Sequence record: OK272484.1
From: Escherichia phage JLBYU22
Length of the DNA stretch: 64,000 bases
Direction: 5' to 3' (one strand)
Shown here: positions 1 to 64,000 of the stretch, piece after piece
Numbering within the stretch: position 1 is the stretch's first letter
How the letters are laid out: each line of letters begins with the position of its first letter
Program-made: the position numbers and the translations under genes
The notes under the pieces: generated by a model
The model's input: only the letters and a program-made list of their open reading frames with translations
What the model was told of the DNA's origin: nothing
The model's database searches: none

Positions 1-1176
1 TACGGTAAAGACCCAATCGCTTCCGATGCTAAAGAAGCATTCCACCCAATGTATGGTCCAGATGCAATGTTCTCTGGTCAGGGTGCTGCTAAGAAATTCC
101 CAGCTCTGGCTGCTAGCACACAAACTACAGTAGGTGATATCTATACTCACTTCTTCCAGGAAACTGGTACTGTATATCTGCAAGCTTCTGTTCAAGTAAC
201 AATCGATGCTGGCGCGACTGATGCTGCTAAATTAGATGCTGAAATTAAGAAACAAATGGAAGCTGGTGCACTGGTAGAAATCGCTGAAGGTATGGCTACT
301 TCTATCGCTGAACTCCAGGAAGGTTTCAATGGTTCTACCGATAACCCATGGAATGAAATGGGCTTCCGTATCGATAAACAAGTTATCGAAGCTAAATCTC
401 GTCAGCTGAAAGCTGCTTACTCTATCGAATTAGCACAAGACCTCCGTGCTGTTCACGGTATGGATGCTGATGCTGAACTGTCTGGCATTCTGGCTACAGA
501 AATTATGCTGGAAATCAACCGTGAAGTTGTTGATTGGATTAACTACTCAGCTCAGGTTGGTAAATCTGGTATGACCCTGACTCCGGGTTCTAAAGCTGGT
601 GTATTTGACTTCCAGGACCCAATCGATATTCGTGGTGCTCGCTGGGCGGGTGAATCCTTTAAAGCTCTGTTGTTCCAGATTGACAAAGAAGCAGTTGAAA
701 TTGCTCGTCAGACCGGTCGTGGTGAAGGTAACTTCATTATCGCTTCCCGTAACGTAGTTAACGTTCTGGCTTCAGTTGATACTGGCATTTCTTATGCTGC
801 GCAAGGTCTGGCTACCGGCTTTAACACTGATGCTACCAAGTCAGTATTTGCTGGTGTTCTGGGTGGTAAATACCGTGTATATATCGACCAGTATGCTAAA
901 CAGGATTATTTCACTGTAGGTTATAAAGGTCCGAACGAAATGGATGCTGGTATTTACTACGCTCCATATGTAGCTCTAACTCCGCTGCGTGGTTCCGATC
1001 CGAAGAACTTCCAACCAGTAATGGGATTCAAAACTCGTTACGGTATCGGTATCAACCCATTTGCAGAATCCGCTGCTCAGGCTCCGGCTTCTCGCATCCA
1101 GAGCGGTATGCCTTCTATTCTGAATAGCCTTGGTAAAAACGCTTACTTCCGCCGTGTATATGTTAAAGGTATCTAA
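1..1176 (+). CDS. 23: Major capsid protein gp23, C-terminal portion (gene starts upstream of window)
   Basis: Frame is open from base 1 into ORF 49..1176; T4-type gp23 sequence; followed by hairpin terminator. Confidence 0.9.
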   Translation, partial: YGKDPIASDAKEAFHPMYGPDAMFSGQGAAKKFPALAASTQTTVGDIYTHFFQETGTVYLQASVQVTIDAGATDAAKLDAEIKKQMEAGALVEIAEGMATSIAELQEGFNGSTDNPWNEMGFRIDKQVIEAKSRQLKAAYSIELAQDLRAVHGMDADAELSGILATEIMLEINREVVDWINYSAQVGKSGMTLTPGSKAGVFDFQDPIDIRGARWAGESFKALLFQIDKEAVEIARQTGRGEGNFIIASRNVVNVLASVDTGISYAAQGLATGFNTDATKSVFAGVLGGKYRVYIDQYAKQDYFTVGYKGPNEMDAGIYYAPYVALTPLRGSDPKNFQPVMGFKTRYGIGINPFAESAAQAPASRIQSGMPSILNSLGKNAYFRRVYVKGI

Positions 1177-1191
1177 TCTTTGACGATTTAA

Positions 1192-1220
1192 GGGACCTTC
1201 GGGTCCCTTTAGTTGTTTTT
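1192..1220 (+). terminator. Rho-independent terminator after gene 23
   Basis: GGGACC-TTCG-GGTCCC hairpin 1192..1207 followed by T-rich tract. Confidence 0.75.
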
Positions 1221-1224
1221 ATGG

Positions 1225-1232
1225 TATAAATA
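1225..1232 (+). promoter_or_regulatory. T4 late promoter TATAAATA for gene 24
   Basis: Exact TATAAATA about 28 nt upstream of gene 24 ATG. Confidence 0.7.
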
Positions 1233-1259
1233 AATCATATAAACCAAAAGGAAAGCGCA

Positions 1260-2543
1260 ATGGCTAAAATCAACGAACTTCTGCGCGAATCAACCACAAC
1301 GAATAGCAACTCAATCGGTCGCCCAAATCTCGTTGCTTTGACTCGCGCTACCACTAAATTAATATATTCTGACATTGTAGCAACGCAAAGAACTAATCAA
1401 CCTGTTGCTGCTTTTTATGGTATCAAATACCTTAACCCTGATAACGAATTTACATTTAAAACTGGTGCTACTTACGCCGGCGAAGCTGGATACGTAGACC
1501 GAGAACAAATCACAGAATTAACAGAAGAGTCTAAATTAACTCTCAATAAAGGCGATTTATTCAAATATAATAATATCGTTTATAAAGTATTAGAAAATAC
1601 ACCATTTGCTGATATTGAAGAAAGTGATTTAGAATTAGCTCTTCAGATTGCAATTGTTCTTTTAAAGGTTCGTCTATTTTCTGATGCTGCAGTAACAAGC
1701 AAATTTGAAAGCTCTGATAGTGAAATTGCGGATGCTAGATTCCAGATTAATAAATGGCAAACCGCAGTTAAATCTCGTAAACTTAAAACTGGCATTACAG
1801 TTGAATTAGCACAAGATTTAGAAGCAAATGGATTCGATGCTCCTAATTTCTTGGAAGATTTGCTTGCAACCGAAATGGCAGATGAAATCAATAAAGATAT
1901 TCTGCAGTCTTTGATTACAGTATCAAAACGCTATAAAGTCACAGGAATTACTGATACTGGATTCATTGATTTGAGTTATGCATCTGCACCTGAAGCTGGT
2001 CGTTCATTATACCGAATGGTGTGTGAAATGGTTTCGCATATCCAAAAAGAATCAACTTATACTGCAACGTTCTGTGTTGCTTCAGCTCGTGCCGCTGCGA
2101 TTCTTGCTGCATCAGGTTGGTTAAAACATAAACCAGAAGATGACAAATATCTTTCACAAAATGCCTACGGGTTCTTAGCTAATGGTTTACCGCTTTATTG
2201 CGATACCAACAGCCCATTAGATTATGTAATCGTTGGCGTAGTAGAAAATATCGGTGAAAAAGAAATTGTTGGATCAATTTTCTATGCTCCATATACAGAA
2301 GGTCTTGACTTAGATGACCCTGAACATGTAGGTGCATTTAAAGTTGTAGTTGATCCAGAAAGTTTGCAGCCATCTATCGGTTTATTGGTTAGATATGCTT
2401 TATCTGCAAATCCTTATACTGTAGCAAAAGATGAAAAAGAAGCAAGAATAATTGATGGTGGAGACATGGATAAAATGGCGGGTCGTTCAGATTTGTCTGT
2501 TTTATTAGGTGTTAAGCTACCAAAAATTATCGTTGATGAATAA
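1260..2543 (+). CDS. 24: Head vertex protein gp24
   Basis: 427 aa, same length as T4 gp24; position after gene 23. Confidence 0.92.
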   Translation: MAKINELLRESTTTNSNSIGRPNLVALTRATTKLIYSDIVATQRTNQPVAAFYGIKYLNPDNEFTFKTGATYAGEAGYVDREQITELTEESKLTLNKGDLFKYNNIVYKVLENTPFADIEESDLELALQIAIVLLKVRLFSDAAVTSKFESSDSEIADARFQINKWQTAVKSRKLKTGITVELAQDLEANGFDAPNFLEDLLATEMADEINKDILQSLITVSKRYKVTGITDTGFIDLSYASAPEAGRSLYRMVCEMVSHIQKESTYTATFCVASARAAAILAASGWLKHKPEDDKYLSQNAYGFLANGLPLYCDTNSPLDYVIVGVVENIGEKEIVGSIFYAPYTEGLDLDDPEHVGAFKVVVDPESLQPSIGLLVRYALSANPYTVAKDEKEARIIDGGDMDKMAGRSDLSVLLGVKLPKIIVDE

Positions 2544-2549
2544 AACAAA

Positions 2550-2565
2550 GGGACCGAAAGGTCCC
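2550..2565. terminator. Bidirectional hairpin terminator between convergent genes 24 and rnlB
   Basis: GGGACC-GAAA-GGTCCC hairpin flanked by A/T-rich tracts on both sides. Confidence 0.65.
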
Positions 2566-2571
2566 TTTTAT

Positions 2572-3576
2572 TTAACTTACCAATTCAATCCAAGCCGGAC
2601 GAAGTACATCTTGTACCATTTTAACTAATTCCTTCTTAATCAAGGAAGGATTATCCGCTTGAGTTAAAGTAATACCTTCACGAGAAGTTTCTTCCAAAAT
2701 ATCTTGAACAGTTAGTCCCATCACCTTTCCAAAATCTTTTGGACCAATTTCGCCAATTTTAGAAATAACGTTATTTACCCGATTCAGTGTAACGTAGCAA
2801 GCTAAAATTCCCAGCAATTTGTTATCAGCTTCTGACAGTTCAACTTTAACTTTAATAGGCTTATCAGACTTTTTCTTTTCGCTAAATTTAGAGTTCTTGC
2901 ATTTGATAGCTACGCGATTACCATTAGGCATCCAAGAAGGATAACAAGGTTTCAATACATATCCTTCAGCAGTAAATACTTCGCCTTTTGCTTCAGCATT
3001 CCAAACGCATTTATTTGCATCAACTAATCCAGCGTGGTCTACCGTAAAATTATAATCCTGGACGACAGAATCTAAATCATTTGGCAATTTAATAAGTTCT
3101 TCAAATTTACCACGACCCAAAAGTGGAGCCATTTTAAATTTGAATGTATTACAGAATGATTCCATCATATAATCATCGACATAAGTCACATCACCACTTT
3201 CTGTAGTAACAATAATGTCAAATACATAAAAATCTTTATCACCATAATCGACATTCTTCTGAATGCCAGGTCCAGCGAATTCGCCGAAGACTTGATAAGA
3301 TACAACTGCCGAAGTTTCCATAATATCTTGTACTGCTTTAATGGAATCAGCGTAATTCTTTAGAATAATTTCATACCCAAAGAAATCTTCAGCAGGAAGA
3401 ATCGGTCCAGTACGTTTAGCACAAGTTGCTTTATCGCGTTCAATAATCAGTGAGAAATTTGTGCCATGAATCTTTTCACGAGCTACCCATTCGCCGCCAG
3501 TCAATCCTAAACTGTAAAGTTTTTCAATGAATTTAGAATTGTAATGATTTTCAAGACTGCTATACTTTTTAAACAT
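2572..3576 (-). CDS. rnlB: RNA ligase 2
   Basis: 334 aa; nucleotidyltransferase lysine motif KIHGTN near N-terminus; T4 position. Confidence 0.9.
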
Positions 3577-3585
3577 AATTAATCC

Positions 3586-3864
3586 TCAAAATGTAATTTC
3601 TAACCAATCACCATCACGTTGATCACTATTGACTTTAAAGCTAAATCCTTCTTTTCTCAGCCAATCACCAATTTCTTCAGTAATCAATTTATCGCGAGCA
3701 GTACAATAATAACTAAAATATGTTTTACCTTGTTCAGCTGCTTTATTAGCAAGTTCCGAAAAATCTTTAATAAAACACTCTAGCTTAAACTGTTTACTTT
3801 TAAGTGCTTTTTCGCGTAATTGATTAGCAAAAGATTCATTTTCATAAAGATCATACTGTTCCAT
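3586..3864 (-). CDS. Hypothetical protein (position of T4 24.2)
   Basis: 92-aa ORF in coupled minus-strand block. Confidence 0.55.
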   Translation of the reverse strand: MEQYDLYENESFANQLREKALKSKQFKLECFIKDFSELANKAAEQGKTYFSYYCTARDKLITEEIGDWLRKEGFSFKVNSDQRDGDWLEITF

Positions 3865-4066
3865 TTTTCACCTTTTTATTAATATGTCTTTTTCTATAGA
3901 CAACTTTTTCTCGAGTTTCAAATTTATTCTTAGCAGTCATAGCTCGAGCCCATAATACAGCCACTTCTTTTGCCTGTAAGTTCAATTCACGAGCAATTTC
4001 AATGAATGACTTTCCAGACTCATGAAGAGTAAACACCACAACTTCAGTTCTCATAATCAATCTCAT
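3851..4066 (-). CDS. Hypothetical protein (position of T4 24.3)
   Basis: 71-aa ORF, basic, overlaps downstream ORF start. Confidence 0.5.
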   Translation of the reverse strand: MRLIMRTEVVVFTLHESGKSFIEIARELNLQAKEVAVLWARAMTAKNKFETREKVVYRKRHINKKVKNGTV

Positions 4067-4135
4067 GTTATCGAGTTGGTGCCATTATATACATCATTTT
4101 CTGAGTGTGTTTTGTGTGCTTTCAAAATGAAGAAA

Positions 4136-4149
4136 GGGGCCGAAGCCCC
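4136..4149 (-). terminator. Hairpin terminator downstream of hoc
   Basis: GGGGC-CGAA-GCCCC hairpin; T-rich on minus strand after stem. Confidence 0.6.
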
Positions 4150-4155
4150 TTATGA

Positions 4156-5574
4156 TTATGGATAGGTATAGATTATACCAGTTTCTAAAGCAGTTTTGTG
4201 AATGATGTATCCATTACGTGATTCTTGGACATCAACTTCTGGATAGTCTTTCATCATCTTCTGAAGAGTGTAACGATGCAGGTAGTATTTACTATCTGGA
4301 TCTTCAGTTTTCCAATCTTTACCTTCTTCGGTCATTTTTTGGATTTCATCCATAACCCACCAACCACACCAGATGTAAGCTGAAGTACGATGTGGAAGAG
4401 GATGAACATAAGGTAATTCACCTTCTGGCTCTGGAGCAACTTTATCAGTTACCTGAACTTGACCTTCCGCCGTAATAGTTTTGCTATCATAATCAGCAGC
4501 AGTAACAGTTGCAGTAACTTCAATAGTTTGACTTCCAATAGATGAGGTATCAACGGTATATACATTAGTTGACCCTTCTACAGGAGAAGAATCTTTCTTC
4601 CATGAATACGCAATTTGCGCTTCTTCTGGAGCATCAGTGACATTAGCAGTAAATGTAGCCGAAGCATCTTGTTGAACGTTAATAGAAGGAGGAGTCAATG
4701 TAACCTGTGGATTCATTGTCTTCTTATTAACTGTTAATGATACTTCATTCGAAGTAACTTCCTTTTCATTGTAATTTTCAGCAGTTACTTGGGCTACGCA
4801 TTTAATTCTTTTTACTCCACTTGTAGTTGGAGTATAGTTAAATGTAGAGTTAGTTTCTCCACCAACTTGTGAATCATCTACATACCATTTATATGTAGCA
4901 GACGCTCCAACAGGTTGAGAAACCAAGGCAGCAGTAAATTGAACTGGGGTTCCAATTACTCCAGCTGAAGGACTATCAGGAGTTACTGCTAAGGTAGTTG
5001 TCTGCGTCTTTTTATTAACAGTCAGTGACACTTCATTGGAAGTAACTTCCTTTGTATCATAATCTGTCGCGGTTACTTGAGCTACACACTTAATTGTTTT
5101 AACTCCGCTTGTGTCAGGAGTGTAATTGAATGTAGCGTCAGTTGCTTCGTCTACAGGAGAACCGTCAACGTGCCATTGATACGTAGCGTTTGCACCTGAT
5201 GGCTGTGAAGCTAAGGCAGCGGTAAATTCAACAGCTGTTCCAATCACTCCAGCAGCAGGACTATCAGGAGTTACTGCCAAGGTAGTTGTCTGTGTCTTAT
5301 TTTGAACTGTGATAGTTGTACTAATTTCAGCTGTTTCAGCTTCAGAATCAGGAACTGGATTTGTTGCAACTACCTTAATAGTCTTTTGTCCAGCAGGACC
5401 TTTTAGTACATAACTAAAAGTTGCAGACGTTTCTTCCTGCGGTGCATCATCAACAGTCCAAGCATAGGTAATAGGTCCATCTCCAGTTTGACCACTGGGT
5501 GTAGCAGTAAACTGCTGAGTCTGATCTATAACTCCAGTAGGTGTTTTAGGAGTTATATCAACTGTAAAAGTCAT
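4156..5574 (-). CDS. hoc: Highly immunogenic outer capsid protein Hoc, 472 aa with four Ig-like domains plus capsid-binding C-terminus
   Basis: N- and C-terminal sequence as recalled for T4 Hoc; internal tandem Ig-like repeats; T4 Hoc is 376 aa. Confidence 0.88.
   Translation of the reverse strand: MTFTVDITPKTPTGVIDQTQQFTATPSGQTGDGPITYAWTVDDAPQEETSATFSYVLKGPAGQKTIKVVATNPVPDSEAETAEISTTITVQNKTQTTTLAVTPDSPAAGVIGTAVEFTAALASQPSGANATYQWHVDGSPVDEATDATFNYTPDTSGVKTIKCVAQVTATDYDTKEVTSNEVSLTVNKKTQTTTLAVTPDSPSAGVIGTPVQFTAALVSQPVGASATYKWYVDDSQVGGETNSTFNYTPTTSGVKRIKCVAQVTAENYNEKEVTSNEVSLTVNKKTMNPQVTLTPPSINVQQDASATFTANVTDAPEEAQIAYSWKKDSSPVEGSTNVYTVDTSSIGSQTIEVTATVTAADYDSKTITAEGQVQVTDKVAPEPEGELPYVHPLPHRTSAYIWCGWWVMDEIQKMTEEGKDWKTEDPDSKYYLHRYTLQKMMKDYPEVDVQESRNGYIIHKTALETGIIYTYP
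4723..5298 (-). repeat. Tandem duplication of a 288-bp Ig-like domain unit inside hoc (2 copies)
   Basis: Two consecutive 96-aa segments beginning KTQTTTLAVTPDSP and ending EVTSNEVSLTVNK, highly similar at protein level. Confidence 0.8.
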
Positions 5575-5583
5575 AAGTTATCC

Positions 5584-6264
5584 TTATTTTAATGTTACGA
5601 AAGAAGAATTGCGTGTTTCACGAATTAAAACTGATCCGTCACGGTTAATGTAATAAATTAAGCTAAATAAAGTTTGGTGTGCTGACGCATGCTCAAAACT
5701 AGTTGGGTGAGATTTCCAATCCGGAGTTTCAGCAATCCACTGGTAAATCCACCAAGGAACGGTGCAGAATCCTGGATTTTTTCCAATCAGCTGAAGATTC
5801 GGACTAAAGTTTTCCGGAAGAGTAAATACAGACAGCTTTTCAGATTCAATAATCTCAGCTACAGCCTGCTCGAATTTTTCTTCAACAAAAGGAGTATCTT
5901 CAATCAAAACATCGGTATTTTCAGGAATTTTATCCGTTTCTACTACTTCAATTTTAATGTCAGATTTAACCGGAGAATCAATCAGAAGTGCTGCCTCTGG
6001 ATTGACTTCTTCATCGTCATATTTTAACCCCTCTGCAGCATCAGCAGCATCAATTAAGTCTTTAATAGATAACCCATCAGTCTCTGGCATAGGTTCACTA
6101 GCGAGCTTCTGGAGGGCTTCTTCAATATCAACAACGATATTATCAAAAGATTTATTCTTTTTGACCTTTATACCAAACTGCTCAGCATATTCAGCTAATT
6201 TAGCTTTAGCTTCTTTGTTATCATCAAGAGCCTTCAGCTCTGCAATATAATCTTTATCTATCAT
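5584..6264 (-). CDS. inh: Inhibitor of prohead protease gp21
   Basis: 226 aa, same as T4 Inh; position between hoc and uvsW. Confidence 0.8.
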   Translation of the reverse strand: MIDKDYIAELKALDDNKEAKAKLAEYAEQFGIKVKKNKSFDNIVVDIEEALQKLASEPMPETDGLSIKDLIDAADAAEGLKYDDEEVNPEAALLIDSPVKSDIKIEVVETDKIPENTDVLIEDTPFVEEKFEQAVAEIIESEKLSVFTLPENFSPNLQLIGKNPGFCTVPWWIYQWIAETPDWKSHPTSFEHASAHQTLFSLIYYINRDGSVLIRETRNSSFVTLK

Positions 6265-6277
6265 AATATTTCCTCAG

Positions 6278-6285
6278 TATAAATA
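6278..6285 (+). promoter_or_regulatory. T4 late promoter TATAAATA upstream of uvsW
   Basis: Exact TATAAATA about 30 nt upstream of uvsW ATG. Confidence 0.55.
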
Positions 6286-6314
6286 TAGATATATTTATTA
6301 CATGGTATTTAGAC

Positions 6315-7826
6315 ATGACTGACATTAAAGTACATTTTTATGATTTTAGTCACGTGAGAATTGATTGTGAAGAAAGTACATTTCATGAACTCCGTGATTT
6401 CTTTAGCTTTGAAGCTGATGGGTATCGTTTTAATCCGAAGTACAGATATGGCCACTGGGATGGACGAATCCGTCTTTTAGATTATAATCGCCTTCTTCCA
6501 TTCGGCTTGGTCGGGCAAATTAAAAAGTTCTGTGATAACTTTGGCTATAAAGCCTGGATTGACCCGCAAATTAACGAAAAAGAAGAATTATCAAGAAAAG
6601 ATTTTGATGAATGGCTTTCTAAATTAGAAATCTATTCAGGAAATAAAAGAATTGAACCGCACTGGTATCAAAAAGATGCAGTGTTCGAAGGATTAGTTAA
6701 TCGTCGTAGAATTCTTAATCTTCCAACATCTGCAGGTAAATCTTTAATTCAAGCTTTGCTTGCTCGGTATTATTTGGAAAATTATGAAGGTAAAATTCTT
6801 ATCATTGTTCCAACAACTGCTCTGACAACTCAGATGGCTGATGACTTTGTTGACTATCGTTTATTCAGTCATGCAATGATAAAGAAAATCGGCGGTGGAG
6901 CATCAAAAGATGATAAATATAAAAATGATGCACCAGTCGTTGTTGGTACATGGCAAACTGTAGTAAAACAGCCGAAAGAATGGTTCTCACAGTTTGGAAT
7001 GATGATGAATGATGAATGCCATCTTGCTACAGGAAAAAGTATTTCATCTATCATATCAGGTTTAAATAACTGCATGTTTAAATTTGGTCTATCAGGTTCA
7101 TTACGTGACGGCAAAGCCAATATCATGCAGTATGTTGGAATGTTTGGTGAAATATTTAAGCCAGTAACGACCTCTAAATTAATGGAAGATGGACAAGTAA
7201 CTGAGTTAAAAATTAATAGTATTTTTCTTCGCTATCCCGATGAGTTCACTACTAAATTAAAGGGAAAAACTTACCAAGAAGAAATAAAAATTATTACTGG
7301 GCTCAGTAAAAGAAATAAATGGATCGCTAAATTAGCTATTAAGCTTGCACAAAAAGATGAAAACGCTTTTGTCATGTTTAAACACGTATCGCACGGTAAA
7401 GCTATTTTCGATTTAATTAAAAATGAATACGATAAAGTTTATTACGTATCAGGGGAAGTTGATACTGAAACCCGCAATATAATGAAAACCTTAGCTGAAA
7501 ATGGTAAAGGAATAATTATAGTAGCGAGTTATGGTGTATTTTCTACTGGTATTTCAGTTAAAAATCTGCATCATGTTGTTTTAGCGCACGGCGTTAAATC
7601 AAAAATCATTGTATTACAAACAATCGGTCGTGTATTACGTAAGCATGGTTCTAAGACAATAGCAACAGTCTGGGACCTCATCGATGATTGTGGTGTTAAG
7701 CCAAAATCTGCTAATACGAAAAAGAAATACGTTCATTTGAACTATCTTTTAAAACACGGCATTGATCGTATTCAGCGCTACGCAGATGAAAAATTTAATT
7801 ACGTAATGAAAACAGTTAATTTATAA
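6315..7826 (+). CDS. uvsW: UvsW DNA/RNA helicase
   Basis: 503 aa; Walker A LPTSAGKS and DECH box. Confidence 0.9.
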   Translation: MTDIKVHFYDFSHVRIDCEESTFHELRDFFSFEADGYRFNPKYRYGHWDGRIRLLDYNRLLPFGLVGQIKKFCDNFGYKAWIDPQINEKEELSRKDFDEWLSKLEIYSGNKRIEPHWYQKDAVFEGLVNRRRILNLPTSAGKSLIQALLARYYLENYEGKILIIVPTTALTTQMADDFVDYRLFSHAMIKKIGGGASKDDKYKNDAPVVVGTWQTVVKQPKEWFSQFGMMMNDECHLATGKSISSIISGLNNCMFKFGLSGSLRDGKANIMQYVGMFGEIFKPVTTSKLMEDGQVTELKINSIFLRYPDEFTTKLKGKTYQEEIKIITGLSKRNKWIAKLAIKLAQKDENAFVMFKHVSHGKAIFDLIKNEYDKVYYVSGEVDTETRNIMKTLAENGKGIIIVASYGVFSTGISVKNLHHVVLAHGVKSKIIVLQTIGRVLRKHGSKTIATVWDLIDDCGVKPKSANTKKKYVHLNYLLKHGIDRIQRYADEKFNYVMKTVNL

Positions 7827-7839
7827 GGGCTTCGGCCCT

Positions 7840-8082
7840 TTGGAGAAAAAGATGTTACTAGGATTTAAACAATTTCTTTATGAAGCTTCTATTGATGAAT
7901 TTATGGGTAAAATTGCCTCTTGTCAAACATTAGAAGGTTTAGAAGAACTTGAAGCTTATTACAAGAAAAGAGTTAAAGAAACTGAATTAAAAGATACTGA
8001 TGACATCTCTGTGAGAGATGCTTTGGCAGGAAAAAGAGCTGAATTAGAAGATTCAGACGATGAAGTAGAAGAAAGCTTTTAA
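7840..8082 (+). CDS. uvsW.1: UvsW.1 small acidic protein
   Basis: 80-aa ORF immediately downstream of uvsW. Confidence 0.7.
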   Translation: MEKKMLLGFKQFLYEASIDEFMGKIASCQTLEGLEELEAYYKKRVKETELKDTDDISVRDALAGKRAELEDSDDEVEESF

Positions 8083-8137
8083 ATTAAAAAAGGCCCAACC
8101 AAAAAGGAAGGGCCAAAACTATAGACTAAAGGTCACA

Positions 8138-8305
8138 CTATAGCAAAAGTTGTGTTTCATTTAATTGTTCTTCCGAACTTTCTGAAACTGGTAGTTCTTT
8201 AATGTAATTATAGCAAGGCCCAGGATGTACAGGACCTTTGTCTGTTTCAACAACCAATGCAGAATCGATTGGAGTTTTACAGACAACACAAATCTTATCT
8301 GACAT
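8138..8305 (-). CDS. Small cysteine-containing protein (position of T4 uvsY.-2), possible zinc ribbon
   Basis: 55 aa, MSDKICVVCKTPID...HPGPCYNY; Shine-Dalgarno GAGGAG upstream; not in ORF track (under 60 aa). Confidence 0.5.
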   Translation of the reverse strand: MSDKICVVCKTPIDSALVVETDKGPVHPGPCYNYIKELPVSESSEEQLNETQLLL

Positions 8306-8330
8306 GATTGTCTCCTCTGAATTATATATC

Positions 8331-8338
8331 TATTTATA
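8331..8338 (-). promoter_or_regulatory. T4 late promoter (TATAAATA on minus strand)
   Basis: Exact reverse complement of TATAAATA, 26 nt upstream of the small ORF start. Confidence 0.5.
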
Positions 8339-8558
8339 CAACTCTCATATGCATATCAATGCCCATATCTTTAGAATAAAAATATTCATCAAGATATCCG
8401 GCAAATTTTCCTTTAATATAAAGGACATCTTCACCGCACGGGTGGTCGGCCAGGATACGAATATCCTGACGCTTAAGATTATGCTTTTTCATTAAGAATT
8501 GAATTTCCGTTTCAAATTCTTCTTCATAATTAAAAGCATCATCAATGCTATATCTCAT
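8334..8558 (-). CDS. Hypothetical protein (position of T4 uvsY.-1)
   Basis: 74-aa ORF, stop overlaps uvsY start region. Confidence 0.6.
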   Translation of the reverse strand: MRYSIDDAFNYEEEFETEIQFLMKKHNLKRQDIRILADHPCGEDVLYIKGKFAGYLDEYFYSKDMGIDMHMRVV

Positions 8559-8971
8559 TATTTTCCAGCCTCAAATGCCCGCATGTCTTGAATATGCTTA
8601 ATAGCAAATCCACGTGATTTGATAGCATCAAGAGCTCCGCTACAGAAATCTAATAAAATTCCCCAATATTGTAATGAAGTATCAACCTTTAAAACATCCT
8701 TATCAGCTGATAGAACTGTCTTCATTTCTGATTTCTCGTAACGATCCATACTAAATTCATCACCATCTCCTCGTCCCGAGTAGTAGTCTAATTTAGCTTT
8801 AAGAGCAACTTTTTTCTGTGCATCAATTCTAAGCATTTCCTTTTTAATACTTGAATGCTTATTAAGCCATTTACTATATAACATCACATTATTAGCTGCT
8901 TCATACTGTAATTTAGTCGAATCTATAAACACATCTTTCTTCAATTCTTCTTGAAGATCTTCTAATCTCAT
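8558..8971 (-). CDS. uvsY: UvsY recombination mediator
   Basis: 137 aa, same as T4 UvsY. Confidence 0.9.
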   Translation of the reverse strand: MRLEDLQEELKKDVFIDSTKLQYEAANNVMLYSKWLNKHSSIKKEMLRIDAQKKVALKAKLDYYSGRGDGDEFSMDRYEKSEMKTVLSADKDVLKVDTSLQYWGILLDFCSGALDAIKSRGFAIKHIQDMRAFEAGK

Positions 8972-9011
8972 ATTGTTCTCTATTCAATTGTTATTGGATG
9001 GACTTAGATTC

Positions 9012-9037
9012 ATTATACCACGTTTATACGTGAAGCA
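9012..9037 (-). promoter_or_regulatory. Candidate MotA-dependent middle promoter for uvsY
   Basis: Minus strand reads aaTGCTTCA, 13-nt spacer, then TATAAT. Confidence 0.5.
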
Positions 9038-9436
9038 TTATACTCTATTACTGGAAGCCAGTTGTAGTTTTATCTGCTCGATATCATCAGGGTTATCGAT
9101 GACTGAAAAGCGTATTTCTACTATCAAAGTATAATCATCATAAACCGGTATTACATTAACTGCTAATTTATCAATACGTGGCTCATAGTTTCTTACTGCG
9201 CTTTCGATATTACGCTCAACCGTGTCAGCAGTAAGAGGAGTCATATTCTCAAAAAGTTGGTCAGATAAATCACATCCAAATTCAGGGTCAAACGGTCTTG
9301 AACCTTTTCTTGTTGTAATAATTCCTAAAAGACTATTTTTAATTGACCTTAATCCAAGTGATCTTGAAACGTCTTTGTTCCAATCCATTTTCATCTCTGG
9401 GTCAATATCAGAATAAAGCTTATTAATATTTGCCAT
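9038..9436 (-). CDS. 25: Baseplate wedge protein gp25
   Basis: 132 aa, same as T4 gp25. Confidence 0.9.
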   Translation of the reverse strand: MANINKLYSDIDPEMKMDWNKDVSRSLGLRSIKNSLLGIITTRKGSRPFDPEFGCDLSDQLFENMTPLTADTVERNIESAVRNYEPRIDKLAVNVIPVYDDYTLIVEIRFSVIDNPDDIEQIKLQLASSNRV

Positions 9437-10062
9437 TACAATAGCTCAAAGAATTCTTTGAGTCCTCTTATTACATGAGCGTGAGTTTTTCCACACTCTG
9501 GACACTTAATTGGAACAGCCAAATAAACGGTAGGCTTTAAAAGCATATCTTTTATAGCTACAATATCTGACTCTGTGATGATAGAATATAAATCTTCCAG
9601 TTCTTTTTCATTTAAGTCTTCAACTGGAATGCTTTCCCCGTTAGCATGAATCGTTTCTATACATGATACTATCATGTGGGCTATATTTTTATCATCAAAA
9701 ATTTTAGGGTAATGGAATTTAATTTTAATGTCACCCAGTGTATACCAGAGGTCTTCTGGTGCATCTATTTGTGTATGTAATAGATTTATATGGGTTGGTA
9801 TTTCAGTTCCACAGGTGCACTTCCAGGAGTTTTCGTGATTAACTTCTCCAAGAGAATGTGCCCATAAATGAATCAATAGTAGTTCTGATTCTTGGCGGTT
9901 TAAATCTTTTGCATTTGTGCATTCTTTGATTAGCTTTTTAACGATCTCTTCTACTGAACCGTTCTTTTTAGCAGTAATAAGTTCTAGATATTCTTTAAGA
10001 GTAAATGCGCGACAGTTGATTATTTTAGAACCAACTCTCACATCAAATTTGTATTCATACAT
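9436..10062 (-). CDS. 26: Baseplate hub protein gp26
   Basis: 208 aa, same as T4 gp26. Confidence 0.88.
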
Positions 10063-10083
10063 ATTTAGCTCCTTTATTTATCA

Positions 10084-10095
10084 TATTTATAAATA
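10084..10095. promoter_or_regulatory. Divergent overlapping T4 late promoters for genes 26 (minus) and 51 (plus)
   Basis: tatttataaata holds TATAAATA on both strands, offset by 4 nt. Confidence 0.6.
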
Positions 10096-10112
10096 GAATA
10101 AAAGGAGCATCT

Positions 10113-10862
10113 ATGGCAAACATTATTCGTTGTAAATTACCAGATGGTGTTCATCGTTTTAAACCATTTACGGTAGAAGATTATCGAGATTTTTTGTTAG
10201 TTCGAAACGATATAGAACATCGGTCACCACAAGAACAAAAAGAAATAATTGCTGATTTAATTGCTGATTATTTTGGAGACTATCCGAAGACTTGGCAACC
10301 ATTTATATTTTTGCAGGTATTTGTAGGGTCAATAGGTAAAACTAAAGTACCGGTCACATTTGTATGTCCAAAATGTAAAAAAGAAAAGACAGTTCCATTT
10401 GAAATATATCAAAAAGAATTAAAGGAACCTGTTTTTGATGTAGCTAATGTTAAAATTAAATTAAAGTTTCCTTCTGAGTTTTATGAAAATAAAGCAAAGA
10501 TGATTACTGAAAATATTCATTCTGTTCAAGTAGATGAAATATGGTATGATTGGAAGGAAATTAGCGAGTCCAGTCAAATAGAACTAGTTGACGCCATCGA
10601 GATAGAAACATTAGAAAAAATTCTCGATGCAATGAATCCTATTAATTTAACTCTACATATGTCATGCTGTAATAAGTACATTAAAAAATACACTGATATA
10701 GTAGACGTGTTTAAGCTATTAGTTAACCCAGATGAGATATTTACTTTTTATCAAATTAATCACACACTCGTAAAAAGTAATTATAGCTTAAATTCAATAA
10801 TGAAAATGATTCCTGCCGAGCGCGGATTCGTATTAAAACTGATTGAGAAGGATAAACAATAA
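10113..10862 (+). CDS. 51: Baseplate hub assembly protein gp51
   Basis: 249 aa, same as T4 gp51. Confidence 0.88.
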
Positions 10863-12037
10863 TGAGTATGTTGCAACGCCCCGGATATCCAAATCTCAGC
10901 GTTAAATTATTTGATAGCTACGACGCTTGGAGTAATAATAGATTTGTTGAATTAGCTGCTACTATTACTACATTAACTATGCGGGATTCTCTTTATGGCC
11001 GAAATGAAGGAATGCTGCAGTTTTATGATTCTAAAAACATCCATACAAAAATGGATGGAAATGAAATAATTCAGATTTCTGTAGCTAATGCAAATGATAT
11101 TAATAATGTTAAAACACGAATTTATGGATGTAAGCATTTTTCTGTGTCAGTAGATTCAAAAGGTGATAACATCATTGCTATTGAATTGGGAACTATTCAT
11201 TCTATAGAAAATCTTAAATTTGGTAGACCATTTTTCCCTGATGCAGGTGAATCTATAAAAGAAATGCTTGGCGTCATTTATCAGGATCGCACATTATTAA
11301 CTCCAGCAATAAATGCTATAAATGCTTATGTTCCTGATATTCCGTGGACTAGCACATTTGAAAACTATTTGTCATATGTAAGAGAAGTTGCTCTAGCTGT
11401 AGGAAGCGACAAATTTGTATTTGTATGGCAAGACATCATGGGAGTTAACATGATGGACTATGATATGATGATAAATCAAGAACCATATCCAATGATTGTC
11501 GGCGAGCCATCTTTAATAGGTCAATTCATCCAAGAATTAAAATATCCATTAGCATATGATTTCGTTTGGTTGACTAAATCGAATCCTCACAAACGTGACC
11601 CAATGAAAAATGCTACTATCTATGCTCATTCATTTTTAGATTCTTCACTGCCAATGATTACTACAGGAAAGGGTGAAAACTCTATTGTAGTGTCAAGGTC
11701 AGGTGCTTATTCTGAAATGACTTATAGGAATGGCTATGAAGAAGCTATTCGTCTTCAAACTATGGCGCAATACGATGGCTATGCTAAATGTTCTACTGTC
11801 GGTAATTTTAACTTGACTCCTGGCGTTAAAATTATTTTTAATGATAGTAAAAACCAATTTAAAACAGAATTTTACGTTGATGAAGTCATCCATGAATTAT
11901 CCAATAATAATTCAGTAACTCATCTATATATGTTCACTAATGCAACGAAACTGGAAACAATAGACCCAGTTAAGGTTAAAAATGAATTTAAATCTGATAC
12001 TACCACTGAAGAAAGTAGTTCTTCCAATAAGCAATAA
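10862..12037 (+). CDS. 27: Baseplate hub protein gp27
   Basis: 391 aa, same as T4 gp27. Confidence 0.9.
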
Positions 12038-12515
12038 AGAAGTTTCTATTCCTAAAATGGGTCTTAAACACTATAACATTTTAAAAGATGTTAAAGGTCC
12101 TGATGAAAATTTAAAACTTCTTATTGATTCTATTTGTCCGAATTTATCACCGGCAGAAGTTGATTTCGTTTCTATTCATCTATTGGAATTTAATGGAAAG
12201 ATTAAATCTCGTAAAGAAATAGATGGTTATACTTATGACATTAATGATGTTTATGTATGCCAAAGATTGGAATTTCAATACCAAGGAAATACATTTTATT
12301 TTAGACCTCCTGGAAAATTTGAACAATTTTTAACGGTGAGCGATATGTTATCTAAATGCTTGCTTAAGGTCAATGATGAAGTTAAAGAAATTAATTTTCT
12401 TGAGATGCCAGCATTCGTTTTAAAATGGGCAAATGATATTTTTACAACTTTAGCAATTCCTGGCCCTAATGGTCCAATAACCGGAATTGGCAATATTATT
12501 GGATTATTTGAATGA
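11982..12515 (+). CDS. 28: Baseplate hub distal protein gp28
   Basis: 177 aa, same as T4 gp28; overlaps gp27 3' end. Confidence 0.8.
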
Positions 12516-14284
12516 AAAAGCCACAAGAAATGCAAACGATGCGTAGAAAAGTTATTTCAGATAATAAACCAACACAGGAAGCGGCTAAATCCGCTTCCAA
12601 CACTTTATCTGGACTTAACGATATATCTACGAAATTGGATGATGCTCAAGCTGCCTCTGAATTAATAGCTCAAACTGTCGAAGAAAAATCGAATGAAATA
12701 ATTGGAGCAATTGATAACGTAGAAAGCGCAGTGAGTGATACTACTGCCGGTTCTGAGTTAATTGCTGAAACTGTCGAAATTGGCAACAATATTAATAAAG
12801 AAATTGGTGAATCACTCGGAAGCAAATTAGATAAATTAACGAGTTTATTAGAACAAAAAATTCAGACAGCTGGAATTCAACAAACAGGAACCAGTTTAGC
12901 CACGGTTGAAAGCGCTATTCCTGTTAAAGTTGTTGAGGATGATACAGCTGAATCTGTGGGTCCTTTATTACCGGCCCCTGAAGCAGTTAATAATGATCCT
13001 GACGCTGATTTTTTCCCTACCCCTCAGCCAGTTGAACCCAAACAAGAATCGCCAGAAGAAAAACAGAAAAAAGAAGCATTTAACTTAAAATTATCTCAAG
13101 CTTTAGATAAATTAACGAAGACTGTTGATTTCGGATTTAAAAAATCCATTTCAATTACTGATAAAATATCAAGCATGTTATTTAAGTACACCATCAGTGC
13201 TGCTATTGAAGCTGCTAAAATGACTGCAATGATATTGGCTGTTGTTGTTGGAATAGACCTGTTGATGGTTCATTTTAAATACTGGTCAGATAAATTTTCA
13301 AAAGCCTGGGATTTATTTAATACTGACTTTACTAAATTCTCTAGCGAAACCGGAACATGGGGTCCTTTATTACAGAGCATCTTTGATTCTATTGATAAAA
13401 TTAAACAACTTTGGGAAGCGGGAGATTGGGGTGGATTGACAGCAGCTATTGTTGAAGGACTCGGAAGTGTTCTTTTTAATTTAGGTGAACTTATTCAATT
13501 AGGTATGGCTAAATTATCTGCAGCAATTCTTCGAGTCATTCCTGGTATGAAGGATACTGCTGATGAAGTAGAAGGAAGAGCATTAGAAAATTTCCAAAAT
13601 TCTACTGGAGCATCTCTCAATAAAGAAGACCAGGAAAAAGTTGCAAATTATCAAGATAAACGAATGAACGGAGACCTTGGTCCGATAGCAAAAGGATTAG
13701 ATAAAATTGCTAATTGGAAAACTCGTGCATCTAATTGGATTCGTGGTGTAGATAATAAAGAAGCACTGACTACCGACGAAGAACGTGCAGCAGAAGAAGA
13801 AAAATTAAAGCAACTTTCACCTGAAGAAAGAAAAAATGCTTTAATGAAGGCTAATGAAGCCCGTGCCGCAATGATTCGCTTTGAAAAATATGCTGATTCA
13901 GCTGATATGAGTAAAGACTCAACGGTTAAATCTGTTGAATCTGCCTATGAAGACCTTAAAAAACGGATGGATGACCCGGATTTAAATAATTCACCGGCAG
14001 TTAAAAAAGAACTTGCTGCTAGATTTTCTAAAATTGATGCTACTTATCAAGAGCTCAAGAAAAATCAGCCTAATGCCAAACCTGAAACTTCTGCTAAATC
14101 GCCAGAAGCAAAACAAGTCCAGGTAATAGAAAAGAACAAAGCACAGCAAGCTCCTGTTCAACAAGCATCTCCTTCAATCAACAATACTAATAATGTTATT
14201 AAGAAAAATACTGTCGTTCATAATATGACACCTGTCACAAGCACAACTGCTCCTGGTGTATTTGATGCGACTGGGGTTAATTAA
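12512..14284 (+). CDS. 29: Tail tube length determinant (tape measure) gp29
   Basis: 590 aa, same as T4 gp29. Confidence 0.9.
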   Translation: MKKPQEMQTMRRKVISDNKPTQEAAKSASNTLSGLNDISTKLDDAQAASELIAQTVEEKSNEIIGAIDNVESAVSDTTAGSELIAETVEIGNNINKEIGESLGSKLDKLTSLLEQKIQTAGIQQTGTSLATVESAIPVKVVEDDTAESVGPLLPAPEAVNNDPDADFFPTPQPVEPKQESPEEKQKKEAFNLKLSQALDKLTKTVDFGFKKSISITDKISSMLFKYTISAAIEAAKMTAMILAVVVGIDLLMVHFKYWSDKFSKAWDLFNTDFTKFSSETGTWGPLLQSIFDSIDKIKQLWEAGDWGGLTAAIVEGLGSVLFNLGELIQLGMAKLSAAILRVIPGMKDTADEVEGRALENFQNSTGASLNKEDQEKVANYQDKRMNGDLGPIAKGLDKIANWKTRASNWIRGVDNKEALTTDEERAAEEEKLKQLSPEERKNALMKANEARAAMIRFEKYADSADMSKDSTVKSVESAYEDLKKRMDDPDLNNSPAVKKELAARFSKIDATYQELKKNQPNAKPETSAKSPEAKQVQVIEKNKAQQAPVQQASPSINNTNNVIKKNTVVHNMTPVTSTTAPGVFDATGVN

Positions 14285-14292
14285 GGAATAAT

Positions 14293-15387
14293 ATGGCAAT
14301 TGTTAAAGAAATAACTGCTGATTTAATTAAAAAGTCCGGTGAGAAAATTTCAGCCGGACAGAGTACTAAATCAGAAGTAGGAACTAAAACATACACAGCC
14401 CAGTTTCCAACTGGGCGTGCTAGTGGTAATGACACTACAGGGGACTTCCAGGTAACAGATCTATATAAGAATGGATTATTATTTACTGCATACAATATGT
14501 CATCTAGGGATTCTGGAAGTCTTAGATCGATGAGATCTAACTACTCTTCTTCATCTTCGAGTATTTTACGTACAGCCAGAAACACTATCAGTAATACAGT
14601 ATCAAAACTGTCAAATGGATTAATATCAGATAATAATTCAGGAACAATAAGTAAAGCCCCTGTTGCAAATATTCTTTTACCAAGATCTAAATCCGATGTT
14701 GATACATCATCACATAGATTTAATGATGTTCAAGAAAGTCTTATCAGCAGAGGCGGAGGTACTGCTACTGGTGTGCTAAGTAATATTGCTTCAACTGCAG
14801 TATTTGGAGCACTGGAAAGTATAACACAAGGTATAATGGCTGATAATAATGAACAAATATACACTACGGCTCGAAGTATGTATGGTGGTGCTGAAAATAG
14901 AACTAAAGTGTTTACTTGGGATTTGACTCCACGTTCAACAGAAGATTTAATGGCTATTATTAATATCTATCAATATTTTAACTATTTTTCTTATGGTGAA
15001 ACTGGTAAATCTCAATATGCTGCTGAAATAAAGGGGTATTTAGATGATTGGTATCGTTCTACGTTAATTGAACCTTTATCTCCGGAAGACGCAGCTAAAA
15101 ATAAAACACTATTTGAGAAAATGACATCGAGTTTAACTAACGTTCTAGTAGTTTCAAACCCGACAATTTGGATGGTGAAAAACTTTGGTGCAACATCTAA
15201 GTTTGATGGAAAAACGGAAATATTTGGTCCATGCCAAATACAAAGCATTAGATTTGATAAAACGCCTAATGGTAACTTTAACGGATTAGCTATTGCTCCA
15301 AACCTCCCTAGTACATTTACTCTCGAGATTACTATGAGAGAAATTATCACGTTAAACCGTGCTTCTTTATATGCGGGGACTTTTTAA
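14293..15387 (+). CDS. 48: Baseplate tail-tube junction protein gp48
   Basis: 364 aa, same as T4 gp48. Confidence 0.9.
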   Translation: MAIVKEITADLIKKSGEKISAGQSTKSEVGTKTYTAQFPTGRASGNDTTGDFQVTDLYKNGLLFTAYNMSSRDSGSLRSMRSNYSSSSSSILRTARNTISNTVSKLSNGLISDNNSGTISKAPVANILLPRSKSDVDTSSHRFNDVQESLISRGGGTATGVLSNIASTAVFGALESITQGIMADNNEQIYTTARSMYGGAENRTKVFTWDLTPRSTEDLMAIINIYQYFNYFSYGETGKSQYAAEIKGYLDDWYRSTLIEPLSPEDAAKNKTLFEKMTSSLTNVLVVSNPTIWMVKNFGATSKFDGKTEIFGPCQIQSIRFDKTPNGNFNGLAIAPNLPSTFTLEITMREIITLNRASLYAGTF

Positions 15388-16352
15388 TGTATTCTTTAGA
15401 GGAATTTAATAATCAAGCAATAAACGCAGATTTCCAACGTAATAATATGTTTAGCTGCGTTTTTGCGACAACTCCATCAACTAAAAGCTCTTCGTTGATA
15501 AGTTCAATTAGCAACTTTTCTTATAATAACTTGGGTCTAAATTCAGACTGGTTAGGATTGTCTCAAGGCGATATTAATCAGGGAATTACCACGCTAATTA
15601 CTGCTGGCACACAAAAACTGATAAGAAAATCAGGGGTTAGTAAATATCTTATTGGTGCCATGAGTCAACGTACAGTTCAAAGTTTATTGGGCTCATTTAC
15701 AGTTGGTACATATTTAATTGACTTCTTTAACATGGCATATAACTCATCTGGATTGATGATATACTCTGTAAAAATGCCAGAGAATAGATTATCTTATGAA
15801 ACTGACTGGAACTATAATTCTCCTAATATTCGTATAACCGGAAGAGAATTAGACCCTTTGGTTATTTCATTTAGAATGGATTCAGAAGCTTGTAACTATC
15901 GTGCAATGCAAGACTGGGTTAACTCTGTTCAAGACCCAGTAACTGGATTGCGTGCTTTGCCACAGGATGTCGAGGCAGATATTCAGGTTAATCTTCATGC
16001 TCGTAATGGATTACCTCATACTGCGGTGATGTTCACCGGATGCATTCCAGTGTCAGTGAGCGCTCCTGAGTTATCATATGATGGAGATAACCAAATAACT
16101 ACATTTGATGTTACTTTTGCGTATAGAGTCATGCAGGCTGGGTCGGTTGATAGACAAGCTGCGCTTGAGTGGCTTGAATCTGCTGCTATAAATGGCATTC
16201 AAAGTGTTCTCGGAAATAGTGGAGGTGTTACTGGATTATCTAATTCGCTTTCACGACTTAGTAGATTAGGAGGAACTGCTGGAAGCATTTCAAACATTAA
16301 TACTATGACGGGAATTGTCAACTCGCAAAGTAAAATATTAGGAGCAATATAA
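15387..16352 (+). CDS. 54: Baseplate tail-tube initiator gp54
   Basis: 321 aa; T4 gp54 is about 320 aa. Confidence 0.9.
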   Translation: MYSLEEFNNQAINADFQRNNMFSCVFATTPSTKSSSLISSISNFSYNNLGLNSDWLGLSQGDINQGITTLITAGTQKLIRKSGVSKYLIGAMSQRTVQSLLGSFTVGTYLIDFFNMAYNSSGLMIYSVKMPENRLSYETDWNYNSPNIRITGRELDPLVISFRMDSEACNYRAMQDWVNSVQDPVTGLRALPQDVEADIQVNLHARNGLPHTAVMFTGCIPVSVSAPELSYDGDNQITTFDVTFAYRVMQAGSVDRQAALEWLESAAINGIQSVLGNSGGVTGLSNSLSRLSRLGGTAGSISNINTMTGIVNSQSKILGAI

Positions 16353-16356
16353 CAAT

Positions 16357-16374
16357 GGGGACCGAAAGGTCCCC
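16357..16374. terminator. Bidirectional hairpin terminator between gene 54 and the convergent minus-strand block
   Basis: GGGGACC-GAAA-GGTCCCC perfect 7-bp stem, flanked by A/T tracts. Confidence 0.7.
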
Positions 16375-16380
16375 ATATTT

Positions 16381-16671
16381 TTATTTACGGAATGAAATAA
16401 AAGCAGCAACTGAAGCAACTAAACTGTCTTCAATATAAACTTCAATTTTTACCGGAGCTTCTGACTCAAATTTACCTGTTACTACACCTTGGAAAATGCT
16501 TTCAGTCTGTTCTGGCTTTGAAAAATTTTCAGAAGGAAAAATTCCGAACTTTTTATCTGTTCCAAAAATTTTGATAAATTCATCGTAAACTGCTTCATTA
16601 AAAGCATTATCAGCAGGAATAACGCCTTCAACTACAAGTTCTTGACCTAAAAAGCGCAAAGAAGATTTCAT
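16381..16671 (-). CDS. Hypothetical protein downstream of alt
   Basis: 96-aa ORF with GAGGA Shine-Dalgarno and its own early promoter. Confidence 0.6.
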   Translation of the reverse strand: MKSSLRFLGQELVVEGVIPADNAFNEAVYDEFIKIFGTDKKFGIFPSENFSKPEQTESIFQGVVTGKFESEAPVKIEVYIEDSLVASVAAFISFRK

Positions 16672-16681
16672 TTTGTGTTCC

Positions 16682-16740
16682 TCATGTTATGTCAGTAAGA
16701 TTACTATAACACAACACGAGGGACTTGTAAACTACATTTT
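16682..16740 (-). promoter_or_regulatory. Early sigma70-type promoter cassette (GTTTAC -35, 17-nt spacer, TATAGT -10) plus leader
   Basis: Minus strand GTTTACaagtccctcgtgttgtgtTATAGT; 51-bp near-identical copy at 31839..31889. Confidence 0.55.
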
Positions 16741-18789
16741 GAACTTTTTAGACATTCCGTTAATGTTAACCAAAGAAGCTAAGATTTGAGAAACTTCGTT
16801 TTCCTCTTCTTTTGATTCTTCGACAAGGAATTGATTAAATCCAGTCATTGGACGAACTTCACCAGTTTCCATCAAATGGTCGCCATCATATACTGATTCC
16901 TCTAATTGTTCAGAAGGAGGAACGATTGTACCTTCGATTAGATACTTGTTATAAGCAGTTTCTTTCATAAAGTACGTACTTACTTTATTAATCTTCAGTA
17001 AAATTCCACGTGGTAGAATAACTTCAGCTTCTGATGGAAATCCTGATAAATGACCTGGAACGATAACTTTGATTCGCTCAGCTCCTTTAATTACCATACC
17101 CACGCTAGTTTCGGCATCTTCACTAGCATATGTAGAATGACTACCCATATGCATCAAATCTTCTGCATCAACGGAACCTTCTCCTTCACCAGAAAATACT
17201 GCGCCGGAATCATCTAAGGCCATATAGTTTTTACCATGCTCACCGAAGATATTTGGTTTAAGCGATGTGGATACGAAGTTCTTGAAATAGAACATTTTGT
17301 TTTCAATGTTATGACGCAAAGTTTTAAATGTAACTTCTTGTCCACGGTAAAGTGTAGTTCCTGGAGGAAGAACTGAACCTTTAGCGAATGCAGAATCAAG
17401 CGTCTCAATATGTTTAATAGCTCGTTCCATATATTCTTCGCGGGTAGAATCTGGTTTACCCAAAAGGAACGAGTTCATTTCAACATATGAATCTGCACAA
17501 TAATCTTCAATTACATCAGATTCAGCTTGAGTTAATCCTTTTGGAGTTACTTCGGTGCTCGCGTATTCATATGCCTGAGCGGCAGATTCATTAATCAATT
17601 TATAAATGCCATTCATGACAAATTGAATAATAGCTGTCTTTTCATCTGGTGTAGCTTTAGAACCTTTAACTAAATCATTGATAATTTTCTTAATAACATC
17701 AAAGCTATTAGAAATATTAATGTCAGCAAGATCGCTTAAAATTTTATCAGTTTTATAATCAAAGAATTCTTTATTCTTTAAATATTCTTGAGAACCTTGA
17801 TATGTTATATCGCTCTGCAACTTGATAGATGGATCACGTAAACGCGCATGGGCTAATGCAATATGATTTCGGAAACTTTCTAGTTCATAATCATTAGATT
17901 TAAAACGAGAAGCACTTCTCATACCACCGATAGCTCCTTTGTTAAAGTTTGAACCAATCTGGATAACCCCGGAGTTCATTGGTCCTTCTGCTTTATATAC
18001 CGGAACTTTAGATTCAAACTCTTGATATTTCTTAGCAGCGAAGCTATCACCCTGAAGTGAAGCATCAACAGTAGAATATTGAGCTTGTGCTGCTAATCGA
18101 CGACTAATTTTAGTTTTCTGAATAACAGCTTGATCCGTGCGCTTATCATTTTCTAAGGCAATAGAAGCAGCAACAGCAACAGCTTTAGGAACAGCATTAC
18201 CTGTTTTAACGTCTACATAAACATCACCAACCTTTGATTCAACTTTTGTGAATAACTCAGTTGAAATAGGAGGTACACCTGGAATGTCTTCTAAATTGGC
18301 ATTTTTACGGTAAACCATAATATATGCATACTTTTTATCGTAATCCCAGATTTCCTTTAAAAGAGCATATCGACCTGCTCCTTTAGTACGTACTAAACGG
18401 TCAGCAATAACTTGCATTTGACGAGCTGCGCCATTTGTTTTACTCTTTAGTACGCGGAATAAGCATGCATCAATTTTATACTGTTTCATTGTTTGAAGAG
18501 CAGTATCAAAAACCGCATTAATGACACCAATTGGATTTCCACCCAAGTTTTTAAGTTTAACGAGCGATAGTTTCTCATTGACACCTATCATTACGATATG
18601 CATCATTTTATCGCCTGGCTTAACGTTTTTATTTGTATCACCGCCAGAGGTGTATGTACAAAATCTAAATCCAGGAAGCACACTTTCTTCGCCGGCTTGA
18701 ATAGCAAAAATTTGCGGTATTTTATGCTTAGGATTTAAGTTAACAACCGGCGCCGAAGCGCCGTCAAATAATTCTGTAATAAGTTCCAT
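16732..18789 (-). CDS. alt: Alt-like mono-ADP-ribosyltransferase, paralogue A (685 aa)
   Basis: N-terminus MELITELFD; ART R-S-E motifs YRGQ / FVSTSL / SEAEVILPRG. Confidence 0.85.
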   Translation of the reverse strand: MELITELFDGASAPVVNLNPKHKIPQIFAIQAGEESVLPGFRFCTYTSGGDTNKNVKPGDKMMHIVMIGVNEKLSLVKLKNLGGNPIGVINAVFDTALQTMKQYKIDACLFRVLKSKTNGAARQMQVIADRLVRTKGAGRYALLKEIWDYDKKYAYIMVYRKNANLEDIPGVPPISTELFTKVESKVGDVYVDVKTGNAVPKAVAVAASIALENDKRTDQAVIQKTKISRRLAAQAQYSTVDASLQGDSFAAKKYQEFESKVPVYKAEGPMNSGVIQIGSNFNKGAIGGMRSASRFKSNDYELESFRNHIALAHARLRDPSIKLQSDITYQGSQEYLKNKEFFDYKTDKILSDLADINISNSFDVIKKIINDLVKGSKATPDEKTAIIQFVMNGIYKLINESAAQAYEYASTEVTPKGLTQAESDVIEDYCADSYVEMNSFLLGKPDSTREEYMERAIKHIETLDSAFAKGSVLPPGTTLYRGQEVTFKTLRHNIENKMFYFKNFVSTSLKPNIFGEHGKNYMALDDSGAVFSGEGEGSVDAEDLMHMGSHSTYASEDAETSVGMVIKGAERIKVIVPGHLSGFPSEAEVILPRGILLKINKVSTYFMKETAYNKYLIEGTIVPPSEQLEESVYDGDHLMETGEVRPMTGFNQFLVEESKEEENEVSQILASLVNINGMSKKFKM

Positions 18790-18792
18790 GAT

Positions 18793-20889
18793 TTATCCTT
18801 GAACGAACTTGTAAGGCATGTTTGTAATATCTATGCAAGACGCAATAATTCCAAGAGATGATTCTACTTTTTGTTTAACATTTGATGAAACAAATGATGC
18901 AAAGTCAACTCTGTCTTCTATTTCAATATCACCTGTCATTGCAACTACTTCGCCGGTTTCCATTAAATGGTCTCCATCATAGATTACCGATTCGGTGAGC
19001 TCTTCCGTGGTCATAACTTCAGCTTGAATGAGTTTTGTATTATTAGACGTGGTTCCGTCATTATTAGAAGCATCAGTTATTTTATTAACTTTGACCATCA
19101 ATCCGCGCGGTAGAATAACTTCAGCTTCTGTTGCTATTCCGAGACTTCCTGGATATACAACATTAACTTTATGAGCTCCATCAATTGCCCATCCTATTTG
19201 AACTTTAACGTATTCAGGATTTTCTTTATACGCTCTTATTTCGTTTGGATTAATAGTTATTCCTTCTTCATTTTTATCAACTGTCAATTCATTACGAGCT
19301 TCTGGTTCTAAAAGACCAATACCAGCATGTGTAATTCCAAAACGTCCAAAAATGATAGGAGTTAAAGAAGTAGATACAAAATTTCTGAAATAGAACACTT
19401 TATTTTTAACTAGTGCTTCGTATATAGGAGCAGTCATACTTTGAGCACGATAAACTGTGATGCCTTCCGGTATGCGGTCACCATTTTCAAAAGCTGAATC
19501 TAAGTTATTTATAGCAGATTCAATTTCTTTTTCACTCATTACATCATATCGTTCTGGATTGTAACGACCTAAAAGAAGATTATTGATGTCAGTATATCCT
19601 GAACCGCAATATTCTCTAATGCCACGCTTTTGTGATGGAGTATATTTAGAACCATCGCGGGCAATAGTAATATCAATCATTGGACCAGCACCAATTCCAG
19701 AAAAACTGTAAATCATTCGTTTGAGGAATTTAGTTTTTGCTGCGTTCCAGGAATTTTTAGTTATTTCTTCCCAGACTTCATCTGGTTGTCCTTTACGATT
19801 TTTATTATGATTAGCAAGCCATTTATCTTTATAATCTTCAAAGAATTGATTTACAGCTGCTGCGTATTTCTCTAAACATTTTATTGAAGTAGTTGGTTCA
19901 TTTTTAATCGCATTAAGAATTACATCTTTAATTTTTTCAGAAACTTCATTAACCTCACTTTTTGAAAAGAATTTATAGTCATAATGAAGTTCATCTGCAG
20001 TTCCTTCGGCAATGATTTTTGCTGCTTTAGTTTTAGAAGCTAATGAATTAATTCCAAGCTTCATTTCTTCTGCTTCGGGAATTAAAGGAGCCGTAGCAGG
20101 TTTATTGAAATTAGCTGCGGTAGATTCATACTTTTGGAATAATTCACTTTCAAATCTAGAAGATTCTAATGATTGACTTTGTGCAATTGCTCTACGGGAA
20201 ATTTTAACTTTAACGATTACAGCTTGGTCAGAACGTTTATCGTTTTCTTGCGCAATAGATGCAGCAATTGCCTCATTTTTAGTTACTTGAGCTCCAGTAT
20301 CTTTATTGATATAAACATCACCGACCTTTGATTCAACTTTAGTAAAGAGCTCGGTACTAATTTCCGGAACTCCTGGAATGTCTTCTAGTGATACATTTTT
20401 GCGATGTATAAGAATATATGCATACTTTTTATCGTAATCCCAGAGTTCCTTAAGAAGGACGTATCTACCACCTGAACGACTACGGATAAGTCTATCAGCA
20501 ATAACTTGAATTTGTCGAGCTTGACCAGCGGTTTTAGACTTAAGAATACGGAGCATACAGGCATCAATTTTATACTGACGCATAGTTTGCATTGCAACAG
20601 TAAAAACTGAATTGATATAATTAATTGGGCTTGGACCAAGACCTTTTAATTTAGCAATTGAACCTTTAGCAGTTAATGTAAAAGGAACAATATGCATCAT
20701 TTTATCGCCCATCTTTAAATCGCGATTAGTATCACCTCCAGATGTATAGGTGCATAAACGAAAGCCTGGCTGTTCAATTGCATCATCAACGTGAACTGAA
20801 AAAATTTGCGGTATTTTCTTCTTTGGATTTAAGTTTGTAATCGGAAGAGTAGTATCTTCGTCAAATAATTCTGTAATAAGTTCCATCAT
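18793..20889 (-). CDS. alt: Alt-like mono-ADP-ribosyltransferase, paralogue B (698 aa)
   Basis: N-terminal 250 aa closely similar to paralogue A; motifs YRAQ / FVSTSL / TEAEVILPRG; late promoter upstream. Confidence 0.85.
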   Translation of the reverse strand: MMELITELFDEDTTLPITNLNPKKKIPQIFSVHVDDAIEQPGFRLCTYTSGGDTNRDLKMGDKMMHIVPFTLTAKGSIAKLKGLGPSPINYINSVFTVAMQTMRQYKIDACMLRILKSKTAGQARQIQVIADRLIRSRSGGRYVLLKELWDYDKKYAYILIHRKNVSLEDIPGVPEISTELFTKVESKVGDVYINKDTGAQVTKNEAIAASIAQENDKRSDQAVIVKVKISRRAIAQSQSLESSRFESELFQKYESTAANFNKPATAPLIPEAEEMKLGINSLASKTKAAKIIAEGTADELHYDYKFFSKSEVNEVSEKIKDVILNAIKNEPTTSIKCLEKYAAAVNQFFEDYKDKWLANHNKNRKGQPDEVWEEITKNSWNAAKTKFLKRMIYSFSGIGAGPMIDITIARDGSKYTPSQKRGIREYCGSGYTDINNLLLGRYNPERYDVMSEKEIESAINNLDSAFENGDRIPEGITVYRAQSMTAPIYEALVKNKVFYFRNFVSTSLTPIIFGRFGITHAGIGLLEPEARNELTVDKNEEGITINPNEIRAYKENPEYVKVQIGWAIDGAHKVNVVYPGSLGIATEAEVILPRGLMVKVNKITDASNNDGTTSNNTKLIQAEVMTTEELTESVIYDGDHLMETGEVVAMTGDIEIEDRVDFASFVSSNVKQKVESSLGIIASCIDITNMPYKFVQG

Positions 20890-20909
20890 AGCCTCTCTAG
20901 TGTTTATTC

Positions 20910-20917
20910 TATTTATA
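20910..20917 (-). promoter_or_regulatory. T4 late promoter (TATAAATA on minus strand) upstream of Alt paralogue B
   Basis: Exact reverse complement of TATAAATA, 21 nt upstream of start at 20889. Confidence 0.6.
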
Positions 20918-20922
20918 AAATT

Positions 20923-20940
20923 AAAGGCCCGAAGGCCTTT
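20923..20940 (-). terminator. Hairpin between the 62-aa ORF and the alt late promoter
   Basis: AAAGGCC-CGAA-GGCCTTT stem-loop. Confidence 0.45.
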
Positions 20941-21127
20941 AGTAATCTAGTGGTAAGAGAGTACGATATATTTCAAACTTTGGTCCTTTTTCATAGGCAT
21001 CAAATGTTTCTGTAAATTTATTATAAGCGTATGCATCTACAAATTCGAGAATGACTTGTGATACAGAAGTAGAAACATCTCCACCTTCTTTTTGAGCAAT
21101 GACAATTGTTTCTAAGTAAGCTTTCAT
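20939..21127 (-). CDS. Hypothetical small protein between ligase and alt
   Basis: 62-aa ORF overlapping ligase stop. Confidence 0.5.
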   Translation of the reverse strand: MKAYLETIVIAQKEGGDVSTSVSQVILEFVDAYAYNKFTETFDAYEKGPKFEIYRTLLPLDY

Positions 21128-22587
21128 AGACCAGTTACCTCATGAAAATCACCAAATACATCCTCGAATGTATTAGCTTTAGTTTTATCTTCACGTAAAC
21201 GAATCGCAATCGGAAGAAATAATTTAACGTAATCAGTGCGGCCATCAGATTTTAACCAACCGTTGCATTCGCACTCTAGAATTTTTCCAATATAATAATT
21301 TTGGTTTTCCATAATGCGAGTACGGTCAAGCTCATGTGATTTTACGCCGGCTTTATCTTTTAAGCCTGAACCAGCATTTACTTTAATTTTTCCACACTCT
21401 GACTCAAGAATAAATCCACCTGCTTTAGTAGGGTCTTTACGGTGAGGATAAATTCCTACAATTTTTAAATCAACATCAATTACTTCTTTAAATTTATAGA
21501 GATTTTTTGAACGGGCATTTTCCCATAACCCATCAACGTTTTTGAGAATAATACCTTCAAGACCTTGATCAATATACTTTTTGTAAATTACCTTAGCTTC
21601 ATCTAGGTTATTTACTACCTGGTTTTCAATTAAAATTACTTTATCATAGCCTGATGTCATTTGTTCTAGTTTAGAAAAACGTACATCATACTTTAAACGA
21701 AATGCAGGAAGACCATATATTTCTACTAATGGAACATAATCCCAGACCTGAAACTTCATGCATTGTGCTTCTTTTTCGGAAATGGTTCCCTTTAAAGATT
21801 TATTAGCGATTCCATTAGAAGCAGTACGTGATTCAGCTACTTCGGCGAATTCTTTAGCTTTACTAATTTCAGGATAAGCATTAAAAAGAAAATCTAGGCC
21901 TTCTGGCTCCTTTTTAACTTGCTCATGGTATACCAATTCGCCATCAATTAACACACCTTCTGGATGAATCTGGCGGGCTTCAGCGGTCATTTTAATTAAC
22001 TCTTCCTTAAGAAGATCTAATCCTAGATATTCATTACCAGCTCGTGATAAAAGACGAACATCATCTAATTCATCACCTCTGACTTCAGCAAAGCACCGAG
22101 CTCCATCAGCTTTTAACTGGGCAAAAGCTGGAAATTTGATATTCTTATTAATGCCTTTTTCATCATAAGAACTTGCAAGCATTTGAGGTTGTTCAGGAAT
22201 TAAACCTGGCCAAACTTTGTTTGCAATAGATACTGAAGCACCGCATTCAAGGTCTCGCATCATCACTCGACGCAAAACTTCAACATCATCTTTTTTACCA
22301 TCGGTGATATATCCAATTAATTCCTCAATTGCCGCATTTCCAGTCAATTTCCGAGTAGCTAACGTGAATTCAATGAAGTCAAGCATATCGGTAAGAGTCA
22401 ACATTCCAAAACTCTGGGTAGCAATACCCGGTTTAGGCCATTTCTTGATATAATACTGTAACCCACGAGAATAAGTCAGACGATATACTCGTTTAAGCAA
22501 TTCATTATCTTTGTTCTTTTCAAGAATTGCTTGCTTCTGCTTAGTTGAACCAATAGATGCTATTTCGTTCAGAATTTTAAGAATCAT
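21124..22587 (-). CDS. 30: ATP-dependent DNA ligase gp30
   Basis: 487 aa, same as T4; adenylation motif KADGARC. Confidence 0.93.
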   Translation of the reverse strand: MILKILNEIASIGSTKQKQAILEKNKDNELLKRVYRLTYSRGLQYYIKKWPKPGIATQSFGMLTLTDMLDFIEFTLATRKLTGNAAIEELIGYITDGKKDDVEVLRRVMMRDLECGASVSIANKVWPGLIPEQPQMLASSYDEKGINKNIKFPAFAQLKADGARCFAEVRGDELDDVRLLSRAGNEYLGLDLLKEELIKMTAEARQIHPEGVLIDGELVYHEQVKKEPEGLDFLFNAYPEISKAKEFAEVAESRTASNGIANKSLKGTISEKEAQCMKFQVWDYVPLVEIYGLPAFRLKYDVRFSKLEQMTSGYDKVILIENQVVNNLDEAKVIYKKYIDQGLEGIILKNVDGLWENARSKNLYKFKEVIDVDLKIVGIYPHRKDPTKAGGFILESECGKIKVNAGSGLKDKAGVKSHELDRTRIMENQNYYIGKILECECNGWLKSDGRTDYVKLFLPIAIRLREDKTKANTFEDVFGDFHEVTGL

Positions 22588-22853
22588 TGTTCATCCTTTA
22601 GAGTTTGGTTTACAGCTCTATTATAAATCAATTCATCATTAAGCTCAGTCAAAGACCTGTGGTACGTGGTTCTAACTTTATTTCCTTGCATCCAGTGCTT
22701 GACGTAAATGAAACCTTGCTCTACACATTTTTTAAAAATTCGTTCGTCTTTTTGAGCTCGGAATTCTGGATTGCATCTAAAAAATTGATTTACGTGACCG
22801 TAATCACGTGTAGTATTACCTTCATTTTCATAAATAGTGTGAACGACAAACAT
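22584..22853 (-). CDS. Hypothetical protein (position of T4 30.1)
   Basis: 89-aa ORF coupled to ligase start. Confidence 0.55.
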   Translation of the reverse strand: MFVVHTIYENEGNTTRDYGHVNQFFRCNPEFRAQKDERIFKKCVEQGFIYVKHWMQGNKVRTTYHRSLTELNDELIYNRAVNQTLKDEQ

Positions 22854-23689
22854 TAGAATGCTCCTTGGAAAATATTATCACCACTAGTAGGTCTATTATA
22901 CAAATACTCTATGCCACCGGGCTTAATATAGTTCCATGTCTGAAACGGATGTGTCTGATATGGATGATATAGATTATAAGGATTAAATCCAGGAGTTCTC
23001 CAGGTAGTGTTCCAAGGAAAAGAATCATTTTTAATCATCTTTTCAATTACATCTTTTATAACTTTTTCACTATCAAAACTTTCTTTATTTTCCTTCGATG
23101 GAAAAAGCTTATTCTCTACATCATTCCATGTATAAACTCGCTGAGCGGTTTTTGGAATACTGTCACGCTCCCCTCGAGCCATCCAATAAACAGGAACATT
23201 TAATATTTCACTCGCGTGATCGCAATGGTGAGCGAGATCGTCAATATAACAAATTACGTTATATTTCTCTTTTGCCTTTTTGAACAACTCTTCTTTTGAA
23301 GAATCATGACCACACATCAATACTTCTGAGAAGGCACCAGGAAAAAGAGCATTCAAATTAAATTGACGATTCAGCAGAGCGTCAATAGAATCACCCAATG
23401 CTGTAACAGCTACAAAATTATAATCTTCTTTTAATTTGTTAATTACACACAGGGCATCTTTATATGGAGACAAGTAACGAATAAAATCTGAACGATTATA
23501 CTTTTCGATTAATTTAACACCGAGTTCTTCATCGCAATTAAAGAGCTTACCAGGAGAAATAAATTTTTCGTCCTGAATCATTTTTAAAATATGTTCCAAC
23601 GGAAGATTATATTTTTGGGCAAAATAAGGAAGGCCCGATTGCCAGCTTAAACATACCCCGTCAATATCAGTCAAAATAGTAGGCTTCAT
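22853..23689 (-). CDS. Putative HAD-superfamily phosphatase/nucleotidase-like protein (position of T4 30.2)
   Basis: 278 aa; N-terminal ILTDIDGV matches HAD motif I (DxDxT/V). Confidence 0.55.
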   Translation of the reverse strand: MKPTILTDIDGVCLSWQSGLPYFAQKYNLPLEHILKMIQDEKFISPGKLFNCDEELGVKLIEKYNRSDFIRYLSPYKDALCVINKLKEDYNFVAVTALGDSIDALLNRQFNLNALFPGAFSEVLMCGHDSSKEELFKKAKEKYNVICYIDDLAHHCDHASEILNVPVYWMARGERDSIPKTAQRVYTWNDVENKLFPSKENKESFDSEKVIKDVIEKMIKNDSFPWNTTWRTPGFNPYNLYHPYQTHPFQTWNYIKPGGIEYLYNRPTSGDNIFQGAF

Positions 23690-24150
23690 AGAGAGTCTCT
23701 TAATAGGTTTAACACATCAATAAATTCAGCTTCGGTTAGTATTGTATCATCTTTTGTTAGACCACTAGCCATGCTGTGCTTCAAAACTTTTCCTTTCGAG
23801 GCTAGTAATGCATCACGAAAGCCCTTGTTTTGAATCGCTGCTTCAAAATATGCATTTGTGTATAATTCTTTCCACGCCGGGGAGTATCTTGAAAACGGAA
23901 CTCCAATCCAGAAGAGGGTCCCACGGTCCTGAGCTCTAGCATAAGACCTTCCAGCTTGTTGGGCGGCAAGCCCGGATAACCCAAATATACGACGTTGTTG
24001 TTCAACATTTTTCACCTTACACCCTTGGAGGAATCCTTCAAGACCTCCAAATTGAATACCATCCATAACGAAAGGCCATTGGGCGAAATTACTTAATGCA
24101 CATGATGGCCACCTAAAATTGCTTCTAATCTCTAACTCAGACATTTTCAA
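23686..24150 (-). CDS. NADAR/YbiA-family (DUF1768-like) protein (position of T4 30.3)
   Basis: 154 aa; LSNFAQWPFVMDGIQF...EGFLQGCK resembles the YbiA core FSNFAAWP..DG....EHYFQAQK. Confidence 0.6.
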   Translation of the reverse strand: MKMSELEIRSNFRWPSCALSNFAQWPFVMDGIQFGGLEGFLQGCKVKNVEQQRRIFGLSGLAAQQAGRSYARAQDRGTLFWIGVPFSRYSPAWKELYTNAYFEAAIQNKGFRDALLASKGKVLKHSMASGLTKDDTILTEAEFIDVLNLLRDSL

Positions 24151-24343
24151 TGCTTATAATTTCAACATCAGCCCAATGACCATAGCAAGGAAGACGAAAT
24201 TCAACTGGCCAGTTAGGGTCCTTTTCTAATATAATAGACTCAACTCGTGGTTCTTCATGTTCATCAGTATATGGATTTTTATCTGTTACTTTATATGTGA
24301 CCTTAATGTACTGAATTCCAAAAATCTTATTAATTATATTCAT
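24137..24343 (-). CDS. Hypothetical small protein
   Basis: 68-aa ORF in coupled block. Confidence 0.5.
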   Translation of the reverse strand: MNIINKIFGIQYIKVTYKVTDKNPYTDEHEEPRVESIILEKDPNWPVEFRLPCYGHWADVEIISIENV

Positions 24344-24537
24344 ACTAATTCCTTTAATCCGTAGATAGGAGATAATTCATCACCCATACGAAGGTCTTCA
24401 TTTCCATCTACCCAGGAAACAATATAAGCCTCTTTTATTTGAATACCACTCCATTTAAATGGAGGTAGAACCTTAGAAATTAATCCAGGTATACCAACTC
24501 CCTTTAATTCAACAGTTTGACCTAAAAAGAATTTCAT
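24340..24537 (-). CDS. Hypothetical small protein
   Basis: 65-aa ORF in coupled block. Confidence 0.5.
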   Translation of the reverse strand: MKFFLGQTVELKGVGIPGLISKVLPPFKWSGIQIKEAYIVSWVDGNEDLRMGDELSPIYGLKELV

Positions 24538-24824
24538 TAGAACCTCATCTGAAAACCGTGCGATTTAACATTACCGCCGCCAATATCAGAAATGTTAATT
24601 TCACGCGCAATTGAAGGGTCAATGTCAATTTCGCGATTGAGTTTAGTGATAGCTAAAGTATCACGCCCATTTACAGTACGAAACTCTAAAGGACAAACCA
24701 CATCAACGTAGTTTTTAATCGATTCGCTAGTAGGTTGCAAATGTGCAGGAAGGTCTTTAGGCGACTTTGAGAAAACTACTTCGCAGAAGTTTTTACGGGT
24801 ATCAAAATAAGTAGTCATAAACAT
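24537..24824 (-). CDS. Hypothetical protein
   Basis: 95-aa ORF in coupled block. Confidence 0.5.
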   Translation of the reverse strand: MFMTTYFDTRKNFCEVVFSKSPKDLPAHLQPTSESIKNYVDVVCPLEFRTVNGRDTLAITKLNREIDIDPSIAREINISDIGGGNVKSHGFQMRF

Positions 24825-24841
24825 AGTATTTTCCTCAGTAA

Positions 24842-24855
24842 GGGGCCGAAGCCCC
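24842..24855. other. GC-rich hairpin (GGGGC-CGAA-GCCCC) between two minus-strand ORFs
   Basis: Perfect 5-bp stem with tetraloop; T-rich only on plus side, so its role on the minus-strand transcript is uncertain. Confidence 0.4.
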
Positions 24856-24865
24856 TCATTTTATT

Positions 24866-25231
24866 TTAAATATCAAATTCGTTAAGAACTACATCAAAGA
24901 TTGCTTCAAGATGCTCAGGTTTAGCTCTGTTACTCAGAATATGACGAATCCAAGTTTTAACCAGAAGCTTGCGATTAACGCCATTCCAGCAAGGATGAGT
25001 CCCTAAATCGCGTTGACGAAAATCATCATCCAAAGCGATTTTGAAGTTGGAACCTTCCATTGTGATTGAAACCGTGATGCCATTTTCAAATCGCATATAA
25101 ACGTAGTTAGGAGTCATATACTGTTCAATTTCGCATACTGATCCATTTTGATGTTTCCAAAGGCAAATAGTATCAATAGAACCTGCAATACCATTAGAAA
25201 CATATTTACGTTCAAAGTTGATGTAGTTCAT
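24866..25231 (-). CDS. Hypothetical protein
   Basis: 121-aa ORF. Confidence 0.55.
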   Translation of the reverse strand: MNYINFERKYVSNGIAGSIDTICLWKHQNGSVCEIEQYMTPNYVYMRFENGITVSITMEGSNFKIALDDDFRQRDLGTHPCWNGVNRKLLVKTWIRHILSNRAKPEHLEAIFDVVLNEFDI

Positions 25232-25299
25232 TTTTATTCTCCGAGATGTTTAATTGCGGTACAGGTATATAATATCATATCCTGTACCAAAGTAAACAA

Positions 25300-25632
25300 T
25301 TATTTTACTACTTTCCAGTGCTGCATGTCAAGTTTACCAACTTTTTTCATCTTCTCAATTAAGCGTTCTGCGCGTTGGCGAGCTGTAACATAATGCCATT
25401 CACCTAATTCATTTTGTTCAATTTTTCCAACGATTACTGTGTTCAATTCATAAATCCAACCAGTAAAGAAATTATGAACTTGAATTGTAAAGGTGAAATC
25501 TGTTCCCATACCTTCTGTTGTTTCTACTTCAATAATATCACCTTCAACTGCCATTAAGAACCACATAGTTTCATCATATTTACCGTTGAAGCATTTAGTT
25601 TTAACTGTAGCGTTCAGATTAATCGTTTTCAT
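25300..25632 (-). CDS. Hypothetical protein
   Basis: 110-aa ORF. Confidence 0.55.
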   Translation of the reverse strand: MKTINLNATVKTKCFNGKYDETMWFLMAVEGDIIEVETTEGMGTDFTFTIQVHNFFTGWIYELNTVIVGKIEQNELGEWHYVTARQRAERLIEKMKKVGKLDMQHWKVVK

Positions 25633-25719
25633 TTTATTCTCCTTTGTTTGTGTAAGATAATACTATCACAAAGGAACCATACTGTAAACAACTTTGTGCA
25701 ATCTTTGGAAAATAAAAAA

Positions 25720-25737
25720 GGACTCCCGAAGGAGTCC
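25720..25737 (-). terminator. Rho-independent terminator after the small basic protein gene
   Basis: GGACTCC-CGAA-GGAGTCC 7-bp stem followed by T-tract on minus strand. Confidence 0.65.
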
Positions 25738-25742
25738 TCAAC

Positions 25743-25919
25743 TTATGCTTTCTGCTTACCAAAACGAGAAGCATCATCTCGAAGAACCGCACGTGCTCGG
25801 CGCATGATCTTCTCAACAGTTTGATTGATACGAGAGTTCGACCCACGCTTGTAACCAGCGCGTTTAGAATCACCAACTTTCTTTTCAACTGCTTTCTTTG
25901 CTTTAGCTTGTTTTGCCAT
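25743..25919 (-). CDS. Small lysine/arginine-rich basic protein (58 aa)
   Basis: ATG at 25917..25919 gives MAKQAKAKKAVEKK...; the longer 72-aa track ORF is probably an N-terminal over-extension. Confidence 0.5.
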   Translation of the reverse strand: MAKQAKAKKAVEKKVGDSKRAGYKRGSNSRINQTVEKIMRRARAVLRDDASRFGKQKA

Positions 25920-26040
25920 TATAAATTCTCTTTTAAATGAAAATGCAGGACTTATTGGCATTGCCTGCGCAAGCCCTCAAGGGGAACATAGGTTTTTGGA
26001 TATTTAACGACCAGGATAACCATAAACCTCGTCAACATAA

Positions 26041-26289
26041 TTACTTCAGTGTTACCACAAAGTGACGAACTGCTTTTCGTGCAGCAGAAGCCAGAGGCTT
26101 AGCATATTTAAGTTCATCTTTTTCCTGAAGCTCAGCAGCTAATGCAGTTTGAGCAGGATTCAGATGTTTGAAATAACGCAGGATTTCAAGAGCTTCGGCT
26201 TCAACATCAATAGATGCGCCATAGTTTTCGTGACCATTATTCCATGCGTTTCGTTGCAGTTCAAGAGCGTGTTGTAATTGTTTAATCAT
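26041..26289 (-). CDS. rIII: rIII lysis inhibition accessory protein
   Basis: 82 aa, same as T4 rIII; position between the 30.x block and gene 31. Confidence 0.75.
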   Translation of the reverse strand: MIKQLQHALELQRNAWNNGHENYGASIDVEAEALEILRYFKHLNPAQTALAAELQEKDELKYAKPLASAARKAVRHFVVTLK

Positions 26290-26428
26290 TTAAAAATTCT
26301 CGTTAGAGATTAAAACTCGGTAGTCACGTTCTTCTGAATTTCATCTTCTTTCGACAGATCTCTCAGTTGTAGACTACCACATAGAATTGTTCGGTTAACT
26401 TATTATTCCGACACCCAATTCATATTAT

Positions 26429-26436
26429 TATTTATA
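26429..26436 (-). promoter_or_regulatory. T4 late promoter (TATAAATA on minus strand) upstream of rIII
   Basis: Exact reverse-complement TATAAATA just downstream of gene 31 stop. Confidence 0.45.
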
Positions 26437-26772
26437 TCACTTATAAAGACACGGAATAGCTTTATAGTGACAGGTAACGAATTTTTGCTTAATTTCTTTT
26501 GGCTGCTTAAGACCCAGAGCTACAAAAGGATGTGGAACGTTTCGAATTTGACCAACTGGAAGAGAAGTCAAATCACCAACTTCACAGAAACCTTCAGGAA
26601 CATCAGGACCAACAGAGTGAATTACACACAGTTCAGGAACTTCACCTTGAACACGTTTACCGATAATAAGTCCTGATTCTGTAACTTCTTCATCACCGGC
26701 TTGTGCAGGTTCAGAAACTAAAATAACATATTCACCGACAGCACGAATTGGTAGCTGTTGTACTTCAGACAT
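26437..26772 (-). CDS. 31: Co-chaperonin gp31 (GroES analogue)
   Basis: 111 aa, same as T4 gp31. Confidence 0.9.
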
Positions 26773-26802
26773 CGTTTTTCCTTTTTGTTAACAGATGAAT
26801 TA

Positions 26803-26827
26803 ATAATAACAAATAATTCTTAAAGCA
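26803..26827 (-). promoter_or_regulatory. Candidate MotA-dependent middle promoter for gene 31
   Basis: Minus strand aaTGCTTTA, 12-nt spacer, TATTAT. Confidence 0.45.
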
Positions 26828-26828
26828 T

Positions 26829-27137
26829 TTATTTACCAATAAATTGGAGTAAATGCTCAACTTTCATACCATTAACAGAAATCAATTTGTCAATAGAAAA
26901 ACCTCGCCACTCGCCAAGCTCAACATCAAATACTGGAATCATGTCAGTAGATTCTTTCCGAGTAGATTCAGTCAATTTACCGGTTTGCATGGTTGGCATA
27001 AAGTCTGCATCACGAGTACCTTTCATAGTACGAATAGTACCATCAGACTTTTCAAAAACTATGTTTGAAACACCCATGGACAATTTAGTTTTCAAAATTT
27101 CACGAACTGCTACTTTCTGCTCAGTTGTCAGTTTCAT
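26829..27137 (-). CDS. Hypothetical protein (position of T4 31.1)
   Basis: 102-aa ORF. Confidence 0.55.
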   Translation of the reverse strand: MKLTTEQKVAVREILKTKLSMGVSNIVFEKSDGTIRTMKGTRDADFMPTMQTGKLTESTRKESTDMIPVFDVELGEWRGFSIDKLISVNGMKVEHLLQFIGK

Positions 27138-27374
27138 TTATTTACCTATCACAGTTTTAATATGAGTTGTTCCACGTTCTTTAAGGGTGGAAAGTAATTT
27201 TTGGCATTTTTCTAAATCAGATTTCCAACTATATGGTCTATCAATACTAGTCCAATCAGTTTTATAATACTGTTTCCATTTAGAGAAAAAATATTTCTTA
27301 TACTCTACAGCAAATGAGATGTTCTCGTTAGAATAAGAACTAATTGCTGTGAGCTTTACCAAACGAAATTTCAT
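27138..27374 (-). CDS. Hypothetical protein (position of T4 31.2)
   Basis: 78-aa ORF. Confidence 0.5.
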   Translation of the reverse strand: MKFRLVKLTAISSYSNENISFAVEYKKYFFSKWKQYYKTDWTSIDRPYSWKSDLEKCQKLLSTLKERGTTHIKTVIGK

Positions 27375-27955
27375 TATTCACCACAGAATTCGTTGATATT
27401 TTCCCAGTTTAACTTATTCAAGTTTTTCTTAGGAACATTAAACACTTCAATACCTGCATTTCGCAGAATATCATCCCAGCCAGGTTTATTTTTATCGTAT
27501 GTTTCACAATAAACCAGCTTTTTAATACCAGATTGAGCTATCGCTTTTGCACAATCTGGGCAAGGAGAAAGTGTTACATACATAGTAGCACCTTCAATAG
27601 AAGAACCATTTCGTGCAGCAAACAAAATTGCATTTAGTTCAGCATGAATTTCATTTTTAGATGACCATTCCGAGTGAGCACTACGATGTTCTTTCGCCAA
27701 AACAAAACGATCAGCTGAACCAAATGATACGCATTCAGGCTTATGGCCTTGAATGATAGTATGTTTAGGCTTATTCAACAACCATCCTTGCTCAGCAGCA
27801 TAATCACAACAGTTCACACCCCCTGCGGGTGAACCATTATACCCAGTAGAAATAATACGTCCATTCTTTTCAATTACTGCTCCTACCTTCCAGGAGCAAC
27901 ATTTTGATTCTTGCGATACTAAATATGCAATTTGAAGTACTGTACTCGCTTTCAT
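27374..27955 (-). CDS. cd: dCMP deaminase
   Basis: 193 aa; zinc-binding HAELNA and PCPDCAKA motifs. Confidence 0.92.
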   Translation of the reverse strand: MKASTVLQIAYLVSQESKCCSWKVGAVIEKNGRIISTGYNGSPAGGVNCCDYAAEQGWLLNKPKHTIIQGHKPECVSFGSADRFVLAKEHRSAHSEWSSKNEIHAELNAILFAARNGSSIEGATMYVTLSPCPDCAKAIAQSGIKKLVYCETYDKNKPGWDDILRNAGIEVFNVPKKNLNKLNWENINEFCGE

Positions 27956-28290
27956 TTCATAATCACCAGATAAGCAGATTTAGCAGTTTCAACACGATAA
28001 ATTTCGTGACGAAGTTTAGTTATACTTTTAATAACAGAACTAATTATATTCTGCCCATCTTTAAAGCGGTTTTTCTTATCAATAAAAATTGCACCAGCCA
28101 TCTTTTTGTGAAGCTCAACTGGATACTTCGTCACAATAATAGCATCATACACAGAAGGATGAATACTATTCACTAGAGTGTCATTCATTAAAGTTATTCT
28201 AATGAACTGAGCTGTTTCAGAGTCAAGCGCTCTATGATCGCCAGTATCATTTTCAAGACAATTATCAATTATATCAGTTAAATTCATCAT
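27952..28290 (-). CDS. Hypothetical protein (position of cd.1)
   Basis: 112-aa ORF coupled to cd. Confidence 0.55.
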   Translation of the reverse strand: MMNLTDIIDNCLENDTGDHRALDSETAQFIRITLMNDTLVNSIHPSVYDAIIVTKYPVELHKKMAGAIFIDKKNRFKDGQNIISSVIKSITKLRHEIYRVETAKSAYLVIMK

Positions 28291-28523
28291 AGTACGCCAT
28301 ACACCCTTTGTGCTTCAACTAATCCATCAAAATCCAATTTGAGATGTGTTATTTGGTCACCATCACCTGGATTCACAATTACTAATACTGAACGAGGAGT
28401 TTCGGTAATAACACGAACCGATGTTTCTGGAAATCGTTCAGAAACCTTATTTACCAATTCCTGAGCAAATAGTTTAACTTTTTCTTGGAATTCTTTAACA
28501 GTAATTGGTTTTTCACTTAGCAT
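28287..28523 (-). CDS. Hypothetical protein (position of cd.2)
   Basis: 78-aa ORF. Confidence 0.5.
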   Translation of the reverse strand: MLSEKPITVKEFQEKVKLFAQELVNKVSERFPETSVRVITETPRSVLVIVNPGDGDQITHLKLDFDGLVEAQRVYGVL

Positions 28524-28585
28524 TTTGTTTTCCTCATTTGTTTTGGTAGAGCTATAATATCACAACTCTACCAAAAAGTAAACTA

Positions 28586-28867
28586 TTAAATTGCCTTGAA
28601 TTCTGATGTCTGTGATTCAAAGCGAATATCGCCTTTGATGACTAGCTCAGCATCAAGACCAAATACGACAATGATATGCGCGGAACCCGGATACAGCGTA
28701 ATTGCAATAGAATCCACCTGGTCTGGAAGCAAAGTGTTCAATACATGAGTCACTTGAGCATGAATTCGAAGCTCGGCTGCGTTATCAAGCTTTTCAAACA
28801 TATTATTAGCGATAATTTGACTAAACACTACTTCTACGATTTTAGAATAAGTCGGAAACATATTCAC
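28586..28867 (-). CDS. Hypothetical protein (position of cd.3)
   Basis: 93-aa ORF. Confidence 0.5.
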   Translation of the reverse strand: MNMFPTYSKIVEVVFSQIIANNMFEKLDNAAELRIHAQVTHVLNTLLPDQVDSIAITLYPGSAHIIVVFGLDAELVIKGDIRFESQTSEFKAI

Positions 28868-29064
28868 CTCACATAATTTTCTTCAAGCCAATTAATAACA
28901 TCCAACGCATTATCAAAAGTTGAACCATCTACTCTGTCTTCTGTTTCATAATCAAGAACATCTAAGCCTACTCTTCCATCAACAATAGGCCATAAACAAA
29001 ATAGATATTTCTTTTCTTTTTCAATTTTATCACAAAGACGATAAATCTTTTCTATGTTATTCAT
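28864..29064 (-). CDS. Hypothetical protein (position of cd.4)
   Basis: 66-aa ORF. Confidence 0.5.
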   Translation of the reverse strand: MNNIEKIYRLCDKIEKEKKYLFCLWPIVDGRVGLDVLDYETEDRVDGSTFDNALDVINWLEENYVR

Positions 29065-29253
29065 AAGTTTTCCATGGTAAAGGCAGTTTAGTTTTCTTTA
29101 CTGTTAGTTCAACATCAGGATTCTTTTCTCTTAATTTAAGGCATTCCTCCCAAGCTCTGATTTCACTAGTGAAAACACAAAATTGACCATTACTAGTACC
29201 AACTAAACCGCTATTTACAATAACAATAGCCCAAGTTTCATGATGCAAAGCCA

Positions 29254-29254
<1 letters not shown>
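29057..29254 (-). CDS. Hypothetical protein (position of cd.5)
   Basis: 65-aa ORF. Confidence 0.5.
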
Positions 29255-30457
<1,203 letters not shown>

Positions 30458-30461
<4 letters not shown>

Positions 30462-30688
30462 TTATTTTTCTCAACCAATGATTGAATATAATCATGCAGG
30501 TCTTTAGATGCTTTACCCCACTTATTTTGGTATTCATTTTTAAGATTAGCACGTGATTGAGCTAATAAAACATCATTAGTTGGAGGTAAAGATTCTAATC
30601 GTTGAATCTGACGTCCATAAATCATTGCTGCCATCTCTGATTCATAAATCAATCCTTTGAGATGTTCAAATTGATGCCATGAAATCAT
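30458..30688 (-). CDS. Hypothetical protein
   Basis: 76-aa ORF in coupled block. Confidence 0.5.
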
Positions 30689-30984
30689 TTACATTTATCC
30701 TCTTTTAACTCTTGACGATAATAACATATCATAGTTTTCTGGTCATGTACATATCGTTTTACATCATTAAGCCAAATACGAAATTCCTGGGAATCTTCAA
30801 ATGGCATACCGACCCAAGCTTTACCATCGATAACTTTAACTTGCCAAGATAGTTTAGCTTCGTCATATGACTTTATTTGTACAGGCCAATTAGGATGAAC
30901 TGTTTCTTTCTTTACTTCTAGAGGCTTTGTCGAACAACCAACTAGAAGACCAATAGATAATATTACTGCTGATAGTCTAATCAT
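30685..30984 (-). CDS. Putative o-spanin (outer-membrane lipoprotein, Rz1-like)
   Basis: 99 aa; signal peptide with lipobox LVGC; directly downstream of and overlapping the i-spanin candidate. Confidence 0.6.
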   Translation of the reverse strand: MIRLSAVILSIGLLVGCSTKPLEVKKETVHPNWPVQIKSYDEAKLSWQVKVIDGKAWVGMPFEDSQEFRIWLNDVKRYVHDQKTMICYYRQELKEDKCK

Positions 30985-31334
30985 TTAGAAAGGTCCTGGA
31001 TGTCTTCTGCGAACTTGTTGAAGGAGTTGTTGATTTGTTTTTCAACCAATCCTGGCTTATGAGCCACCACATCCGCCTTCTTTGCGTCTTTGCGCAGCTT
31101 TTCATTTTCACGCTCAATAACAGCAATTGCCTCACGATTTTTATTATTCATCGCATCAATATAATTATACTGAATTCGCAAATTATTTAATGCTAAGGCG
31201 TTTTCATTGGCCGTTTTTGTAATTTCTACAACAGACGTTTCTAATCTTTCAATTTTATTTTTTAAAATTAAAGAAGTTCCGCCCAATGCAATTACAATTA
31301 ATAGCAAACCTGCTGTCGTATTACTTAATTGCAT
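30981..31334 (-). CDS. Putative i-spanin (Rz-like)
   Basis: 117 aa; N-terminal TM helix TTAGLLLIVIALGG then charged coiled-coil-like region. Confidence 0.6.
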   Translation of the reverse strand: MQLSNTTAGLLLIVIALGGTSLILKNKIERLETSVVEITKTANENALALNNLRIQYNYIDAMNNKNREAIAVIERENEKLRKDAKKADVVAHKPGLVEKQINNSFNKFAEDIQDLSK

Positions 31335-31831
31335 AAAGTTTTAATAACCTCTATAATATCGTCTTGAGAAAGACCGTTAATTAAAATATGATGTTCAGCT
31401 GGAGATTTAGAAATTTTAAAGCATGCCTCAACATCTTCTGCCATATCCGATGCACTACGATTTGGATTACTAATACCAAGGCGGTGTTTTCCCGTCAAAG
31501 GATTAACGATGATATAGCATTTGCAGCTATTGATATGAACATTGGGTTGAGTCTGATTAATGAACACTTCACAATCATACTTAGCGAGTTGATTTTCTAA
31601 AAAGACTTTCATCTCTTCAACCGCATCAGGAAGCATATCACGGGCTTGCTCAAGACGACGATTTCGATATTCTTTAATGGTCGTTTTCCGCTTGACTTGC
31701 TTAGCTAAATCTTTCTTAAGATCGGTGATATATCCAACTCGACGATTTCCTTTGAATACAGAAATCCCATCTGTAGTATCACCGTATGCTTCAACGACCA
31801 TTTCAGTAGTAATAAGTTGTAAATCCATCAT
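31325..31831 (-). CDS. alc: Alc, inhibitor of host transcription
   Basis: 167/168 aa (tandem ATG), T4 Alc length; position upstream of pseT block. Confidence 0.8.
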   Translation of the reverse strand: MMDLQLITTEMVVEAYGDTTDGISVFKGNRRVGYITDLKKDLAKQVKRKTTIKEYRNRRLEQARDMLPDAVEEMKVFLENQLAKYDCEVFINQTQPNVHINSCKCYIIVNPLTGKHRLGISNPNRSASDMAEDVEACFKISKSPAEHHILINGLSQDDIIEVIKTLCN

Positions 31832-31838
31832 AAAGTCC

Positions 31839-33480
<1,642 letters not shown>

Positions 33481-33488
33481 AATAAAAT

Positions 33489-33502
33489 GGGCCTTGCGGC
33501 CC
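33489..33502 (-). other. GC hairpin between nrdB stop and denA start (possible terminator or attenuator)
   Basis: GGGCC-TTGC-GGCCC stem-loop, T-rich after stem on minus strand, 9 nt upstream of denA ATG. Confidence 0.4.
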
Positions 33503-33507
33503 ACTCC

Positions 33508-34686
33508 TTAAAAATATTTTTTAAAACTCATCATAACTTTATCATCAACATCATTATCAATCTGTGCTACAAGGTAAGATGACAGTTCTACTTCTTGCGG
33601 TGCAGATTGAACATTATCAGAATTAAGATATTCACGAATCCAAGGATATGGATGTTTAACCGGAGCATCGGTAATTGGGCATGGAAGACCGCACTGTTTC
33701 ATACGAGATACAGTTAAGTAATCAATAAAGCTCCACATGCTATTTGTATTTAATCCAGGAACATCGCCATCTTTAAATAAATGAACTGCCCAATCTTTTT
33801 CTTGGCGGTTAACTTCCATGAAAATATCAACTGCTTCTTGTTCACACTCTTGAGCAATTTTAACCCATTGATCGCCATCAGTACCAGATTGAAGTTGACG
33901 AATAATATATTGGGTGCCTTTAAGGTGAAGCTGTTCATCGCGTGCAATGAACTTCATAATCTTGGCATTACCTTCCATGATTTCCATGTTCTTATGGAAG
34001 TTAAAGGTACATGCGAAAGATACATAAAAACGAATAGCTTCCAATGCGTTGATTACATGCAAACAGAGGTAAAGAGATTTCATTAGCTCACGCTTCCAAT
34101 ATGTCTCATGCTCAATAGCATCTTCAATAACGTCTTCGTCTGCATTAATTTCTTTTTGGTATTCGATATCAGCTTTAGCGTTTTCCCAATAACGAGTTTT
34201 AATCAGAACATCATCATAATAACGTCCAATGGATTCAGCACGTTTCATAATAGCTTCATCTAATACAATTTCATCAAATACCTTCGATGGATCAGTATAA
34301 AGATTTCGCATGATATGAGTATATGAACGACTGTGAATAGTTTCACTAAAAGTCCATGTAGCAACCCATGTATCAAGGCTTGGGTCTGAAATTAATGACA
34401 TAAGTACAGCAGATGGCGCGCGACCCTGAATGCTATCTAAAAGTGATTGATACTTCAAGTTGTTAGTAAAAATATTTTGCTGATACTGAGGAAGCTTATT
34501 AAACTGTGCAGCATCCATCATCAAGTTTACTTCTTCAGGACGCCAGAAAAATGACAACTGCTTTTCGGTTAAATCTTCAAAAACTTTATGACGTTGAATA
34601 TCATAACGCGCAATACCAAGACCTGAACCAAAAAACATAGGTTCTTTTAAAACATCAACTGGATTTGTATTAAAAACTGTGCTCAT
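33508..34686 (-). CDS. nrdB: Ribonucleotide reductase small subunit NrdB (uninterrupted)
   Basis: 392-aa continuous ORF; no intron. Confidence 0.92.
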   Translation of the reverse strand: MSTVFNTNPVDVLKEPMFFGSGLGIARYDIQRHKVFEDLTEKQLSFFWRPEEVNLMMDAAQFNKLPQYQQNIFTNNLKYQSLLDSIQGRAPSAVLMSLISDPSLDTWVATWTFSETIHSRSYTHIMRNLYTDPSKVFDEIVLDEAIMKRAESIGRYYDDVLIKTRYWENAKADIEYQKEINADEDVIEDAIEHETYWKRELMKSLYLCLHVINALEAIRFYVSFACTFNFHKNMEIMEGNAKIMKFIARDEQLHLKGTQYIIRQLQSGTDGDQWVKIAQECEQEAVDIFMEVNRQEKDWAVHLFKDGDVPGLNTNSMWSFIDYLTVSRMKQCGLPCPITDAPVKHPYPWIREYLNSDNVQSAPQEVELSSYLVAQIDNDVDDKVMMSFKKYF

Positions 34687-34737
34687 AAATTTTCCACTTA
34701 GTTAATAGATAGTGACTCGTCCATGAGTCAAATTATA

Positions 34738-37002
34738 TCATAATTTACAGGATGAACAATCTTCAGCTTTTGGAGTTTCTATTTCATAATCATCAGTACC
34801 AGAACCATCACGGGTATTATGATAATAGAAATTTTTTCCGCCAAAATACCAAAAATACAAAAGGTCATCAATCATTATTGACATTGGAACCTTTCCTTTT
34901 GGAAAAATCTGTGGGTCATAATATGTATTCGCCGAAGCTGATTGACAAACCCATTTCAGCATAATAGCTACCTGCGTAAGATAAGGTTTATTACCTTTCT
35001 TAGCTAATTTCCATGTATAATCATAGAGGTCTATGTTATGCTCAATATTGGGCACGACTTGATTAAAGGAGCCCTCTTTTGATTCTTTAACAGAGACTGG
35101 TCCACGTGGAGGCTCGATACCGTTTGTACTGTTAGAAACTTGGGAAGATGACTCACATGGCATAAGTGCTGATAATGTGCTATTACGGATGCCAAAGAGC
35201 TTAAGGTCTTCCCGCAGCGACGACCAGTCACAAACGTATTTTGGAGCTGCGATTTGGTCAATCTTTTTATTGTACCAGTCGATAGGTAATTCGCCTCGAG
35301 ACCAACGAGTGTCTGAATAATATTCGCAAGGTCCTTTTTCTTTGGCGAGCTTAATGGATGCTTTAATGAGTCCATACTGTAATCTCTCAAATAGTTCATG
35401 TGTTAAATCGTTAGCATCTTCATAAGAAGCAAAGTTACTTGCCAGCCAAGCTGCATAGTTAGTAACACCTACACCGAGGTTACGACGCTTTTTAGCTTTT
35501 TCTGCTTCAGGAACTGGATATCCTTGGTAATCCAAAAGATTATCAAGAGCACGAACTTGGACTTCTGCCAATTCATTAATTTTATCTTGGTCTTGCCAGT
35601 CAAAATTATCCAGTACGAATGCAGAGAGAGTACACAATCCAATTTCAGCATCAGGACTATTCACATCATTTGTTGGAATAGCAATTTCACAGCACAAGTT
35701 ACTCTGACGAATAGGTGCCTTTTCACGAATAAACGGAGTATAGTTATTCGTATTATCAATGAACTGCACATAAATCCTTGCTGTTCCTGAACGTTCAGTC
35801 ATGAGCAATTCAAATAGTTCACGGGCTTTAATACGCTTTTTACGAATATTAGGGTCTTTTTCTGCAGCTTCATACAATTCACGGAAACGGTCTTGGTCTT
35901 TAAAATAAGAATAATAAAGCTCGCCGCCCATTTCATGCGGACTGAACAAAGTAATGTAATCGTTCTTTCCGAATCGTTCCATCATCAAATCATTCAGCTG
36001 AACACCATAATCCATGTGACGAATGCGGTTTTCTTCTACGCCTTTGTTATTTTTCAAAACGAGAAGATTTTCAACTTCCAAATGCCAAATAGGATAATAA
36101 GCAGTAGCAGCGCCGCCACGAATTCCACCCTGTGAACATGATTTAACTGCAGTCTGAAAATGTTTCCAAAAAGGAATAACACCAGTATGACGTACTTCAC
36201 CCATGCCAATCTTAGAACCTTCGGCACGAATCATACCAACGTTAATACCAATTCCAGCGCGTTTAGAGATATATTCAACAATTGAAGCGGAAGCCTTATT
36301 GATAGACTTTAATGAATCACCTGCCTCAATAACAACGCATGAACTAAACTGTCGAGTCGGAGTACGACAACCAGCCATAATAGGAGTTGGCAATGAAATC
36401 TGTCGAGTAGATACTGCTTCATAAAAACGGATAACATGTTTTAATCTATCAACAGGTTCATCTTGATGCAGTGCCATTCCAATAGTCATAAATGCAAACT
36501 GCGGAGTTTCATAAATTTGACCGGTGGTTTTATCTTTGACTAGATATTTTTCTTTTAATTGCATCGCTCCGGAATAAGTAAATTCCATATCCCGCTCGTG
36601 CTTAATTTTTGATTCTAAAAATGTAATTTCTTCCGCAGAATATTTTGACAATAATTCAGAGTCATATTTCCCTTCATTTACGCAATAAGAAATATGGTCA
36701 ATAAATGAACGCGGTTCATACTGCCCGTAAACATGCTTACGAAGAGCAAACATTAAACAGCGTGCAGCTACATATTGATAATCAGGCTCTTCAACCGAAA
36801 TAGAATTCGCAGCAGCCTTAATGACAATAGTCTGAATATCATCAGTTGTCATTCCATCACGGAGATAAGATTTAATATTTTCATATAATTCATAAGGATC
36901 TACTGATGTTCCTTCAGCTGCCCAAGATAAAACTTTAATAATTTTTTGTGGGTCGAAGCTCTGAGAAACACCACTACTTTTGATAACATTAATTAATTGC
37001 AT
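34738..37002 (-). CDS. nrdA: Ribonucleotide reductase large subunit NrdA
   Basis: 754 aa, same as T4 NrdA. Confidence 0.95.
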   Translation of the reverse strand: MQLINVIKSSGVSQSFDPQKIIKVLSWAAEGTSVDPYELYENIKSYLRDGMTTDDIQTIVIKAAANSISVEEPDYQYVAARCLMFALRKHVYGQYEPRSFIDHISYCVNEGKYDSELLSKYSAEEITFLESKIKHERDMEFTYSGAMQLKEKYLVKDKTTGQIYETPQFAFMTIGMALHQDEPVDRLKHVIRFYEAVSTRQISLPTPIMAGCRTPTRQFSSCVVIEAGDSLKSINKASASIVEYISKRAGIGINVGMIRAEGSKIGMGEVRHTGVIPFWKHFQTAVKSCSQGGIRGGAATAYYPIWHLEVENLLVLKNNKGVEENRIRHMDYGVQLNDLMMERFGKNDYITLFSPHEMGGELYYSYFKDQDRFRELYEAAEKDPNIRKKRIKARELFELLMTERSGTARIYVQFIDNTNNYTPFIREKAPIRQSNLCCEIAIPTNDVNSPDAEIGLCTLSAFVLDNFDWQDQDKINELAEVQVRALDNLLDYQGYPVPEAEKAKKRRNLGVGVTNYAAWLASNFASYEDANDLTHELFERLQYGLIKASIKLAKEKGPCEYYSDTRWSRGELPIDWYNKKIDQIAAPKYVCDWSSLREDLKLFGIRNSTLSALMPCESSSQVSNSTNGIEPPRGPVSVKESKEGSFNQVVPNIEHNIDLYDYTWKLAKKGNKPYLTQVAIMLKWVCQSASANTYYDPQIFPKGKVPMSIMIDDLLYFWYFGGKNFYYHNTRDGSGTDDYEIETPKAEDCSSCKL

Positions 37003-37319
37003 AAGTCCTCAACTTGAAAATCGTCTTTAAACAATCGGTTAACTATATGAGCTATTATATCACCATGACACGGCTTTGGTTTACATGTGCATCCTAGCCT
37101 CATTCCACGTAAAGGCTCTAAATGTGCTTTAGTTATTTCTCCGGATTTAATTCGACGTATAAAATCTTTTTTGAATAATTCAATGGCAGCCTCCCGGCTG
37201 CCAGCATCTTTACCGACGTAATTTCCCCAAAATGTACCACGGTGAATATTAACATCAAAGTCGGATTTGTATTTATTCACTACCCGGCATAGACGGCCCG
37301 CGCTGGAATAATTCGTCAT
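36993..37319 (-). CDS. Hypothetical Cys/His-motif protein (position of T4 nrdA.1)
   Basis: 108 aa; motif [13 protein letters not shown] near C-terminus. Confidence 0.55.
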
Positions 37320-37536
37320 ATTGTTTTTCCGTTAATACAGTAATATCATAGTAACAGTCAGAAGAAGTTTTAACTGTGGAAATTTTATTATCAAAATACT
37401 CACGAGTCATTTTATGAGTATAGTATTTTTTACCATAAATGGTAATAGGCTGTTCTGGTCCTGGAACTTCTAACTCGCTTGGGTTAGGAAGTGTAAAAAG
37501 AACAACGCCAGAAGTATCTTTAAATCGTAAAATCAT
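37273..37536 (-). CDS. Hypothetical protein (position of T4 nrdA.2)
   Basis: 87-aa ORF coupled to td. Confidence 0.5.
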
Positions 37537-38393
37537 ATTGCCATTTTCCCTTTAATTGCTGGATGCGATTCATAATTTTCAAGGATAAAATCTTTCGGTT
37601 TCATGTATTCAGTTAACCAGTAAAGCTGTGTTTCGGTGTCACAATTTCCAAACTCTATAGGCCAATCAATTTTAAGTTCACATAGTTCTTTAGGCTCACG
37701 ACGTAAAATTTCTTTACATTGCTCAGTATGATTCATATAGATGTGAGTATTACCACCAGAAAATATCAAATCTCCTGGGATAAGATTACACATCTTAGCC
37801 ACAATATGCGTCAAGGCAGCGTACGAGGCAATGTTGAATGGCAATCCCAAGAAAACATCTACACTTCTTTGGTACCATTGTAAATCAAGATAACCATTAC
37901 GCACATTAAACTGATAGAACATATGACAGGGCGGTAATGCCATTTGATTGATTTCAGCTGGATTCCATGCTGAAACGATTTGACGTCGATCAGTTGGTAA
38001 TTTTTTAATACGATCAATAGTTTCAACTAATTGATCCACACCACCGAAATCACGCCATTGTTTACCGTATATAGGACCAAGTTCACCACTATGATATCCT
38101 AGGTCTTTAGCCTGGTTTTCATAGTTATCGTCCCAAATAGTTTTACCTTGAATAAGACTGCCATGAGTGCGAAGACGTAAATCATTAACATTGGTAGAAC
38201 CGGAAATAAACCATAGAAGCTCAGCAATGCATGCATTCCAGGCGAGCTTTTTAGTTGTTACTGCAGGAAAACCTTTGGTTAAATCCCAACGCAATTTAGT
38301 ACCGAACAAAGCAATTGTTCCTGTGCCTGTTCGGTCATCGGTTTCATAACCATTTTCAAAAATGTCTTTAATTAAATCTTGGTATTGTTTCAT
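37533..38393 (-). CDS. td: Thymidylate synthase (uninterrupted)
   Basis: 286 aa continuous; active-site PPCHMFYQF; no group I intron. Confidence 0.95.
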
Positions 38394-38437
38394 TTAGTAC
38401 CTTATATAAATTATAATACATTTTATGAAGCTAATAA

Positions 38438-38797
38438 TTAATACGGTTTAGCATCAAATTTTCTCTCAATTTCAGGCGTGAAATATAATTCTTTACCGCG
38501 TTTGGAAAAACGACCAATAATATGATAATTATTCTCATCAAACGTGATATTGCCGATATCCATAGCTTTCAACCAAATATCGATATTTCTGTCAAGCTTT
38601 ATATCAAAATTCCAATACGGAGAACTATTACCAAAAATACTGCAAGCGGATTCAGTGAAACAACTGCTATAAATTTTGTCTTTAGGAACTATTAATTGAT
38701 AGACGCCTTTAATAAACTGAGGACCTTGCCATTTTGGTTGTTTCGCGTCTTTTTCTAATAGAATAGGGTAATAATTAAAATTCATATTTTCCGCCAC
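38438..38797 (-). CDS. Hypothetical protein in an insertion between frd and td
   Basis: 119-aa ORF; frd and td overlap in T4. Confidence 0.6.
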   Translation of the reverse strand: MAENMNFNYYPILLEKDAKQPKWQGPQFIKGVYQLIVPKDKIYSSCFTESACSIFGNSSPYWNFDIKLDRNIDIWLKAMDIGNITFDENNYHIIGRFSKRGKELYFTPEIERKFDAKPY

Positions 38798-38805
38798 GTA
38801 TTATT

Positions 38806-39632
<827 letters not shown>

Positions 39633-39643
39633 ATTATCTCCTA

Positions 39644-39976
39644 TTAAAAAGGATCAGGAATATATCCGCTAGCTTTAATCATTTTAATTAACGTTAGCAT
39701 TCCTTTATTAACCGCTAGTGAGATTTCATCAAAAACTTCATCACTAAAAAGTTCTAACACACCCTTCTGAACTTTTAATTTACAGCCAACAATTTCGTCA
39801 TCGCCTATAGTAAATTCATTACCACCAATTCCTCCGAAAAACTTAATTACACCAGTTAACTGTCTTCCACGAGAATATGGGTCGTGTGATAAAGTAATAT
39901 GAGTCACCCCGGGTACAGTTTTAAATTGGCAGCGAATATTTACTTGAGCAATTCCAGTTACATGAATGTCAGACAT
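39644..39976 (-). CDS. Hypothetical protein (position of frd.2)
   Basis: 110-aa ORF. Confidence 0.55.
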   Translation of the reverse strand: MSDIHVTGIAQVNIRCQFKTVPGVTHITLSHDPYSRGRQLTGVIKFFGGIGGNEFTIGDDEIVGCKLKVQKGVLELFSDEVFDEISLAVNKGMLTLIKMIKASGYIPDPF

Positions 39977-39986
39977 AATATTTTCC

Positions 39987-40229
39987 TCAAACAGACTTTT
40001 TCACAATTTTCCAATCAGCTTTAAACTGCTCGACGTCAGAATGGTAAATCCAAAATCCTGCGCTTTCTCCGTCTTCATAAAGAGGACATCCATCGCATTC
40101 ATCTTCCCATCCCATATCACGTAAAAGATGTTCAGCTTTTTCAACAAGTTCAGAATCTTTACCGATGATATTAAAATACCATTTACCTCTAACTTCCGAA
40201 TCTTTGATGCTCTGACGTTGTAATCTCAT
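39987..40229 (-). CDS. Hypothetical protein (position of frd.3)
   Basis: 80-aa ORF with early promoter upstream. Confidence 0.5.
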   Translation of the reverse strand: MRLQRQSIKDSEVRGKWYFNIIGKDSELVEKAEHLLRDMGWEDECDGCPLYEDGESAGFWIYHSDVEQFKADWKIVKKSV

Positions 40230-40240
40230 TTTATTCTCCT

Positions 40241-40300
40241 CAGTAGTTGATAGGGTAATAGTATCACACTACTACCCTGATGTAAACTACTTTTTGAAAG
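40241..40300 (-). promoter_or_regulatory. Early promoter cassette (family 2): GTTTAC -35, 18-nt spacer, TACTAT-type -10, conserved leader ...CTATCAACTACTG
   Basis: Shares leader and -35 region with elements near 40965, 58105, 61411, 62140. Confidence 0.5.
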
Positions 40301-40652
40301 TTTTTCGCAAAAGTTCAATGATTTCATCTACATTATTTTCGTCTACAATGCAGTGAATTTTTGTTACGCCAGAAACCTTGTCTTCGACTTCATCTTCTTC
40401 AGAAGTCGGTTCTTTATACTCACGAAAACAATGAAATTCGTCTTCACAAACGTTAAAGTAAAAATGCTTTCCATTTGCGCATTCAATGTGTTTTATTACT
40501 CTAAATCCATCAACAAAGAAAGCTTCTTTAACTTCAAACCATCCACCATTTTCTTGAATAATTTTAACTATTGATGAATTAGAACGCGGGCGATAATTAA
40601 TAAATGTATCAATAAGTCTTGGAACAAGCTCATACTTTTTGCCAATATACAT
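40287..40652 (-). CDS. Hypothetical protein in the variable slot between gene 32 and the frd block
   Basis: 121-aa ORF. Confidence 0.55.
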   Translation of the reverse strand: MYIGKKYELVPRLIDTFINYRPRSNSSIVKIIQENGGWFEVKEAFFVDGFRVIKHIECANGKHFYFNVCEDEFHCFREYKEPTSEEDEVEDKVSGVTKIHCIVDENNVDEIIELLRKTFKK

Positions 40653-40696
40653 TACATTTTCCTCATTTTAACGGGGCTGTAATAGCCCCTTGATAA

Positions 40697-40948
40697 TTAT
40701 TGTTCAATCAATCCCATGTAAAATTCTGTGTCTTCAGAATCCATGCCATCACAATATTCATTAGCCATAAAGCGGGTGAGGTCTTCAAGAGGACCTTCAA
40801 TGACAATAGAAAAATTGCAATAATTGGGATCATCGTGAATACTTGTGATACTAAGTTCAGGATAACGATTACGAATAATTTCTTCGATATATTCAAAATC
40901 AACGATGTCAATATCAACTTTAGCCATATTATTTTCCTCTTTAATCAT
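40697..40948 (-). CDS. Hypothetical acidic protein
   Basis: 83-aa ORF with AGAGG Shine-Dalgarno and own early promoter. Confidence 0.55.
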
Positions 40949-40964
40949 CAGCAGTATTGCCGAT

Positions 40965-41025
40965 AGTTGTATAGTACCATGGAAGAACAGGGATGTAAAC
41001 AGTTTTGTGAAAAAATTTTTGAAAT
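40965..41025 (-). promoter_or_regulatory. Early promoter cassette (family 2) with A/T-rich UP element
   Basis: Minus strand ttttttatttcaaaaattttttcacaaaactGTTTACA...TACTATacaactatc. Confidence 0.55.
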
Positions 41026-41031
41026 AAAAAA

Positions 41032-41050
41032 GGGGACCCTAGAGGTCCCC
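41032..41050 (-). terminator. Rho-independent terminator after gene 32
   Basis: GGGGACC-CTAGA-GGTCCCC hairpin followed by T7 tract on minus strand. Confidence 0.7.
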
Positions 41051-41072
41051 AATTAATTAGTAATATAATCTA

Positions 41073-41981
41073 TTAAAGGTCATTCAAAAGGTCATCCAGG
41101 TCCGTGTCATCAGCACTAGATGAACTGCCAGAGCTTGAGCTCATAAAATCATCTTCAGTTTTTGTATTGAAGTCATCAACATTGAATGCATCCAAATCAT
41201 CAGCAACTTTATCAGCTTTCTTAGCGGCAGTTGCTGCGGCACCGCCCATCACAGCAGTTCCCATAACTTGACCGAATTTAGTGCTCAGTTCTTCAAATGA
41301 TTTGAATTTATCTTTAGAAGTCATTTCAGAAAGGTCAACCATTTGTTCGAACAGTTCTTTCTGGAAAGATTTATCGTCAATGTTTGGAATCGCAGATTGA
41401 TTCAGGAATTTAGATTCATCGTAGTTACTAAATCCAGAAACTTGTTTAACTTTCAGTACAAAGTTAGCACCTTCCCACGGACAAGTTACATCAACCGGAG
41501 TTTCACCCATTTCAACATCAACTGCAATCATCGCGTTGATTTTATCCCAGATTTTCTTACCGAAACGATATTTAAATACTTTACCTTCGTTTTCTGGAGC
41601 AGCTGGGTCTTTTACTACAAGAATGTTAGCCCAGTAAGAAGTTTTACGTTTAACAAGACTGTACTCTTTATTGTCAGTGTTGTACAGATCATTTTTACTG
41701 ATGTACTGACATACTGGGCAAGAATCGTAATCACCGTGGGTAGATGAACAGTTTTCAATATACCATTTACCATTTTTCTTGAAACCGTGATTTACAAGAA
41801 TTGCGAATGGTGCTTGTTCATCATTTTTAGACGGAAGAAAACGAATTACTGCTTGACCGTTACCCGCATTGTCGAGTTTCAGTTTCCACTCGCCTTTATC
41901 TTCAGAAGAAAAACCACCTTTATTTCCAGCCAGTTTAGCCATTTGTGCAGCGAGTTCAGCAGTAGATTTACGTTTAAACAT
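41073..41981 (-). CDS. 32: Single-stranded DNA-binding protein gp32
   Basis: 302 aa; acidic serine-rich C-terminus; Zn-binding Cys/His region. Confidence 0.95.
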
Positions 41982-42013
41982 TTTTATTTCCTTTTTAATT
42001 TAATTAACAGTTG

Positions 42014-42048
42014 GTGCTATGACGATGTATGACCTCATAGCTGGTCAG
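42014..42048 (-). promoter_or_regulatory. Gene 32 mRNA leader pseudoknot (translational autoregulation operator)
   Basis: Minus strand CTGACCAGCTATGAGGTCATACATCGTCATAGCAC, then A/U-rich leader before the ATG. Confidence 0.65.
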
Positions 42049-42064
42049 TGAGATAATTATAATC

Positions 42065-42072
42065 TATTTATA
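42065..42072 (-). promoter_or_regulatory. T4 late promoter (TATAAATA on minus strand) upstream of gene 32
   Basis: Exact reverse-complement TATAAATA. Confidence 0.5.
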
Positions 42073-42080
42073 ATAAGCAA

Positions 42081-42734
42081 TTAATACTTACAAGATTTCA
42101 CAGTTTCAATGAAAACACTTTTAGCTTTCTGTGAATCAATATTTAAAATTTTTCTATAAGCCTTTAACTTTATAGAATAATTATTCCAGACTAAATTATC
42201 AGTCTGTTCATCATGTTTATCAATTATATTTAAAAACGAATCAAGCAAGATAAACGTCTCAAACGAAATTATATTCGATTGAAGTAGTTTAAAAATATAA
42301 CTTGATTGAACTTTTGGATTATACTCAAAGATTTCTTTAAAAGCAGAAACTTCAACTTTTTTACTAAAATAATAAATGTTGCGAATATCTTCTTCAAACT
42401 TAAATTTAATTTGCTTTAAGCGTCCGATATATTCACGATAAAACACAAGTGCATCAGCGTCAGAGATGTCACCAATCCAAGCATCTTGGTTAGCAACCAA
42501 ATTGCTTATAAAGATTAAAGCAAGTTCCTTTAATTTATATTTTTCTGATAACTTCTGGAAAAAATACTTATCCCTTCGCTTTTGATAAGCGGCATCAGAC
42601 ACCCGCATGCACCAATTATACTTAATTACATCATACTTTCCATTCATATGTTGTTTTATCATTAAGTATAATTTATAAACTGATTTACCATCAATGTATC
42701 TTTCACCACCAGCAGGCATGCGGAGTTTAATCAT
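42081..42734 (-). CDS. 59: Helicase loader gp59
   Basis: 217 aa, same as T4 gp59. Confidence 0.9.
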   Translation of the reverse strand: MIKLRMPAGGERYIDGKSVYKLYLMIKQHMNGKYDVIKYNWCMRVSDAAYQKRRDKYFFQKLSEKYKLKELALIFISNLVANQDAWIGDISDADALVFYREYIGRLKQIKFKFEEDIRNIYYFSKKVEVSAFKEIFEYNPKVQSSYIFKLLQSNIISFETFILLDSFLNIIDKHDEQTDNLVWNNYSIKLKAYRKILNIDSQKAKSVFIETVKSCKY

Positions 42735-43069
42735 AGTAGAAAATCTAATGTATTAGTTTTTTCACAACGAACAACAGAAGGACGTAAAAGATTTTCGTCA
42801 ATAGCTTCTGACTGAATTTTTTCAATTATACCCGAAGGAATAAATTTAGCAAATTGAGTTTCAGGAATAGAATTTTCTTCTAAGAATGCTGTTGTAGCTT
42901 CAAGATAACTCATTCCAAACTCTTCTACCATTTTTTCAATAATAAATCCATTTTCTTGACGGTCAAGAAGCTTTGCAATTTCATCCTTTTCTTTCTTAAT
43001 TGAAAGTTCTTTTTCTGAAAGACCGGTCTCATCGACCGGACGAATATCATTTAGAGAAAACTGTGTCAT
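42731..43069 (-). CDS. 33: Late transcription accessory protein gp33
   Basis: 112 aa from ATG at 43067..43069 (MTQFSL...); track ORF starts at a non-ATG codon upstream. Confidence 0.85.
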   Translation of the reverse strand: MTQFSLNDIRPVDETGLSEKELSIKKEKDEIAKLLDRQENGFIIEKMVEEFGMSYLEATTAFLEENSIPETQFAKFIPSGIIEKIQSEAIDENLLRPSVVRCEKTNTLDFLL

Positions 43070-43316
43070 AAAGTTCAACTACCTCTTCAGTTTCAGCTTC
43101 AAACACATCACGGTTATCTTTATGATACAAAGCTAACAGACGATTAAACATCTTGCCATCAACACCAAGTTCATCTTTGGCACGAATTCGAATATCTTTA
43201 ATCAATTCATTATAACCAGAAATTTTCAGTTTATGATCAGATGCTTCTTTAATAAATTTAGCCAAATCTTCGCCATGGATAGCTTCATCAAATTCAACCA
43301 TTTCTTTTTTAGCCAT
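43047..43316 (-). CDS. dsbA: Double-stranded DNA-binding protein DsbA
   Basis: 89 aa, same as T4 DsbA. Confidence 0.85.
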   Translation of the reverse strand: MAKKEMVEFDEAIHGEDLAKFIKEASDHKLKISGYNELIKDIRIRAKDELGVDGKMFNRLLALYHKDNRDVFEAETEEVVELYDTVFSK

Positions 43317-43324
43317 TATTCACC

Positions 43325-44242
43325 TCAAAATTCATTAATGCTATTAGTTAATTTAGAAAGACCCGCTTTTACAAAATATGAATAAATTTTGCCACGCGGT
43401 GGTAATTTATATGAATTATAGTAATTCACAATGTTTGAAGCAATATTATCAGGAATATAATCAAAATCAATTAGAACTAAATTTTCTTTATAACGATTAT
43501 ATTCAGATTCTGTGAGAAGCACCTTAGCTTGCTCGCGGTCATTAGCAATAGCTTCAACAATAGAGGTTTTCATTGAAGGAGTTCGTTCACCTTCAACTCT
43601 GGTAAACCAAAAGTCAGACCGTACTTTAACTGAAGCAACGTTATCCTTTTTGTCACCTTTAAGGATTTTAGTCATACAGTCAATTTCAGCAGAACCGCTT
43701 TTAATTTTAACCCATTTCTTGTGCATCGGTGACCATTGCTTAACATTTGGGTATTTGTGAAGTTGAGTAAAGTCACCATCAGATGAAATGATTAAAATCT
43801 TGTGTCCTTCTAAAGAGAACTTTTTAACAAGAACAGCAATATGGTCATCTGCTTCATACTTATCAATATCCATAACAATGTATGGCATATAAGCTTTCAA
43901 TTCATCTATAACTTTATGGCTGGATTCAAAATAACCTTCCCAGTCCCAAGTAGATTCTTCTCGTGCTTTTCCACGGTTTTTCTTATAATAATACGCGAAA
44001 TCACGACGCCAGTATCCAGATTTCGCGTTATCAATACACAGTACAATTTTAGTGTATCCAAGAGTTTTTGCTTTTTTGACATTAAACTTAATTGAGTTCA
44101 ATATCAAATGACGAACCATTGATAAATTAATTTTTTCTTTATCTGGGAAGTTTACCAAAGCAGTTGAAAGCGCAATTTGACTAAAGTCAATTAAGCAGAT
44201 TCCTTCTTTGTAATCTTCATCCAGCATCATTTCTAAATCCAT
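43325..44242 (-). CDS. rnh: RNase H / 5'-3' exonuclease
   Basis: 305 aa from MDLEMMLDED; track start at 44257 is a TTG. Confidence 0.9.
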   Translation of the reverse strand: MDLEMMLDEDYKEGICLIDFSQIALSTALVNFPDKEKINLSMVRHLILNSIKFNVKKAKTLGYTKIVLCIDNAKSGYWRRDFAYYYKKNRGKAREESTWDWEGYFESSHKVIDELKAYMPYIVMDIDKYEADDHIAVLVKKFSLEGHKILIISSDGDFTQLHKYPNVKQWSPMHKKWVKIKSGSAEIDCMTKILKGDKKDNVASVKVRSDFWFTRVEGERTPSMKTSIVEAIANDREQAKVLLTESEYNRYKENLVLIDFDYIPDNIASNIVNYYNSYKLPPRGKIYSYFVKAGLSKLTNSINEF

Positions 44243-44271
44243 ATGAACCTCGTTCAATTAGTGAGATTTCT

Positions 44272-44301
44272 ATTATATACCATCCGAATCTTAAAGTAAA
44301 C
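44272..44301 (-). promoter_or_regulatory. Early sigma70-type promoter for rnh (GTTTAC -35, 18-nt spacer, TATAAT -10)
   Basis: Minus strand GTTTAC...TATAAT with A/T-rich upstream; lies beside the divergent gene 34 late promoter. Confidence 0.5.
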
Positions 44302-44304
44302 AAG

Positions 44305-44312
44305 TATAAATA
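44305..44312 (+). promoter_or_regulatory. T4 late promoter TATAAATA for gene 34
   Basis: Exact TATAAATA 35 nt upstream of gene 34 ATG. Confidence 0.65.
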
Positions 44313-44346
44313 CTTATTATTGAAAACACAATAGGAGCCCGGGAGA

Positions 44347-47300
44347 ATGGCCGAGATTAAAAGAAAGTTCAGAGCAGAAGATGGTCTGGACGCAGGTGGT
44401 GATAAAATAATCAACGTAGCTTTAGCTGATCGTGCCGTAGGAACTGACGGTGTTAACGTTGATTACCTAATTCAAGAAAACACAGTTCAACAATACGATC
44501 CAACTCGTGGATATTTAAAAGATTTTGTAATCATTTATGATAACCGCTTTTGGGCTGCTATAAATGATATTCCAAAACCGGCAGGATCTTTTAATAGCGG
44601 ACGCTGGAGAGCATTACGTACCGATGCTAACTGGATTACGGTTTCATCTGGTTCATATCAATTAAAATCTGGCGAAGCAATTTCGGTTAATACTGCAGCT
44701 GGAAATGACATCACATTTACTTTACCATCTACTCCAATTGATGGTGATACTATCGTTCTCCAAGATATTGGAGGAAAACCCGGAGTTAACCAAGTTTTAA
44801 TTGTAGCTCCAGTGCAAAGTATTGTAAACTTTAGAGGTGAACAAGTACGTTCAGTACTAATGACTCATCCAAAGTCACAGCTAGTTTTAATTTTTAGTAA
44901 TCGTCTGTGGCAAATGTATGTAGCTGATTATAGTAGAGAAGCTGTAGTTGTAACACCAGCAAGTCTCTATCAGGCGCAATCTAATGATTTTATCGTACGT
45001 AGATTTACTTCTGCTGCACCAATTAATGTTAAACTTCCAAGATTTGCTAATCATGGAGATATTATTAATTTCGTTGATTTAGATAAACTAAATCCGCTTT
45101 ATCATACAATTGTTACAACATATGATGAAACCACTTCAGTACAAGAAGTTGGAACTCATTCTATTGAAGGCCGTACATCTATTGACGGTTTCTTGATGTA
45201 TGACGATAATGAGAAATTATGGAGATTATTTGACGGGGACAGTAAAGCACGTTTACGTATCATAACAACTAATTCAAACATTCGTCCAAATGAAGAAGTT
45301 ATGGTATTTGGTGCGAATAATGGAACAACTCAAACAATTGAGCTTCAGCTTCCAACTAATATTTCTGTTGGTGATACTGTTAAAATTTCCATGAATTACA
45401 TGAGAAAAGGACAAACAGTTAAAATCAAAGCTGCCGGTGAAGATAAAATTGCTTCTTCAGTTCAATTGCTGCAATTCCCAAAACGTTCAGAGTATCCACC
45501 TGAAGCTGAATGGGTGACTGTTCAAGAATTAGTTTTTAACGGTGAAACTAATTATGTTCCAGTTTTGCAACTTGCTTACATAGAAGATTCTGATGGAAAA
45601 TATTGGGTTGTGCAACAAAATGTTCCAACCGTAGAAAGAGTCGATTCTTTAAACGATTCTACTAGAGCAAGATTAGGCGTGATTGCTTTAGCTACACAAG
45701 CTCAAGCTAATGTCGATTTAGAAAATTCTCCACAAAAAGAATTAGCAATTACTCCAGAAACATTAGCTAACCGTACTGCTACAGAAACTCGCAGAGGTAT
45801 CGCAAGAATAGCAACAACTGCTCAAGTGAATCAGAACACCACATTCTCTTTTGCTGATGATATTATCATCACTCCTAAAAAGCTGAATGAAAGAACTGCT
45901 ACAGAAACTCGCAGAGGTGTTGCTGAAATTGCTACGCAACAGGAAACTAATGCAGGTACTGATGATACTACAATCATCACTCCTAAAAAGCTTCAAGCTC
46001 GTCAGGGTTCTGAATCATTATCTGGTATTGTAACCTTTGTATCTACCGCAGGAGCTACTCCAGCTTCTAGTCGTGAATTAAATGGTACAAATGTTTACAA
46101 TAAAAACACTAATAATTTAGTTGTTTCGCCTAAAGCTTTGGATCAGTATAAAGCTACTCCAACGCAACAAGGTGCAGTAATTTTAGCAGTTGAAAGTGAA
46201 GTAATTGCTGGACAGAGCCAAGAAGGATGGGCAAATGCGGTTGTAACGCCAGAAACGTTACATAAAAAGACATCAACTGATGGAAGAATTGGTTTAATTG
46301 AAATTGCTACACAAAGTGAAGTTAATACAGGAACTGATTATACTCGTGCAGTCACTCCTAAAACTTTAAATGACCGTAAAGCAACTGAAAGTTTAAGTGG
46401 TATAGCTGAAATTGCTACACAAGTTGAATTCGACGCAGGCGTCGACGATACTCGTATCTCTACACCATTAAAAATTAAAACTAGATTTAATAGTACTGAT
46501 CGTACTTCTGTTGTTGCTCTATCTGGATTAGTTGAATCAGGAACTCTCTGGGACCATTATACCCTTAATATTCTTGAAGCAAATGAGACACAGCGTGGTA
46601 CACTTCGTGTGGCTACACAAGTTGAAGCTGCTGCAGGAACATTAGATAATGTTTTAATAACTCCTAAAAAGCTTTTAGGTACTAAATCTACCGAATCGCA
46701 GGAAGGTGTTATTAAAGTTGCAACTCAGTCTGAAACTGTGACTGGAACGTCAGCAAATACTGCTGTATCTCCAAAAAATTTAAAATGGATTGTGCAGAGT
46801 GAACCTACTTGGGCAGCTACTACTGCGATAAGAGGCTTTGTTAAAACTTCATCTGGTTCAATTACATTCGTTGGTAATGATACAGTTGGTTCAACACAGT
46901 CGTTAGAATTATACGAGAAAAATAGCTATGCGGTATCACCATATGAATTAAACCGTGTATTAGCAAATTATTTGCCGTTAAAAGCAAAAGCTGTAGATAG
47001 TAATTTATTGGATGGTCTAGATTCATCTCAGTTCATTCGTAGGGACATTGCGCAGACAGTTAATGGTTCACTAACCTTAACCCAACAAACGAATCTGAGT
47101 GCCCCTCTTGTATCATCTAGTACTGCTGCGTTTGGTGGTTCAGTTTCGGCAAATAGTACATTAACTATTTCTAATACTGGAACGGCAACTCGTCTGATTT
47201 TTGAGAAAGGACCTCAAACTGGAACTAACCCAGCGCAGACGATGACTATCAGAGTTTGGGGAAATCAGTTTGGTGGTGGATCAGATACAACACGTTCTAC

Positions 47301-48216
47301 TGTATTTGAAGTTGGTGATGAAACATCTAATCACTTTTATTCTCAACGTAATAAAGCTGGTAATATTACGTTTAGCATTAATGGTACTGTAATGCCAATA
47401 AATGTTAACGCTTCCGGTTCATTGAATGCGAATGGCGTAGCAACATTTGGTAGTTCAGTTACAGCCAATGGTGAATTTATCAGCAAGTCTGCAAATGCTT
47501 TCAGAGCAATAAATGGCGATTATGGATTCTTTATTCGCAATGATGCTGCTAACACATATTTTATGCTTACTGCATCGGGTGATCAGACTGGCGGATTTAA
47601 TGGATTACGTCCTTTAGCTATTAATAATGCATCTGGTCAAGTAACTATTGGTGAAAGCTTAATCATTGCCAAAGGTGCTACTATAAATTCAGGTGGTTTA
47701 ACTGTTAACTCGAGAATTCGTTCTCAGGGCACTAAAACCTCTGACTTATATACCCGTGCGCCAACATCTGATACCGTAGGATTCTGGTCAATTGATATTA
47801 ATGATTCAGCTACTTATAACCAGTTCCCAGGTTATTTTAAAATGGTTGAAAAAACTAATGAAGTGACTGGGCTTCCGTACCTAGAACGTGGCGAAGAAGT
47901 TAAATCTCCTGGTACATTGACTCAGTTTGGTAACACACTTGATTCGCTTTACCAAGATTGGATTACTTATCCAACGACTCCAGAAGCACGTACCACTCGC
48001 TGGACACGTACATGGCAGAAAACCAAAAACTCTTGGTCAAGTTTTGTTCAGGTATTTGATGGAGGTAACCCTCCTCAACCATCTGATATCGGTGCTTTAC
48101 CATCTGATAATGCTACAATGGGGAATCTTACTATTCGTGATTTCTTACGAATTGGTAATGTTCGCATTATTCCTGACCCAGTGAATAAAACTGTTAAATT
48201 TGAATGGGTTGAATAA
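44347..48216 (+). CDS. 34: Long tail fibre proximal subunit gp34
   Basis: 1289 aa, same as T4 gp34. Confidence 0.95.
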   Translation: MAEIKRKFRAEDGLDAGGDKIINVALADRAVGTDGVNVDYLIQENTVQQYDPTRGYLKDFVIIYDNRFWAAINDIPKPAGSFNSGRWRALRTDANWITVSSGSYQLKSGEAISVNTAAGNDITFTLPSTPIDGDTIVLQDIGGKPGVNQVLIVAPVQSIVNFRGEQVRSVLMTHPKSQLVLIFSNRLWQMYVADYSREAVVVTPASLYQAQSNDFIVRRFTSAAPINVKLPRFANHGDIINFVDLDKLNPLYHTIVTTYDETTSVQEVGTHSIEGRTSIDGFLMYDDNEKLWRLFDGDSKARLRIITTNSNIRPNEEVMVFGANNGTTQTIELQLPTNISVGDTVKISMNYMRKGQTVKIKAAGEDKIASSVQLLQFPKRSEYPPEAEWVTVQELVFNGETNYVPVLQLAYIEDSDGKYWVVQQNVPTVERVDSLNDSTRARLGVIALATQAQANVDLENSPQKELAITPETLANRTATETRRGIARIATTAQVNQNTTFSFADDIIITPKKLNERTATETRRGVAEIATQQETNAGTDDTTIITPKKLQARQGSESLSGIVTFVSTAGATPASSRELNGTNVYNKNTNNLVVSPKALDQYKATPTQQGAVILAVESEVIAGQSQEGWANAVVTPETLHKKTSTDGRIGLIEIATQSEVNTGTDYTRAVTPKTLNDRKATESLSGIAEIATQVEFDAGVDDTRISTPLKIKTRFNSTDRTSVVALSGLVESGTLWDHYTLNILEANETQRGTLRVATQVEAAAGTLDNVLITPKKLLGTKSTESQEGVIKVATQSETVTGTSANTAVSPKNLKWIVQSEPTWAATTAIRGFVKTSSGSITFVGNDTVGSTQSLELYEKNSYAVSPYELNRVLANYLPLKAKAVDSNLLDGLDSSQFIRRDIAQTVNGSLTLTQQTNLSAPLVSSSTAAFGGSVSANSTLTISNTGTATRLIFEKGPQTGTNPAQTMTIRVWGNQFGGGSDTTRSTVFEVGDETSNHFYSQRNKAGNITFSINGTVMPINVNASGSLNANGVATFGSSVTANGEFISKSANAFRAINGDYGFFIRNDAANTYFMLTASGDQTGGFNGLRPLAINNASGQVTIGESLIIAKGATINSGGLTVNSRIRSQGTKTSDLYTRAPTSDTVGFWSIDINDSATYNQFPGYFKMVEKTNEVTGLPYLERGEEVKSPGTLTQFGNTLDSLYQDWITYPTTPEARTTRWTRTWQKTKNSWSSFVQVFDGGNPPQPSDIGALPSDNATMGNLTIRDFLRIGNVRIIPDPVNKTVKFEWVE

Positions 48217-48224
48217 GAGGTATT

Positions 48225-49340
48225 ATGGAAAAATTTATGGCAGAGTTTGGACAAGGATATGTCCAAACGCCATTTTTATCGGAAAGCAATTCAGTAAGAT
48301 ATAAAATAAGCATAGCGGGTTCTTGCCCGCTTTCTACAGCAGGACCATACGTTAAATTTCAGGATAATCCTGTAGGAAGTCAAACATTTAGCGCAGGCCT
48401 TCATTTAAGAGTTTTTGACCCTTCCACCGGAGCATTAGTTGATAGTAAATCATATGCTTTTTCGACTTCAAATGATACTACATCAGCTGCCTTTGTTAGT
48501 TTCATGAATTCTTTGACGAATAACAGACTTGTTGCTATATTAACTAGCGGAAAGGTTAATTTTCCTCCTGAAGTAGTATCTTGGTTAAGAACCGCAGGAA
48601 CGTCTGCTTTTCCATCTGATTCTTTATTGTCAAGATTTGACGTATCATATGCTGCCTTTTATACTTCTTCTAAAAGAGCTATTGCATTAGAACATGTTAA
48701 ACTAAGTAATAGAAAAAGCACAGATGATTATCAAACTATTTTAGATGTTGTATTTGACAGTTTAGAGGACGTTGGAGCCACAGGATTTCCAAAAAGAACG
48801 TACGAAAGCGTTGAGCAATTTATGTCAGCGGTTGGTGGAACTAATAACGAAATTGCACGTCTACCGACTTCGGCTGCTATAAGTAAACTTTCTGATTATA
48901 ATTTAATTCCTGGCGATGTTCTTTATCTTAAAGCTCAGTTATATGCTGATGCCGATTTACTCGCGCTTGGAACTACAAATATATCTATCCGTTTTTATAA
49001 TGCATCGAATGGATATATTTCTTCAACACAAGCTGAGTTTACCGGGCAAGCTGGGTCTTGGGAATTAAAAGAAGATTATGTAGTTGTTCCAGAAAATGCA
49101 GTAGGATTTACGATATATGCACAGAGAACTGCGCAAGCTGGTCAAGGTGGCATGAGAAATTTAAGCTTTTCTGAAGTGTCAAGAAATGGAGGTATTTCGA
49201 AACCTGCTGAATTTGGCGTCAATGGCATTCGTGTTAATTATATCTGTGAATCTGCTTCACCTCCGGATATAATGGTACTTCCTACGCAAGCATCGTCTAA
49301 AACTGGTAAAGTGTTTGGGCAAGAATTTAGAGAAGTTTAA
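48225..49340 (+). CDS. 35: Long tail fibre hinge connector gp35
   Basis: 371 aa; position between 34 and 36. Confidence 0.88.
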   Translation: MEKFMAEFGQGYVQTPFLSESNSVRYKISIAGSCPLSTAGPYVKFQDNPVGSQTFSAGLHLRVFDPSTGALVDSKSYAFSTSNDTTSAAFVSFMNSLTNNRLVAILTSGKVNFPPEVVSWLRTAGTSAFPSDSLLSRFDVSYAAFYTSSKRAIALEHVKLSNRKSTDDYQTILDVVFDSLEDVGATGFPKRTYESVEQFMSAVGGTNNEIARLPTSAAISKLSDYNLIPGDVLYLKAQLYADADLLALGTTNISIRFYNASNGYISSTQAEFTGQAGSWELKEDYVVVPENAVGFTIYAQRTAQAGQGGMRNLSFSEVSRNGGISKPAEFGVNGIRVNYICESASPPDIMVLPTQASSKTGKVFGQEFREV

Positions 49341-49345
49341 ATTGA

Positions 49346-49363
49346 GGGAGCCTTCGGGTTCCC
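49346..49363 (+). terminator. Hairpin terminator after gene 35
   Basis: GGGAGCC-TTCG-GGTTCCC followed by TTTTTCTTT. Confidence 0.6.
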
Positions 49364-49371
49364 TTTTTCTT

Positions 49372-49379
49372 TATAAATA
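49372..49379 (+). promoter_or_regulatory. T4 late promoter TATAAATA for gene 36
   Basis: Exact TATAAATA 24 nt upstream of gene 36 ATG. Confidence 0.7.
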
Positions 49380-49402
49380 CTATTAAAATAAAGGGGCATA
49401 CA

Positions 49403-50068
49403 ATGGCTGATTTAAAAGTAGGTTCAACAACCGGAGGCTCTGTCATTTGGCATCAAGGAAATTTTCCATTGAATCCAGCCGGTGACGATGTACTCTATAA
49501 ATCATTTAAAATATATTCAGAATACAATAAACCACAAGCTGTTGATAACGATTTCGTTTCTAAAGCTAATGGTGGTACTTATGCATCAAAGGTAACATTT
49601 AATGCTGGTGTTCAAGTACCATATGCTGTAAACAATACAAACCCGTGCGGTATTTATCCAGGTAACGGTGATAATGCTACTTTTGCTGTAGCAAATATCG
49701 ATATTGTTTCGTGGAATGGTATTGGTTTTAAATCATCACAGGGTTCAGCAGCCCGAACTGTTGTAATTAATGCACGTAATGGTGATATTAGCACAAAAGG
49801 TGTTGTATCAGCTGCGGGTCAAGTAAGAAGTGATGCAGCTGCTCCTATAGCAGCGAATGACCTTACTAGAAAGGACTATGTTGACGGAGCAATAAATACT
49901 GTTACGGCAAATGCGAACTCTAGAGTGTTACGATCTGGTGATACTATGACTGGAAACTTAACCGCACCAAACTTTTTCTCACAGAATCCTGCATCTCAAC
50001 CTTCACATGTTCCACGATTTGACCAAATCGTAATTAAGGATTCTGTTCAAGATTTCGGCTATTATTAA
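49403..50068 (+). CDS. 36: Long tail fibre distal connector gp36
   Basis: 221 aa, same as T4 gp36. Confidence 0.9.
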   Translation: MADLKVGSTTGGSVIWHQGNFPLNPAGDDVLYKSFKIYSEYNKPQAVDNDFVSKANGGTYASKVTFNAGVQVPYAVNNTNPCGIYPGNGDNATFAVANIDIVSWNGIGFKSSQGSAARTVVINARNGDISTKGVVSAAGQVRSDAAAPIAANDLTRKDYVDGAINTVTANANSRVLRSGDTMTGNLTAPNFFSQNPASQPSHVPRFDQIVIKDSVQDFGYY

Positions 50069-50076
50069 GAGGACTT

Positions 50077-53000
50077 ATGGCTACTTTAAAACAAATACAA
50101 TTTAAAAGAAGCAAAACCGCAGGTGCACGTCCTGCTGCTTCAGTATTAGCCGAAGGTGAATTGGCTATAAACTTAAAAGATAGAACAATTTTTACTAAAG
50201 ATGATTCAGGAAATATCATTGACTTAAGCATTTCCGCTGGCGGTAATATCAGTGGAAATATCACTCAAACTGGTGATTATACACAGACTGGAAAATTTAA
50301 TTTAATTGGCCCGCAGATTATAGCAAGTGGTGGATATATTGAGTTTAATTATCGTACTACTGGAAGTGGGGCTTGGTCCGGTCAACACACTGCAAAAGCT
50401 CCAATTTTTGTAGATTTAAGCTCAGCTACTTCCACATCTGAATATAATCCTATAATTAAACAGCGCTTTAAAGATGGAACTTTTTCATTAGGTACTTTAG
50501 TTTCTGAAGGTTCGTTAAAGATTCATTATATTGATGAAACTGGTCAATCTAAATATTGGACATTTGCGCGCTCAGGTAATTTTCAAGTTGATTCTGGTAA
50601 TTTATTAGTATCTGGTGGGTATTTAGTCGCTCAGAGTAATATTGAAACAAGAACAGGTTCTTTGATTGGTCCATCTGTTGTAACTAAAAATATTTCATTT
50701 GATACGAAAGCGTTTGGACAATACGATTCGCAGTCATTAGTTCAATATGTTTATCCTGGAACTGGTGAAACAAACGGAATTAATTACCTTCGTAAATTCC
50801 GTGCAAAATCCGGTGGTACGATTTATCATGAATTAGCTTCTGCACAAACCGGAAAAAGTGATGAACTGTCTTGGTGGACCGGTAATACAGCCGTTAATAA
50901 ACAAATGGGCCTTCGCAATGATGGGTCTTTAGTATTGCGACGCTCACTCGCAATTGGTACAATTACAACAGATGAAAACATTAATAATTACGGCTCCACT
51001 GGAGCAATGGGTGAATGCTATATAGTCATTGGAGATGCCGCAACTGGTATATCATATAAAAGATCTGGTGTATATGATTTAGTTGCTAATGGTCTTTCTA
51101 TCGCGTCTATTACTCCTGACAGTTTCCGTAGTACTCGTAAAGCATTATTTGGACGCTCAGAAGATCAAGGTACAACATGGATTATGCCTGGAACGAATGC
51201 TGCATTTTTATCAGTTCAAACACAGGCTGATGAAAACAGTGCTGGAGACGGTCAGACACATATTGGCTATAATTCAGGCGGAAAAATGAACCACTATTTC
51301 CGCGGTAAAGGCAAAACTAATATTAATACTCAAGAAGGCATGGAAGTTAACCCGGGTATTCTTAAAATAGTAACCGGTGCAAATAATGTAATGTTTTATG
51401 CTGATGGCGGTATTACATCCACTAAGCAGCTTTCAATATATAATGGTGTATATTTAGCAGCTAATAATTCTACTGCTGGGCTAACATTCGCTCCAACTAC
51501 TACAATTGATGGCACTAAGCAAATTTTGTGGGAAGGTGGTAAGCGCGCTGGACAGAATAAAAGCTATGTAACTGTTAAAGCGTGGGGTAATTCATTTAAC
51601 GCATCTGGCGATCGTAATCGTGAAACAGTTTTTGAAGTAGCTGACGGACAAGGTTATTATTTTTATTCCCAGCGTGTAGCCCCAAGCGGCTCAGAAACTA
51701 CTGGTCCTGTTGTAACTCAGTTTGCTGGAGCTGTTAATGCTAGAGGAAGTATTATTACTGACGGAAGTTTTAAAGTTAATGGATTGAGCACTTTAGTCGG
51801 TAATGTTACCATGTCTAATGGTTTGTTTGTCCAAGGTGGTTCTTCTATTACTGGACAAGTTAAAATCGGCGGAACTGCAGATGCATTAAGAATTTGGAAT
51901 GCTGAATATGGTGCAATTTTCCGTCGTTCTGAAGATAAGCTTTATATTATTCCAACCCCGCAGAATGCTGGTGAATCAGGTGGTATTTCTAATTTACGTC
52001 CGTTCTATATTACATTAAGTACTGGTAAAGTTTCCATGGATCATGATGTAGATATCGGCGGCGGTAGATTTAAAGTAGAAGTGGCTGGAACTACGGCTGG
52101 TCAACGTATTATAGTTAATGCAGCGAGCGATGCTATTAGAATAAATGCTCCAACACAAGAGTCTTCTAACTTCATTCAAGGACGTAAGGCTGATGTGAAT
52201 AAATGGTATTTGGGTATTGGCGATGGCGGCAACGTCGTTCGTATGCACAGCTACACATATTCACATGGTATTGCATTAAATTCTGATTCTGTCGATATTA
52301 CTAAGCCTCTTAAAGTCGGAAACGCCCAACTAGGAACTGACGGTAATATTACCAATGGTTCAGGAAACTTTGCCAACTTAAATACCACGTTAAATCGTAA
52401 AGTTAATTCTGGATTTATTACTTATGGAGCAACCTCTGGATGGTATAAGTTTGCAACAGTAACAATGCCACAATCCACTTCGACAGTCTTCTTTAAAATA
52501 GTTGGAGGTTCTGGATTTAATAGCGGATTATTCACACAATGTAATATTGCTGAAATTGTTTTACGTACTAGTAATGAAAGACCTGCTGACTTAAATGCTG
52601 CATTATACACAAGAACAATTGGAGCTGCATTTAAAGATATTGCAGTTAATAACGTCTCTGGAGATACATATGACATTTATGTTTCTGCTGGAACATATTG
52701 TAATCAATTGGCTTGTGAGTGGTCATGTACCGAAAATGCTACTGTTAGTGTTATTGGTATTAACTCATCTACACAATCGCCTGTAGATGCTCTTCCAGAC
52801 ACAGCAGTTAACGGTCAAGTTGCTAATGTTCTTAATAACTTGGTTGATCGCGGTAAAGTTAAGCGTTATGAAGCCGATTCTGAAATAGCTATTAATAGCC
52901 AAACCGGTATTCGTATCAGAAGCAACAGCGATAAAACTGGTTCTGTTGCTACAATGCTACGAAATGATGGCGGTAGTTTTTATATTCTGTTTACAGATAA

Positions 53001-53838
53001 AAATGCCACCGATGGCGCAGCAACTGTTAATGGCGATTGGAATAGTAAACGTCCTTTCGCAATTAACTTAACAACCGGCAAAGTGATGATGAATAATGGC
53101 ATAGCTGTTCGCAGCGCTGCTTTATTCTATAATAGCATAAACGTCAAAGATAATGGTTCTATTAACTTTGATAAATCAGGCGCTAACCCGAGAAATATGA
53201 GAATATTTCATGCTGGCGATGCTTCTCGCGGTAACCGTATTGAAATTGCCGATGAAACTAACTATATTGCTTACTTTGAAAAAACACCAGGTGGAGCTAA
53301 TCGCTTTGTAGTAAATAATGCTACTGTAGCTGGTGTTAATCAAATGAATTCATTTGGTATTAACATCAATAACGCACTTGGTGGAAATAGTATAGCGTTT
53401 GGCGATAATGACACTGGTATTAAGCAAAATGGCGATGGATTATTAGACATATATGCGAATGGTGTACAGACTTTCCGTTTCCAAAACGGTGATTTGTACT
53501 CATACAAAAATATAAATGCTCCAAACGTTTATACTCGTTCTGATATTCGTTTAAAATCTAACTTCAAACCTATCGAAAATGCACTTGATAAAGTTGAAAA
53601 ACTTAACGGTGTCATTTACGATAAAGCTGAATATATCGGTGGAGAGGCAATTGAAACTGAAGCGGGTATTGTAGCTCAAACGTTACAAGACGTTTTACCA
53701 GAAGCCGTCCGTGAAACAGAAGACAGCAAGGGTAATAAAATACTCACTGTTTCTTCTCAAGCCCAGATTGCTCTTCTGGTTGAAGCTGTGAAAACGCTTT
53801 CTTCTCGTGTAAAAGAACTTGAATCTAAACTTATGTAA
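50077..53838 (+). CDS. 37: Long tail fibre distal subunit gp37 (T2/T6-type, 1253 aa)
   Basis: N-terminus conserved with T4 gp37; longer than T4 (1026 aa); C-terminal segment resembles an intramolecular chaperone-like domain. Confidence 0.9.
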   Translation: MATLKQIQFKRSKTAGARPAASVLAEGELAINLKDRTIFTKDDSGNIIDLSISAGGNISGNITQTGDYTQTGKFNLIGPQIIASGGYIEFNYRTTGSGAWSGQHTAKAPIFVDLSSATSTSEYNPIIKQRFKDGTFSLGTLVSEGSLKIHYIDETGQSKYWTFARSGNFQVDSGNLLVSGGYLVAQSNIETRTGSLIGPSVVTKNISFDTKAFGQYDSQSLVQYVYPGTGETNGINYLRKFRAKSGGTIYHELASAQTGKSDELSWWTGNTAVNKQMGLRNDGSLVLRRSLAIGTITTDENINNYGSTGAMGECYIVIGDAATGISYKRSGVYDLVANGLSIASITPDSFRSTRKALFGRSEDQGTTWIMPGTNAAFLSVQTQADENSAGDGQTHIGYNSGGKMNHYFRGKGKTNINTQEGMEVNPGILKIVTGANNVMFYADGGITSTKQLSIYNGVYLAANNSTAGLTFAPTTTIDGTKQILWEGGKRAGQNKSYVTVKAWGNSFNASGDRNRETVFEVADGQGYYFYSQRVAPSGSETTGPVVTQFAGAVNARGSIITDGSFKVNGLSTLVGNVTMSNGLFVQGGSSITGQVKIGGTADALRIWNAEYGAIFRRSEDKLYIIPTPQNAGESGGISNLRPFYITLSTGKVSMDHDVDIGGGRFKVEVAGTTAGQRIIVNAASDAIRINAPTQESSNFIQGRKADVNKWYLGIGDGGNVVRMHSYTYSHGIALNSDSVDITKPLKVGNAQLGTDGNITNGSGNFANLNTTLNRKVNSGFITYGATSGWYKFATVTMPQSTSTVFFKIVGGSGFNSGLFTQCNIAEIVLRTSNERPADLNAALYTRTIGAAFKDIAVNNVSGDTYDIYVSAGTYCNQLACEWSCTENATVSVIGINSSTQSPVDALPDTAVNGQVANVLNNLVDRGKVKRYEADSEIAINSQTGIRIRSNSDKTGSVATMLRNDGGSFYILFTDKNATDGAATVNGDWNSKRPFAINLTTGKVMMNNGIAVRSAALFYNSINVKDNGSINFDKSGANPRNMRIFHAGDASRGNRIEIADETNYIAYFEKTPGGANRFVVNNATVAGVNQMNSFGININNALGGNSIAFGDNDTGIKQNGDGLLDIYANGVQTFRFQNGDLYSYKNINAPNVYTRSDIRLKSNFKPIENALDKVEKLNGVIYDKAEYIGGEAIETEAGIVAQTLQDVLPEAVRETEDSKGNKILTVSSQAQIALLVEAVKTLSSRVKELESKLM

Positions 53839-53840
53839 AA

Positions 53841-53856
53841 GAGGGCTTCGGCCCTC
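53841..53856 (+). terminator. Hairpin (attenuator/terminator) between genes 37 and 38
   Basis: GAGGGC-TTCG-GCCCTC stem-loop followed by moderately T-rich sequence. Confidence 0.45.
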
Positions 53857-53868
53857 TAAGGATTTTTA

Positions 53869-54654
53869 ATGGCAATTGTAGGTGTTCCTGGCTGGATTGG
53901 TGAATCTGCCGTGAATGAAACTGGACAGCGTTGGATGGATGCTGCGATGAGAGCAGTTCGTGTTTCAGTTCCTGGTTGGATGAGCTCAATGGCTGGGCAA
54001 TCTAAAGAAGTATATTATAGCATTGGTGCTAGCAATTCTTACAATAAAGACACACTAATAAATTGGATAAAAGCCCAAGGAAGCACTCCTGTTGTTATTA
54101 CTATTACAGGAAATATTGTTTCTCAATCTACTGGTGTTCCATGCTTAGATTTTCCTAGCTCATTAACTAATGCATACGTGACACTTAATATCAATTCAGG
54201 CGTGCATGTTTGGGGCCGTGGCGGGAATGGCGGAAATAACTCTGCTGGCGGAGCAGGAGGAACTGCAATAAATAACGGAATTGGAACTAGATTACGTATT
54301 AACAACAATGGTGTTATCGCAGGCGGCGGTGGCGGCGGTGGCGGCGGATACTACTCTCCTTTTTCACAAATGAAATTGACTTTTGGCGGAGGAGGCGGTC
54401 GTCCATTTGGTGCTGCCGGTGGGTCTGCTAATATGGAACAGGGTGCTACTGCTGGTACTATTTCTGCGCCAGGTAAAGGGTCTGTCAACGGTATCTATAA
54501 TGGCGGGAATGGTGGTGATGCCGGAGCCGCAGGAGGTAAATGTAATATTCGCGGTCAAGGATCAGAATATAACGGTGGTGCTGCGGGTAAAGCTGTTACT
54601 GGTAATGCTCCAACTTGGACTAAAGTTGGCACAATATATGGTTCAAGAGTATAA
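53869..54654 (+). CDS. 38: Tail fibre tip adhesin gp38 (T2-type, glycine-rich motifs flanking variable segments)
   Basis: 261 aa; poly-Gly runs such as GGGGGGGGGYY and GGGGG; N-terminus MAIVGVPGWIG; C-terminus GSRV. Confidence 0.88.
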   Translation: MAIVGVPGWIGESAVNETGQRWMDAAMRAVRVSVPGWMSSMAGQSKEVYYSIGASNSYNKDTLINWIKAQGSTPVVITITGNIVSQSTGVPCLDFPSSLTNAYVTLNINSGVHVWGRGGNGGNNSAGGAGGTAINNGIGTRLRINNNGVIAGGGGGGGGGYYSPFSQMKLTFGGGGGRPFGAAGGSANMEQGATAGTISAPGKGSVNGIYNGGNGGDAGAAGGKCNIRGQGSEYNGGAAGKAVTGNAPTWTKVGTIYGSRV

Positions 54655-54686
54655 TTTTTGAATAAATATCCTTAAAAGGAGGGTCT

Positions 54687-55343
54687 ATGGCAGCACCTAG
54701 AATATCACTTTCGCCCTCTGATATTCTATTTGGTGTTCTAGATCGCTTGTTCAAAGATAACGCTACCGGGAAAGTTCTTGCTTCCCGGGTAGCTGTCGTA
54801 ATTCTTTTATTTATGATGGCGATTGTTTGGTATAGGGGAGATAGTTTCTTTGAGTACTATAAGCAATCAAAGTATGAAACATACAGTGAAATTATTGAAA
54901 AGGAAAGAAATGCACGCTTTGAATCTGTCGCCCTGGAACAACTCCAGATAGTTCATATATCATCTGAGGCAGACTTTAGTGCGGTGTATTCTTTCCGCCC
55001 TAAAAACTTAAACTATTTTGTTGATATTATAGCATACGAAGGAAGATTACCTTCGACAATAACAGAAAAATCACTTGGAGGATATCCTGTTGATAAAACT
55101 ATGGATGAATATACAGTTCATTTAAATGGACGTCATTATTATTCCGATTCAAAATTTGCTTTTTTACCAACTAAAAAGCCTACTCCCGAAATAAACTACA
55201 TGTACAGTTGTCCATATTTTAATTTGGATAATATCTATGCTGGAACGATAACCATGTACTGGTATAGAAATGATCATATAAGTAATGACCGCCTTGAATC
55301 AATATGTGCTCAGGCGGCCAGAATATTAGGAAGGGCTAAATAA
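54687..55343 (+). CDS. t: Holin T
   Basis: 218 aa, same as T4 holin; single N-proximal TM segment. Confidence 0.9.
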   Translation: MAAPRISLSPSDILFGVLDRLFKDNATGKVLASRVAVVILLFMMAIVWYRGDSFFEYYKQSKYETYSEIIEKERNARFESVALEQLQIVHISSEADFSAVYSFRPKNLNYFVDIIAYEGRLPSTITEKSLGGYPVDKTMDEYTVHLNGRHYYSDSKFAFLPTKKPTPEINYMYSCPYFNLDNIYAGTITMYWYRNDHISNDRLESICAQAARILGRAK

Positions 55344-55616
55344 TTATTTGTTCGTATACATCTCTAGATATCGATATACACCCTCAAAACCCTCGTTGAA
55401 TTCGTCGATGAGGGTTTTCTTATCTTCTTGAGTTAATTCAGAAACAATTTTACGGAATGAATTCTGATTTAATTTTCTACCTTCATGCGTTACTCCAATC
55501 TCATTCAGAAATGCAATAAAATTAGCACGATTCTCAACAATATCTTCTCTGGAAAATTTAATCAAAATAGACGCAACAGTAATAATTTCACGAACTGTAT
55601 CAATGTTTTTATTCAT
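55344..55616 (-). CDS. asiA: Anti-sigma70 factor AsiA
   Basis: 90 aa, sequence as recalled for T4 AsiA. Confidence 0.9.
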   Translation of the reverse strand: MNKNIDTVREIITVASILIKFSREDIVENRANFIAFLNEIGVTHEGRKLNQNSFRKIVSELTQEDKKTLIDEFNEGFEGVYRYLEMYTNK

Positions 55617-55628
55617 TAACTATACCAC

Positions 55629-55781
55629 TCAATTAGTTGACTTTGTTATAATATCATCAGACGCTTGATTTGTAAACTGGTCTGTGTTATTTTCTTCAAA
55701 AATTTTTTCTACGAATTCCTTGAACGACTTACGTTCCTGAGCTACATTATGCTCGATTACTTTTTCAAGATTATGACTCAT
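55629..55781 (-). CDS. Small hypothetical protein (50 aa) coupled to arn
   Basis: ATG overlaps arn stop (ATGA); not in ORF track. Confidence 0.35.
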   Translation of the reverse strand: MSHNLEKVIEHNVAQERKSFKEFVEKIFEENNTDQFTNQASDDIITKSTN

Positions 55782-56056
55782 TCGAAATAATCTTCAATTT
55801 CATAATCATGGACGTAAATCATTATAGTTTTTAATACATCATCAATACTTTTTCCTGGAGCTGGAATTACGTAGAAATATCCTGCTTTTGAGAGGTCTTT
55901 ATAAGTTCCAATCAAGAAATCATTATTCTCAAGATGTAGTTCTTCAACTAATTCATTAACAATTGAATGGTATAGGTTTGGTAGAAACTTATATAGCTTT
56001 TCTAGAATATCAATTTTGATTGTGTATTGAACCACGGATTGAGAATCAATAATCAT
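55778..56056 (-). CDS. arn: Arn, anti-restriction (McrBC inhibitor) DNA-mimic protein
   Basis: 92 aa acidic protein at the T4 arn position next to asiA. Confidence 0.7.
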   Translation of the reverse strand: MIIDSQSVVQYTIKIDILEKLYKFLPNLYHSIVNELVEELHLENNDFLIGTYKDLSKAGYFYVIPAPGKSIDDVLKTIMIYVHDYEIEDYFE

Positions 56057-56139
56057 AGACCTTCCCCTTATGTTTCTGTTTGCGATTAGATTCTTTAAAC
56101 GCTTTCTTCTTATCCATATGAACAGAAGCTTTATTAAAA

Positions 56140-56358
56140 TTATGTTTTGCGACTAAATTGTTCATAGTGCTGAATTACCTCTCTCAAACATTTGCATGTG
56201 AATGAAAACTTTTTAGCTACACCACATTCAAATATATGTTCTCTTAAATCGTGTGTATCCGTATATCCCATCTCAACAATAAAATGCCGTATTAGATTTT
56301 TATCTTTATCATTGAGAGAATTAAAATAATCAGATTTTGAATTAATTTCCCTGGCCAA
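56140..56358 (-). CDS. Hypothetical protein (arn-motA interval)
   Basis: 72-aa ORF. Confidence 0.5.
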   Translation of the reverse strand: MAREINSKSDYFNSLNDKDKNLIRHFIVEMGYTDTHDLREHIFECGVAKKFSFTCKCLREVIQHYEQFSRKT

Positions 56359-56638
56359 ATTGAATCACCTTCAGTTGACGTTTTAGCTCTTTTATCATCT
56401 CTTCGTTCATCGCAATATAAAGATCGCGTAAAGCAGGTTTTAGCATGTCATTTATTATAGAACTAAATGGACATACATAATCTTTTCCTACGAGCTTTTT
56501 GGTGAATTCCATATCACAGAACTTAAATCCCGGCTCATTGGTATAAATTCCCCAATTAGTTGACATCATTTTATTGGCATATTCTAGTGCCTGGATTTGA
56601 TTCATAATTCCATCAATTTGAAACTTTTTAATATTCAT
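56342..56638 (-). CDS. Hypothetical protein (arn-motA interval)
   Basis: 98-aa ORF. Confidence 0.5.
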   Translation of the reverse strand: MNIKKFQIDGIMNQIQALEYANKMMSTNWGIYTNEPGFKFCDMEFTKKLVGKDYVCPFSSIINDMLKPALRDLYIAMNEEMIKELKRQLKVIQFGQGN

Positions 56639-57099
56639 TAGTAAAGGTCCTCAGAGTAAAGTTCTTTTTCACTACCACCACGTTCAATACGTACTTGTCC
56701 AGCGTAAGTTGCAATAATCATTGCTTCTTCACGTGTCCAATAATTACTATATTGGTCAATAAACCCTTGGTCATCATCACAAACTTGTTGAGTAACTAAT
56801 TGAGGTTTAACTACATCTAAAACTTCTGCCATATCTTTAGAATAATGACGAGCACCTGGAATAATAAGAGTTCGTCCATCTTTTAATTTAAAACGGTTGG
56901 CTGCACAGACAATTCGTCGTTGATACTTTTGGTTTTCATCCCAATATGCAGTCTGCCAACAGATTTCAGGAACTTCATCTAAAACATTTTGTTCTGTATA
57001 TTCACCACCATAAGAAGCTAATTTAGCAGCCAGACTTTCCGGAGTCTCACGAGATAAAGCTTTATCTAACAGAGCTAAACGTTCTTTAAAAGTTTTCAT
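56638..57099 (-). CDS. Hypothetical protein (arn-motA interval)
   Basis: 153-aa ORF. Confidence 0.55.
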
Positions 57100-57425
57100 T
57101 TAAACCATCCTTTAATACGCTGCCACAAAGTTTTCTGTTGAGCTTTGTTAACACCAATTGAACGAATAACCGGTTGAGATTCCTGGAATTCTTTATAATC
57201 GGCAAGGTAAATTTCGTAAGCTGCATCTGTAAAGGAACTTATCGCTGCCATAAAATTATTGCGAATACCTACTGGAGCATCTTTACTTTCACGAATAATC
57301 ATGTATTTACCAGTCTTAATCTTTACAATAGTTCCAAGATAAGCTCCATGGTACCAAATATCCCAACCCTCTTGAGTAGGTTCTGCACAACGACGAAGTT
57401 CATTGACAATTTCTAACTTGTTCAT
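57096..57425 (-). CDS. Hypothetical protein (arn-motA interval)
   Basis: 109-aa ORF. Confidence 0.55.
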
Positions 57426-57435
57426 TATTTATTCC

Positions 57436-58071
57436 TCACAGTTCAGATGCTACAGTGATTACAGCTTCAATGTTTTCTGCCGAGCGTTTAATGTCAAGAT
57501 ACACATTACCGTTTTTAGCGATTTTACAAGACATTCCGATATCAGTAAATTTCTGAATATGATGTTCCATCATTTTGTATCCAAAAATTCGCATGTTTCC
57601 ATTGTTGTTAATTTCAAAATTGCGAATTCCGTGAGTGCGTTTTTCTAAAATAGCAAGATAATTACTACGATAAGTTTCAACCTTTTTAAGAACAAATCCA
57701 TTTTCATCTAAAAGTTTTAACATGAGATCTTTATCTTCTTCCATATCGGAAGTAATCTCGCGAGCTTTACGAGTAGCACGTTTTTTCAGAAGTTCTGGAG
57801 CATTTTCCTGCGCATATAAAGTTGCTGCGTTTGAAATAATATCTTGCGCTTCGCCTGTGATGATTAATCCATCACCTGATTTCTCTACCAGGCCTTTTTT
57901 AATCAATACCCCAATATTACTATTAACTACTGCGTTACCTAAATCTGGATGCACCTCACGAACTTCTGCAGCTGTAATGAAATCTTTCTTAGCAATGGTA
58001 ATTAAAATCGCAGCAGTTTTTTCATTCAGAACATCGTTAGAAGCTTTGATGATGTAAGTTACTTTAGACAT
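57436..58071 (-). CDS. motA: Middle transcription activator MotA
   Basis: 211 aa, same as T4 MotA. Confidence 0.92.
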   Translation of the reverse strand: MSKVTYIIKASNDVLNEKTAAILITIAKKDFITAAEVREVHPDLGNAVVNSNIGVLIKKGLVEKSGDGLIITGEAQDIISNAATLYAQENAPELLKKRATRKAREITSDMEEDKDLMLKLLDENGFVLKKVETYRSNYLAILEKRTHGIRNFEINNNGNMRIFGYKMMEHHIQKFTDIGMSCKIAKNGNVYLDIKRSAENIEAVITVASEL

Positions 58072-58104
58072 TTTCTAATCTCCGTAATTCTGTATCAGTA
58101 GTTG

Positions 58105-58170
58105 ATAGTTGTATAGTACCACAGTATGCTTTGGTTGTAAACCGTTTTGTGAAAAAAATTTTTGAAATAA
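58105..58170 (-). promoter_or_regulatory. Early promoter cassette (family 2) for motA with UP element
   Basis: Minus strand ttttttatttcaaaaatttttttcacaaaacgGTTTACA, 17-nt spacer, TACTATacaactatcaactactg. Confidence 0.55.
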
Positions 58171-58174
58171 AAAA

Positions 58175-58194
58175 GGGAGAGCCTCGGCTCTCCC
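58175..58194 (-). terminator. Rho-independent terminator immediately upstream of the motA promoter
   Basis: GGGAGAGCC-TC-GGCTCTCCC hairpin followed by T-tract on minus strand. Confidence 0.7.
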
Positions 58195-58199
58195 TAAAA

Positions 58200-58349
58200 T
58201 TACTGCATGACTGTGATAACTGTCATGATAACACGTTGAATTCCGAACGCAAGAAGACCTCCTGCTACGGCTGGAACAACACCTAAACCCGCCAGTAAAA
58301 TGCTACCGGATACTAATGCAGCGCTTGTAATACCTATAAATGGACTCAT
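58200..58349 (-). CDS. Small hydrophobic membrane peptide (49 aa), coupled to gene 52
   Basis: MSPFIGITSAALVSGSILLAGLGVVPAVAGGLLAFGIQ...; ATG overlaps gene 52 stop; not in ORF track. Confidence 0.5.
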   Translation of the reverse strand: MSPFIGITSAALVSGSILLAGLGVVPAVAGGLLAFGIQRVIMTVITVMQ

Positions 58350-59674
58350 TTGATTTCCTCTAAATCTTTAGTGTATTCGGTAACTACATCAGTAGTTTTC
58401 CAATATTCGTTTTCTTCTTTCTTAGCTTTAGCTTCTTCAGCAAGTTTCTTTGCTTCGTCGGAAGTCATATGAAAAATATTCATACCAACTAGTTTATCAA
58501 CATAAGAAGAATACATATCAATTTTAGAAAGTTCTTCTGTCAGTTCTTTACGAGTTTTACCTTGTACAACAATTTCACCTGAAATTACTTTCTTAATGAA
58601 ATGTGCCTTGGCAAAGGCTAAACGAAATGCTGATTCAGTTTCTTTGATTTTGTTATCAATTCGTTTCTGGACATAAGTTTTACGAACTTCAACGAAGTCT
58701 TTGATTAAATCAACTACGTTATCGTAAACTTGCAGCTTTCCTTTCTCATTAATAACGGTAATATTCTGGGAACGACGCTCAATCAACCCGAAGTCTTTCA
58801 TAATTTTCGCGTGACGTTCTTCTTCGTTATCGCTCAAAGAATATTCTTTACGGAATTTAACTTTGAAGCCAAAACCATGCTCACCGCAAGCATCATCCCA
58901 CGTAATGAATCCTTTATCTTCAAGCGGGTCTAAGATTTTACTCACATAAGTTTCACGATCATACTTATACGGAATCTCAGTGATATTCATTTGAGTTCGT
59001 GAAGTAAACTTGTACGTTCCACGAATTTCATATTGACCGTCAATTTCAACGACTTCACCGCGAAATTCTGGGAATTCTACCTTAGGTTTAGTTACTTTCT
59101 TTCCTTGAAGAGCTTGCAGTACAGCTTTCTTGACAGAAGAAACGCTATGAGGAAGAATGTAAGTTGCATAACCAGTTGCAATACCGGAAACACCATTAAG
59201 AAGAACAGTAGGAATAATAGGCAAATAGAAAGCAGGCGGAATGTGTTCTTTATCTTGATGTACCGGAGCATATTCAGTATCTTTATATACGTTATAGAAA
59301 TTTTTACTTACACGAGCAAAAATATAACGACTTGCCGCTGCTTTTTGGACAGTACGAGAACCAAAGTTTCCTTGACCATCTAACAAAGGAAAGTTATTAT
59401 TCCAAGTGTTAGCCATCAAAGCACCTGCGTCTTGTGCAGAGTTTTCACCATGATGATATCCAAGGTCTGCTACACCACCTGCAATAGAAGCGAGTTTGTG
59501 AAACTTATCTTTATTTCCTCGTGCCAAATCAAGAGCTCGAGCAATAACAAATCGTTGAACTGGCTTAAATCCATCAATCATATTTGGAATGGCACGATTT
59601 TCAACCGTGTACATAGCATAAGCCAATGCTTCATTATCAATGATACTTTTTAAATCGCGATTATTCAGTTGCAT
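58346..59674 (-). CDS. 52: DNA topoisomerase II medium subunit gp52
   Basis: 442 aa, same as T4 gp52. Confidence 0.93.
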   Translation of the reverse strand: MQLNNRDLKSIIDNEALAYAMYTVENRAIPNMIDGFKPVQRFVIARALDLARGNKDKFHKLASIAGGVADLGYHHGENSAQDAGALMANTWNNNFPLLDGQGNFGSRTVQKAAASRYIFARVSKNFYNVYKDTEYAPVHQDKEHIPPAFYLPIIPTVLLNGVSGIATGYATYILPHSVSSVKKAVLQALQGKKVTKPKVEFPEFRGEVVEIDGQYEIRGTYKFTSRTQMNITEIPYKYDRETYVSKILDPLEDKGFITWDDACGEHGFGFKVKFRKEYSLSDNEEERHAKIMKDFGLIERRSQNITVINEKGKLQVYDNVVDLIKDFVEVRKTYVQKRIDNKIKETESAFRLAFAKAHFIKKVISGEIVVQGKTRKELTEELSKIDMYSSYVDKLVGMNIFHMTSDEAKKLAEEAKAKKEENEYWKTTDVVTEYTKDLEEIK

Positions 59675-59678
59675 AAAT

Positions 59679-59819
59679 TTACCATACTAGTGAATGTAGT
59701 GCCATAATAACATCAGAAATGAAAAGCACGACTTGAATTAATCCGAACATTACTCCATAATATAGTGCTACCAATAAAGTAGCAAGGGCTAGTGAATAGC
59801 CCAAGATTTTCTTAATCAT
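59679..59819 (-). CDS. Small hydrophobic membrane peptide (46 aa)
   Basis: MIKKILGYSLALATLLVALYYGVMFGLIQVVLFISDVIMALHSLVW; not in ORF track. Confidence 0.45.
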   Translation of the reverse strand: MIKKILGYSLALATLLVALYYGVMFGLIQVVLFISDVIMALHSLVW

Positions 59820-59970
59820 TAGTAGATAACAACACAAATGTTAAATATGCACACATACCCTGGGCTAAAGCTTGTGAAAACACACTGCTAGCATCGATAC
59901 AGATAGTTAAAACACATGCTACTATCCAACAAATAAATGAAATAACTCCTAATAATTTTGCGATATTCAT
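59812..59970 (-). CDS. ac: Ac-like small membrane protein (52 aa)
   Basis: MNIAKLLGVISFICWIVACVLTICIDASSVFSQALAQGM...; size and position of T4 ac. Confidence 0.55.
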   Translation of the reverse strand: MNIAKLLGVISFICWIVACVLTICIDASSVFSQALAQGMCAYLTFVLLSTND

Positions 59971-59980
59971 AATATTCTCC

Positions 59981-60136
59981 TCAACTATTTTTAGAACCAA
60001 TGTACGCGAATAATGATAAAATCGCTAATACGCCCTGAGCTGATGCTTGCAAAAATACTGAAGTTTCTCCAGTTATTACTGTTCCGATGCATAAAAAGAA
60101 CCAACAGAAAAAGGCTATACCGTGAACAAATTTCAT
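59981..60136 (-). CDS. Ac-like small membrane protein paralogue (51 aa)
   Basis: MKFVHGIAFFCWFFLCIGTVITGETSVFLQASAQGVLAIL...; shares FxCW...C...SVF.QA.AQG pattern with the neighbouring Ac-like ORF. Confidence 0.5.
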   Translation of the reverse strand: MKFVHGIAFFCWFFLCIGTVITGETSVFLQASAQGVLAILSLFAYIGSKNS

Positions 60137-60143
60137 ATTTTCC

Positions 60144-60224
60144 TCACTGGCGTCCGAAGACGCCTTTGGTTTTAAGATTGTTACGATAGAACTGCATCAC
60201 GTGTTCGTTGTGGAAATTACTCAT
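60144..60224 (-). CDS. stp: Stp peptide (26 aa), host-defence modulator associated with PrrC anticodon nuclease
   Basis: Translation [26 protein letters not shown] matches T4 Stp as recalled; ATG overlaps ndd stop. Confidence 0.8.
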
Positions 60225-60682
60225 TAATATGCCTGCAAAACGAATTTAAAGTTATCAGCCAACATACGGTTCATTTCTTCAAGTGTTTGATACTCAGAAT
60301 GATGATTACGAGTAAACGCCAAAGCTAACTGACCTTTACCAAATCCTGTCGTCAGAGGTTTCATCTTAGAAGCAGGTAAATAAAATACTGTGTATGGAAC
60401 ATTGTTATTTGCAATAGTACGTGCAAGCTGAGACCGACGTTGACGAATATGACTTAGAACTGCACTGAATCCTTGCTTAGAACGCTGATTACCTACATAA
60501 AATCGTGCTGACACACATGGATTACTAAATAGACGACCATCTAATTTACTTACTAAAAAGTAAAATCCAGGTTTAGATAAAATATCTTTATGCGGAGTTC
60601 CCAAAAACCACTCGCCACCCTTGATTGTACCAATAACAGTAGCGCCTGCGTTGTTCAGATCAGTAACAGTCATGTATTTCAT
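60224..60682 (-). CDS. ndd: Nucleoid disruption protein Ndd
   Basis: 152 aa from MKYMTVTDL; T4 Ndd about 151 aa; track ORF over-extended. Confidence 0.8.
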
Positions 60683-60740
60683 ATTAATTTCCTCTAAATT
60701 ATTTTCTACTCCAAGGCCGCATGAATACGCGGCCATTAAA

Positions 60741-60956
60741 TTAATCGTCGCAGTCGACGCTCAATTCCCAAAACTCTTCTACTGTATAAGTTTCAGTATC
60801 ATTTTCAATACAGAAACGTTCATTACTGTTATTTGCTAAAGTAGCATTAACTGTCATTTTCTCGCTGGTGCTCTTAAGAGGCGAAATACGAATTAACTGA
60901 TCACCATTATCTAAACAGAAAATTTCACCAACTTTTACATCTTTAAAAATTTTCAT
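60741..60956 (-). CDS. Hypothetical protein (position of ndd.1)
   Basis: 71-aa ORF. Confidence 0.5.
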
Positions 60957-60964
60957 AATTCACC

Positions 60965-61072
60965 TCAAGGAGTATAAAATCCAAATGCAGTTGTTGACCA
61001 TCCCATCCAATATGGGAAATTTGCGCCAATGTAAAACATGAGAATATAAAACCAAATGCTTAGTAAATTCAT
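60965..61072 (-). CDS. Small hydrophobic peptide (35 aa)
   Basis: MNLLSIWFYILMFYIGANFPYWMGWSTTAFGFYTP; coupled to upstream ORF. Confidence 0.35.
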   Translation of the reverse strand: MNLLSIWFYILMFYIGANFPYWMGWSTTAFGFYTP

Positions 61073-61269
61073 TATTTTACACCATTCCAAATTGTTTCAA
61101 CTACAGATTTTAAGCCATTTTGATGAATGTCCATTCCGACAACTGCCATCAAATAGATTCCAACTACAACTGAACCTAAGGCAAAAATCAGCATGAAAAT
61201 GAATAAAGCCGGAAAAATATTATCGAAAAACCATTCAATAAATGTAAAAGCACTACGTTTACGCTTCAT
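61072..61269 (-). CDS. Small membrane protein (65 aa from MKRKRSAF)
   Basis: Hydrophobic helix IFPALFIFMLIFALGSVVVGIYLMAVVG; GAGG Shine-Dalgarno before ATG at 61269. Confidence 0.5.
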   Translation of the reverse strand: MKRKRSAFTFIEWFFDNIFPALFIFMLIFALGSVVVGIYLMAVVGMDIHQNGLKSVVETIWNGVK

Positions 61270-61276
61270 ATTTTCC

Positions 61277-61390
61277 TCACATAAATCCAAAGTAAGCGTT
61301 TAATACATCAATCATTAAAACGATTGGGAATATACTCAAAACTATTAGTATTATAACTACATTCCATATAGCTTTAACAATCTTTTTCAT
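61277..61390 (-). CDS. Small membrane peptide (37 aa)
   Basis: MKKIVKAIWNVVIILIVLSIFPIVLMIDVL...; GGAGG Shine-Dalgarno; early promoter directly upstream. Confidence 0.5.
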   Translation of the reverse strand: MKKIVKAIWNVVIILIVLSIFPIVLMIDVLNAYFGFM

Positions 61391-61410
61391 TTTCTGTTCC
61401 TCCGTAGTTG

Positions 61411-61455
61411 ATAGGGTAATAATACCACAGAGGAACAGTCTTGTAAACAACTTTT
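61411..61455 (-). promoter_or_regulatory. Early promoter cassette (family 2)
   Basis: GTTTAC -35, 18-nt spacer, TATTAT -10, leader ...CTATCAACTACGG. Confidence 0.5.
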
Positions 61456-61554
61456 TTAAAAATATTCGTAATAAATGTGAATACCAACTACTACTGCTGA
61501 AACTTGCGCAACCCACCATGCACAAGCAATAAGTACAGAATTCAAAATTTTCAT
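61456..61554 (-). CDS. Small hydrophobic peptide (32 aa)
   Basis: MKILNSVLIACAWWVAQVSAVVVGIHIYYEYF; not in ORF track. Confidence 0.35.
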   Translation of the reverse strand: MKILNSVLIACAWWVAQVSAVVVGIHIYYEYF

Positions 61555-61633
61555 AATAACCTCATCACAAAAGTAAATGTTAAACAAATTAATGGAATAC
61601 TAATTAACCAAACGAAACACCACCATAGTGAAC

Positions 61634-61897
61634 TCATAACTCAATCTCAGCGATTTTCATTTCATTACTATTAATAGCCGCTTTAAGACTATCTGAAAGA
61701 ATTACATTCCAGTGGTCATTCATATGACCATTGACTAAGCGTGTAATTTCTTCGGGAGTTGAAAAATAAGGCGTATCAGACTCCCAATGCGATAGTCCCA
61801 AGCGAGTATAAATCATACCTTCATCATCGCTAGAATATTCAACTGACACAAACTCATCAGTTATTTTATGTTTAGCGTAATAAAATTTAAATTTCAT
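61634..61897 (-). CDS. Hypothetical protein
   Basis: 87-aa ORF. Confidence 0.5.
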   Translation of the reverse strand: MKFKFYYAKHKITDEFVSVEYSSDDEGMIYTRLGLSHWESDTPYFSTPEEITRLVNGHMNDHWNVILSDSLKAAINSNEMKIAEIEL

Positions 61898-61903
61898 TTT
61901 TAC

Positions 61904-62122
61904 TCAATAATCCGCTAAAAGATCGACGATTGCATCACGAAGACACTTATTCGCAATACGTTTAAGAGCAATTTCAGTTTCTGGAGCATTTTGAATAATC
62001 ATTGAATTCAATTCAGCCTCAGCAAACTGAAGTTCTTTAATTAATTCAGCTTTATATTTTCCTTGCCCTTTCTTAGCTTTTGCTCGTTTTAGTTCAGCTG
62101 TAGTAAACATTTTATTCTCCAA
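61904..62122 (-). CDS. Hypothetical protein
   Basis: 72-aa ORF with early promoter upstream. Confidence 0.5.
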   Translation of the reverse strand: MENKMFTTAELKRAKAKKGQGKYKAELIKELQFAEAELNSMIIQNAPETEIALKRIANKCLRDAIVDLLADY

Positions 62123-62139
62123 ATCCGTATCAGTTGATA

Positions 62140-62190
62140 GTTGTATAGTACCACAGTCCTTGTGGTATGTAAACCGTTTTGTGAAAATTT
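62140..62190 (-). promoter_or_regulatory. Early promoter cassette (family 2)
   Basis: Minus strand aaaattttcacaaaacgGTTTACA...TACTATacaactatcaactgatacg. Confidence 0.5.
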
Positions 62191-62191
62191 T

Positions 62192-62749
62192 TTAAATGGA
62201 AAGATACCATCCGTTGTAGTTGCTTTTTCTTACAACCTTACGAAGGTCTTCTCTATCACCAATGAACTTCGGAGTGTACTGGATGACACCTGGGTGAATT
62301 TCTTTAGTGTTGAATATAATTATACAGTCAGCGACTTGATGATTTAGAATGGGCCCTAGATTTATTCCAGAACCGTATGGATACTCTCCGCTGCATCCTG
62401 TTGTTACAGAAATCCAACGCGAGTCAGTTTGATGTGTCTTAACTTCTACGCGAAGTCCGCAGTATCTTGGGTGCGCCAATACATCCCATGCGTATGTATA
62501 CGGGTCATTAACATCCTCTTGACCTTTGTTAACATACCCGCTTAGCCAATCTGCAACAAAAAACTCTGCGTACACCGCGATACGGCATCTTTCAATAACT
62601 TCTGCTTTATCCTGATTTGGATTTTGTTTTAAAGAGTATCTTGCTGTATCAGCAATTTTGACCTTCATTTCACTAGTCAAGTCACTGTTCGATAGGGTAA
62701 ATGTCGGAATCTGAAATAGTCTCTGTAAACCCGGATTCGTTTTCTGCAT
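62192..62749 (-). CDS. denB: Endonuclease IV
   Basis: 185 aa, same as T4 DenB; position next to rIIB. Confidence 0.8.
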   Translation of the reverse strand: MQKTNPGLQRLFQIPTFTLSNSDLTSEMKVKIADTARYSLKQNPNQDKAEVIERCRIAVYAEFFVADWLSGYVNKGQEDVNDPYTYAWDVLAHPRYCGLRVEVKTHQTDSRWISVTTGCSGEYPYGSGINLGPILNHQVADCIIIFNTKEIHPGVIQYTPKFIGDREDLRKVVRKSNYNGWYLSI

Positions 62750-62818
62750 TAAACTTTCCTTTTACGTCGGAATCACCGATATTCATACAATAAATCATAA
62801 TTTTTCCTTAAAACAAAA

Positions 62819-62830
62819 GGGCCGAAGCCC
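62819..62830 (-). terminator. Short hairpin with T-tract on minus strand
   Basis: GGGC-CGAA-GCCC followed by TTTTGTTTT on minus strand. Confidence 0.4.
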
Positions 62831-62837
62831 CTTATTT

Positions 62838-63032
62838 TTATTTGAATTGTGCAATTCTTTTTTCTAAACAATCTGCGTAAGATTTCATTGAGATGAACTG
62901 TGAAAGCAGTAATTCTTGCTCAACTTCATTAATCGTTAGAAACTTTGTGCTTTCTAAAAATTTGCTCAGTGCATTAATTTTGAGCATTAATTGATCGTAT
63001 TCTTCTTTTACTCGTGCTTGATAACCTAACAT
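62838..63032 (-). CDS. Hypothetical protein (position of denB.1)
   Basis: 64-aa ORF. Confidence 0.5.
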   Translation of the reverse strand: MLGYQARVKEEYDQLMLKINALSKFLESTKFLTINEVEQELLLSQFISMKSYADCLEKRIAQFK

Positions 63033-63060
63033 AATTTTCCTTAGTTAAGGGCCGAAGCCC

Positions 63061-63999
63061 TTATTTAAATTGTTCAGTAACGTCTTCAACTACTTCGTAT
63101 TGGCAGGTACGCATTTTAGCATCGTTGTAATCAATCGGAATTGATACTACATCGCGAGGATGTACTTTAACTTTTACAACTCGGCTGGTTGAACTACCAA
63201 AGTGACGAATATAAGATTTAGAACACACATGCAGACCACGAGAACAAGTTTGTGTATCATCGTCATTCACACGAGTACGTGGCATTTTAACTACTTTACC
63301 AGGACTGTTATCAAAAGTATTTGAATGGCAGTCAAAGTAATTGCTGCGAACTACTTTCCAAGCATAGAAGTAGCCGTCTTCAGTAATTTCAATATCGTTT
63401 GCTACCAAGAAATCAAAGAGTCGAGATACAGCTTTTTGGCTCGGGTTTTCCAACAGATTTTCCAAGAACGGAAAATAAAATTCAAAGTTTTCACCTTTTT
63501 CCATCGAATCGAGAATACGATCAACTAAACCAGATCGCAATTCAATATTTTGATAGAACAAGCTTCCACCTTCAATTCGAACATCACCGGAAATATATTT
63601 TTCAACAGCGCGACGAACATTAATTTTTTGTGCCGCTTCTTCCAATTTATCTTCAACAAGCAGATTAAGAATTTCCTGGAAGTTTGAATGAGTATTAGGA
63701 GTTGCGTTATAAGTTACACCGTCAACAGTAATTGAAATGAATTTTTTAGATGCATTCCAAATAATGTCAGATTTAGTAACTGGAGCAATAGCTGTATCGC
63801 TATTAACTTTAACCGTAATGTCACCGCTAATAGTAACTTTAGAGCGTTTAGCTTCTTCAGCATTTTTCAAAACACGACGAATTGTGTCAACCGATACACC
63901 TTGCCAATCAGCCAATTCCTGTTGGGTGTAATTACCGCTTGAATACAATTTAACAATTTCAGCTTGTTCGTTTTTGGTCAGGCATTTAATATTGTACAT
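63061..63999 (-). CDS. rIIB: rIIB rapid-lysis/membrane integrity protein
   Basis: 312 aa, same as T4 rIIB; start codon at window edge. Confidence 0.88.
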   Translation of the reverse strand: MYNIKCLTKNEQAEIVKLYSSGNYTQQELADWQGVSVDTIRRVLKNAEEAKRSKVTISGDITVKVNSDTAIAPVTKSDIIWNASKKFISITVDGVTYNATPNTHSNFQEILNLLVEDKLEEAAQKINVRRAVEKYISGDVRIEGGSLFYQNIELRSGLVDRILDSMEKGENFEFYFPFLENLLENPSQKAVSRLFDFLVANDIEITEDGYFYAWKVVRSNYFDCHSNTFDNSPGKVVKMPRTRVNDDDTQTCSRGLHVCSKSYIRHFGSSTSRVVKVKVHPRDVVSIPIDYNDAKMRTCQYEVVEDVTEQFK

Positions 64000-64000
64000 A

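Follow-up and report, generated by a model that had tools for sequence, protein, structure and literature searches.

The hoc gene of Escherichia phage JLBYU22 is best explained as that of a Tequatrovirus encoding a protein with four Ig/PKD-like domains, in which the domain additional to those of T4 would be an old paralogue of domain 2 belonging to a recombining copy-number polymorphism. We give this explanation, taken as a whole, a probability of about 85%. That the two domain-2 units result from a recent duplication is refuted by the synonymous divergence between them (dS) and by the orthology of each unit across phages. The window analysed was a stretch of 64,000 nucleotides from this phage (OK272484.1), and all JLBYU22 coordinates given below refer to it.

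The hoc gene and the domain layout of its product

The coding sequence and its segments are the following:

4156..5574, minus strand: the hoc gene, coding for the highly immunogenic outer capsid protein (472 aa plus stop), identified from the ORF list and by homology.
5299..5574, minus strand: Ig-like domain 1 (D1), aa 1-92, aligned with T4 Hoc 1-92; beta-strand domain with a pLDDT of about 90.
5011..5298, minus strand: U1, or domain 2a, aa 93-188, of the 'SP' type; the domain that T4 lacks, recognised by the repeat searches and its unit clade, with Pfam Ig_2 and BiPBP_C matches at aa 121-177.
4723..5010, minus strand: U2, or domain 2b, aa 189-284, of the 'SQ' type; equivalent to the domain-2 core of T4, with the best Pfam PKD stretch at aa 195-267.
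4435..4722, minus strand: Ig-like domain 3 (D3), aa 285-380, aligned with T4 Hoc 189-284; Pfam Ig_3 and I-set matches at aa 289-373, beta domain with a pLDDT of about 90.
4159..4434, minus strand: C-terminal capsid-binding domain, aa 381-472, aligned with T4 Hoc 285-376.

On sequence grounds, the gene is the hoc of a Tequatrovirus. Over its whole length it is 100% identical in nucleotides to that of Escherichia phage TH09 (MT446387.1), and many Tequatrovirus records contain genes 94-96% identical to it, annotated as 'Hoc-like head decoration', 'PKD domain protein' or 'head outer capsid protein'. When the PDB was searched with the JLBYU22 protein using phmmer, T4 Hoc (5vf3_Z) was the sole match (E=2.5e-222), the best stretch aligning residues 189-472 with residues 93-376 of 5vf3_Z. 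A global alignment with T4 Hoc was collinear from end to end except for one 96-aa insertion; this alignment and the ORF bear out the lengths of 472 and 376 aa that an earlier note on this DNA had compared. The gene inh (5584..6264) is located upstream of hoc and the homologues of 24.3, 24.2 and rnlB downstream, and the order inh/hoc/24.3/24.2/rnlB agrees with the T4 annotation and with 12 other phage loci. The defining features of Hoc that can be read from sequence and predicted structure were all found, namely a C-terminal capsid-binding domain homologous to T4 residues about 281-376, an N-terminal string of Ig-like domains and the conserved locus.

The surroundings of hoc vary among relatives. 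In T4, the GIY-YIG homing endonuclease gene segE lies between inh and uvsW; it is absent in JLBYU22, where a gap of 50 nt (6265-6314) separates the two genes. A gene is present at this place in PST and slur04, and none in PYps5T, UGKSEcP1 and others. The uvsW ORF of JLBYU22 (6315-7826, plus strand) encodes 503 aa, and a second ORF, of 80 aa (7840-8082, plus strand), comes after it; the T4 RefSeq record has a single uvsW CDS of 1764 nt, with a note on sequence discrepancies in this section. The 24.3 homologue (3851-4066, minus strand) encodes 71 aa. Its 216 nt equal the length found in PYps5T, ADUt and PinkRuby, whereas the T4 gene has 171 nt and encodes 56 aa; among relatives, lengths of 186, 204 and 216 nt occur.

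The hoc gene itself is annotated in pieces or shortened in several phages: T2 has two or three fragments, Yersinia phage PST a 5'-truncated CDS, and FriedrichMiescher a 'Hoc part 1 / part 2' pair. These annotations suggest either that a non-essential gene has been inactivated repeatedly or that there are sequencing frameshifts. Separately, a T4-like hoc 93.9% identical to that of JLBYU22 is found in MG010123.1, a record of 32,172 bp for 'Staphylococcus phage SAJK-IND' labelled as a Staphylococcus aureus phage, which is probably mislabelled or contaminated.

The domain layout was analysed with Pfam and AlphaFold2. The PKD family (PF00801) matched with 38.2 bits for a cut-off of 23.5, in two stretches, the better of which lies in U2. 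The Ig_2, Ig_3 and I-set matches were near or below the curated cut-offs, Ig_3 and I-set both being below. The AlphaFold2 model, built from an input alignment of 40 sequences, contains four beta-sandwich domains with a pLDDT above 90 over most of residues 1-376, and the strand patterns of U1 and U2 are nearly identical in it. The C-terminal domain is poorly modelled (pLDDT below 50). In Foldseek, the PDB entries that matched the model best were strings of four Ig domains, those of Sidekick, Dscam and ICAM-5 D1-D4, and the crystal structure of RB49 Hoc did not figure among the top 50 matches. Four Ig-like domains followed by a capsid-binding C-terminus, as previously proposed from the sequence, are thus backed by AlphaFold2, Pfam and the T4 alignment.

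The C-terminal domain differs from that of T4 at 3 of 92 aa, as read off the printed alignment, with 95.7% nucleotide identity and a dN of 0.009. The corresponding region of Hoc was solved on the T4 capsid (PDB 5vf3 and 8t1x; PMC10385173). From this near-identity, one JLBYU22 monomer would be expected at each gp23 hexamer centre of the mature capsid, and the protein would form a capsid-surface fibre in which the four Ig/PKD-like domains are carried by the conserved C-terminal domain docked at that centre.

Unit types, copy number and origin of the array

Tandem Repeats Finder, applied to hoc, detected a repeat with a period of 288 and 2.0 copies at 4718-5298 (77% matches, score 696), and a second repeat search paired 4718-5005 with 5006-5293 at 76% identity. 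In codon register the two tandem units together span exactly 4723-5298, where they had been placed before, and U1 and U2 are identical at 220/288 nt (76%) and 75/96 aa (78%). Both units are much further from the other Hoc domains (35-38% aa identity to D1 and 36-40% to D3). The earlier note had described the two 96-aa units as an in-frame tandem duplication of one Ig-like domain, and had tied this reading beforehand to the units being more similar to each other than to the other Hoc domains; the self-alignment shows that they are, with 78% identity against 35-40%. The positions at which U1 and U2 differ favour predicted loops, with 14/43 loop positions against 7/53 strand positions (Fisher p=0.03).

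The frequency of such arrays was estimated by sampling the INPHARED phage collection twice at even spacing. At least two domain-2 units were found in 24/60 and 13/32 comparable hoc genes, that is about 40%. Among the best 120 clusters of a large protein database, Hoc lengths were 376 aa (77 clusters), 472 aa (29) and 568-570 aa (8), with a few odd lengths, the 568-aa proteins having three units. Two-unit hoc genes were also found in JN02 and mobillu, two records classified as Mosigvirus. A 'repeat_region' annotated within the mobillu hoc was considered and rejected as an unrelated 28-nt feature.

The units were assigned to types SP, SQ and SL, named from the central dipeptide at unit positions 47-48. 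The composition of the protein clusters was the following:

Single units: SQ 47, SP 27, SL 8.
Two-unit arrays: SP-SQ 24, SP-SL 3, SQ-SL 1, SP-SP 1, SP-ST 1.
Three-unit arrays: SP-SQ-SL 6, SP-SQ-SQ 2.

The JLBYU22 array, SP-SQ, is the commonest two-unit form. No reversed type order was found among the 38 multi-copy protein clusters, a count that overstates the evidence since protein clusters formed at 90% identity do not represent independent lineages, and that should be read, like the others, qualitatively. By nucleotide sequence, ADUt, RB18 and Sso113 have a single unit of U1 type, and T4 and RB68 one of U2 type.

Many single-copy units are mosaics of types. The T4 unit, for instance, has an SQ core, with a head and a tail closest to first-position units, which implies two switches. 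A one-breakpoint chimera test on the single-copy units classified 29 as first-to-later, 13 as later-to-first, 6 as ambiguous and 34 as pure. A simple model of deletion by a single crossover was rejected and general mosaic recombination preferred, because the excess of one chimera orientation is moderate (29 against 13) and because of the two switches in the T4 unit. In the tree of the neighbouring inh gene, phages with one, two and three units are interleaved. The inh gene of JN02 is 73% identical to that of JLBYU22, and its hoc segments, which form the same two-unit array, are 85-95% identical; it would seem that hoc has either passed from one genus to another or been conserved to an unusual degree compared with inh.

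In the explanation that we favour, the domain-2 units, of which T4-like phages have from one to three, fall into at least three long-diverged types (SP, SQ and SL), and homologous or unequal recombination would contract, expand and reshuffle this old ordered array, the highly conserved unit starts supplying in-register homology for the exchanges. Such reshuffling is proposed because single copies can be of any type or mosaic and because phages of different copy number are intermingled in the inh tree. As to the ancestral copy number, the data fit a one-unit start as well as a multi-unit start. Going further, we suggest tentatively, at rather less than even odds, that domain 2 is an ancient ordered cassette array (SP, SQ, SL) whose copy number of 1-3 and mosaic content are continually reshuffled, and that the polymorphism is kept by diversifying or balancing selection on fibre length, valency or glycan specificity in mucosal settings.

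The array might instead be of allelic origin, which we regard as unlikely. Domain 2 would then have diverged into single-copy alleles that unequal recombination during co-infection set in tandem; the one-unit form would be ancestral, and the multi-unit arrays derived, yet old and widely spread by recombination. In its favour, every type in the cluster counts given above has single-copy representatives, recombination is free among T4-like phages, the hoc gene is a mosaic, and short similar sequences (ACWGTT..AAKAAGACA) at the domain junctions could support in-register illegitimate exchange. However, the 38 multi-copy clusters, with no array in reversed order, speak against tandemisation having occurred independently several times, and a single allelic origin and ancient paralogy look alike in the present data.

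Age of the two copies

The age of the units was addressed with Nei-Gojobori estimates. Between U1 and U2, dS is 1.12 and dN 0.134 (dN/dS about 0.12). In comparison, the orthologous D1, D3 and C-terminal segments of JLBYU22 and T4, RB18, RB68, slur04, PYps5T, PinkRuby and others gave dS values of 0.06-0.42. The proportion of synonymous differences (pS) varies along the unit, reaching 0.73 in the 48 central codons (25-72), where it is saturated, against 0.30 in codons 1-24. Because of this difference, the starts of the units are either homogenised more recently or otherwise constrained, and their cores are very old.

Comparison with other phages points in the same direction. The nucleotide identity of U1 is 91-94% to the first-position units of PYps5T, slur04, PinkRuby, UGKSEcP1 and EC101, and also to the only unit that ADUt has. 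For U2 it is 95-96% to the second-position units of PYps5T, slur04 and PinkRuby, 94% to domain 2 of RB68 and 89% to that of T4. Identities to the same-position units of the Mosigvirus JN02 are lower, at 85-90%. Each unit is thus far closer to the same-position unit of close relatives than to its own neighbour. Consistently, when 22 units from 12 phages were placed in a neighbour-joining tree by their nucleotide sequences, they grouped by type and not by phage, and the first-position SP clade was recovered in 200/200 bootstraps.

A 288-bp tandem duplication that occurred recently and in situ in the JLBYU22 lineage is therefore highly improbable. It would account for the adjacency and common frame of the two units and for the near-identity of their ends: stretches of 14, 21 and 15 nt match exactly in register, and the first 72 nt are 87.5% identical. 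However, overall identity is 76%, synonymous divergence is high and saturated in the core, each unit has its closest kin at the same position in PYps5T, slur04 and PinkRuby, and the architecture is common to about 40% of related genomes. Of what a recent duplication leads one to expect, only the adjacent in-frame copies were observed: synonymous divergence is not low, the array is not restricted to one lineage, and the two copies are not each other's nearest kin. The earlier reading of this locus was therefore sound as to the identity of hoc, the in-frame duplication and the four-domain layout, but its description of the duplication as 'recent' does not stand against a dS of 1.12 and the orthologous units found elsewhere. 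Still less credible is a doubling of the segment by sequencing or assembly: tandem repeats are prone to mis-assembly, but nothing here is specific for such an artefact, the copies differ at 68/288 nt with the frame kept, and the same architecture occurs in hundreds of independently sequenced genomes. The extra domain of JLBYU22 would accordingly be an old paralogue of Hoc domain 2 rather than a recent duplicate.

The extra domain in the fibre and comparison with other Hoc proteins

Hoc is a model for phage adherence to mucus and is widely used as a phage-display and vaccine scaffold. In JLBYU22, both domain-2 units are intact, in frame and predicted to adopt Ig-like folds, and the C-terminal anchor is near-identical to that of T4. 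Both units are taken to be functional domains because both are under purifying selection, with the low dN/dS given above. They differ in charge, U1 having a pI of 4.3 and a net charge of -6.2 and U2 a pI of 5.2 and a net charge of -1.2. This contrast could be relevant to the role in pH-dependent clustering and dispersion proposed for Hoc (PMC10385173).

T4 Hoc is a monomeric fibre of about 180 Å with four domains, anchored at the centres of gp23 hexamers (PMC10385173). If these 18 nm are split evenly over the four domains, the extra module would lengthen the fibre by roughly 4-5 nm. The Ig-like domains of Hoc bind weakly to mucin glycans, and domain 2 of the phiPNJ-9 Hoc binds MUC2 (PMC11853027). 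By analogy, the extra domain would be one more weak-affinity module for binding glycans or surfaces, and a second domain-2 paralogue plausibly adds reach, valency or a different specificity. That domain number may affect reach or binding, as the earlier note suggested, is reasonable and not new (PMC10385173, PMC11853027). The natural one-, two- and three-unit variants are ready reagents for relating fibre length or module number to mucin binding, immunogenicity and display geometry. For annotation, the lesson is that the 376-aa Hoc of T4 represents just one allele class among several that are common.

The feature is not new: variation in the number of Ig-like domains of Hoc has been published, and the sequence and hundreds of close relatives, annotated as Hoc, are public. 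In the literature searched, neither an explicit 472-aa Hoc with two domain-2 units nor the ordered SP/SQ/SL cassette picture was found, the closest being general statements on domain number (PMC10385173) and a variant devoid of domain 3 (PMC11853027); PMC10580926 and PMC13370021 contained nothing relevant to a 472-aa Hoc, and the supplement text of PMC10385173 contained no table of Hoc lengths. The ordered cassette picture is a modest extension of the known variability of Hoc.

T4 Hoc (376 aa; NP_049793; PDB 5vf3 and 8t1x) is encoded at the same gene position as the JLBYU22 protein. It has a single, mosaic domain-2 unit, whereas JLBYU22 adds an SP-type unit upstream, for a gain of 96 aa. The 472-aa Hoc proteins of slur02, slur04, vB_EcoM_G4507, PinkRuby, PYps5T, ime09, wV7 and others share the SP-SQ architecture, with 89-96% nucleotide identity over the gene, and differ from that of JLBYU22 by allelic differences only. 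In UGKSEcP1, UGKSEcP2 and EC101 (568-570 aa), the first two units are of the same types and in the same order as in JLBYU22, but a third unit, usually SL, brings the number of Ig-like domains to five. More widely, Hoc homologues have from 1 to 10 Ig-like domains, 10 in Serratia phage Muldoon and 1-2 in others (PMC10385173), and the phiPNJ-9 Hoc has no domain 3 (PMC11853027). These published variants differ in which domains were gained or lost and are much more divergent in sequence, but they too consist of a variable string of Ig-like domains on a conserved C-terminal anchor, for which adhesion to mucin or surfaces has been proposed or shown.

Follow-up and report, generated by a model that had tools for sequence, protein, structure and literature searches.

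The two adjacent Alt-like genes found in a 64,000-nucleotide stretch of Escherichia phage JLBYU22 (OK272484.1; the whole stretch is referred to here as the window) very probably represent a conserved tandem Alt locus of T-even phages, a reading that takes in predicted late cotranscription of the two genes, packaging and injection of both products, and differing targets. The entire window was 100% identical to Escherichia phage TH09 (Tequatrovirus). Both minus-strand ORFs named in a preliminary description of this DNA, of 685 and 698 aa, were located. Gene 30/alt.1 flanks them on one side and alt.-3/gene 54 on the other, and their strand is opposite to that of the baseplate genes; this placement matches the position of the Alt family in T4, and no Mod genes were found at the locus.

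16381..16671, minus strand: alt.-3 homologue (DUF5498), the downstream neighbor, which marks the end of the locus
16732..18789, minus strand: downstream Alt paralogue, ORF of 685 aa, orthologous to JS98 altB and represented in T4 by the remnant alt.-1/alt.-2
18772..18789, minus strand: MELITE hexapeptide of the downstream protein, identical to the six residues removed from T4 Alt
18793..20886, minus strand: upstream Alt gene, 697 aa from the second ATG (mechanical ORF 18793..20889, 698 aa)
20869..20886, minus strand: MELITE hexapeptide of the upstream protein, the same sequence as the start of T4 Alt
20939..21127, minus strand: alt.1 homologue (Pfam PF24647, "Phage blade protein"), the upstream neighbor

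For the upstream gene, the second ATG (20886) is the most likely start, which yields a protein of 697 aa that begins with MELITE as in T4, because the orthologues in T6, HY01, and ZJUN4 are annotated in that way and because the spacing of a GAGAGG sequence suits this ATG better. For Alt, T4 record X15811 carries the annotation "6 amino acids cleaved off," which refers to removal from the N terminus in maturation.

The tandem pair is already known. The preliminary description had considered that it might be a novelty, a suggestion that does not survive comparison with close relatives: T2, T6, RB3, RB5, RB6, RB7, RB9, RB10, RB18, RB68, Shfl2, and HY01 carry the same two ORFs at 94 to 99% identity. 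The record of phage JS98 already annotates the pair as altA/altB, and paralogues of this kind were mentioned in print in 2006 and 2026 (PMC1524935; PMC13600099). A recent, lineage-specific duplication new to this phage might be suggested by the single intact alt of T4, the reference genome, and it has practically no chance of being correct: it is refuted by T2, T6, the RB phages, and hundreds more, as well as by the JS98 orthologues and the two publications. The genes are thus a useful reminder and a tractable subject for experiment, not a discovery.

Both proteins have the C3/VIP2-type ADP-ribosyltransferase fold. Pfam family PF03496 (ADPrib_exo_Tox) matched the 685-aa and 698-aa proteins with scores of 71.9 and 129.1 bits (E values, 5.9e-20 and 1.7e-37), above the gathering cutoff of 23.4 bits. 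PHROG 802, "Alt-like RNA polymerase ADP-ribosyltransferase," matched residues 1 to 685 of the downstream protein (E value, 9.8e-257; profile positions 2 to 674 of 674) and residues 1 to 697 of the 698-aa protein (E value, 1.2e-273). Chance is excluded as the source of these matches for both ORFs. Each protein has three parts: ∼230 aa at the N terminus form an alpha/beta domain, a helical region of ∼180 aa occupies the middle, and the C-terminal part is an ADP-ribosyltransferase (ART) domain of the C3/VIP2/Vis-like arginine type, with R, S-T-S, and E-x-E. The complete R-S-E signature reported previously (YRGQ/YRAQ, FVSTSL, and EAEVILPRG) was recovered in both ORFs, as were the motifs MELITELFD, PGFRxCTYTSGGDTN, and KMMHIV.

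19447..19449, minus strand: catalytic Arg R480 (YRAQ) of the upstream enzyme, whose "YR" aligns with that of the catalytic Arg in CdtA and iota toxin Ia
19366..19374, minus strand: S-T-S motif (S505-T506-S507) of the upstream enzyme
19120..19128, minus strand: E-A-E (ExE, E587/E589) of the upstream enzyme, aligned with E-Y-E of CdtA
17344..17346, minus strand: catalytic Arg R482 (YRGQ) of the downstream enzyme, an invariant column, profile-aligned to the "YR" of CdtA/Ia
17263..17271, minus strand: S-T-S motif (S507-T508-S509) of the downstream enzyme
17023..17031, minus strand: E-A-E (ExE, E587/E589) of the downstream enzyme, a motif match with the ExE aligned to CdtA/iota Ia

The R and ExE positions were assigned by alignment to CdtA/iota Ia, and the S-T-S positions by motif pattern and alignment of the paralogues rather than by PDB alignment. 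The catalytic Glu of T4 Alt, to which the ExE Glu of the downstream enzyme is equivalent, is essential for activity ("E577A" mutant; PMC11404850).

T4 was confirmed to have a single intact alt. Whether it carries a second copy, a question left open in the preliminary description, was answered by a deleted, frameshifted remnant, alt.-1/alt.-2 (NP_049810 and NP_049809). The remnant arose through a 1,699-bp deletion between 8-bp repeats, which left T4 without window positions 16752 to 18450, and a frameshift.

16744..16751, plus strand: CTTTTTAG, left copy of the imperfect 8-bp direct repeat, a T4 deletion endpoint
18443..18450, plus strand: CTCTTTAG, right copy of the imperfect 8-bp direct repeat, a T4 deletion endpoint

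In the same position and orientation, alt.-1 corresponds to residues 1 to 56 of the 685-aa protein and alt.-2 to residues 62 to 117. The T4 frameshift sits after GGDTNK, where the 685-aa gene is intact, and the tail of alt.-2 is an out-of-frame reading of the last 20 nt of that gene and the spacer beyond. The alt.-1/alt.-2 PHROGs matched the 685-aa protein better than the 698-aa protein (1e-40 versus 1e-21). The T4 record describes the remnant as "an old duplication of the first part of gene alt," and these alignments show it to be what a deletion left of the full-length paralogue. In all, 401 phage records contained the 1.7-kb body of the second gene, T2, T6, and RB phages among them; the T4-type deletion junction was contiguous in 91 records, and elsewhere it was split.

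By position, the upstream gene is orthologous both to JS98 altA and to the gene for T4 Alt (NP_049811), a head-packaged NAD+--arginine ADP-ribosyltransferase. It resembles T4 Alt in length class, MELITE propeptide, R/STS/ExE motifs, and late-promoter motif. Identity between the two proteins was 71% overall and unevenly distributed: the N-terminal 246 aa differed at a single residue and identity was ∼96% over the C-terminal ∼100 aa, whereas residues ∼247 to 600, a stretch that takes in the helical middle together with most of the catalytic domain, were only 27 to 64% identical per 50-aa block. The ExE motif reads E-A-E in the upstream protein and E-M-E in T4 Alt. Relative to T4 alt, this pattern marks the upstream gene as a mosaic allele whose center has diverged, and it forms a separate allele class; 292 records carried this allele (at ≥95%), compared to 211 with the T4-type allele. 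The downstream protein was only 41% identical to T4 Alt.

The N-terminal 250 aa of the two copies had been described as near-identical. The actual value was 67% over ∼240 aa (56 to 78% per 50-aa block), and overall identity between the proteins was 42%. The helical middles were 12% identical and the ART domains 34% identical; the C-terminal tail was partly conserved, with a shared motif, YDGDHLMETGE. Both genes are under strong purifying selection, with dN/dS values of 0.034 to 0.057 for the downstream gene and 0.032 to 0.046 for the upstream gene at dS values of 0.12 to 0.25, and values were low in each domain. The downstream ORF was intact at an equal length of 685 codons in TH09, T2, T6, HY01, and ZJUN4, and all catalytic motifs were invariant.

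JS98 (Dhakavirus; EF469154) has the same gene order, alt.1, altA, altB, alt.-3, and gene 54. Past residue 240, the upstream gene is orthologous to JS98 altA (ABX11129; 48%) and the downstream gene to altB (ABX11128), the downstream protein from residue 241 to its end being 50.5% identical to AltB versus 31 to 37% to AltA-type proteins. In phylogenetic trees the middle and ART domains fell into orthologue groups with 100% bootstrap support, and in these regions each copy was 44 to 59% identical to its own orthologue in another genus. This topology places the duplication before the split of Tequatrovirus and Dhakavirus. The N-terminal domains grouped by genome, not by orthologue, and were 41 to 47% identical across genera (JS98 versus the window) compared to 64 to 67% within one genome; JS98 proteins begin with MTEQLNE/MMENLNE, and those of the window with MELITE. 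Clustering by genome despite the old duplication suggests concerted evolution of the N-terminal domains.

Further elements that bear on expression were located as follows.

20922..20941, minus strand: GC-rich hairpin resembling an intrinsic terminator, closing the alt.1/ligase transcript just ahead of the late promoter
20910..20917, minus strand: T4-type late promoter motif TATAAATA, a motif match 24 nt upstream of the ATG at 20886
19506..19513, minus strand: second TATAAATA, a motif match inside the upstream gene (codons A-I-N-N)
18796..18800, minus strand: AAGGA ribosome-binding site of the 685-aa gene, abutting the TAA stop of the upstream gene (18793-18795)
16703..16732, minus strand: T4-early-type promoter (GTTTAC, 17 nt, TATAGT) between the downstream Alt gene and the alt.-3 homologue

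A late promoter had been reported only upstream of the longer copy; the motif is indeed there, and the restriction to that site does not hold, as the second match lies 717 nt ahead of the 685-aa start on the same strand. This internal motif was also present in T6 and HY01 and was not present in ZJUN4 or T4 alt. There was no significant enrichment of the motif in the window (12 matches versus 8.9 expected), and the internal copy may have arisen by chance or may provide the downstream gene with an additional late promoter. Late coexpression of both Alt genes is plausible because the late-promoter motif precedes the first gene, only 3 nt separate its stop from the ATG of the second, and the ribosome-binding site overlaps. 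Transcriptome and proteome data place T4 alt among the late genes (PMC9697503).

[quoted passage not shown] By analogy, both genes would be transcribed together late from the motif at 20910-20917, the shared N-terminal region would load both proteins into the prohead, and the prohead protease would trim them after MELITE, as with T4 Alt. Both would then enter the host coupled to DNA injection and, with NAD+, mono-ADP-ribosylate arginines of host proteins ahead of any phage gene expression, with each enzyme modifying a different set of proteins. Different host targets are most likely because the divergence of the middle and ART domains has been kept since before the two genera split. A more specific proposal is advanced tentatively, as one that falls somewhat short of an even chance: the downstream protein, AltB, may be an additional arginine ADP-ribosyltransferase that is packaged in the virion, injected, and directed at targets of its own, with gene conversion keeping its N-terminal packaging domain matched to that of the co-resident Alt. 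A defense or toxin-antitoxin component, not RNA polymerase, was proposed as an example of its targets.

It is possible, if unlikely, that the copies instead form a redundant dosage pair, both packaged and aimed at the same targets (chiefly RNA polymerase alpha Arg265), with the second providing more dose or a backup. E-A-E in both copies predicts arginine specificity, the N-terminal domain and the conserved tail are common to both, and T4 and 90 other records do without the second copy. Yet in the middle and ART domains each copy is far more similar to its orthologue in another genus than to its neighbor, under strong purifying selection, and pure redundancy does not predict two sequence types kept for so long. 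It is quite doubtful that the downstream protein is active without being injected from the virion, acting late inside the cell or serving mainly as a structural component of the head core. A literature search found no virion proteome, or other virion proteomic evidence, and no biochemical study of this protein; the internal late-promoter motif might supply a separate transcript, and Alt has also been called a head core protein (PMC11404850). The downstream protein nevertheless has the exact MELITE propeptide that is cut from T4 Alt, and its N-terminal domain groups with the co-resident Alt rather than with its own orthologue, both of which fit a shared interaction with the head-assembly machinery of the same phage.

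Decay of the downstream copy has occurred several times independently: T4 retains a remnant, Moonvirus CF1 has the gene split into two ORFs, and Krischvirus Makalu has a truncated version. The copy is therefore dispensable in some settings. That it is a functionless duplicate heading toward the T4 state is effectively refuted: neutral decay would give dN/dS near 1 and scattered frameshifts, and the ORF is intact in ∼400 records, with dN/dS of 0.03 to 0.06 (dS, ≤0.25) and invariant motifs. The conserved tandem locus remains the preferred reading, and T4 is one of a minority of phages in which the second enzyme has been lost (91 records with its deletion junction versus 401 with the deleted segment); most T-even phages, therapeutic isolates included, therefore probably inject one host-modifying enzyme beyond the T4 model. 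What is known of the function of phage-injected ADP-ribosyltransferases comes almost entirely from T4; if AltB is injected, experiments have never addressed the effector set typical of T-even phages, because T4 deleted the gene.

Among the phage ADP-ribosyltransferases that target host transcription and translation proteins, T4 ModA and ModB share an R-S-E clade with the Alt enzymes (PMC5512222; PMC10468400). They differ from the Alt pair in being short, early expressed, and unpackaged, in lacking the N-terminal and helical domains, and in their location elsewhere in the genome. Sequence identity of the pair with the bacterial arginine-specific and C3-like toxins Vis, C3bot, Certhrax, CDTa, iota Ia, and VIP2 was 14 to 26%. 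Unlike bacterial toxins, the Alt proteins have no translocation or binding component, and their delivery would be by phage DNA ejection rather than toxin uptake.

In a comparison with other phage genomes, the region of the Alt-like gene pair (window 16300-21200) showed 100% identity with Escherichia phage TH09 (MT446387.1, genus Tequatrovirus) and 97 to 98% identity with many other T-even phages. The gene order around the pair was that of T4, with the DNA ligase gene and a 62-aa alt.1 homologue on the transcriptional upstream side and a 96-aa alt.-3 homologue (DUF5498) and baseplate gene 54 on the downstream side.

Features of the Alt locus (window coordinates)
16732-18789, minus strand: downstream Alt ORF, 685 aa (ORF list)
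18793-20889, minus strand: upstream Alt ORF, 698 aa, adjoining the 685-aa ORF (ORF list)
18076-18789 and 20173-20886: the first ~238 codons of the two copies (N-terminal domain), grouped by genome (also 3001-7215 of L006, another compared locus)
19506-19513, minus strand: second TATAAATA, within the upstream Alt gene
20910-20917, minus (coding) strand: TATAAATA late-promoter motif, 24 nt ahead of the second ATG (20886)
20939-21127, minus strand: alt.1 homologue, 62 aa, matching Pfam PF24647 "Phage blade protein" (E value, 1.9e-29)

For the upstream gene, the most likely start codon is the second ATG (20886, MELITE...), which is the start given in the T6, HY01, and ZJUN4 annotations. The 3-nt gap between the two Alt genes, with an AAGGA ribosome-binding site abutting the upstream stop codon, is an ordinary operon junction. 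A T4-early-type promoter (GTTTAC, 17 nt, TATAGT; 16703-16732) was noted at the 60-nt spacer between the downstream Alt gene and the alt.-3 homologue, and a strong bidirectional hairpin terminator (16355-16376) lies between the alt.-3 homologue and the convergent baseplate gene 54. PF24647 is a recent Pfam family, and alt.1 is annotated in T4 merely as a conserved hypothetical protein.

The preliminary description placed a late promoter only upstream of the 698-aa copy. The motif at 20910-20917 was present, with a GC-rich hairpin ahead of it, but it was not the only one, as another occurs at 19506-19513. The function of this internal motif is doubtful, because it was found in T6 and HY01 but not in ZJUN4 or T4 alt. 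As a promoter serving the downstream gene specifically, it was also rated weak, since it is the product of A-I-N-N codons and is missing from ZJUN4 and T4.

The suggestion that the tandem pair might be novel did not hold, because the arrangement is widespread, annotated, and published in T-even phages. The 4.9-kb Alt locus was covered to at least 80% in 353 phage records, and the 685-aa protein was found at an identity of at least 95% in 396. JS98, a Dhakavirus, has the same pair, named altA and altB, and both genes are present in T2. In many records both carry the RefSeq name "Alt-like RNA polymerase ADP-ribosyltransferase," and the T6 record labels the second gene "apparent insertion in alt.-2; also similar to alt." [quoted passage not shown] The original observation is thus real and its functional reading sensible, but a tandem Alt pair that is so well populated and already annotated and published is an ordinary T-even feature.

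T4 itself has one intact alt together with alt.-1 and alt.-2, which its record describes as an ancient duplicate of the initial part of alt. Alignment showed that alt.-1/alt.-2 correspond to the first ~116 codons of the T4 orthologue of the 685-aa gene, interrupted by a frameshift after GGDTNK and fused directly to the final 20 nt of that orthologue. The PHROGs of alt.-1 and alt.-2 gave a far better match with the 685-aa than with the 698-aa protein. T4 lacks 1,699 bp (window 16752-18450), flanked by the 8-bp repeat copies CTTTTTAG and CTCTTTAG; this 1.69-kb segment was present in 401 records, including T6, RB68, Shfl2, and HY01. The T4-type junction was contiguous in 91 records, and the query split exactly there in the remaining ~400. 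T4 thus shows a derived, minority state, and its alt.-1/alt.-2 are what a deletion left of a full-length gene. Decay of the downstream copy was also seen in the Moonvirus CF1 (L007, a Citrobacter phage), where it is split into two ORFs (3501-5623), and in the Krischvirus Makalu (L009), where it is truncated to 274 aa (4554-5378). Because of this decay in other genera, loss of the downstream copy is recurrent across T4-like genera, through independent events, and not peculiar to T4.

Where both copies persist, they are maintained. Across TH09, T2, T6, HY01, and ZJUN4 the lengths of both genes were exactly constant, and dN/dS was 0.034 to 0.057 for the downstream gene and 0.032 to 0.046 for the upstream gene at a dS of 0.12 to 0.25, with low values in every domain of both. 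Constant length and low dN/dS rule out the possibility that either copy is a decaying duplicate.

Both proteins passed the gathering score of Pfam PF03496 (ADP-ribosyltransferase exoenzyme; E values, 5.9e-20 for the 685-aa and 1.7e-37 for the 698-aa protein) and aligned over their whole length with PHROG 802, "Alt-like RNA polymerase ADP-ribosyltransferase" (E values, 1e-257 and 1e-274, respectively). An NCBIfam search returned no model for either protein, and the N-terminal domain matched no family in the Pfam copy searched; PF26846, a model outside that copy, appears in the precomputed Pfam annotation of all Alt homologues. The only match of the middle domain in the same Pfam copy, a sub-threshold one to CesA (E value, 0.023), was dismissed. 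The AlphaFold2 model of the 685-aa protein (mean pLDDT, 76.7; pTM, 0.65) consisted of an alpha/beta N-terminal domain (~1-225), a helical middle (~230-415), a transferase domain (~420-625), and a disordered tail.

The motifs quoted in the preliminary description were all found in the two proteins, and its claim that both are catalytically intact stands so far as sequence and model can tell, the R, STS, and ExE elements being kept. A single-sequence search of PDB sequences with the 685-aa protein gave no match; CdtA/iota toxin was reached only by a profile built from three catalytic domains, those of both window copies and T4 Alt. With this profile, the Y-R of YR[GAS]Q aligned with the catalytic-arginine YR of these toxins and the E-A-E of the Alt copies with their E-Y-E. 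Even so, the STS segment did not align to CdtA/iota toxin; FVSTSL was invariant in the catalytic-domain alignment. Mutation of the ExE glutamate in T4 Alt, published as E577A, abolished ADP-ribosylation (PMC11404850). The motif is E574-M-E576 by GenBank protein numbering (T4 alt, 3455-5503 of L001, the T4 alt region), so that E577A is probably one position out relative to GenBank T4 Alt.

Overall identity between the two copies was 42%. Their N-terminal regions, initially considered near-identical, are clearly related only, with 67% identity over 240 residues (56 to 78% per 50-residue block); the helical middle (~12%) and catalytic domain (~34%) were less similar. In simple neighbour-joining trees of few genomes, the middle and catalytic domains grouped the TH09 downstream copy with JS98 AltB and the upstream copy with T4 Alt and JS98 AltA (bootstrap, 100% for each), and the N-terminal domains clustered by genome (JS98, 100%; UP87, 100%; Tequatrovirus, 82%). 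N-terminal identity was 64 to 68% within a genome versus 41 to 47% between orthologues of different genera. The simplest reading of these trees is an old duplication before the Tequatrovirus/Dhakavirus split, followed in the N-terminal third by gene conversion or by co-evolution with a genome-specific partner.

The upstream gene is related to T4 alt as a mosaic. Its protein differs from T4 Alt at a single position within residues 1-246 and is ~96% identical to it over the final ~100; between these flanks, residues ~247-600 (window 19086-20148), which take in the helical middle and the greater part of the catalytic domain, have only 27 to 64% identity. The two allele classes occur side by side in Tequatrovirus, with this upstream allele at an identity of at least 95% in 292 records of the phage collection and the T4-type allele in 211. 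This pattern suggests that the target-facing part is exchanged like a cassette or diverges rapidly.

T4 Alt is a late product (PMC9697503) that loses six N-terminal residues (X15811 annotation). It is located in the head and passes into the cell together with the DNA; its targets for ADP-ribosylation there are one RNA polymerase alpha subunit, at Arg265, and other host proteins (PMC2988021). Both Alt genes in the window would be co-transcribed late, and both proteins would be packaged into the head via the shared N-terminal region with its MELITE site, injected, and then act in arginine mono-ADP-ribosylation. Because the middle and catalytic domains have been kept divergent for a long time, the two copies may have different target sets. 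A literature search for the second copy gave no usable virion proteomics, biochemistry, or functional work. The residual value of the locus is that this second enzyme is apparently uncharacterised and that T4 is an unrepresentative model at the Alt locus.

All aligned Alt homologues carried an invariant YDGDxLMETGE sequence (window 16867-16875 and 18958-18966) in a C-terminal tail predicted to be disordered. The literature search turned up no account of Alt being processed at its C terminus. It is possible, as speculation, that L-M-E of YDGDHLMETGE is a second prohead-protease site, trimming about 5 kDa, because it conforms to L/I-x-E, the pattern seen at T4 prohead-protease sites.

Follow-up and report, generated by a model that had tools for sequence, protein, structure and literature searches.

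Two copies of a 54-bp cassette, which lie as direct repeats at a separation of 15.2 kb in the genome of Escherichia phage JLBYU22, each carry an early promoter together with the Shine-Dalgarno sequence of the gene behind it, and the whole cassette is predicted to fold into one RNA hairpin. On computational evidence and with moderate confidence we propose an early promoter that is embedded in a Shine-Dalgarno-sequestering hairpin, which would be ancient at alc and would have been copied onto alt.-3 in Tequatrovirus. Each copy would then be an immediate-early T4-type sigma-70 promoter inside an RNA hairpin of ~20 bp, whose 3' arm would consist of the first ~18 transcribed bases and would include the Shine-Dalgarno GAGG of the next gene. 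Readthrough RNA, coming from rnlA into alc or from the alt paralogues into alt.-3, would contain both arms, so that the Shine-Dalgarno sequence would be paired to CCUC and translation would be blocked; RNA from the embedded promoter would start within the 3' arm, could not form the stem, and would be translated. In such a constellation, alc and alt.-3 are probably translated only from RNA of their own promoter, and the cassette would couple translation of the downstream gene to the firing of that promoter, acting as a translational insulator that functions without a transcription terminator.

The duplication was first described in a sequence-only reading of the 64,000-nucleotide stretch that was analysed here (sequence record OK272484.1, hereafter the window), as 51 bp with 2 mismatches. 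A search of the window with this 51-mer confirmed the two sites at 16682-16732 (0 mismatches) and 31839-31889 (2 mismatches) and gave no further match at ≤3 mismatches elsewhere in the window, with 0 expected from shuffles. The repeat is in fact 3 bases longer on the low-coordinate side, which makes it 54 bp with 52/54 identical positions (16679-16732 versus 31836-31889), and on the minus strand the identity reaches exactly from the G of GTTTAC to the A of GAGGA. The flanks of the two cassettes are unrelated and do not align beyond the 54 bp. The surroundings of both cassettes match Escherichia phage TH09 at 100% identity and several hundred Tequatrovirus (T4-like) genomes at 95-99%, and across phage records the 54-mer was found at 997 places in 499 records, two per genome, T4 included. 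Gene context was fixed by matching to the T4 record AF158101 and by Pfam scans. Copy 1 lies between an Alt-like ORF and alt.-3, copy 2 between rnlA and alc, and the earlier assignment of alc and of the 96-aa ORF to the two copies was correct. The main features are the following:

16679..16732, minus strand: cassette copy 1, 54 bp, GTTTAC to GAGGA, upstream of alt.-3 (52/54 versus copy 2)
31836..31889, minus strand: cassette copy 2, 54 bp, upstream of alc (repeat search and alignment)
16381..16671, minus strand: alt.-3, 96 aa, PF17602/DUF5498 (T4 match and Pfam), proposed to be gated by copy 1
16732..18789, minus strand: Alt-like ADP-ribosyltransferase paralogue, 685 aa, PF03496, proposed readthrough source for copy 1
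31325..31831, minus strand: alc, PF17527 (T4 match and Pfam), proposed to be gated by copy 2
31893..33017, minus strand: rnlA (RNA ligase 1), proposed readthrough source for copy 2

The listed rnlA ORF extends to 33053 with a GTG start, and the start at 33017 was taken from the T4 gene length. The alc start annotated in T4 corresponds to the second ATG here, at 31828.

A -35, a 17-nt spacer, a -10, a leader and a GAGG had been read on the minus strand immediately 5' of both genes, and a consensus scan of this strand bears out that arrangement. Copy 1 is scored as TTTACA-17-TATAGT (10/12) and copy 2 as TTTACA-17-TACAGT (9/12), with the TG present in both cases:

16726..16731, minus strand: copy 1 -35, TTTACA (T4-type GTTTAC at 16727-16732)
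16703..16708, minus strand: copy 1 -10, TATAGT, preceded by TGn (extended -10), 17-nt spacer
31883..31888, minus strand: copy 2 -35, TTTACA (GTTTAC at 31884-31889)
31860..31865, minus strand: copy 2 -10, TACAGT, preceded by TGn, 17-nt spacer

The layout is GTTTAC, 14 nt, GTGT and TATAGT or TACAGT, and the cassette ends with the GAGGA Shine-Dalgarno sequence. Both copies have the -35, the 17-nt spacer, the TAnnnT -10 and the TGn of T4-type early sigma-70 promoters, and they resemble these promoters also in the A at -11 and the T at -7 of the -10 and in their position directly upstream of T4-early genes. In the record of phage ASO78A, which gives the T4 early-promoter consensus as GTTTAC-N14-gtggTAtaaT, the annotation by another laboratory marks the same site as a T4 early promoter. 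The 25 nt upstream of the -35, where an A/T-rich UP element would lie, are coding and partly A-rich, ending in CTAAAAAGTTCAAAATGTA at copy 1 and in AAAAAATTTATCCCAGAAGGATACTAAGCT at copy 2. At copy 1, the G of GTTTAC doubles as the final base of the TAG stop codon of the Alt-like ORF, and at copy 2 the TAA stop of rnlA lies 3 nt ahead of GTTTAC. The late-promoter motif TATAAATA does not occur in or near either cassette.

Judged by the usual 7-nt distance to the -10, transcription would start at ~16696 and ~31853; a literature search returned neither 5'-end data for these two sites nor a genome-wide T4 start-site map. In a T4 time course (PMC9697503 supplement), alc and alt.-3 appear as early RNA and early protein, rnlA as early RNA and late protein, and pseT.3 as early RNA and middle protein. 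Such timing agrees with a promoter immediately 5' of alc and alt.-3 and with a protein timing that is uncoupled from RNA along the operon.

Is the cassette merely a strong promoter that was duplicated, with an identity that stems from recent copying and promoter constraint and with a predicted hairpin that has no function? T4 early promoters do have an extended consensus that covers the UP element to about +10 (Hinton 2010, PMC2988021), and the early promoters of the window, when aligned, have GTTTAC, TGTGRTAYTAT and AUCAAC motifs in common. Such shared motifs give far less identity than is seen here, as the other early-promoter cassette pairs of the window (54 pairs from 11 predicted cassettes) have on average 26/54 and at most 40/54 identical positions, against 52/54 for the two copies. 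The similarity is therefore not just generic promoter consensus, and the earlier suspicion that the identity exceeds what a promoter needs was justified. The fold z-scores (-4.5 for copy 1, -4.9 for copy 2), the cognate-specific complementarity that is kept across genera at alc, and polymorphisms that preserve the structure, which are described below, speak against a simple duplication as well, and we regard this explanation as quite improbable.

The predicted fold of the sense strand takes up the whole cassette in one hairpin of ~20 bp, with -23 kcal/mol for copy 1 and -28.6 kcal/mol for copy 2. Its parts are:

16702..16721, minus strand: copy 1 5' arm, CCUCGUGUUGUGUU, a 2-nt bulge and AGUA, equal to promoter spacer plus -10
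16698..16701, minus strand: copy 1 loop, AUCU
16680..16697, minus strand: copy 1 3' arm, UACUGACAUAACAUGAGG, with GAGG at 16680-16683 and the predicted start ~16696 as second base
31859..31883, minus strand: copy 2 5' arm, AAGUCC, one unpaired C, UCGUGUUGUGU and CAGUA
31833..31854, minus strand: copy 2 3' arm, with GAGG at 31837-31840 and the predicted start at ~31853

The -10 forms the top of the 5' arm in this fold, and the Shine-Dalgarno GAGG of the 3' arm pairs with CCUC. In contrast to a generic T4 early promoter, the spacer is here an anti-Shine-Dalgarno sequence whose complement makes up the initial transcribed region. The consequences for ribosome access depend on where the RNA begins. 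In readthrough RNA, taken from 150 nt upstream of the -35, the Shine-Dalgarno sequence has a predicted unpaired probability of 0.001 at both copies, versus 0.13 (copy 1) and 0.60 (copy 2) in RNA from the predicted +1; opening the region from Shine-Dalgarno to AUG is predicted to cost 13.7 and 13.9 kcal/mol in readthrough RNA versus 2.2 and 3.5 kcal/mol in RNA from the predicted +1. The earlier suggestion of a shared regulatory RNA element was thus right in spirit, but the element itself had gone unrecognised, as it is one hairpin with the promoter as its 5' arm and the Shine-Dalgarno sequence in its 3' arm. Taken together, the earlier reading of the cassette was largely right and incomplete, and it is partly supported. 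Rfam gave no match at gathering score in the whole window; at copy 1 there was only a chance-level microRNA match (E = 0.14, 20 bits versus a threshold of 140). Cleavage by RegB was also considered, and the Tequatrovirus cassette is not an obvious site for it, as it carries GAGGA and not GGAG.

A related principle is known from T4. Long early transcripts of the genes e, soc, 49 and I-TevI keep the ribosome site base-paired, and translatable RNA comes from a promoter within the 5' strand of the helix (PMC3014915). The cassettes are predicted to share with these genes the pairing of Shine-Dalgarno and/or AUG in long readthrough RNA and the tying of translation to one promoter while upstream transcription is not terminated. 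As in those genes, the promoter lies in the 5' strand, and RNA from the predicted start would not contain that strand. The difference lies in the promoter type and in the timing. In e, soc, 49 and I-TevI, an internal late promoter (TATAAATA, gp55) keeps a late gene silent early, whereas here the promoter is a sigma-70 early promoter, and the predicted timing is the reverse, with translation only in the immediate-early phase and silence on later readthrough RNA. Neither alc nor alt.-3 is on the review's list of such hairpin genes (PMC3014915). In the papers covered by full-text searches, no hairpin is described for alc or alt.-3; an earlier description may exist in the main T4 genome review (Miller et al. 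2003) or in older papers (Liebig and Rueger 1989; Drivdahl and Kutter 1990).

Evidence for a function of the pairing comes from the comparison of the alc locus, which was taken from 12 other Straboviridae lineages in GenBank phage records. IMG/VR scans for Alc relatives and for the cassette yielded just 6-7 close T4-like contigs, a number that does not suffice to analyse populations. In most lineages the gap between rnlA and alc is 55-70 nt, and GTTTACA is immediately followed by the complement of the lineage's own Shine-Dalgarno region. When the 18 nt after GTTTAC are compared with the Shine-Dalgarno region, the pairing is kept in 9-10 of 11 lineages, with sequences that differ between them:

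Gelderlandvirus alc: 5' arm UCUCCGUUUAGUU, 3' arm AACUAAACGGAGA
Jiaodavirus alc: 5' arm UCCUCAUCAG, 3' arm CUGAUGAGGA
Bragavirus alc: 5' arm AACCUCUCAUUUU, 3' arm AAAAUGAGAGGUU
Winklervirus alc: 5' arm UCCUCAUUUCGUU, 3' arm AACGAAAUGAGGA
Moonvirus and Karamvirus alc: UCUCCAUUUGG paired with CAAAUGGAGA
Dhakavirus and Roskildevirus alc: UCUCCUCA paired with GAGGAGA

In Gualtarvirus the stem is shifted, and the 5' arm consists of the -10 and the next 6 nt, which would likewise be missing from promoter-started RNA. As the 3' arms came out of register in a MAFFT alignment of the cassettes from 12 lineages, this alignment was dropped for pair counts and replaced by an alignment-free test, in which the duplex energy of spacer versus leader was computed with the leaders permuted among the 11 lineages. 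The cognate duplexes have a mean energy of -17.4 kcal/mol versus -10.35 ± 1.17 kcal/mol after permutation, and 0 of 20000 permutations reach -17.4. From the predicted +1 onward, the RNA is unstructured in all 11 lineages (0 to -2 kcal/mol). These compensatory changes, read from sequence comparison, point to selection on pairing at alc. The pairing is absent in Mosigvirus and in the more distant Ac42, phiAS4 and LPCS28, and the design is therefore dispensable.

An inverted repeat could in principle also act in the DNA, either as a cruciform or as a site for a dimeric protein that modulates the promoter. In most genera the stems are perfect Watson-Crick palindromes, and both strands fold equally well. 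In the window, the opposite strand folds more weakly than the sense strand (-17.2 kcal/mol for copy 1, -17.9 kcal/mol for copy 2), because three pairs of the stem are G-U, and these three Tequatrovirus pairs are mismatches in DNA and on the other strand. This strand asymmetry was tried as a general proof of an RNA-level role and is valid only in Tequatrovirus and Karamvirus; the stems outside these two are fully Watson-Crick, which leaves a DNA-level role possible there. A protein site is in turn difficult to reconcile with the fact that between genera only the complementarity is conserved and not the sequence, and the Shine-Dalgarno sequence is always covered by the 3' arm. We therefore consider an action of the inverted repeat in DNA very improbable.

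The main rival to a Shine-Dalgarno-sequestering function is that the hairpin mainly serves the upstream message, as a terminator or attenuator without U-tract, or as a 3'-exonuclease barrier or RNase III-type site that ends or stabilises the rnlA and alt mRNAs, and that the overlap with the promoter just saves space. A stem of ~20 bp is long enough for a double-strand-specific nuclease, and a terminator-prediction program flagged the hairpin in phage ASO78A. Moreover, the window promoters with their -35 at 28583, 25297 and 40287 lie in hairpins that enclose the -10 and do not touch the Shine-Dalgarno sequence, so that promoter hairpins can exist without hiding a ribosome site. At the cassettes, however, no T-run follows either stem, and a terminator scan gave nothing terminator-like at the cassettes or between them and the upstream genes. 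Nor would a structure that serves only the 3' end need to include the Shine-Dalgarno sequence, yet the 3' arm always does so in 9-10 lineages at alc, despite changing stem length and sequence. On balance a role for the upstream message appears unlikely to be the main one. As no terminator-like site lies in between, readthrough into the cassettes is plausible. The late-promoter motif TATAAATA occurs at 20910-20917, just upstream of the first alt gene, and late alt transcripts would therefore run into alt.-3.

How did the second copy arise? In six other genera too, an alt gene precedes alt.-3, and alt.-3 has an early promoter that in some cases shows the same TAG/GTTTAC overlap, but the pairing of spacer and Shine-Dalgarno region is absent at alt.-3 in all six genera examined. 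On both sides of the Tequatrovirus alt.-3 cassette, the sequence is orthologous to these loci, on one side through the last part of the alt ORF as far as GTTTACA and on the other from AUGAGGA onward. As a hairpin is present at alc elsewhere and none is found at alt.-3 in the six genera, the alt.-3 cassette is probably a Tequatrovirus-specific short-patch copy of the alc cassette, and the suggested promoter-cassette transfer gains support from this comparison. In the Tequatrovirus stem lineage, the ~40 nt between GTTTACA and AUGAGGA at alt.-3 would have been swapped for the alc version. The patch was probably bounded by motifs common to all such promoters, GTTTACA on one side and AUGAGGA on the other. 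After copying, nearly all bases would have been constrained both by the promoter and by the stem. The alt.-3 leaders of other genera are also similar to the 3' part of the cassette, AACAUGAGGAAC, which makes the direction of copying, from alc to alt.-3, uncertain; the mechanism is not certain either.

Within Tequatrovirus, the consensus of both copies across genomes is the same 54-mer, GTTTACAAGTCCCTCGTGTTGTGTTATAGTAGTCTTACTGACATAACATGAGGA (54/54), and in one metagenomic contig the two copies themselves are 54/54 identical. The copies of the window differ from it by strain-private changes: copy 1 has a G-to-A in the loop, and copy 2 a T-to-C in the -10 by which a U-G pair becomes C-G. Three other private variants are G16-to-A, which turns a G-U pair into A-U, G40-to-A in the alt.-3 copy of T4, which turns a U-G pair into U-A, and T33-to-A, a loop change. 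All 5 of these 5 variants preserve the structure, as they either lie in the loop or convert a G-U pair into a Watson-Crick pair. Concerted evolution of the two copies was considered and is not demonstrable within Tequatrovirus, where the copy consensuses are identical and the differences are strain-private singletons.

The two copies had also been viewed as a substrate for homologous recombination and deletion. We built the two chimeric crossover junctions and searched them against the phage collection, requiring ≥80% junction coverage. Deletion- or duplication-type junctions were found in 0 of 499 Tequatrovirus records, in which all matches cover parental halves only, and copies that work as a deletion substrate are thus unsupported. 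By T4 gene order, the interval between the copies contains genes 30 and 31. Both are essential in T4, and a deletion between the copies would therefore be lethal. The homology between T4 and the window breaks ~19 bp upstream of copy 1, and this break was tried as a cassette-mediated module boundary and rejected; it goes back to a deletion inside the second alt paralogue of T4, from which the last ~19 nt of the ORF and the remnants alt.-1 and alt.-2 were left. Across genera, the genes around both copies keep their order.

These data bear on yet another explanation, according to which the cassette is a mobile DNA-level element of the PeSL kind, providing homology for modular shuffling, with an incidental RNA fold. 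PeSLs are promoter-early stem-loop cassettes of T4-type phages (Arbiol et al. 2010, PMC2839356; Comeau et al. 2014, PMC4122927). The resemblance is considerable. Both are short composite cassettes of early promoter, stem-loop and Shine-Dalgarno sequence, with the start codon thereafter, and both are repeated within a genome, here as two near-identical cassettes; PeSLs of the T4/PST pair have the similar promoter form TTTACW-N17-TAYWAT and a Shine-Dalgarno sequence at the 3' end (PMC4122927). Exchange of cassettes between loci, as proposed here for alc and alt.-3, is the proposed mode of spread of PeSLs. In Gaprivervirus VR25, an extra ORF is located exactly between rnlA and alc, an insertion that is possibly a related case. 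What defines a PeSL, however, is a stem-loop that precedes the promoter and terminates transcription (PMC2839356, PMC4122927), whereas here the upstream stop codons abut or overlap the -35 with no terminator before it, and the promoter lies within a stem that pairs with the Shine-Dalgarno sequence. Also unlike PeSLs, which cluster in hyperplastic regions beside variable ORFs, the two loci are syntenic across genera and show no recombination products in the 499 genomes. The break near copy 1, being an internal deletion in the alt paralogue, is no cassette exchange, and the compensatory changes at alc indicate selection on pairing. We thus give little credence to a DNA-level cassette with an incidental fold. 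For genome evolution, the two copies would be an example of a regulatory cassette that was copied between loci 15 kb apart and held identical, without any rearrangement by the repeat in ~500 genomes.

In T4, host transcription is stopped by the protein Alc, and the timing of Alc synthesis matters. If the sequestration model holds, the synthesis of Alc and Alt.-3 would be confined to the first minutes by a single 54-bp element, which would be promoter, translational operator and insulator at once, and long transcripts for downstream genes would remain uninterrupted. The selective pressure for a tight control of alc is not obvious, since T4 does not require alc under laboratory conditions (bioRxiv 10.1101/2025.11.20.689424).

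Among the 11 predicted early promoters of the window that directly precede ORFs, the same design is clear at the promoter with its -35 at 61448, which has a 15-bp stem (CUGUUCCUCUGUGGU/ACUACGGAGGAACAG, -23.2 kcal/mol), and it is present in a weaker form at 25689. The other early promoters have a hairpin around the -10 that does not reach the Shine-Dalgarno sequence, or none. As far as the sequences tell, a subset of the early promoters, and not all of them, has this design. It is tempting to go further and to suggest, quite tentatively, that a subset of Tevenvirinae immediate-early promoters forms an unrecognised class of promoter-gated translational insulators, in which the spacer doubles as anti-Shine-Dalgarno strand, and which would be ancient at alc (preserved through compensatory changes in at least 9 genera), portable to alt.-3, also represented for example at 61448 and 25689, and a temporal mirror image of e, soc, 49 and I-TevI. 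If such a class is real, its genes would be silent on abundant middle and late readthrough RNA. The sequestration model itself, if it holds, would carry the textbook T4 mechanism over from late to early promoters, account for the mismatches between protein and RNA timing along these operons, and offer synthetic phage or bacterial circuits a compact part that can be transferred. As to the gene behind the 25689 promoter, gene 31 was considered and rejected; the ORF encodes a 110-aa protein, phrog_1507.

The alc-type design, in which an early promoter lies within a hairpin whose 3' arm pairs with the Shine-Dalgarno sequence of the next gene, is also predicted at two other sites in the window:

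61387-61448, minus strand: early promoter within a Shine-Dalgarno-sequestering hairpin (predicted fold)
25632-25689, minus strand: weaker example of the alc-type design (predicted fold)

The first of these elements is unrelated in sequence to the alc cassette, and its predicted hairpin (-23.2 kcal/mol) is formed by the arms 61438-61424 and 61408-61394 (CUGUUCCUCUGUGGU/ACUACGGAGGAACAG), with a 37-aa membrane-like ORF being the gene behind the promoter. At the second site, the stem comprises 9 bp, with UUCCUUUGU (25676-25668) pairing with ACAAAGGAG (25647-25639), and the promoter precedes the ORF at 25300-25632 (phrog_1507), which encodes a 110-aa protein of unknown function. Strong hairpins of -15 to -21 kcal/mol are likewise found at the minus-strand early promoters with the -35 G at 28583, 25297 and 40287, but these enclose the -10 element and leave the Shine-Dalgarno sequence outside, and they may be overlaps of a promoter with a 3'-end structure, which would constitute a class apart from the alc type.

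In Gaprivervirus VR25 (locus L012, 290-603), an additional 77-aa ORF is inserted exactly between rnlA and alc. This ORF is equipped with a GGGG...CCCC terminator and a promoter-like site of its own, and a hairpin covers its own Shine-Dalgarno sequence. In this phage, alc lacks a separate promoter. In Mosigvirus RB69, the alc and alt.-3 cassettes (upstream stretches L038 and L031) also resemble each other, albeit in a form that differs from that of Tequatrovirus: both contain a short palindrome inside the spacer and share the leader AUCAACAACAYGAGGA, and pairing between spacer and Shine-Dalgarno sequence is absent in both stretches.

The surroundings of the alt.-3 cassette in the window comprise the following features:

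20910-20917, minus strand: late-promoter motif TATAAATA, directly upstream of the first alt gene
~18793-20886, minus strand: alt paralogue 1 (ADP-ribosyltransferase), full-length, 697 aa
16732-18789, minus strand: alt paralogue 2 (ADP-ribosyltransferase), full-length, 685 aa
16355-16376, between the convergent alt.-3 and 54: bidirectional intrinsic terminator, 9-bp stem with 6 G-C pairs

Judging from the position of the late motif, late RNA would traverse both alt genes and continue into the alt.-3 cassette. At the terminator, only the plus strand has the T-run that the scan demands, and the tail on the minus strand is TGTTATATTG. The two full-length alt paralogues are arranged in tandem; in T4, the second is represented only by the remnants alt.-1 and alt.-2, an internal deletion having spared the final ~19 nt of its ORF.

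At alc itself, two in-frame ATG codons lie side by side (31826-31831, minus strand). In the ORF list, alc begins with the first of them (168 aa), whereas the T4 record uses the second (167 aa); the GAGG-to-ATG spacing is 5 or 8 nt.

Follow-up and report, generated by a model that had tools for sequence, protein, structure and literature searches.

A T4-type adfN (gene 30.3) encoding a predicted phage NADAR in the gene 30 block of a Tequatrovirus, and its relation to the neighbouring HAD and Alt genes

The window, by which we mean the whole 64 000 nt stretch of DNA analysed here, is on sequence grounds part of the genome of a T4-like coliphage of the genus Tequatrovirus. The ~1.9 kb stretch around the feature of interest matched 700 phage records, nearly all of them E. 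coli, Shigella or related T4-like phages, with RB18 and vB_EcoM-Sa45lw as the top DNA matches (98.4–98.5 % identical from end to end). The minus-strand genes are arranged as in T4, with two alt genes, alt.1, gene 30 (ligase), 30.1, 30.2, 30.3 and 30.4 and, further along, rIII, 31, cd and pseT (Table 1). Genes 30.4, 30.3, 30.2, 30.1 and 30 form a co-directional block, all on the minus strand, in which stop and start codons overlap. The two ORFs singled out in the initial annotation, those of 30.3 and 30.2, were confirmed in position and strand. The 30.3 ORF exists, but the length of 154 aa first given to it does not stand: it reflects the ORF lister's choice of the earliest available start codon, a TTG at 24150, whereas by alignment and by the T4 annotation (459 nt, 152 aa) the gene begins with the ATG at 24144. 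Both neighbouring Alt genes proved to be real ADP-ribosyltransferase genes by their Pfam matches. The second Alt paralogue is intact here, whereas its counterpart in T4 is present only as the fragments alt.-1 and alt.-2, which it matches at 95 % (residues 1–56) and 98 % (residues 62–116), respectively. A promoter scan of 20800..26500 returned fewer sites than were found in shuffled sequence and therefore cannot define transcription units across that region. A PADLOC search of genes 30.1–30.4 gave no match.

Table 1. Genes and features around adfN, with positions in the window
Feature	Position	Strand	Description
Second Alt paralogue	16732..18789	-	Intact, 685 aa; Pfam ADPrib_exo_Tox, E=6e-20
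alt	18793..20889	-	698 aa Alt ADP-ribosyltransferase, T4 Alt orthologue; 70 % to T4 Alt; Pfam ADPrib_exo_Tox, E=2e-37
Terminator-like hairpin	20922..20941	-	In the gap between alt.1 and the Alt genes; 8 bp stem then T-run by consensus scan, pattern match only
Gene 30	21124..22587	-	ATP-dependent DNA ligase; 98 % identical to T4 gp30
T4 gene 30.1	22584..22853	-	DUF3045, between 30.2 and the ligase gene; Pfam PF11243, E=3e-64; T4 annotation
T4 gene 30.2	22853..23689	-	278 aa predicted HAD-superfamily hydrolase; C1-capped core, residues 1 to ~195; disordered C-terminal tail
adfN (T4 gene 30.3)	23686..24144	-	152 aa predicted phage-type NADAR; 98 % to T4 NP_049816; PF08010
T4 gene 30.4	24137..24343	-	68 aa ORF; phrog_2042, E=1e-34

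The 30.3 protein is identical to T4 gp30.3 at 149 of 152 residues and aligns with it to the last residue. The three substitutions (I80L, L114Q and M125I) are conservative, and none falls at a catalytic or conserved family position. Its sole Pfam match, far above chance level, is Phage_30_3 (PF08010; E=5e-70, 234 bits against a gathering cut-off of 36). The initial annotation had noted the motif ALSNFAQWPFVMDGIQF...EGFLQGCK in this ORF and likened it to the core of the NADAR/YbiA family; the motif is present, and the family identity was borne out, although the profile check came out differently for the single protein and for its family. With the protein alone, there was no significant match to Pfam NADAR (PF08719), the match to NCBIfam TIGR02464 (riboflavin-intermediate N-glycosidase) was sub-threshold (E=0.17, residues 16–52), and single-sequence phmmer searches of the 30.3 and 30.2 proteins against PDB sequences returned nothing meaningful. 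We collected 114 AdfN homologues, 49 of which were aligned for profile and conservation analysis. At this family level, 20/49 members individually matched PF08719 (best E=1.5e-7), and the family profile retrieved one credible solved structure from the PDB, E. coli YbiA (E=0.0076). In the profile alignment, ALSNF lay on FSNFA of YbiA and EGFLQ..K on EHYFQAQK, placing the glutamate and lysine on those of the SEHYFQAQK segment. Several of the homologues also bear YbiA/DUF1768 family names in JGI.

Structure prediction pointed the same way. The AlphaFold2 model of the 30.3 protein was confident (pLDDT 94.1, pTM 0.89), and the top three Foldseek matches in the PDB were all NADAR structures (2b3w, 8bau and 8bat, with probabilities of 1.00, 1.00 and 0.98), whilst probability from rank 4 onward was ≤0.06. 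Across the 49 aligned homologues, E36 and H123 were invariant and K43 was conserved in at least 90 %. E36, K43 and H123 correspond, in this order, to E43, K50 and E125 of the characterized PnNADAR, residues that contact the distal ribose and the phosphate and are required for hydrolysis (Schuller et al., PMC11543638). Histidine is what phage NADARs carry at the catalytic position equivalent to PnNADAR E125 (PMC11543638), and its presence at this last-strand position has been published as the hallmark of phage NADARs as a subfamily (PMC11125620). The C-terminal helix is present as well, spanning residues 138–151 of the model. On the strength of the PF08719 matches in the family, the profile match to YbiA, the AlphaFold and Foldseek results and the catalytic residues, the 30.3 protein is, as judged from sequence and model, a NADAR-fold (YbiA-fold) enzyme of the phage NADAR/AdfN type. 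The reading of this ORF as a NADAR from its letters alone was accurate.

Gene 30.2 encodes a protein 97 % identical to T4 gp30.2 (phrog_420, E=2e-92, likewise far above chance level); a full-text literature search for 'gp30.2' found no paper. The DIDGV sequence from which the initial annotation took it to be HAD-like is present at residues 8–12, so that motif I reads D8-x-D10-G11, and the HAD assignment holds, with motifs I–IV conserved and a HAD core fold with a cap in the model. Among 39 gp30.2 homologues, D8, D10, K132, D150 and D151 were invariant and T96 was conserved in at least 90 %. The profile check was again split: the only HAD match of the protein alone in Pfam was HAD_PNKP at E=0.17 and NCBIfam gave no informative match, whereas 10/39 family members matched PF00702 (best 3.5e-4), 7/39 matched HAD_2 and 7/39 matched NT5C (PF06941; best 1.2e-4). 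The only credible PDB match of the family profile was mouse deoxyribonucleotidase 2jao (E=0.011). In the predicted structure, residues 1 to ~195 form a Rossmann-like core with pLDDT >90, a helical cap is inserted directly after motif I (C1 cap), and residues 225–278 are predicted to be disordered. Foldseek returned 116 PDB matches at E≤1e-3, and the best 50 of the 116, those listed, were all HAD enzymes. The matches with lowest rmsd were cytosolic and mitochondrial 5'(3')-deoxyribonucleotidases and a bacterial homologue (2jao, 2i7d, 4yih, 4mum and 3bwv), although other type-I HAD enzymes score as well as nucleotidases in the structural comparison. Compared with the cdN/mdN deoxyribonucleotidases and the bacterial NT5C-like 3BWV, gp30.2 is only 17–20 % identical and carries an extra disordered tail of ~80 residues. 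Sequence and model together indicate that gp30.2 is a phosphohydrolase of the HAD superfamily whose active site is capped. Such a cap points to a small-molecule substrate, which is probably a small phosphorylated molecule, for example a nucleotide or sugar phosphate. A role as a PNKP-like DNA 3'-phosphatase, suggested by the adjacent ligase gene and by weak matches to HAD_PNKP and phrog_415, is less likely because a substantial helical cap covers the active site in the model, as in small-molecule HAD phosphatases.

The main feature of the locus is the published AdfN, and the idea that a phage NADAR could reverse DarT-type DNA ADP-ribosylation was correct and already known, having been shown for the 98 %-identical T4 protein (PMC11825919, PMC11125620). 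The assignment of T4 gp30.3 to the NADARs goes back to de Souza & Aravind in 2012, whom PMC11543638 and PMC11125620 both cite for it. Hydrolysis of guanine-ADP-ribose was reported in 2024, when purified T4 gp30.3 was found to remove ADP-ribose from guanine in DNA but not from thymine (Toxins 2024, PMC11125620); the T4 NADAR does not cleave cytosine-ADPr either. It is reported to act on guanine-ADPr in RNA as well as in DNA, and in vitro RNA is likewise a substrate from which NADARs release G-ADPr (PMC12945103). In 2025, Johannesman et al. (Nat Commun, PMC11825919) described the protein as an anti-DarTG1 counter-defence and renamed the gene adfN. They found adfN to be necessary for DarTG1 resistance of T4 and T2 and, supplied in trans, to be enough to rescue RB69, which has a frameshifted, inactive allele lacking the last helix; the E36A and K43A mutants were weakened, and purified AdfN de-ADP-ribosylated DarT1-modified DNA (PMC11825919). 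In a HIDEN-SEQ transposon screen of T4 under DarTG1, exactly two genes were conditionally essential, 30.3 and 30.4, with 30.3 insertions falling from a mean of 261 to 0.7 reads (log2FC -7.25, q=0; bioRxiv 10.1101/2025.11.20.689424, Data S6). On K-12, adfN is dispensable.

The allele in the window is the same gene as T4 adfN (PF08010), at the same site between 30.4 and 30.2 and with E36, K43 and H123 retained. Its intact full length and C-terminal helix lead us to infer a functional AdfN that acts like that of T4. A host DarT1 toxin would ADP-ribosylate guanines in replicating phage DNA, AdfN would cleave the N-glycosidic bond joining guanine N2 to ADP-ribose, and the DNA thus restored would allow the phage to replicate on DarTG1 hosts. 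The catalytic centre would consist of Glu36, contacting the distal ribose, Lys43, contacting the phosphate, and His123, the putative phage-family substitute for the last-strand Glu or Asp of other NADARs. For this main claim the locus adds almost nothing new, being an allele 98 % identical to that of T4 and identically placed. We consider it highly probable that the region as a whole is best explained as a T4-type 30.4-to-30 block in which 30.3 is AdfN directed against DarT1, 30.2 is a separate HAD protein and the nearness of the Alt genes reflects gene order.

In uninfected E. coli, T4 AdfN fails to relieve DarT1 toxicity, and it rescues non-T-even phages only in part, its full action being restricted to T-even infections, from which the authors infer an extra T-even factor (PMC11825919). 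Gene 30.4 is the only T4 gene besides 30.3 that is depleted under DarTG1 (log2FC -1.79, q=0.014; bioRxiv 10.1101/2025.11.20.689424). Between the 30.4 stop and the adfN ATG there is an 8 nt overlap (ATGTCTGA), which is kept in 25/25 close relatives in which an upstream ORF was detected, and no 30.4 homologue was found upstream of 88 distant AdfN homologues. Depletion under DarTG1, the conserved overlap and the absence from distant loci would all fit if 30.4 were the T-even-specific factor without which AdfN is not fully active in vivo, a role that we regard as unlikely. The simplest reading of the transposon result is that 30.4 insertions affect adfN expression through polarity or lost translational coupling. 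No Shine–Dalgarno sequence was seen in front of adfN on inspection of the window sequence.

The linkage of these genes across phages was examined in 80 viral loci fetched around AdfN homologues and 77 fetched around gp30.2 homologues, all scanned with the window's proteins. The gene most consistently linked to 30.2 was the ligase, a homologue of which lay within 6 kb downstream in 71/77 loci. An AdfN homologue was found near 30.2, directly upstream of it, in 36/77 T4-like loci, distant genera included, and in 36 of the 77 both ligase and 30.2 occurred but AdfN was missing. Several complete T4-like genomes had the AdfN homologue ~55 kb away from 30.2, ligase and alt on the same contig, for example on contigs 2974666281 (locus L028 versus L097) and 2700989062 (L077 versus L100). 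We considered gp30.2 as an AdfN cofactor on account of the 4 nt start/stop overlap between adfN and 30.2; the frequent adjacency just described and the T-even factor reported as missing for AdfN (PMC11825919) also favour a partnership, in which gp30.2 would either be that factor or dephosphorylate the products of ADP-ribose removal. However, 30.2 was neutral in the T4 HIDEN-SEQ screen under DarTG1 (71 TA sites, log2FC -0.12, q=1), where only two genes of the whole genome scored, and it tracks the ligase rather than AdfN, from which it can be far removed. Neutrality and ligase linkage led us to reject the cofactor role, and the transposon data largely refute a partnership of any of these kinds, to which we give very little chance. 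Gene 30.2, whose product is widely conserved, instead belongs to a conserved ligase module, outside the anti-DarT mechanism.

The initial annotation had further proposed that the NADAR and HAD genes form an ADP-ribosylation writer/eraser neighbourhood with the Alt genes, or that the NADAR acts on what the phage's own transferases produce. Both Alt genes lie ~2.8–7 kb from adfN, the coding region of the nearer ending ~2.8 kb from 30.3, and an Alt-like gene was present within 6 kb of 30.2 in 55/77 T4-like loci. Removal of G-ADPr from RNA in vitro also makes a nucleic acid substrate of a phage transferase chemically possible (PMC12945103). A functional cluster in which AdfN reverses or processes ADP-ribosylation by Alt, ModA and ModB is nonetheless very improbable. 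Alt was found near 30.2 irrespective of AdfN, in 27/36 loci with AdfN and 28/41 without (odds ratio 1.4, Fisher p=0.62). Clustering of flanking ORFs in 66 loci with AdfN homologues of <60 % identity yielded no family in more than eight loci and no ADP-ribosyltransferase, and the terminator-like hairpin, itself a pattern match only, falls between alt and the 30.x block. Alt is known to target protein arginines. NADAR activity, in contrast, is reported on guanine N2 (PMC11543638), and T4 insertions in alt (log2FC -0.01), modA (0.11) and modB (0.13) were all neutral under DarTG1 (bioRxiv 10.1101/2025.11.20.689424), whilst adfN itself can be lost on K-12. The AdfN-independent frequency of Alt, the ~55 kb separations, the lack of a recurrent neighbour, the hairpin and the neutral insertions indicate that the proximity of adfN and Alt is conserved T4-type gene order, without sign of functional pairing. 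The initial annotation is thus partly supported: its HAD and NADAR readings were right, its Alt link was unsupported, and the functional ties it suggested between adfN and both the Alt transferases and the HAD gene are removed.

Among known NADARs, AdfN shares its fold and the conserved Glu and Lys with DarG1, the DarT1-associated NADAR antitoxins of the BC4488 subfamily (e.g. Geobacter lovleyi, 8BAT), and also the reaction, hydrolysis of guanine-N2-ADP-ribose, known for AdfN from the T4 protein. Unlike DarG1, it lacks an N-terminal extension, carries His rather than Asp as the last-strand catalytic residue and, in T4, shows no antitoxin action in uninfected cells (PMC11825919). Nor does a DarT toxin adjoin it: no DarT1 ADP-ribosyltransferase gene lies next to adfN at this locus, where its neighbours are 30.4 and 30.2. 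AdfN is an orphan antitoxin-like enzyme and not a member of a DarTG1 toxin–antitoxin operon. A housekeeping role as a YbiA-type N-glycosidase acting on riboflavin-pathway intermediates or NAD-derived small molecules instead of DNA, to which the closest solved structure (YbiA) and the weak TIGR02464 match might point, is scarcely credible given that the last-strand Glu that marks the YbiA subfamily is replaced by His123 in AdfN (PMC11125620) and that T4 needs gp30.3 on DarTG1 hosts, the protein stripping G-ADPr from DNA in vitro (PMC11825919). E. coli YbiA (2B3W) is the best structural match of AdfN (Foldseek E=9e-5, TM 0.67) and the only sequence match of its family profile among solved structures, but the two are 19 % identical and differ in biological role as well as in the last-strand residue. 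Also among the top Foldseek matches of AdfN is 8BAU, a Phytophthora NADAR with ADP-ribose.

Gene 30.4, which adjoins the NADAR gene adfN (T4 gene 30.3), was examined alongside published data from HIDEN-SEQ, a transposon screen of T4 (bioRxiv 10.1101/2025.11.20.689424). Under DarTG1, only adfN and 30.4 were depleted in that screen, the latter with a log2FC of -1.79 (q=0.014). The overlap between the two genes was kept in all close relatives in which an upstream ORF was detected (25/25), and no 30.4 gene was found upstream of any of the 88 distant AdfN homologues examined. The depletion of 30.4 could reflect either a polar effect or a genuine contribution to AdfN function.

Features in the neighbourhood of adfN, gp30.2 and the Alt genes
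Feature	Coordinates	Strand	Description
Second Alt paralogue	16732..18789	-	Intact, 685 aa; ADP-ribosyltransferase domain present
Terminator-like hairpin	20922..20941	-	Pattern match: 8-bp stem and T-run
gp30.2 C-terminal tail	22853..23100	-	Residues ~197-278; predicted disordered
ORF within adfN	23802..24008	-	68 aa, different frame; counterpart of T4 30.3'
Gene 30.4	24137..24343	-	Stop codon and adfN start share an 8-nt overlap

Members of the AdfN family at ~40 % identity were carried on very large viral contigs of 248-424 kb (fetched loci L018, L019, L032, L036, L037, L053 and L073), and the genomic contexts of the family were many and unrelated to one another; together, these observations fit a mobile, stand-alone counter-defence gene. 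The AdfN match to the phrog_652 profile was confined to positions 126-272 of 296, indicating that longer family members exist. The T4 NADAR construct is given as 'residues 1-208' in published methods (PMC11125620), whereas both the T4 gene and adfN in the window encode 152 aa, a mismatch that may stem from a tag, another accession or a misprint. The T4 record labels 30.3', located inside adfN, as 'internal translation, in a different reading frame'.

The tail of the HAD-superfamily protein gp30.2 was enriched in Pro, Asn, Tyr and Trp; within it, the sequence G-I-E-Y-L-x-x-(Q/R)-P-T formed a short motif found again in many homologues. Homologues of about 200 aa had no tail at all. This tail may be a docking peptide.

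The second Alt paralogue displayed only 41 % identity to T4 Alt. Its residues 1-56 and 62-116 matched two small T4 ORFs, alt.-1 (95 % identity) and alt.-2 (98 % identity), respectively, and, judging from these alignments, alt.-1 and alt.-2 appear to be what is left in T4 of this full-length paralogue, as opposed to a partial duplication. The terminator-like hairpin fell precisely in the interval separating alt.1 from the first alt gene, and this predicted element would set the Alt genes apart from the 30.x block (genes 30.4-30.3-30.2-30.1-30).

Follow-up and report, generated by a model that had tools for sequence, protein, structure and literature searches.

The DNA analysed here, hereafter the window, is a 64,000-nucleotide stretch of Escherichia phage JLBYU22 (OK272484.1). 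It is a Tequatrovirus segment, whose collinear counterpart in T4 (NC_000866) spans positions 105,335-168,903, with 90-97% identity across most genes (blastn). The genes considered below lie in the order frd-td.1-td-nrdA.2-nrdA.1-nrdA-nrdB-denA and 59-32, separated by short spacers, which is the T2/RB14-type organisation of Tequatrovirus (Table 1). Both td and nrdB are uninterrupted: the open reading frames (ORFs) are continuous, both match their families (td over its full length), and the spliced T4 genes align with the window ORFs across each junction.

Table 1. Genes, spacers and candidate homing sites of the window, with positions numbered from its first nucleotide.
Feature	Position	Strand	Remarks
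gp23-gp24 spacer	1177-1259	+	T4 segD missing; gap at window 1187/1248
inh-uvsW spacer	6265-6314	+	T4 segE missing; gap at window 6301/6321
Window-only ORF	30159-30461		
denA (endonuclease II)	33070-33504	-	GIY-YIG, 27.2 bits, cut-off 22.6 (Pfam); phrog_1111
nrdB	33508-34686	-	Single continuous ORF, intron-less, 392 aa; Ribonuc_red_sm (Pfam); phrog_86
Empty nrdB intron insertion site and I-TevIII homing-site sequence	33991-34040	-	Insertion at 34011/34010 (nrdB nt 676/677)
MobE target region (nrdB nt 91-164)	34523-34596	-	Identical to T2H; ~20 differences from T4
nrdA-nrdB spacer	34687-34737	-	51 nt, in place of T4 nrdB.1 and mobE (~700 nt); identical to T2H and T2
nrdA	34738-37002	-	754 aa
nrdA.1	36993-37319	-	Small conserved ORF, collinear with T4 and RB18; no NCBIfam match
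nrdA.2	37273-37536	-	Small conserved ORF, collinear with T4 and RB18; no NCBIfam match
td	37533-38393	-	Single continuous ORF, intron-less, 286 aa; full-length Thymidylat_synt match, E 7e-96 (Pfam)
Empty td intron insertion site and equivalent of the I-TevI homing site	37833-37871	-	Insertion at 37845/37844 (td nt 549/550)
td.1	38438-38797	-	119 aa, between frd and td; phrog_1928 (unknown function); missing from T4; window-only ORF
Window-only ORF	39387-39632		
Window-only ORF	39644-39976		
gene 32 (ssDNA-binding protein)	41073-41981	-	302 aa, as in T2
59-32 spacer	41982-42080	-	99 nt, in place of T4 segG (~620 nt); 100% identical to T2
gene 59 (helicase loader)	42081-42734	-	217 aa
Window-only ORF	61634-61897		
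Window-only ORF	61904-62122		

Clean blastn gaps against T4 fall exactly where each T4 element sits. Six T4 elements are cleanly missing from the window: the td intron with I-TevI (1017 nt, a gap at window 37841/37846), the nrdB intron with its defective I-TevIII (598 nt, a gap at 34010/34013), nrdB.1 together with mobE (T4 139720-140419), segG (T4 147919-148541), segD and segE; the T4 intervals holding nrdB.1-mobE and segG have no counterpart in the window. T4 also differs in lacking td.1 and in the length of NrdB (388 aa vs. 392 aa in the window).

Neither intron-like RNA nor an endonuclease ORF was found in these intervals. Scans for a group I intron core (Rfam RF00028, Intron_gpI) returned nothing up to E = 1 in 33000-43000 and nothing up to E = 0.05 window-wide, while the same threshold recovered both T4 introns (E 9e-8 and 2e-6). 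These E-value scans replace a scan at the Rfam gathering threshold, which left the window empty and was discarded as evidence because it misses the known td and nrdB introns of T4 as well. Fifteen T4 homing endonucleases compared with the window by tblastn gave nothing below E 0.019, with denA as the positive control (E 6e-97). With local HMMs of the T4 Seg and Mob proteins, no match fell below E 0.5; these models are too insensitive to find even denA, and are of use solely for close relatives. The argument for the absence of endonucleases rests instead on the seven window ORFs that have no T4 homologue, among which no nuclease domain was found (six of the seven scanned with Pfam and PHROGs, all seven with NCBIfam). 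DenA, identical in amino acid sequence to T4 DenA (100%), is the sole GIY-YIG protein found within the window, and is a conserved enzyme of host-DNA degradation, not a homing endonuclease.

The absence of introns from td and nrdB, and of homing endonuclease genes from the window, is confirmed by these results. A preliminary description had presented td and nrdB as continuous ORFs that T4 interrupts with introns carrying I-TevI and I-TevIII, and denA as the only GIY-YIG-type protein, all of which the alignments and domain matches bear out. It also had nrdA directly abutting nrdB with no mobE-like ORF, and gene 32 directly abutting gene 59 with no seg-like ORF; both statements hold, with ‘directly’ to be read as an interval of 51 nt in the first case and of 99 nt in the second. 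The core of its interpretation, a T4-like gene content without the mobile elements that T4 has in this region, is supported by the collinearity with T4, by the clean gaps and by the same layout in T2.

That layout recurs closely in known phages. T2H (AY262132) and T2 (LC348380) have the gene order of the window, td.1 included, with no mobE and no segG, and they likewise lack introns in td (861 nt) and nrdB (1179 nt, 392 aa). The 51-nt and 99-nt spacers are identical in sequence to those of T2 and T2H. The former contains a short hairpin (34730-34713) that is not followed by a T-run, and the latter a late-promoter-like box, TATAAATA; a scan of consensus promoters and terminators performed no better than on shuffled sequence and carries no weight here. 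By sequence, however, T2 stands further from the window (~93-97% identity overall) than do Shigella phage ESh33, RB18 and RB14, the nearest relatives over window 33000-39000 (~98%). The annotated gene set of these three phages is that of the window: td and nrdB are continuous, and endonuclease genes are absent; they differ from it in this region by scattered point differences only, and in nothing structural. The ‘T2/T6-like’ affiliation first proposed for the window is thus apt for T2 with respect to layout and spacers, although ESh33, RB18 and RB14 are closer by sequence, and for td it is wrong with respect to T6, because T6 carries a td intron with I-TevI (the intron states of T2 and T6 are those of database sequence records).

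An uninterrupted td was found in ~450 records of a phage collection, vs. ~197 with the full td intron; 118 records have the nrdB intron, 142 have segG and 20 have a T4-type mobE locus. Being intron-free is the majority condition, and no mark of a special lineage: since T4 itself is the exception, an uninterrupted, endonuclease-free state is usual among its relatives, and the intron-free layout of the window is ordinary and previously described.

We consider it very probable that the window carries an nrd-td-32 region of the RB14/RB18/T2 type in which the targets of the T4 homing elements are unoccupied, making this phage an expected recipient of those elements. Clean absence alone fits both a region that was never invaded and one that was invaded and precisely vacated. 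Under the latter account, an ancestor possessed some of the elements and lost them precisely, in a cycle of invasion, decay and loss. The clean junctions would fit such loss by recombination with an element-free relative, and td is a local hot spot of divergence (~84% identical to T4, with flanks at 94-97%), suggesting past exchange at this gene. We nonetheless regard secondary loss as unlikely: there are no remnants, whether intron core, endonuclease fragments or T4-type conversion patches near the sites, the spacers are those native to T2, with promoter-like signals of their own, and the majority of relatives are element-free.

The td allele of the window is of the RB14/RB18 type (99.2% identity to RB14 td), with ungapped nucleotide identities of ~77% to T4 td and ~77% to the td of T2H, which represents another allele. 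It has the features of a vacant I-TevI site: td is uninterrupted, the FLG/LPF codons hold a junction of the form GG(N)/(Y)T(N), and a CNNNG motif precedes this junction by 23-27 nt. The cleavage motif reads CAAAG (37871-37867, positions -27 to -23) vs. CAACG in T4 and T2H; C1 and G5 are retained at -27 and -23 with the correct spacing. From -27 to +12 there are 11 differences from T4, every one of them synonymous and one of them at the central base of the motif; six synonymous changes lie between -1 and +12. I-TevI needs the CNNNG motif (PMC5009752) but is documented as tolerant of sequence (PMC5009752; PMC2988022). A literature search found no account of I-TevI activity on CAAAG.

At the corresponding site in nrdB, few differences from T4 are seen between -40 and +25, the two nearest the insertion site, at -5 and -2, being synonymous, and the I-TevIII cleavage positions at -14/-16 (PMC1865063) are the same in the window as in T4. 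The MobE target region, identical to that of T2H, includes the equivalent (34565-34561) of the nicks mapped at nt 122-126 of T2 nrdB, an experimentally sensitive allele (PMC2790892). Around these nucleotides the window has the MobE-sensitive, T2-type sequence, and its nrdB therefore looks like a putative MobE target.

Two natural phages, AV121 (OR352951) and Pu-Krd-SF4 (PQ759884), carry the td intron inside a td allele of the window type, and it is on these mosaics that we base the view that the I-TevI site of the window looks like a putative usable homing target. Like the window, both have td.1 upstream; unlike it, they contain an intron of ~1016 nt in which a homing endonuclease is annotated, with T4-type tracts on either side of the intron. 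Exon 1 of AV121 is of the window type as far as ~nt 465, while Pu-Krd-SF4 is of this type in exon 1 to ~nt 295 and in nearly all of exon 2. Upstream of the insertion site, the conversion tracts start at a distance of ~50 to 250 nt. That these tracts differ between the two phages implies that the window-type allele was invaded on at least two separate occasions. The mosaics are a neat example of td-intron co-conversion tracts, of textbook mechanism, although ordinary recombination, and not cutting by I-TevI at this very site, could also have produced them.

These mosaics also bear on whether the synonymous changes spread over the I-TevI site have, through drift of the target to resistance, rendered the td allele immune to homing. 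The 11 differences from T4, which reach into the cleavage motif, would favour this idea, as would the poor quality of certain CNNNG triplets as I-TevI substrates (PMC5009752), and the distribution of the allele: ~100 database phages carry it at ≥95% identity, and in a spread sample all nine listed carriers match it in one uninterrupted piece. Resistance is nevertheless improbable, given that the critical C1 and G5 are kept at the right distance, that I-TevI tolerates sequence change, and that the intron resides in this very allele in AV121 and Pu-Krd-SF4; nor can resistance explain nrdB, whose MobE region has the sensitive T2 sequence. A broader proposition seems to us no better founded: either td of the RB14/RB18 type is partly refractory to I-TevI, through CAAAG and a recoded binding site, and its ~100 intron-free carriers would have escaped by a change of target site instead of never having been exposed, or td.1 or another window-only small ORF is an unrecognised selfish cassette in the niche that seg and mob genes occupy in T4. 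Most doubtful of all is that a window-only small ORF such as td.1 (RB32ORF229c in RB18, td.1 in T2H) represents an unrecognised family of homing endonucleases: td.1 lies immediately upstream of td, a position typical of free-standing endonucleases, is found in some T-even phages and missing in others, and belongs to a family of unknown function, but it has no meaningful match in Pfam, NCBIfam or the PDB sequences and no detected nuclease motif, is small, at 119 aa, by the standard of two-domain homing enzymes and, judged by sequence, is no recognisable endonuclease.

If, as we favour, the nrd-td-32 region is of the RB14/RB18/T2 type with unoccupied targets, td and nrdB would be expressed as ordinary uninterrupted genes, the short native spacers would serve nrdB and gene 32, and nothing mobile would be encoded in this region. 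From the sequence of its sites we infer that the window's own targets can be cleaved or nicked. When this phage shares a host cell with T4 or another relative that bears the elements, these sites would be cut or nicked and then repaired from the donor, with a gain of the elements plus flanking donor sequence. Since the empty sites look usable, this phage would be expected as the recipient in such an infection, and we predict that crosses with T4 would find it in that role, with marker exclusion.

Beyond correct annotation of the genome, these observations matter little. The window joins the element-poor majority of T-even phages, among which T4 has been described in reviews as an outlier (PMC2988022), and provides one more case of a documented pattern, in which it is T4 that is unusually rich in homing endonucleases.

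Alignment to T4 of td, nrdB, nrdA-nrdB and 32-59 finds every T4 element absent from these regions, in agreement with a preliminary description in which td and nrdB were continuous and intron-free and neither mobE nor a seg gene interrupted nrdA-nrdB or 59-32. When the T4 genes are spliced in silico, the td intron (1017 nt in the record used) falls after td nt 549, between the FLG and LPF codons, and the nrdB intron (598 nt) after nt 664 of T4 nrdB; aligned to the spliced genes, the window reads through both points (td, 37845/37844; nrdB, 34011/34010), and each gene is a single open reading frame (ORF). A 51-nt spacer occupies the place of nrdB.1 and mobE (~700 nt in T4), and the 59-32 spacer, 99 nt long, lacks segG (~620 nt in T4). 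Outside the interval first described (33508-38393), segD and segE are likewise cleanly missing. The nrdA-nrdB spacer contains a short hairpin, TGACTCATGGACGAGTCA, identical in T2H and lacking a subsequent T-run, which fits a published remark that this spacer has no terminator in mobE-free phages.

Features of the window discussed in the text
Feature	Coordinates	Strand	Description
Hoc	4156-5574	-	head decoration, 472 aa
alt paralogue	16732-18789	-	ADP-ribosyltransferase, 685 aa
alt paralogue	18793-20889	-	ADP-ribosyltransferase, 698 aa
ORF	30159-30461	-	no T4 homologue; RB32ORF217c-like
nrdB	33508-34686	-	single ORF, 392 aa
hairpin	34713-34730	-	nrdA-nrdB spacer
td	37533-38393	-	single ORF, 286 aa; Thymidylat_synt match end to end
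td.1	38438-38797	-	119 aa; between frd and td; phrog_1928, function unknown
ORF	39387-39632	-	no T4 homologue; 81 aa; between frd and frd.1
ORF	39644-39976	-	no T4 homologue; DUF7247 match; between frd and frd.1
gp37	50077-53838	+	1253 aa
ORF	53869-54654	+	no T4 homologue; glycine-rich, 261 aa
ORF	59981-60136	-	putatively extra small membrane ORF, 51 aa; phrog_2501; lies in ac-stp part of T4 map
ORFs	61634-61897, 61904-62122	-	no T4 homologue; between ndd.6 and denB

Rfam at gathering thresholds returned no match in the window; this setting is uninformative because it also misses the introns of T4. On the T4 sequence (L001), RF00028 scores 35.7 bits for the nrdB intron (38509-38749) and 40.3 bits for the td intron (43596-43826), below its gathering score of 50 bits, so that scans run at that level overlook both of these classic introns. 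Reporting by E-value provided a working positive control, both T4 introns being called as Intron_gpI (E = 9e-8 and 2e-6), and found no such intron-like structured RNA in 33000-43000 to E = 1, or across all 64 kb to E = 0.05.

Searched against the window by tblastn, all 15 T4 homing endonucleases gave chance-level matches only (best E = 0.019; denA control, E = 6e-97, 100% identity); Seg and Mob profile HMMs had no match there, and protein family scans limited the GIY-YIG match to denA. A systematic screen identified seven window ORFs without a T4 homologue, and none yielded a nuclease domain, either in NCBIfam (all seven) or in Pfam and PHROGs (the six other than 53869-54654, which belong to PHROG families of unknown function). 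Among them, td.1 had no match in Pfam, NCBIfam or PDB, and 53869-54654 none in NCBIfam. We consider an unrecognised endonuclease among the small ORFs improbable. Because the intron and endonuclease searches were both negative, the original observation, including the lack of homing endonuclease genes and denA as the only GIY-YIG-type protein, stands in full. On our mechanistic reading, the region encodes ordinary nucleotide-metabolism and replication genes, nothing more.

The proposed inspection of insertion sites was carried out by comparing the MobE, I-TevIII and I-TevI sites with T4 and T2H. MobE nicks on T2 nrdB map to nt 122-126 (PMC2790892); across nrdB nt 91-164 the window is identical to T2H, and T4 differs at ~20 positions. 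At the nrdB intron site the cut positions are as in T4, the nearest two differences (-5 and -2 from the insertion point) being synonymous. The td gene represents a third allele, with ~77% ungapped identity to T4 td and to T2H td; its I-TevI cleavage motif reads CAAAG in place of CAACG, retains the critical C1 and G5 (at -27 and -23; motif requirements in PMC5009752), and is accompanied by six synonymous changes from -1 to +12. td is also a local divergence hot spot (exon 1, ~84% to T4; neighbouring genes, 94-97%), and close relatives carry td alleles of at least three classes.

Two natural mosaics carry the td intron with I-TevI. In AV121 (OR352951; L007 3001-4877), exon 1 is window-type to ~nt 465, and T4-type sequence extends from ~nt 500 across exon 2; in Pu-Krd-SF4 (PQ759884; L008 2001-3877), nt 1-295 and almost the whole of exon 2 are window-type, the T4-type tract being limited to ~nt 300 to +4. 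These differing boundaries imply that the window-type allele gained the intron at least two separate times, and in both phages the tracts resemble those left by co-conversion in descriptions of homing. The mosaics give indirect evidence that the window-type CAAAG motif may be a usable I-TevI substrate; set beside them, acquired resistance of the target sites, to which the altered motif might point, seems unlikely.

We propose that the phage is a recipient not colonised by homing elements. Were it to infect a cell together with an element-bearing relative, its td, nrdB and gene 32 would be expected to be cut or nicked, and donor-templated repair with co-conversion would follow. The elements are missing and the sequence state of their target sites is as described; cleavage and inheritance at these sites we infer from the T2 and T4 experiments of the cited papers. 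Secondary loss, in which elements once present departed precisely, might also leave clean gaps, and we give it little credence.

Other differences from T4 lie elsewhere in the window. Hoc is longer than its T4 counterpart (376 aa), and the overlap of its blastn blocks on T4 110749-111053 points to one probable additional Ig-like repeat of ~96 aa. Two full-length alt paralogues lie in tandem, whereas T4 has a single alt gene and the fragments alt.-1, alt.-2 and alt.-3. The distal part of gp37 diverges from T4 and is followed by 53869-54654, which reads as a T2-type gp38 adhesin from its sequence and position rather than a family scan; together they look like a T2-type tail-fibre tip module, not a T4-type chaperone. 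Small accessory ORFs additional to T4 (30159-30461, 39387-39976, 59981-60136 and 61634-62122, all on the minus strand) are of unknown function.

The element-free state is common. In the phage collection, the full T4 td intron occurs in 197 records and the window td as one uninterrupted piece in about 450 (a valid count, since the search's joining rule reports a td gene with an intron as two places), so that roughly 70% of sequenced relatives are td-intron-free; the nrdB-intron-free share is larger (intron in 118 records, some outside Tequatrovirus). The T4-type nrdB.1-mobE locus was found in 20 records and segG in 142. The finding is already known, and the comparison of mobE-bearing and mobE-free phages by Wilson and Edgell (PMC2790892) took in RB14 and RB32. 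The earlier interpretation of a T4-like genome lacking the mobile elements of this region is supported; its 'T2/T6-like' lineage holds for T2 only, because T6 carries the td intron.

By blastn against the assembled T4 genome, the whole window forms a single collinear alignment (T4 105,335-168,903). Megablast of 33000-39000 matched more than 500 T-even genomes in the phage collection. Shigella phage ESh33, Escherichia phage 303Ecol101PP and RB18 come first, followed by RB14 and others, and these best matches reach ~98% along all 6 kb; they are annotated denA-nrdB-nrdA-...-td throughout, with denA the sole endonuclease. td.1 is common to the window, T2H, RB18, AV121 and Pu-Krd-SF4, whereas T4 lacks it, its frd and td overlapping. 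The annotation of RB18 agrees with the window in this region, and T2H (AY262132) and T2 (LC348380) share its layout exactly, including the small td.1 ORF, with a nrdA-nrdB spacer in T2H and a 59-32 spacer in T2 identical to those of the window.
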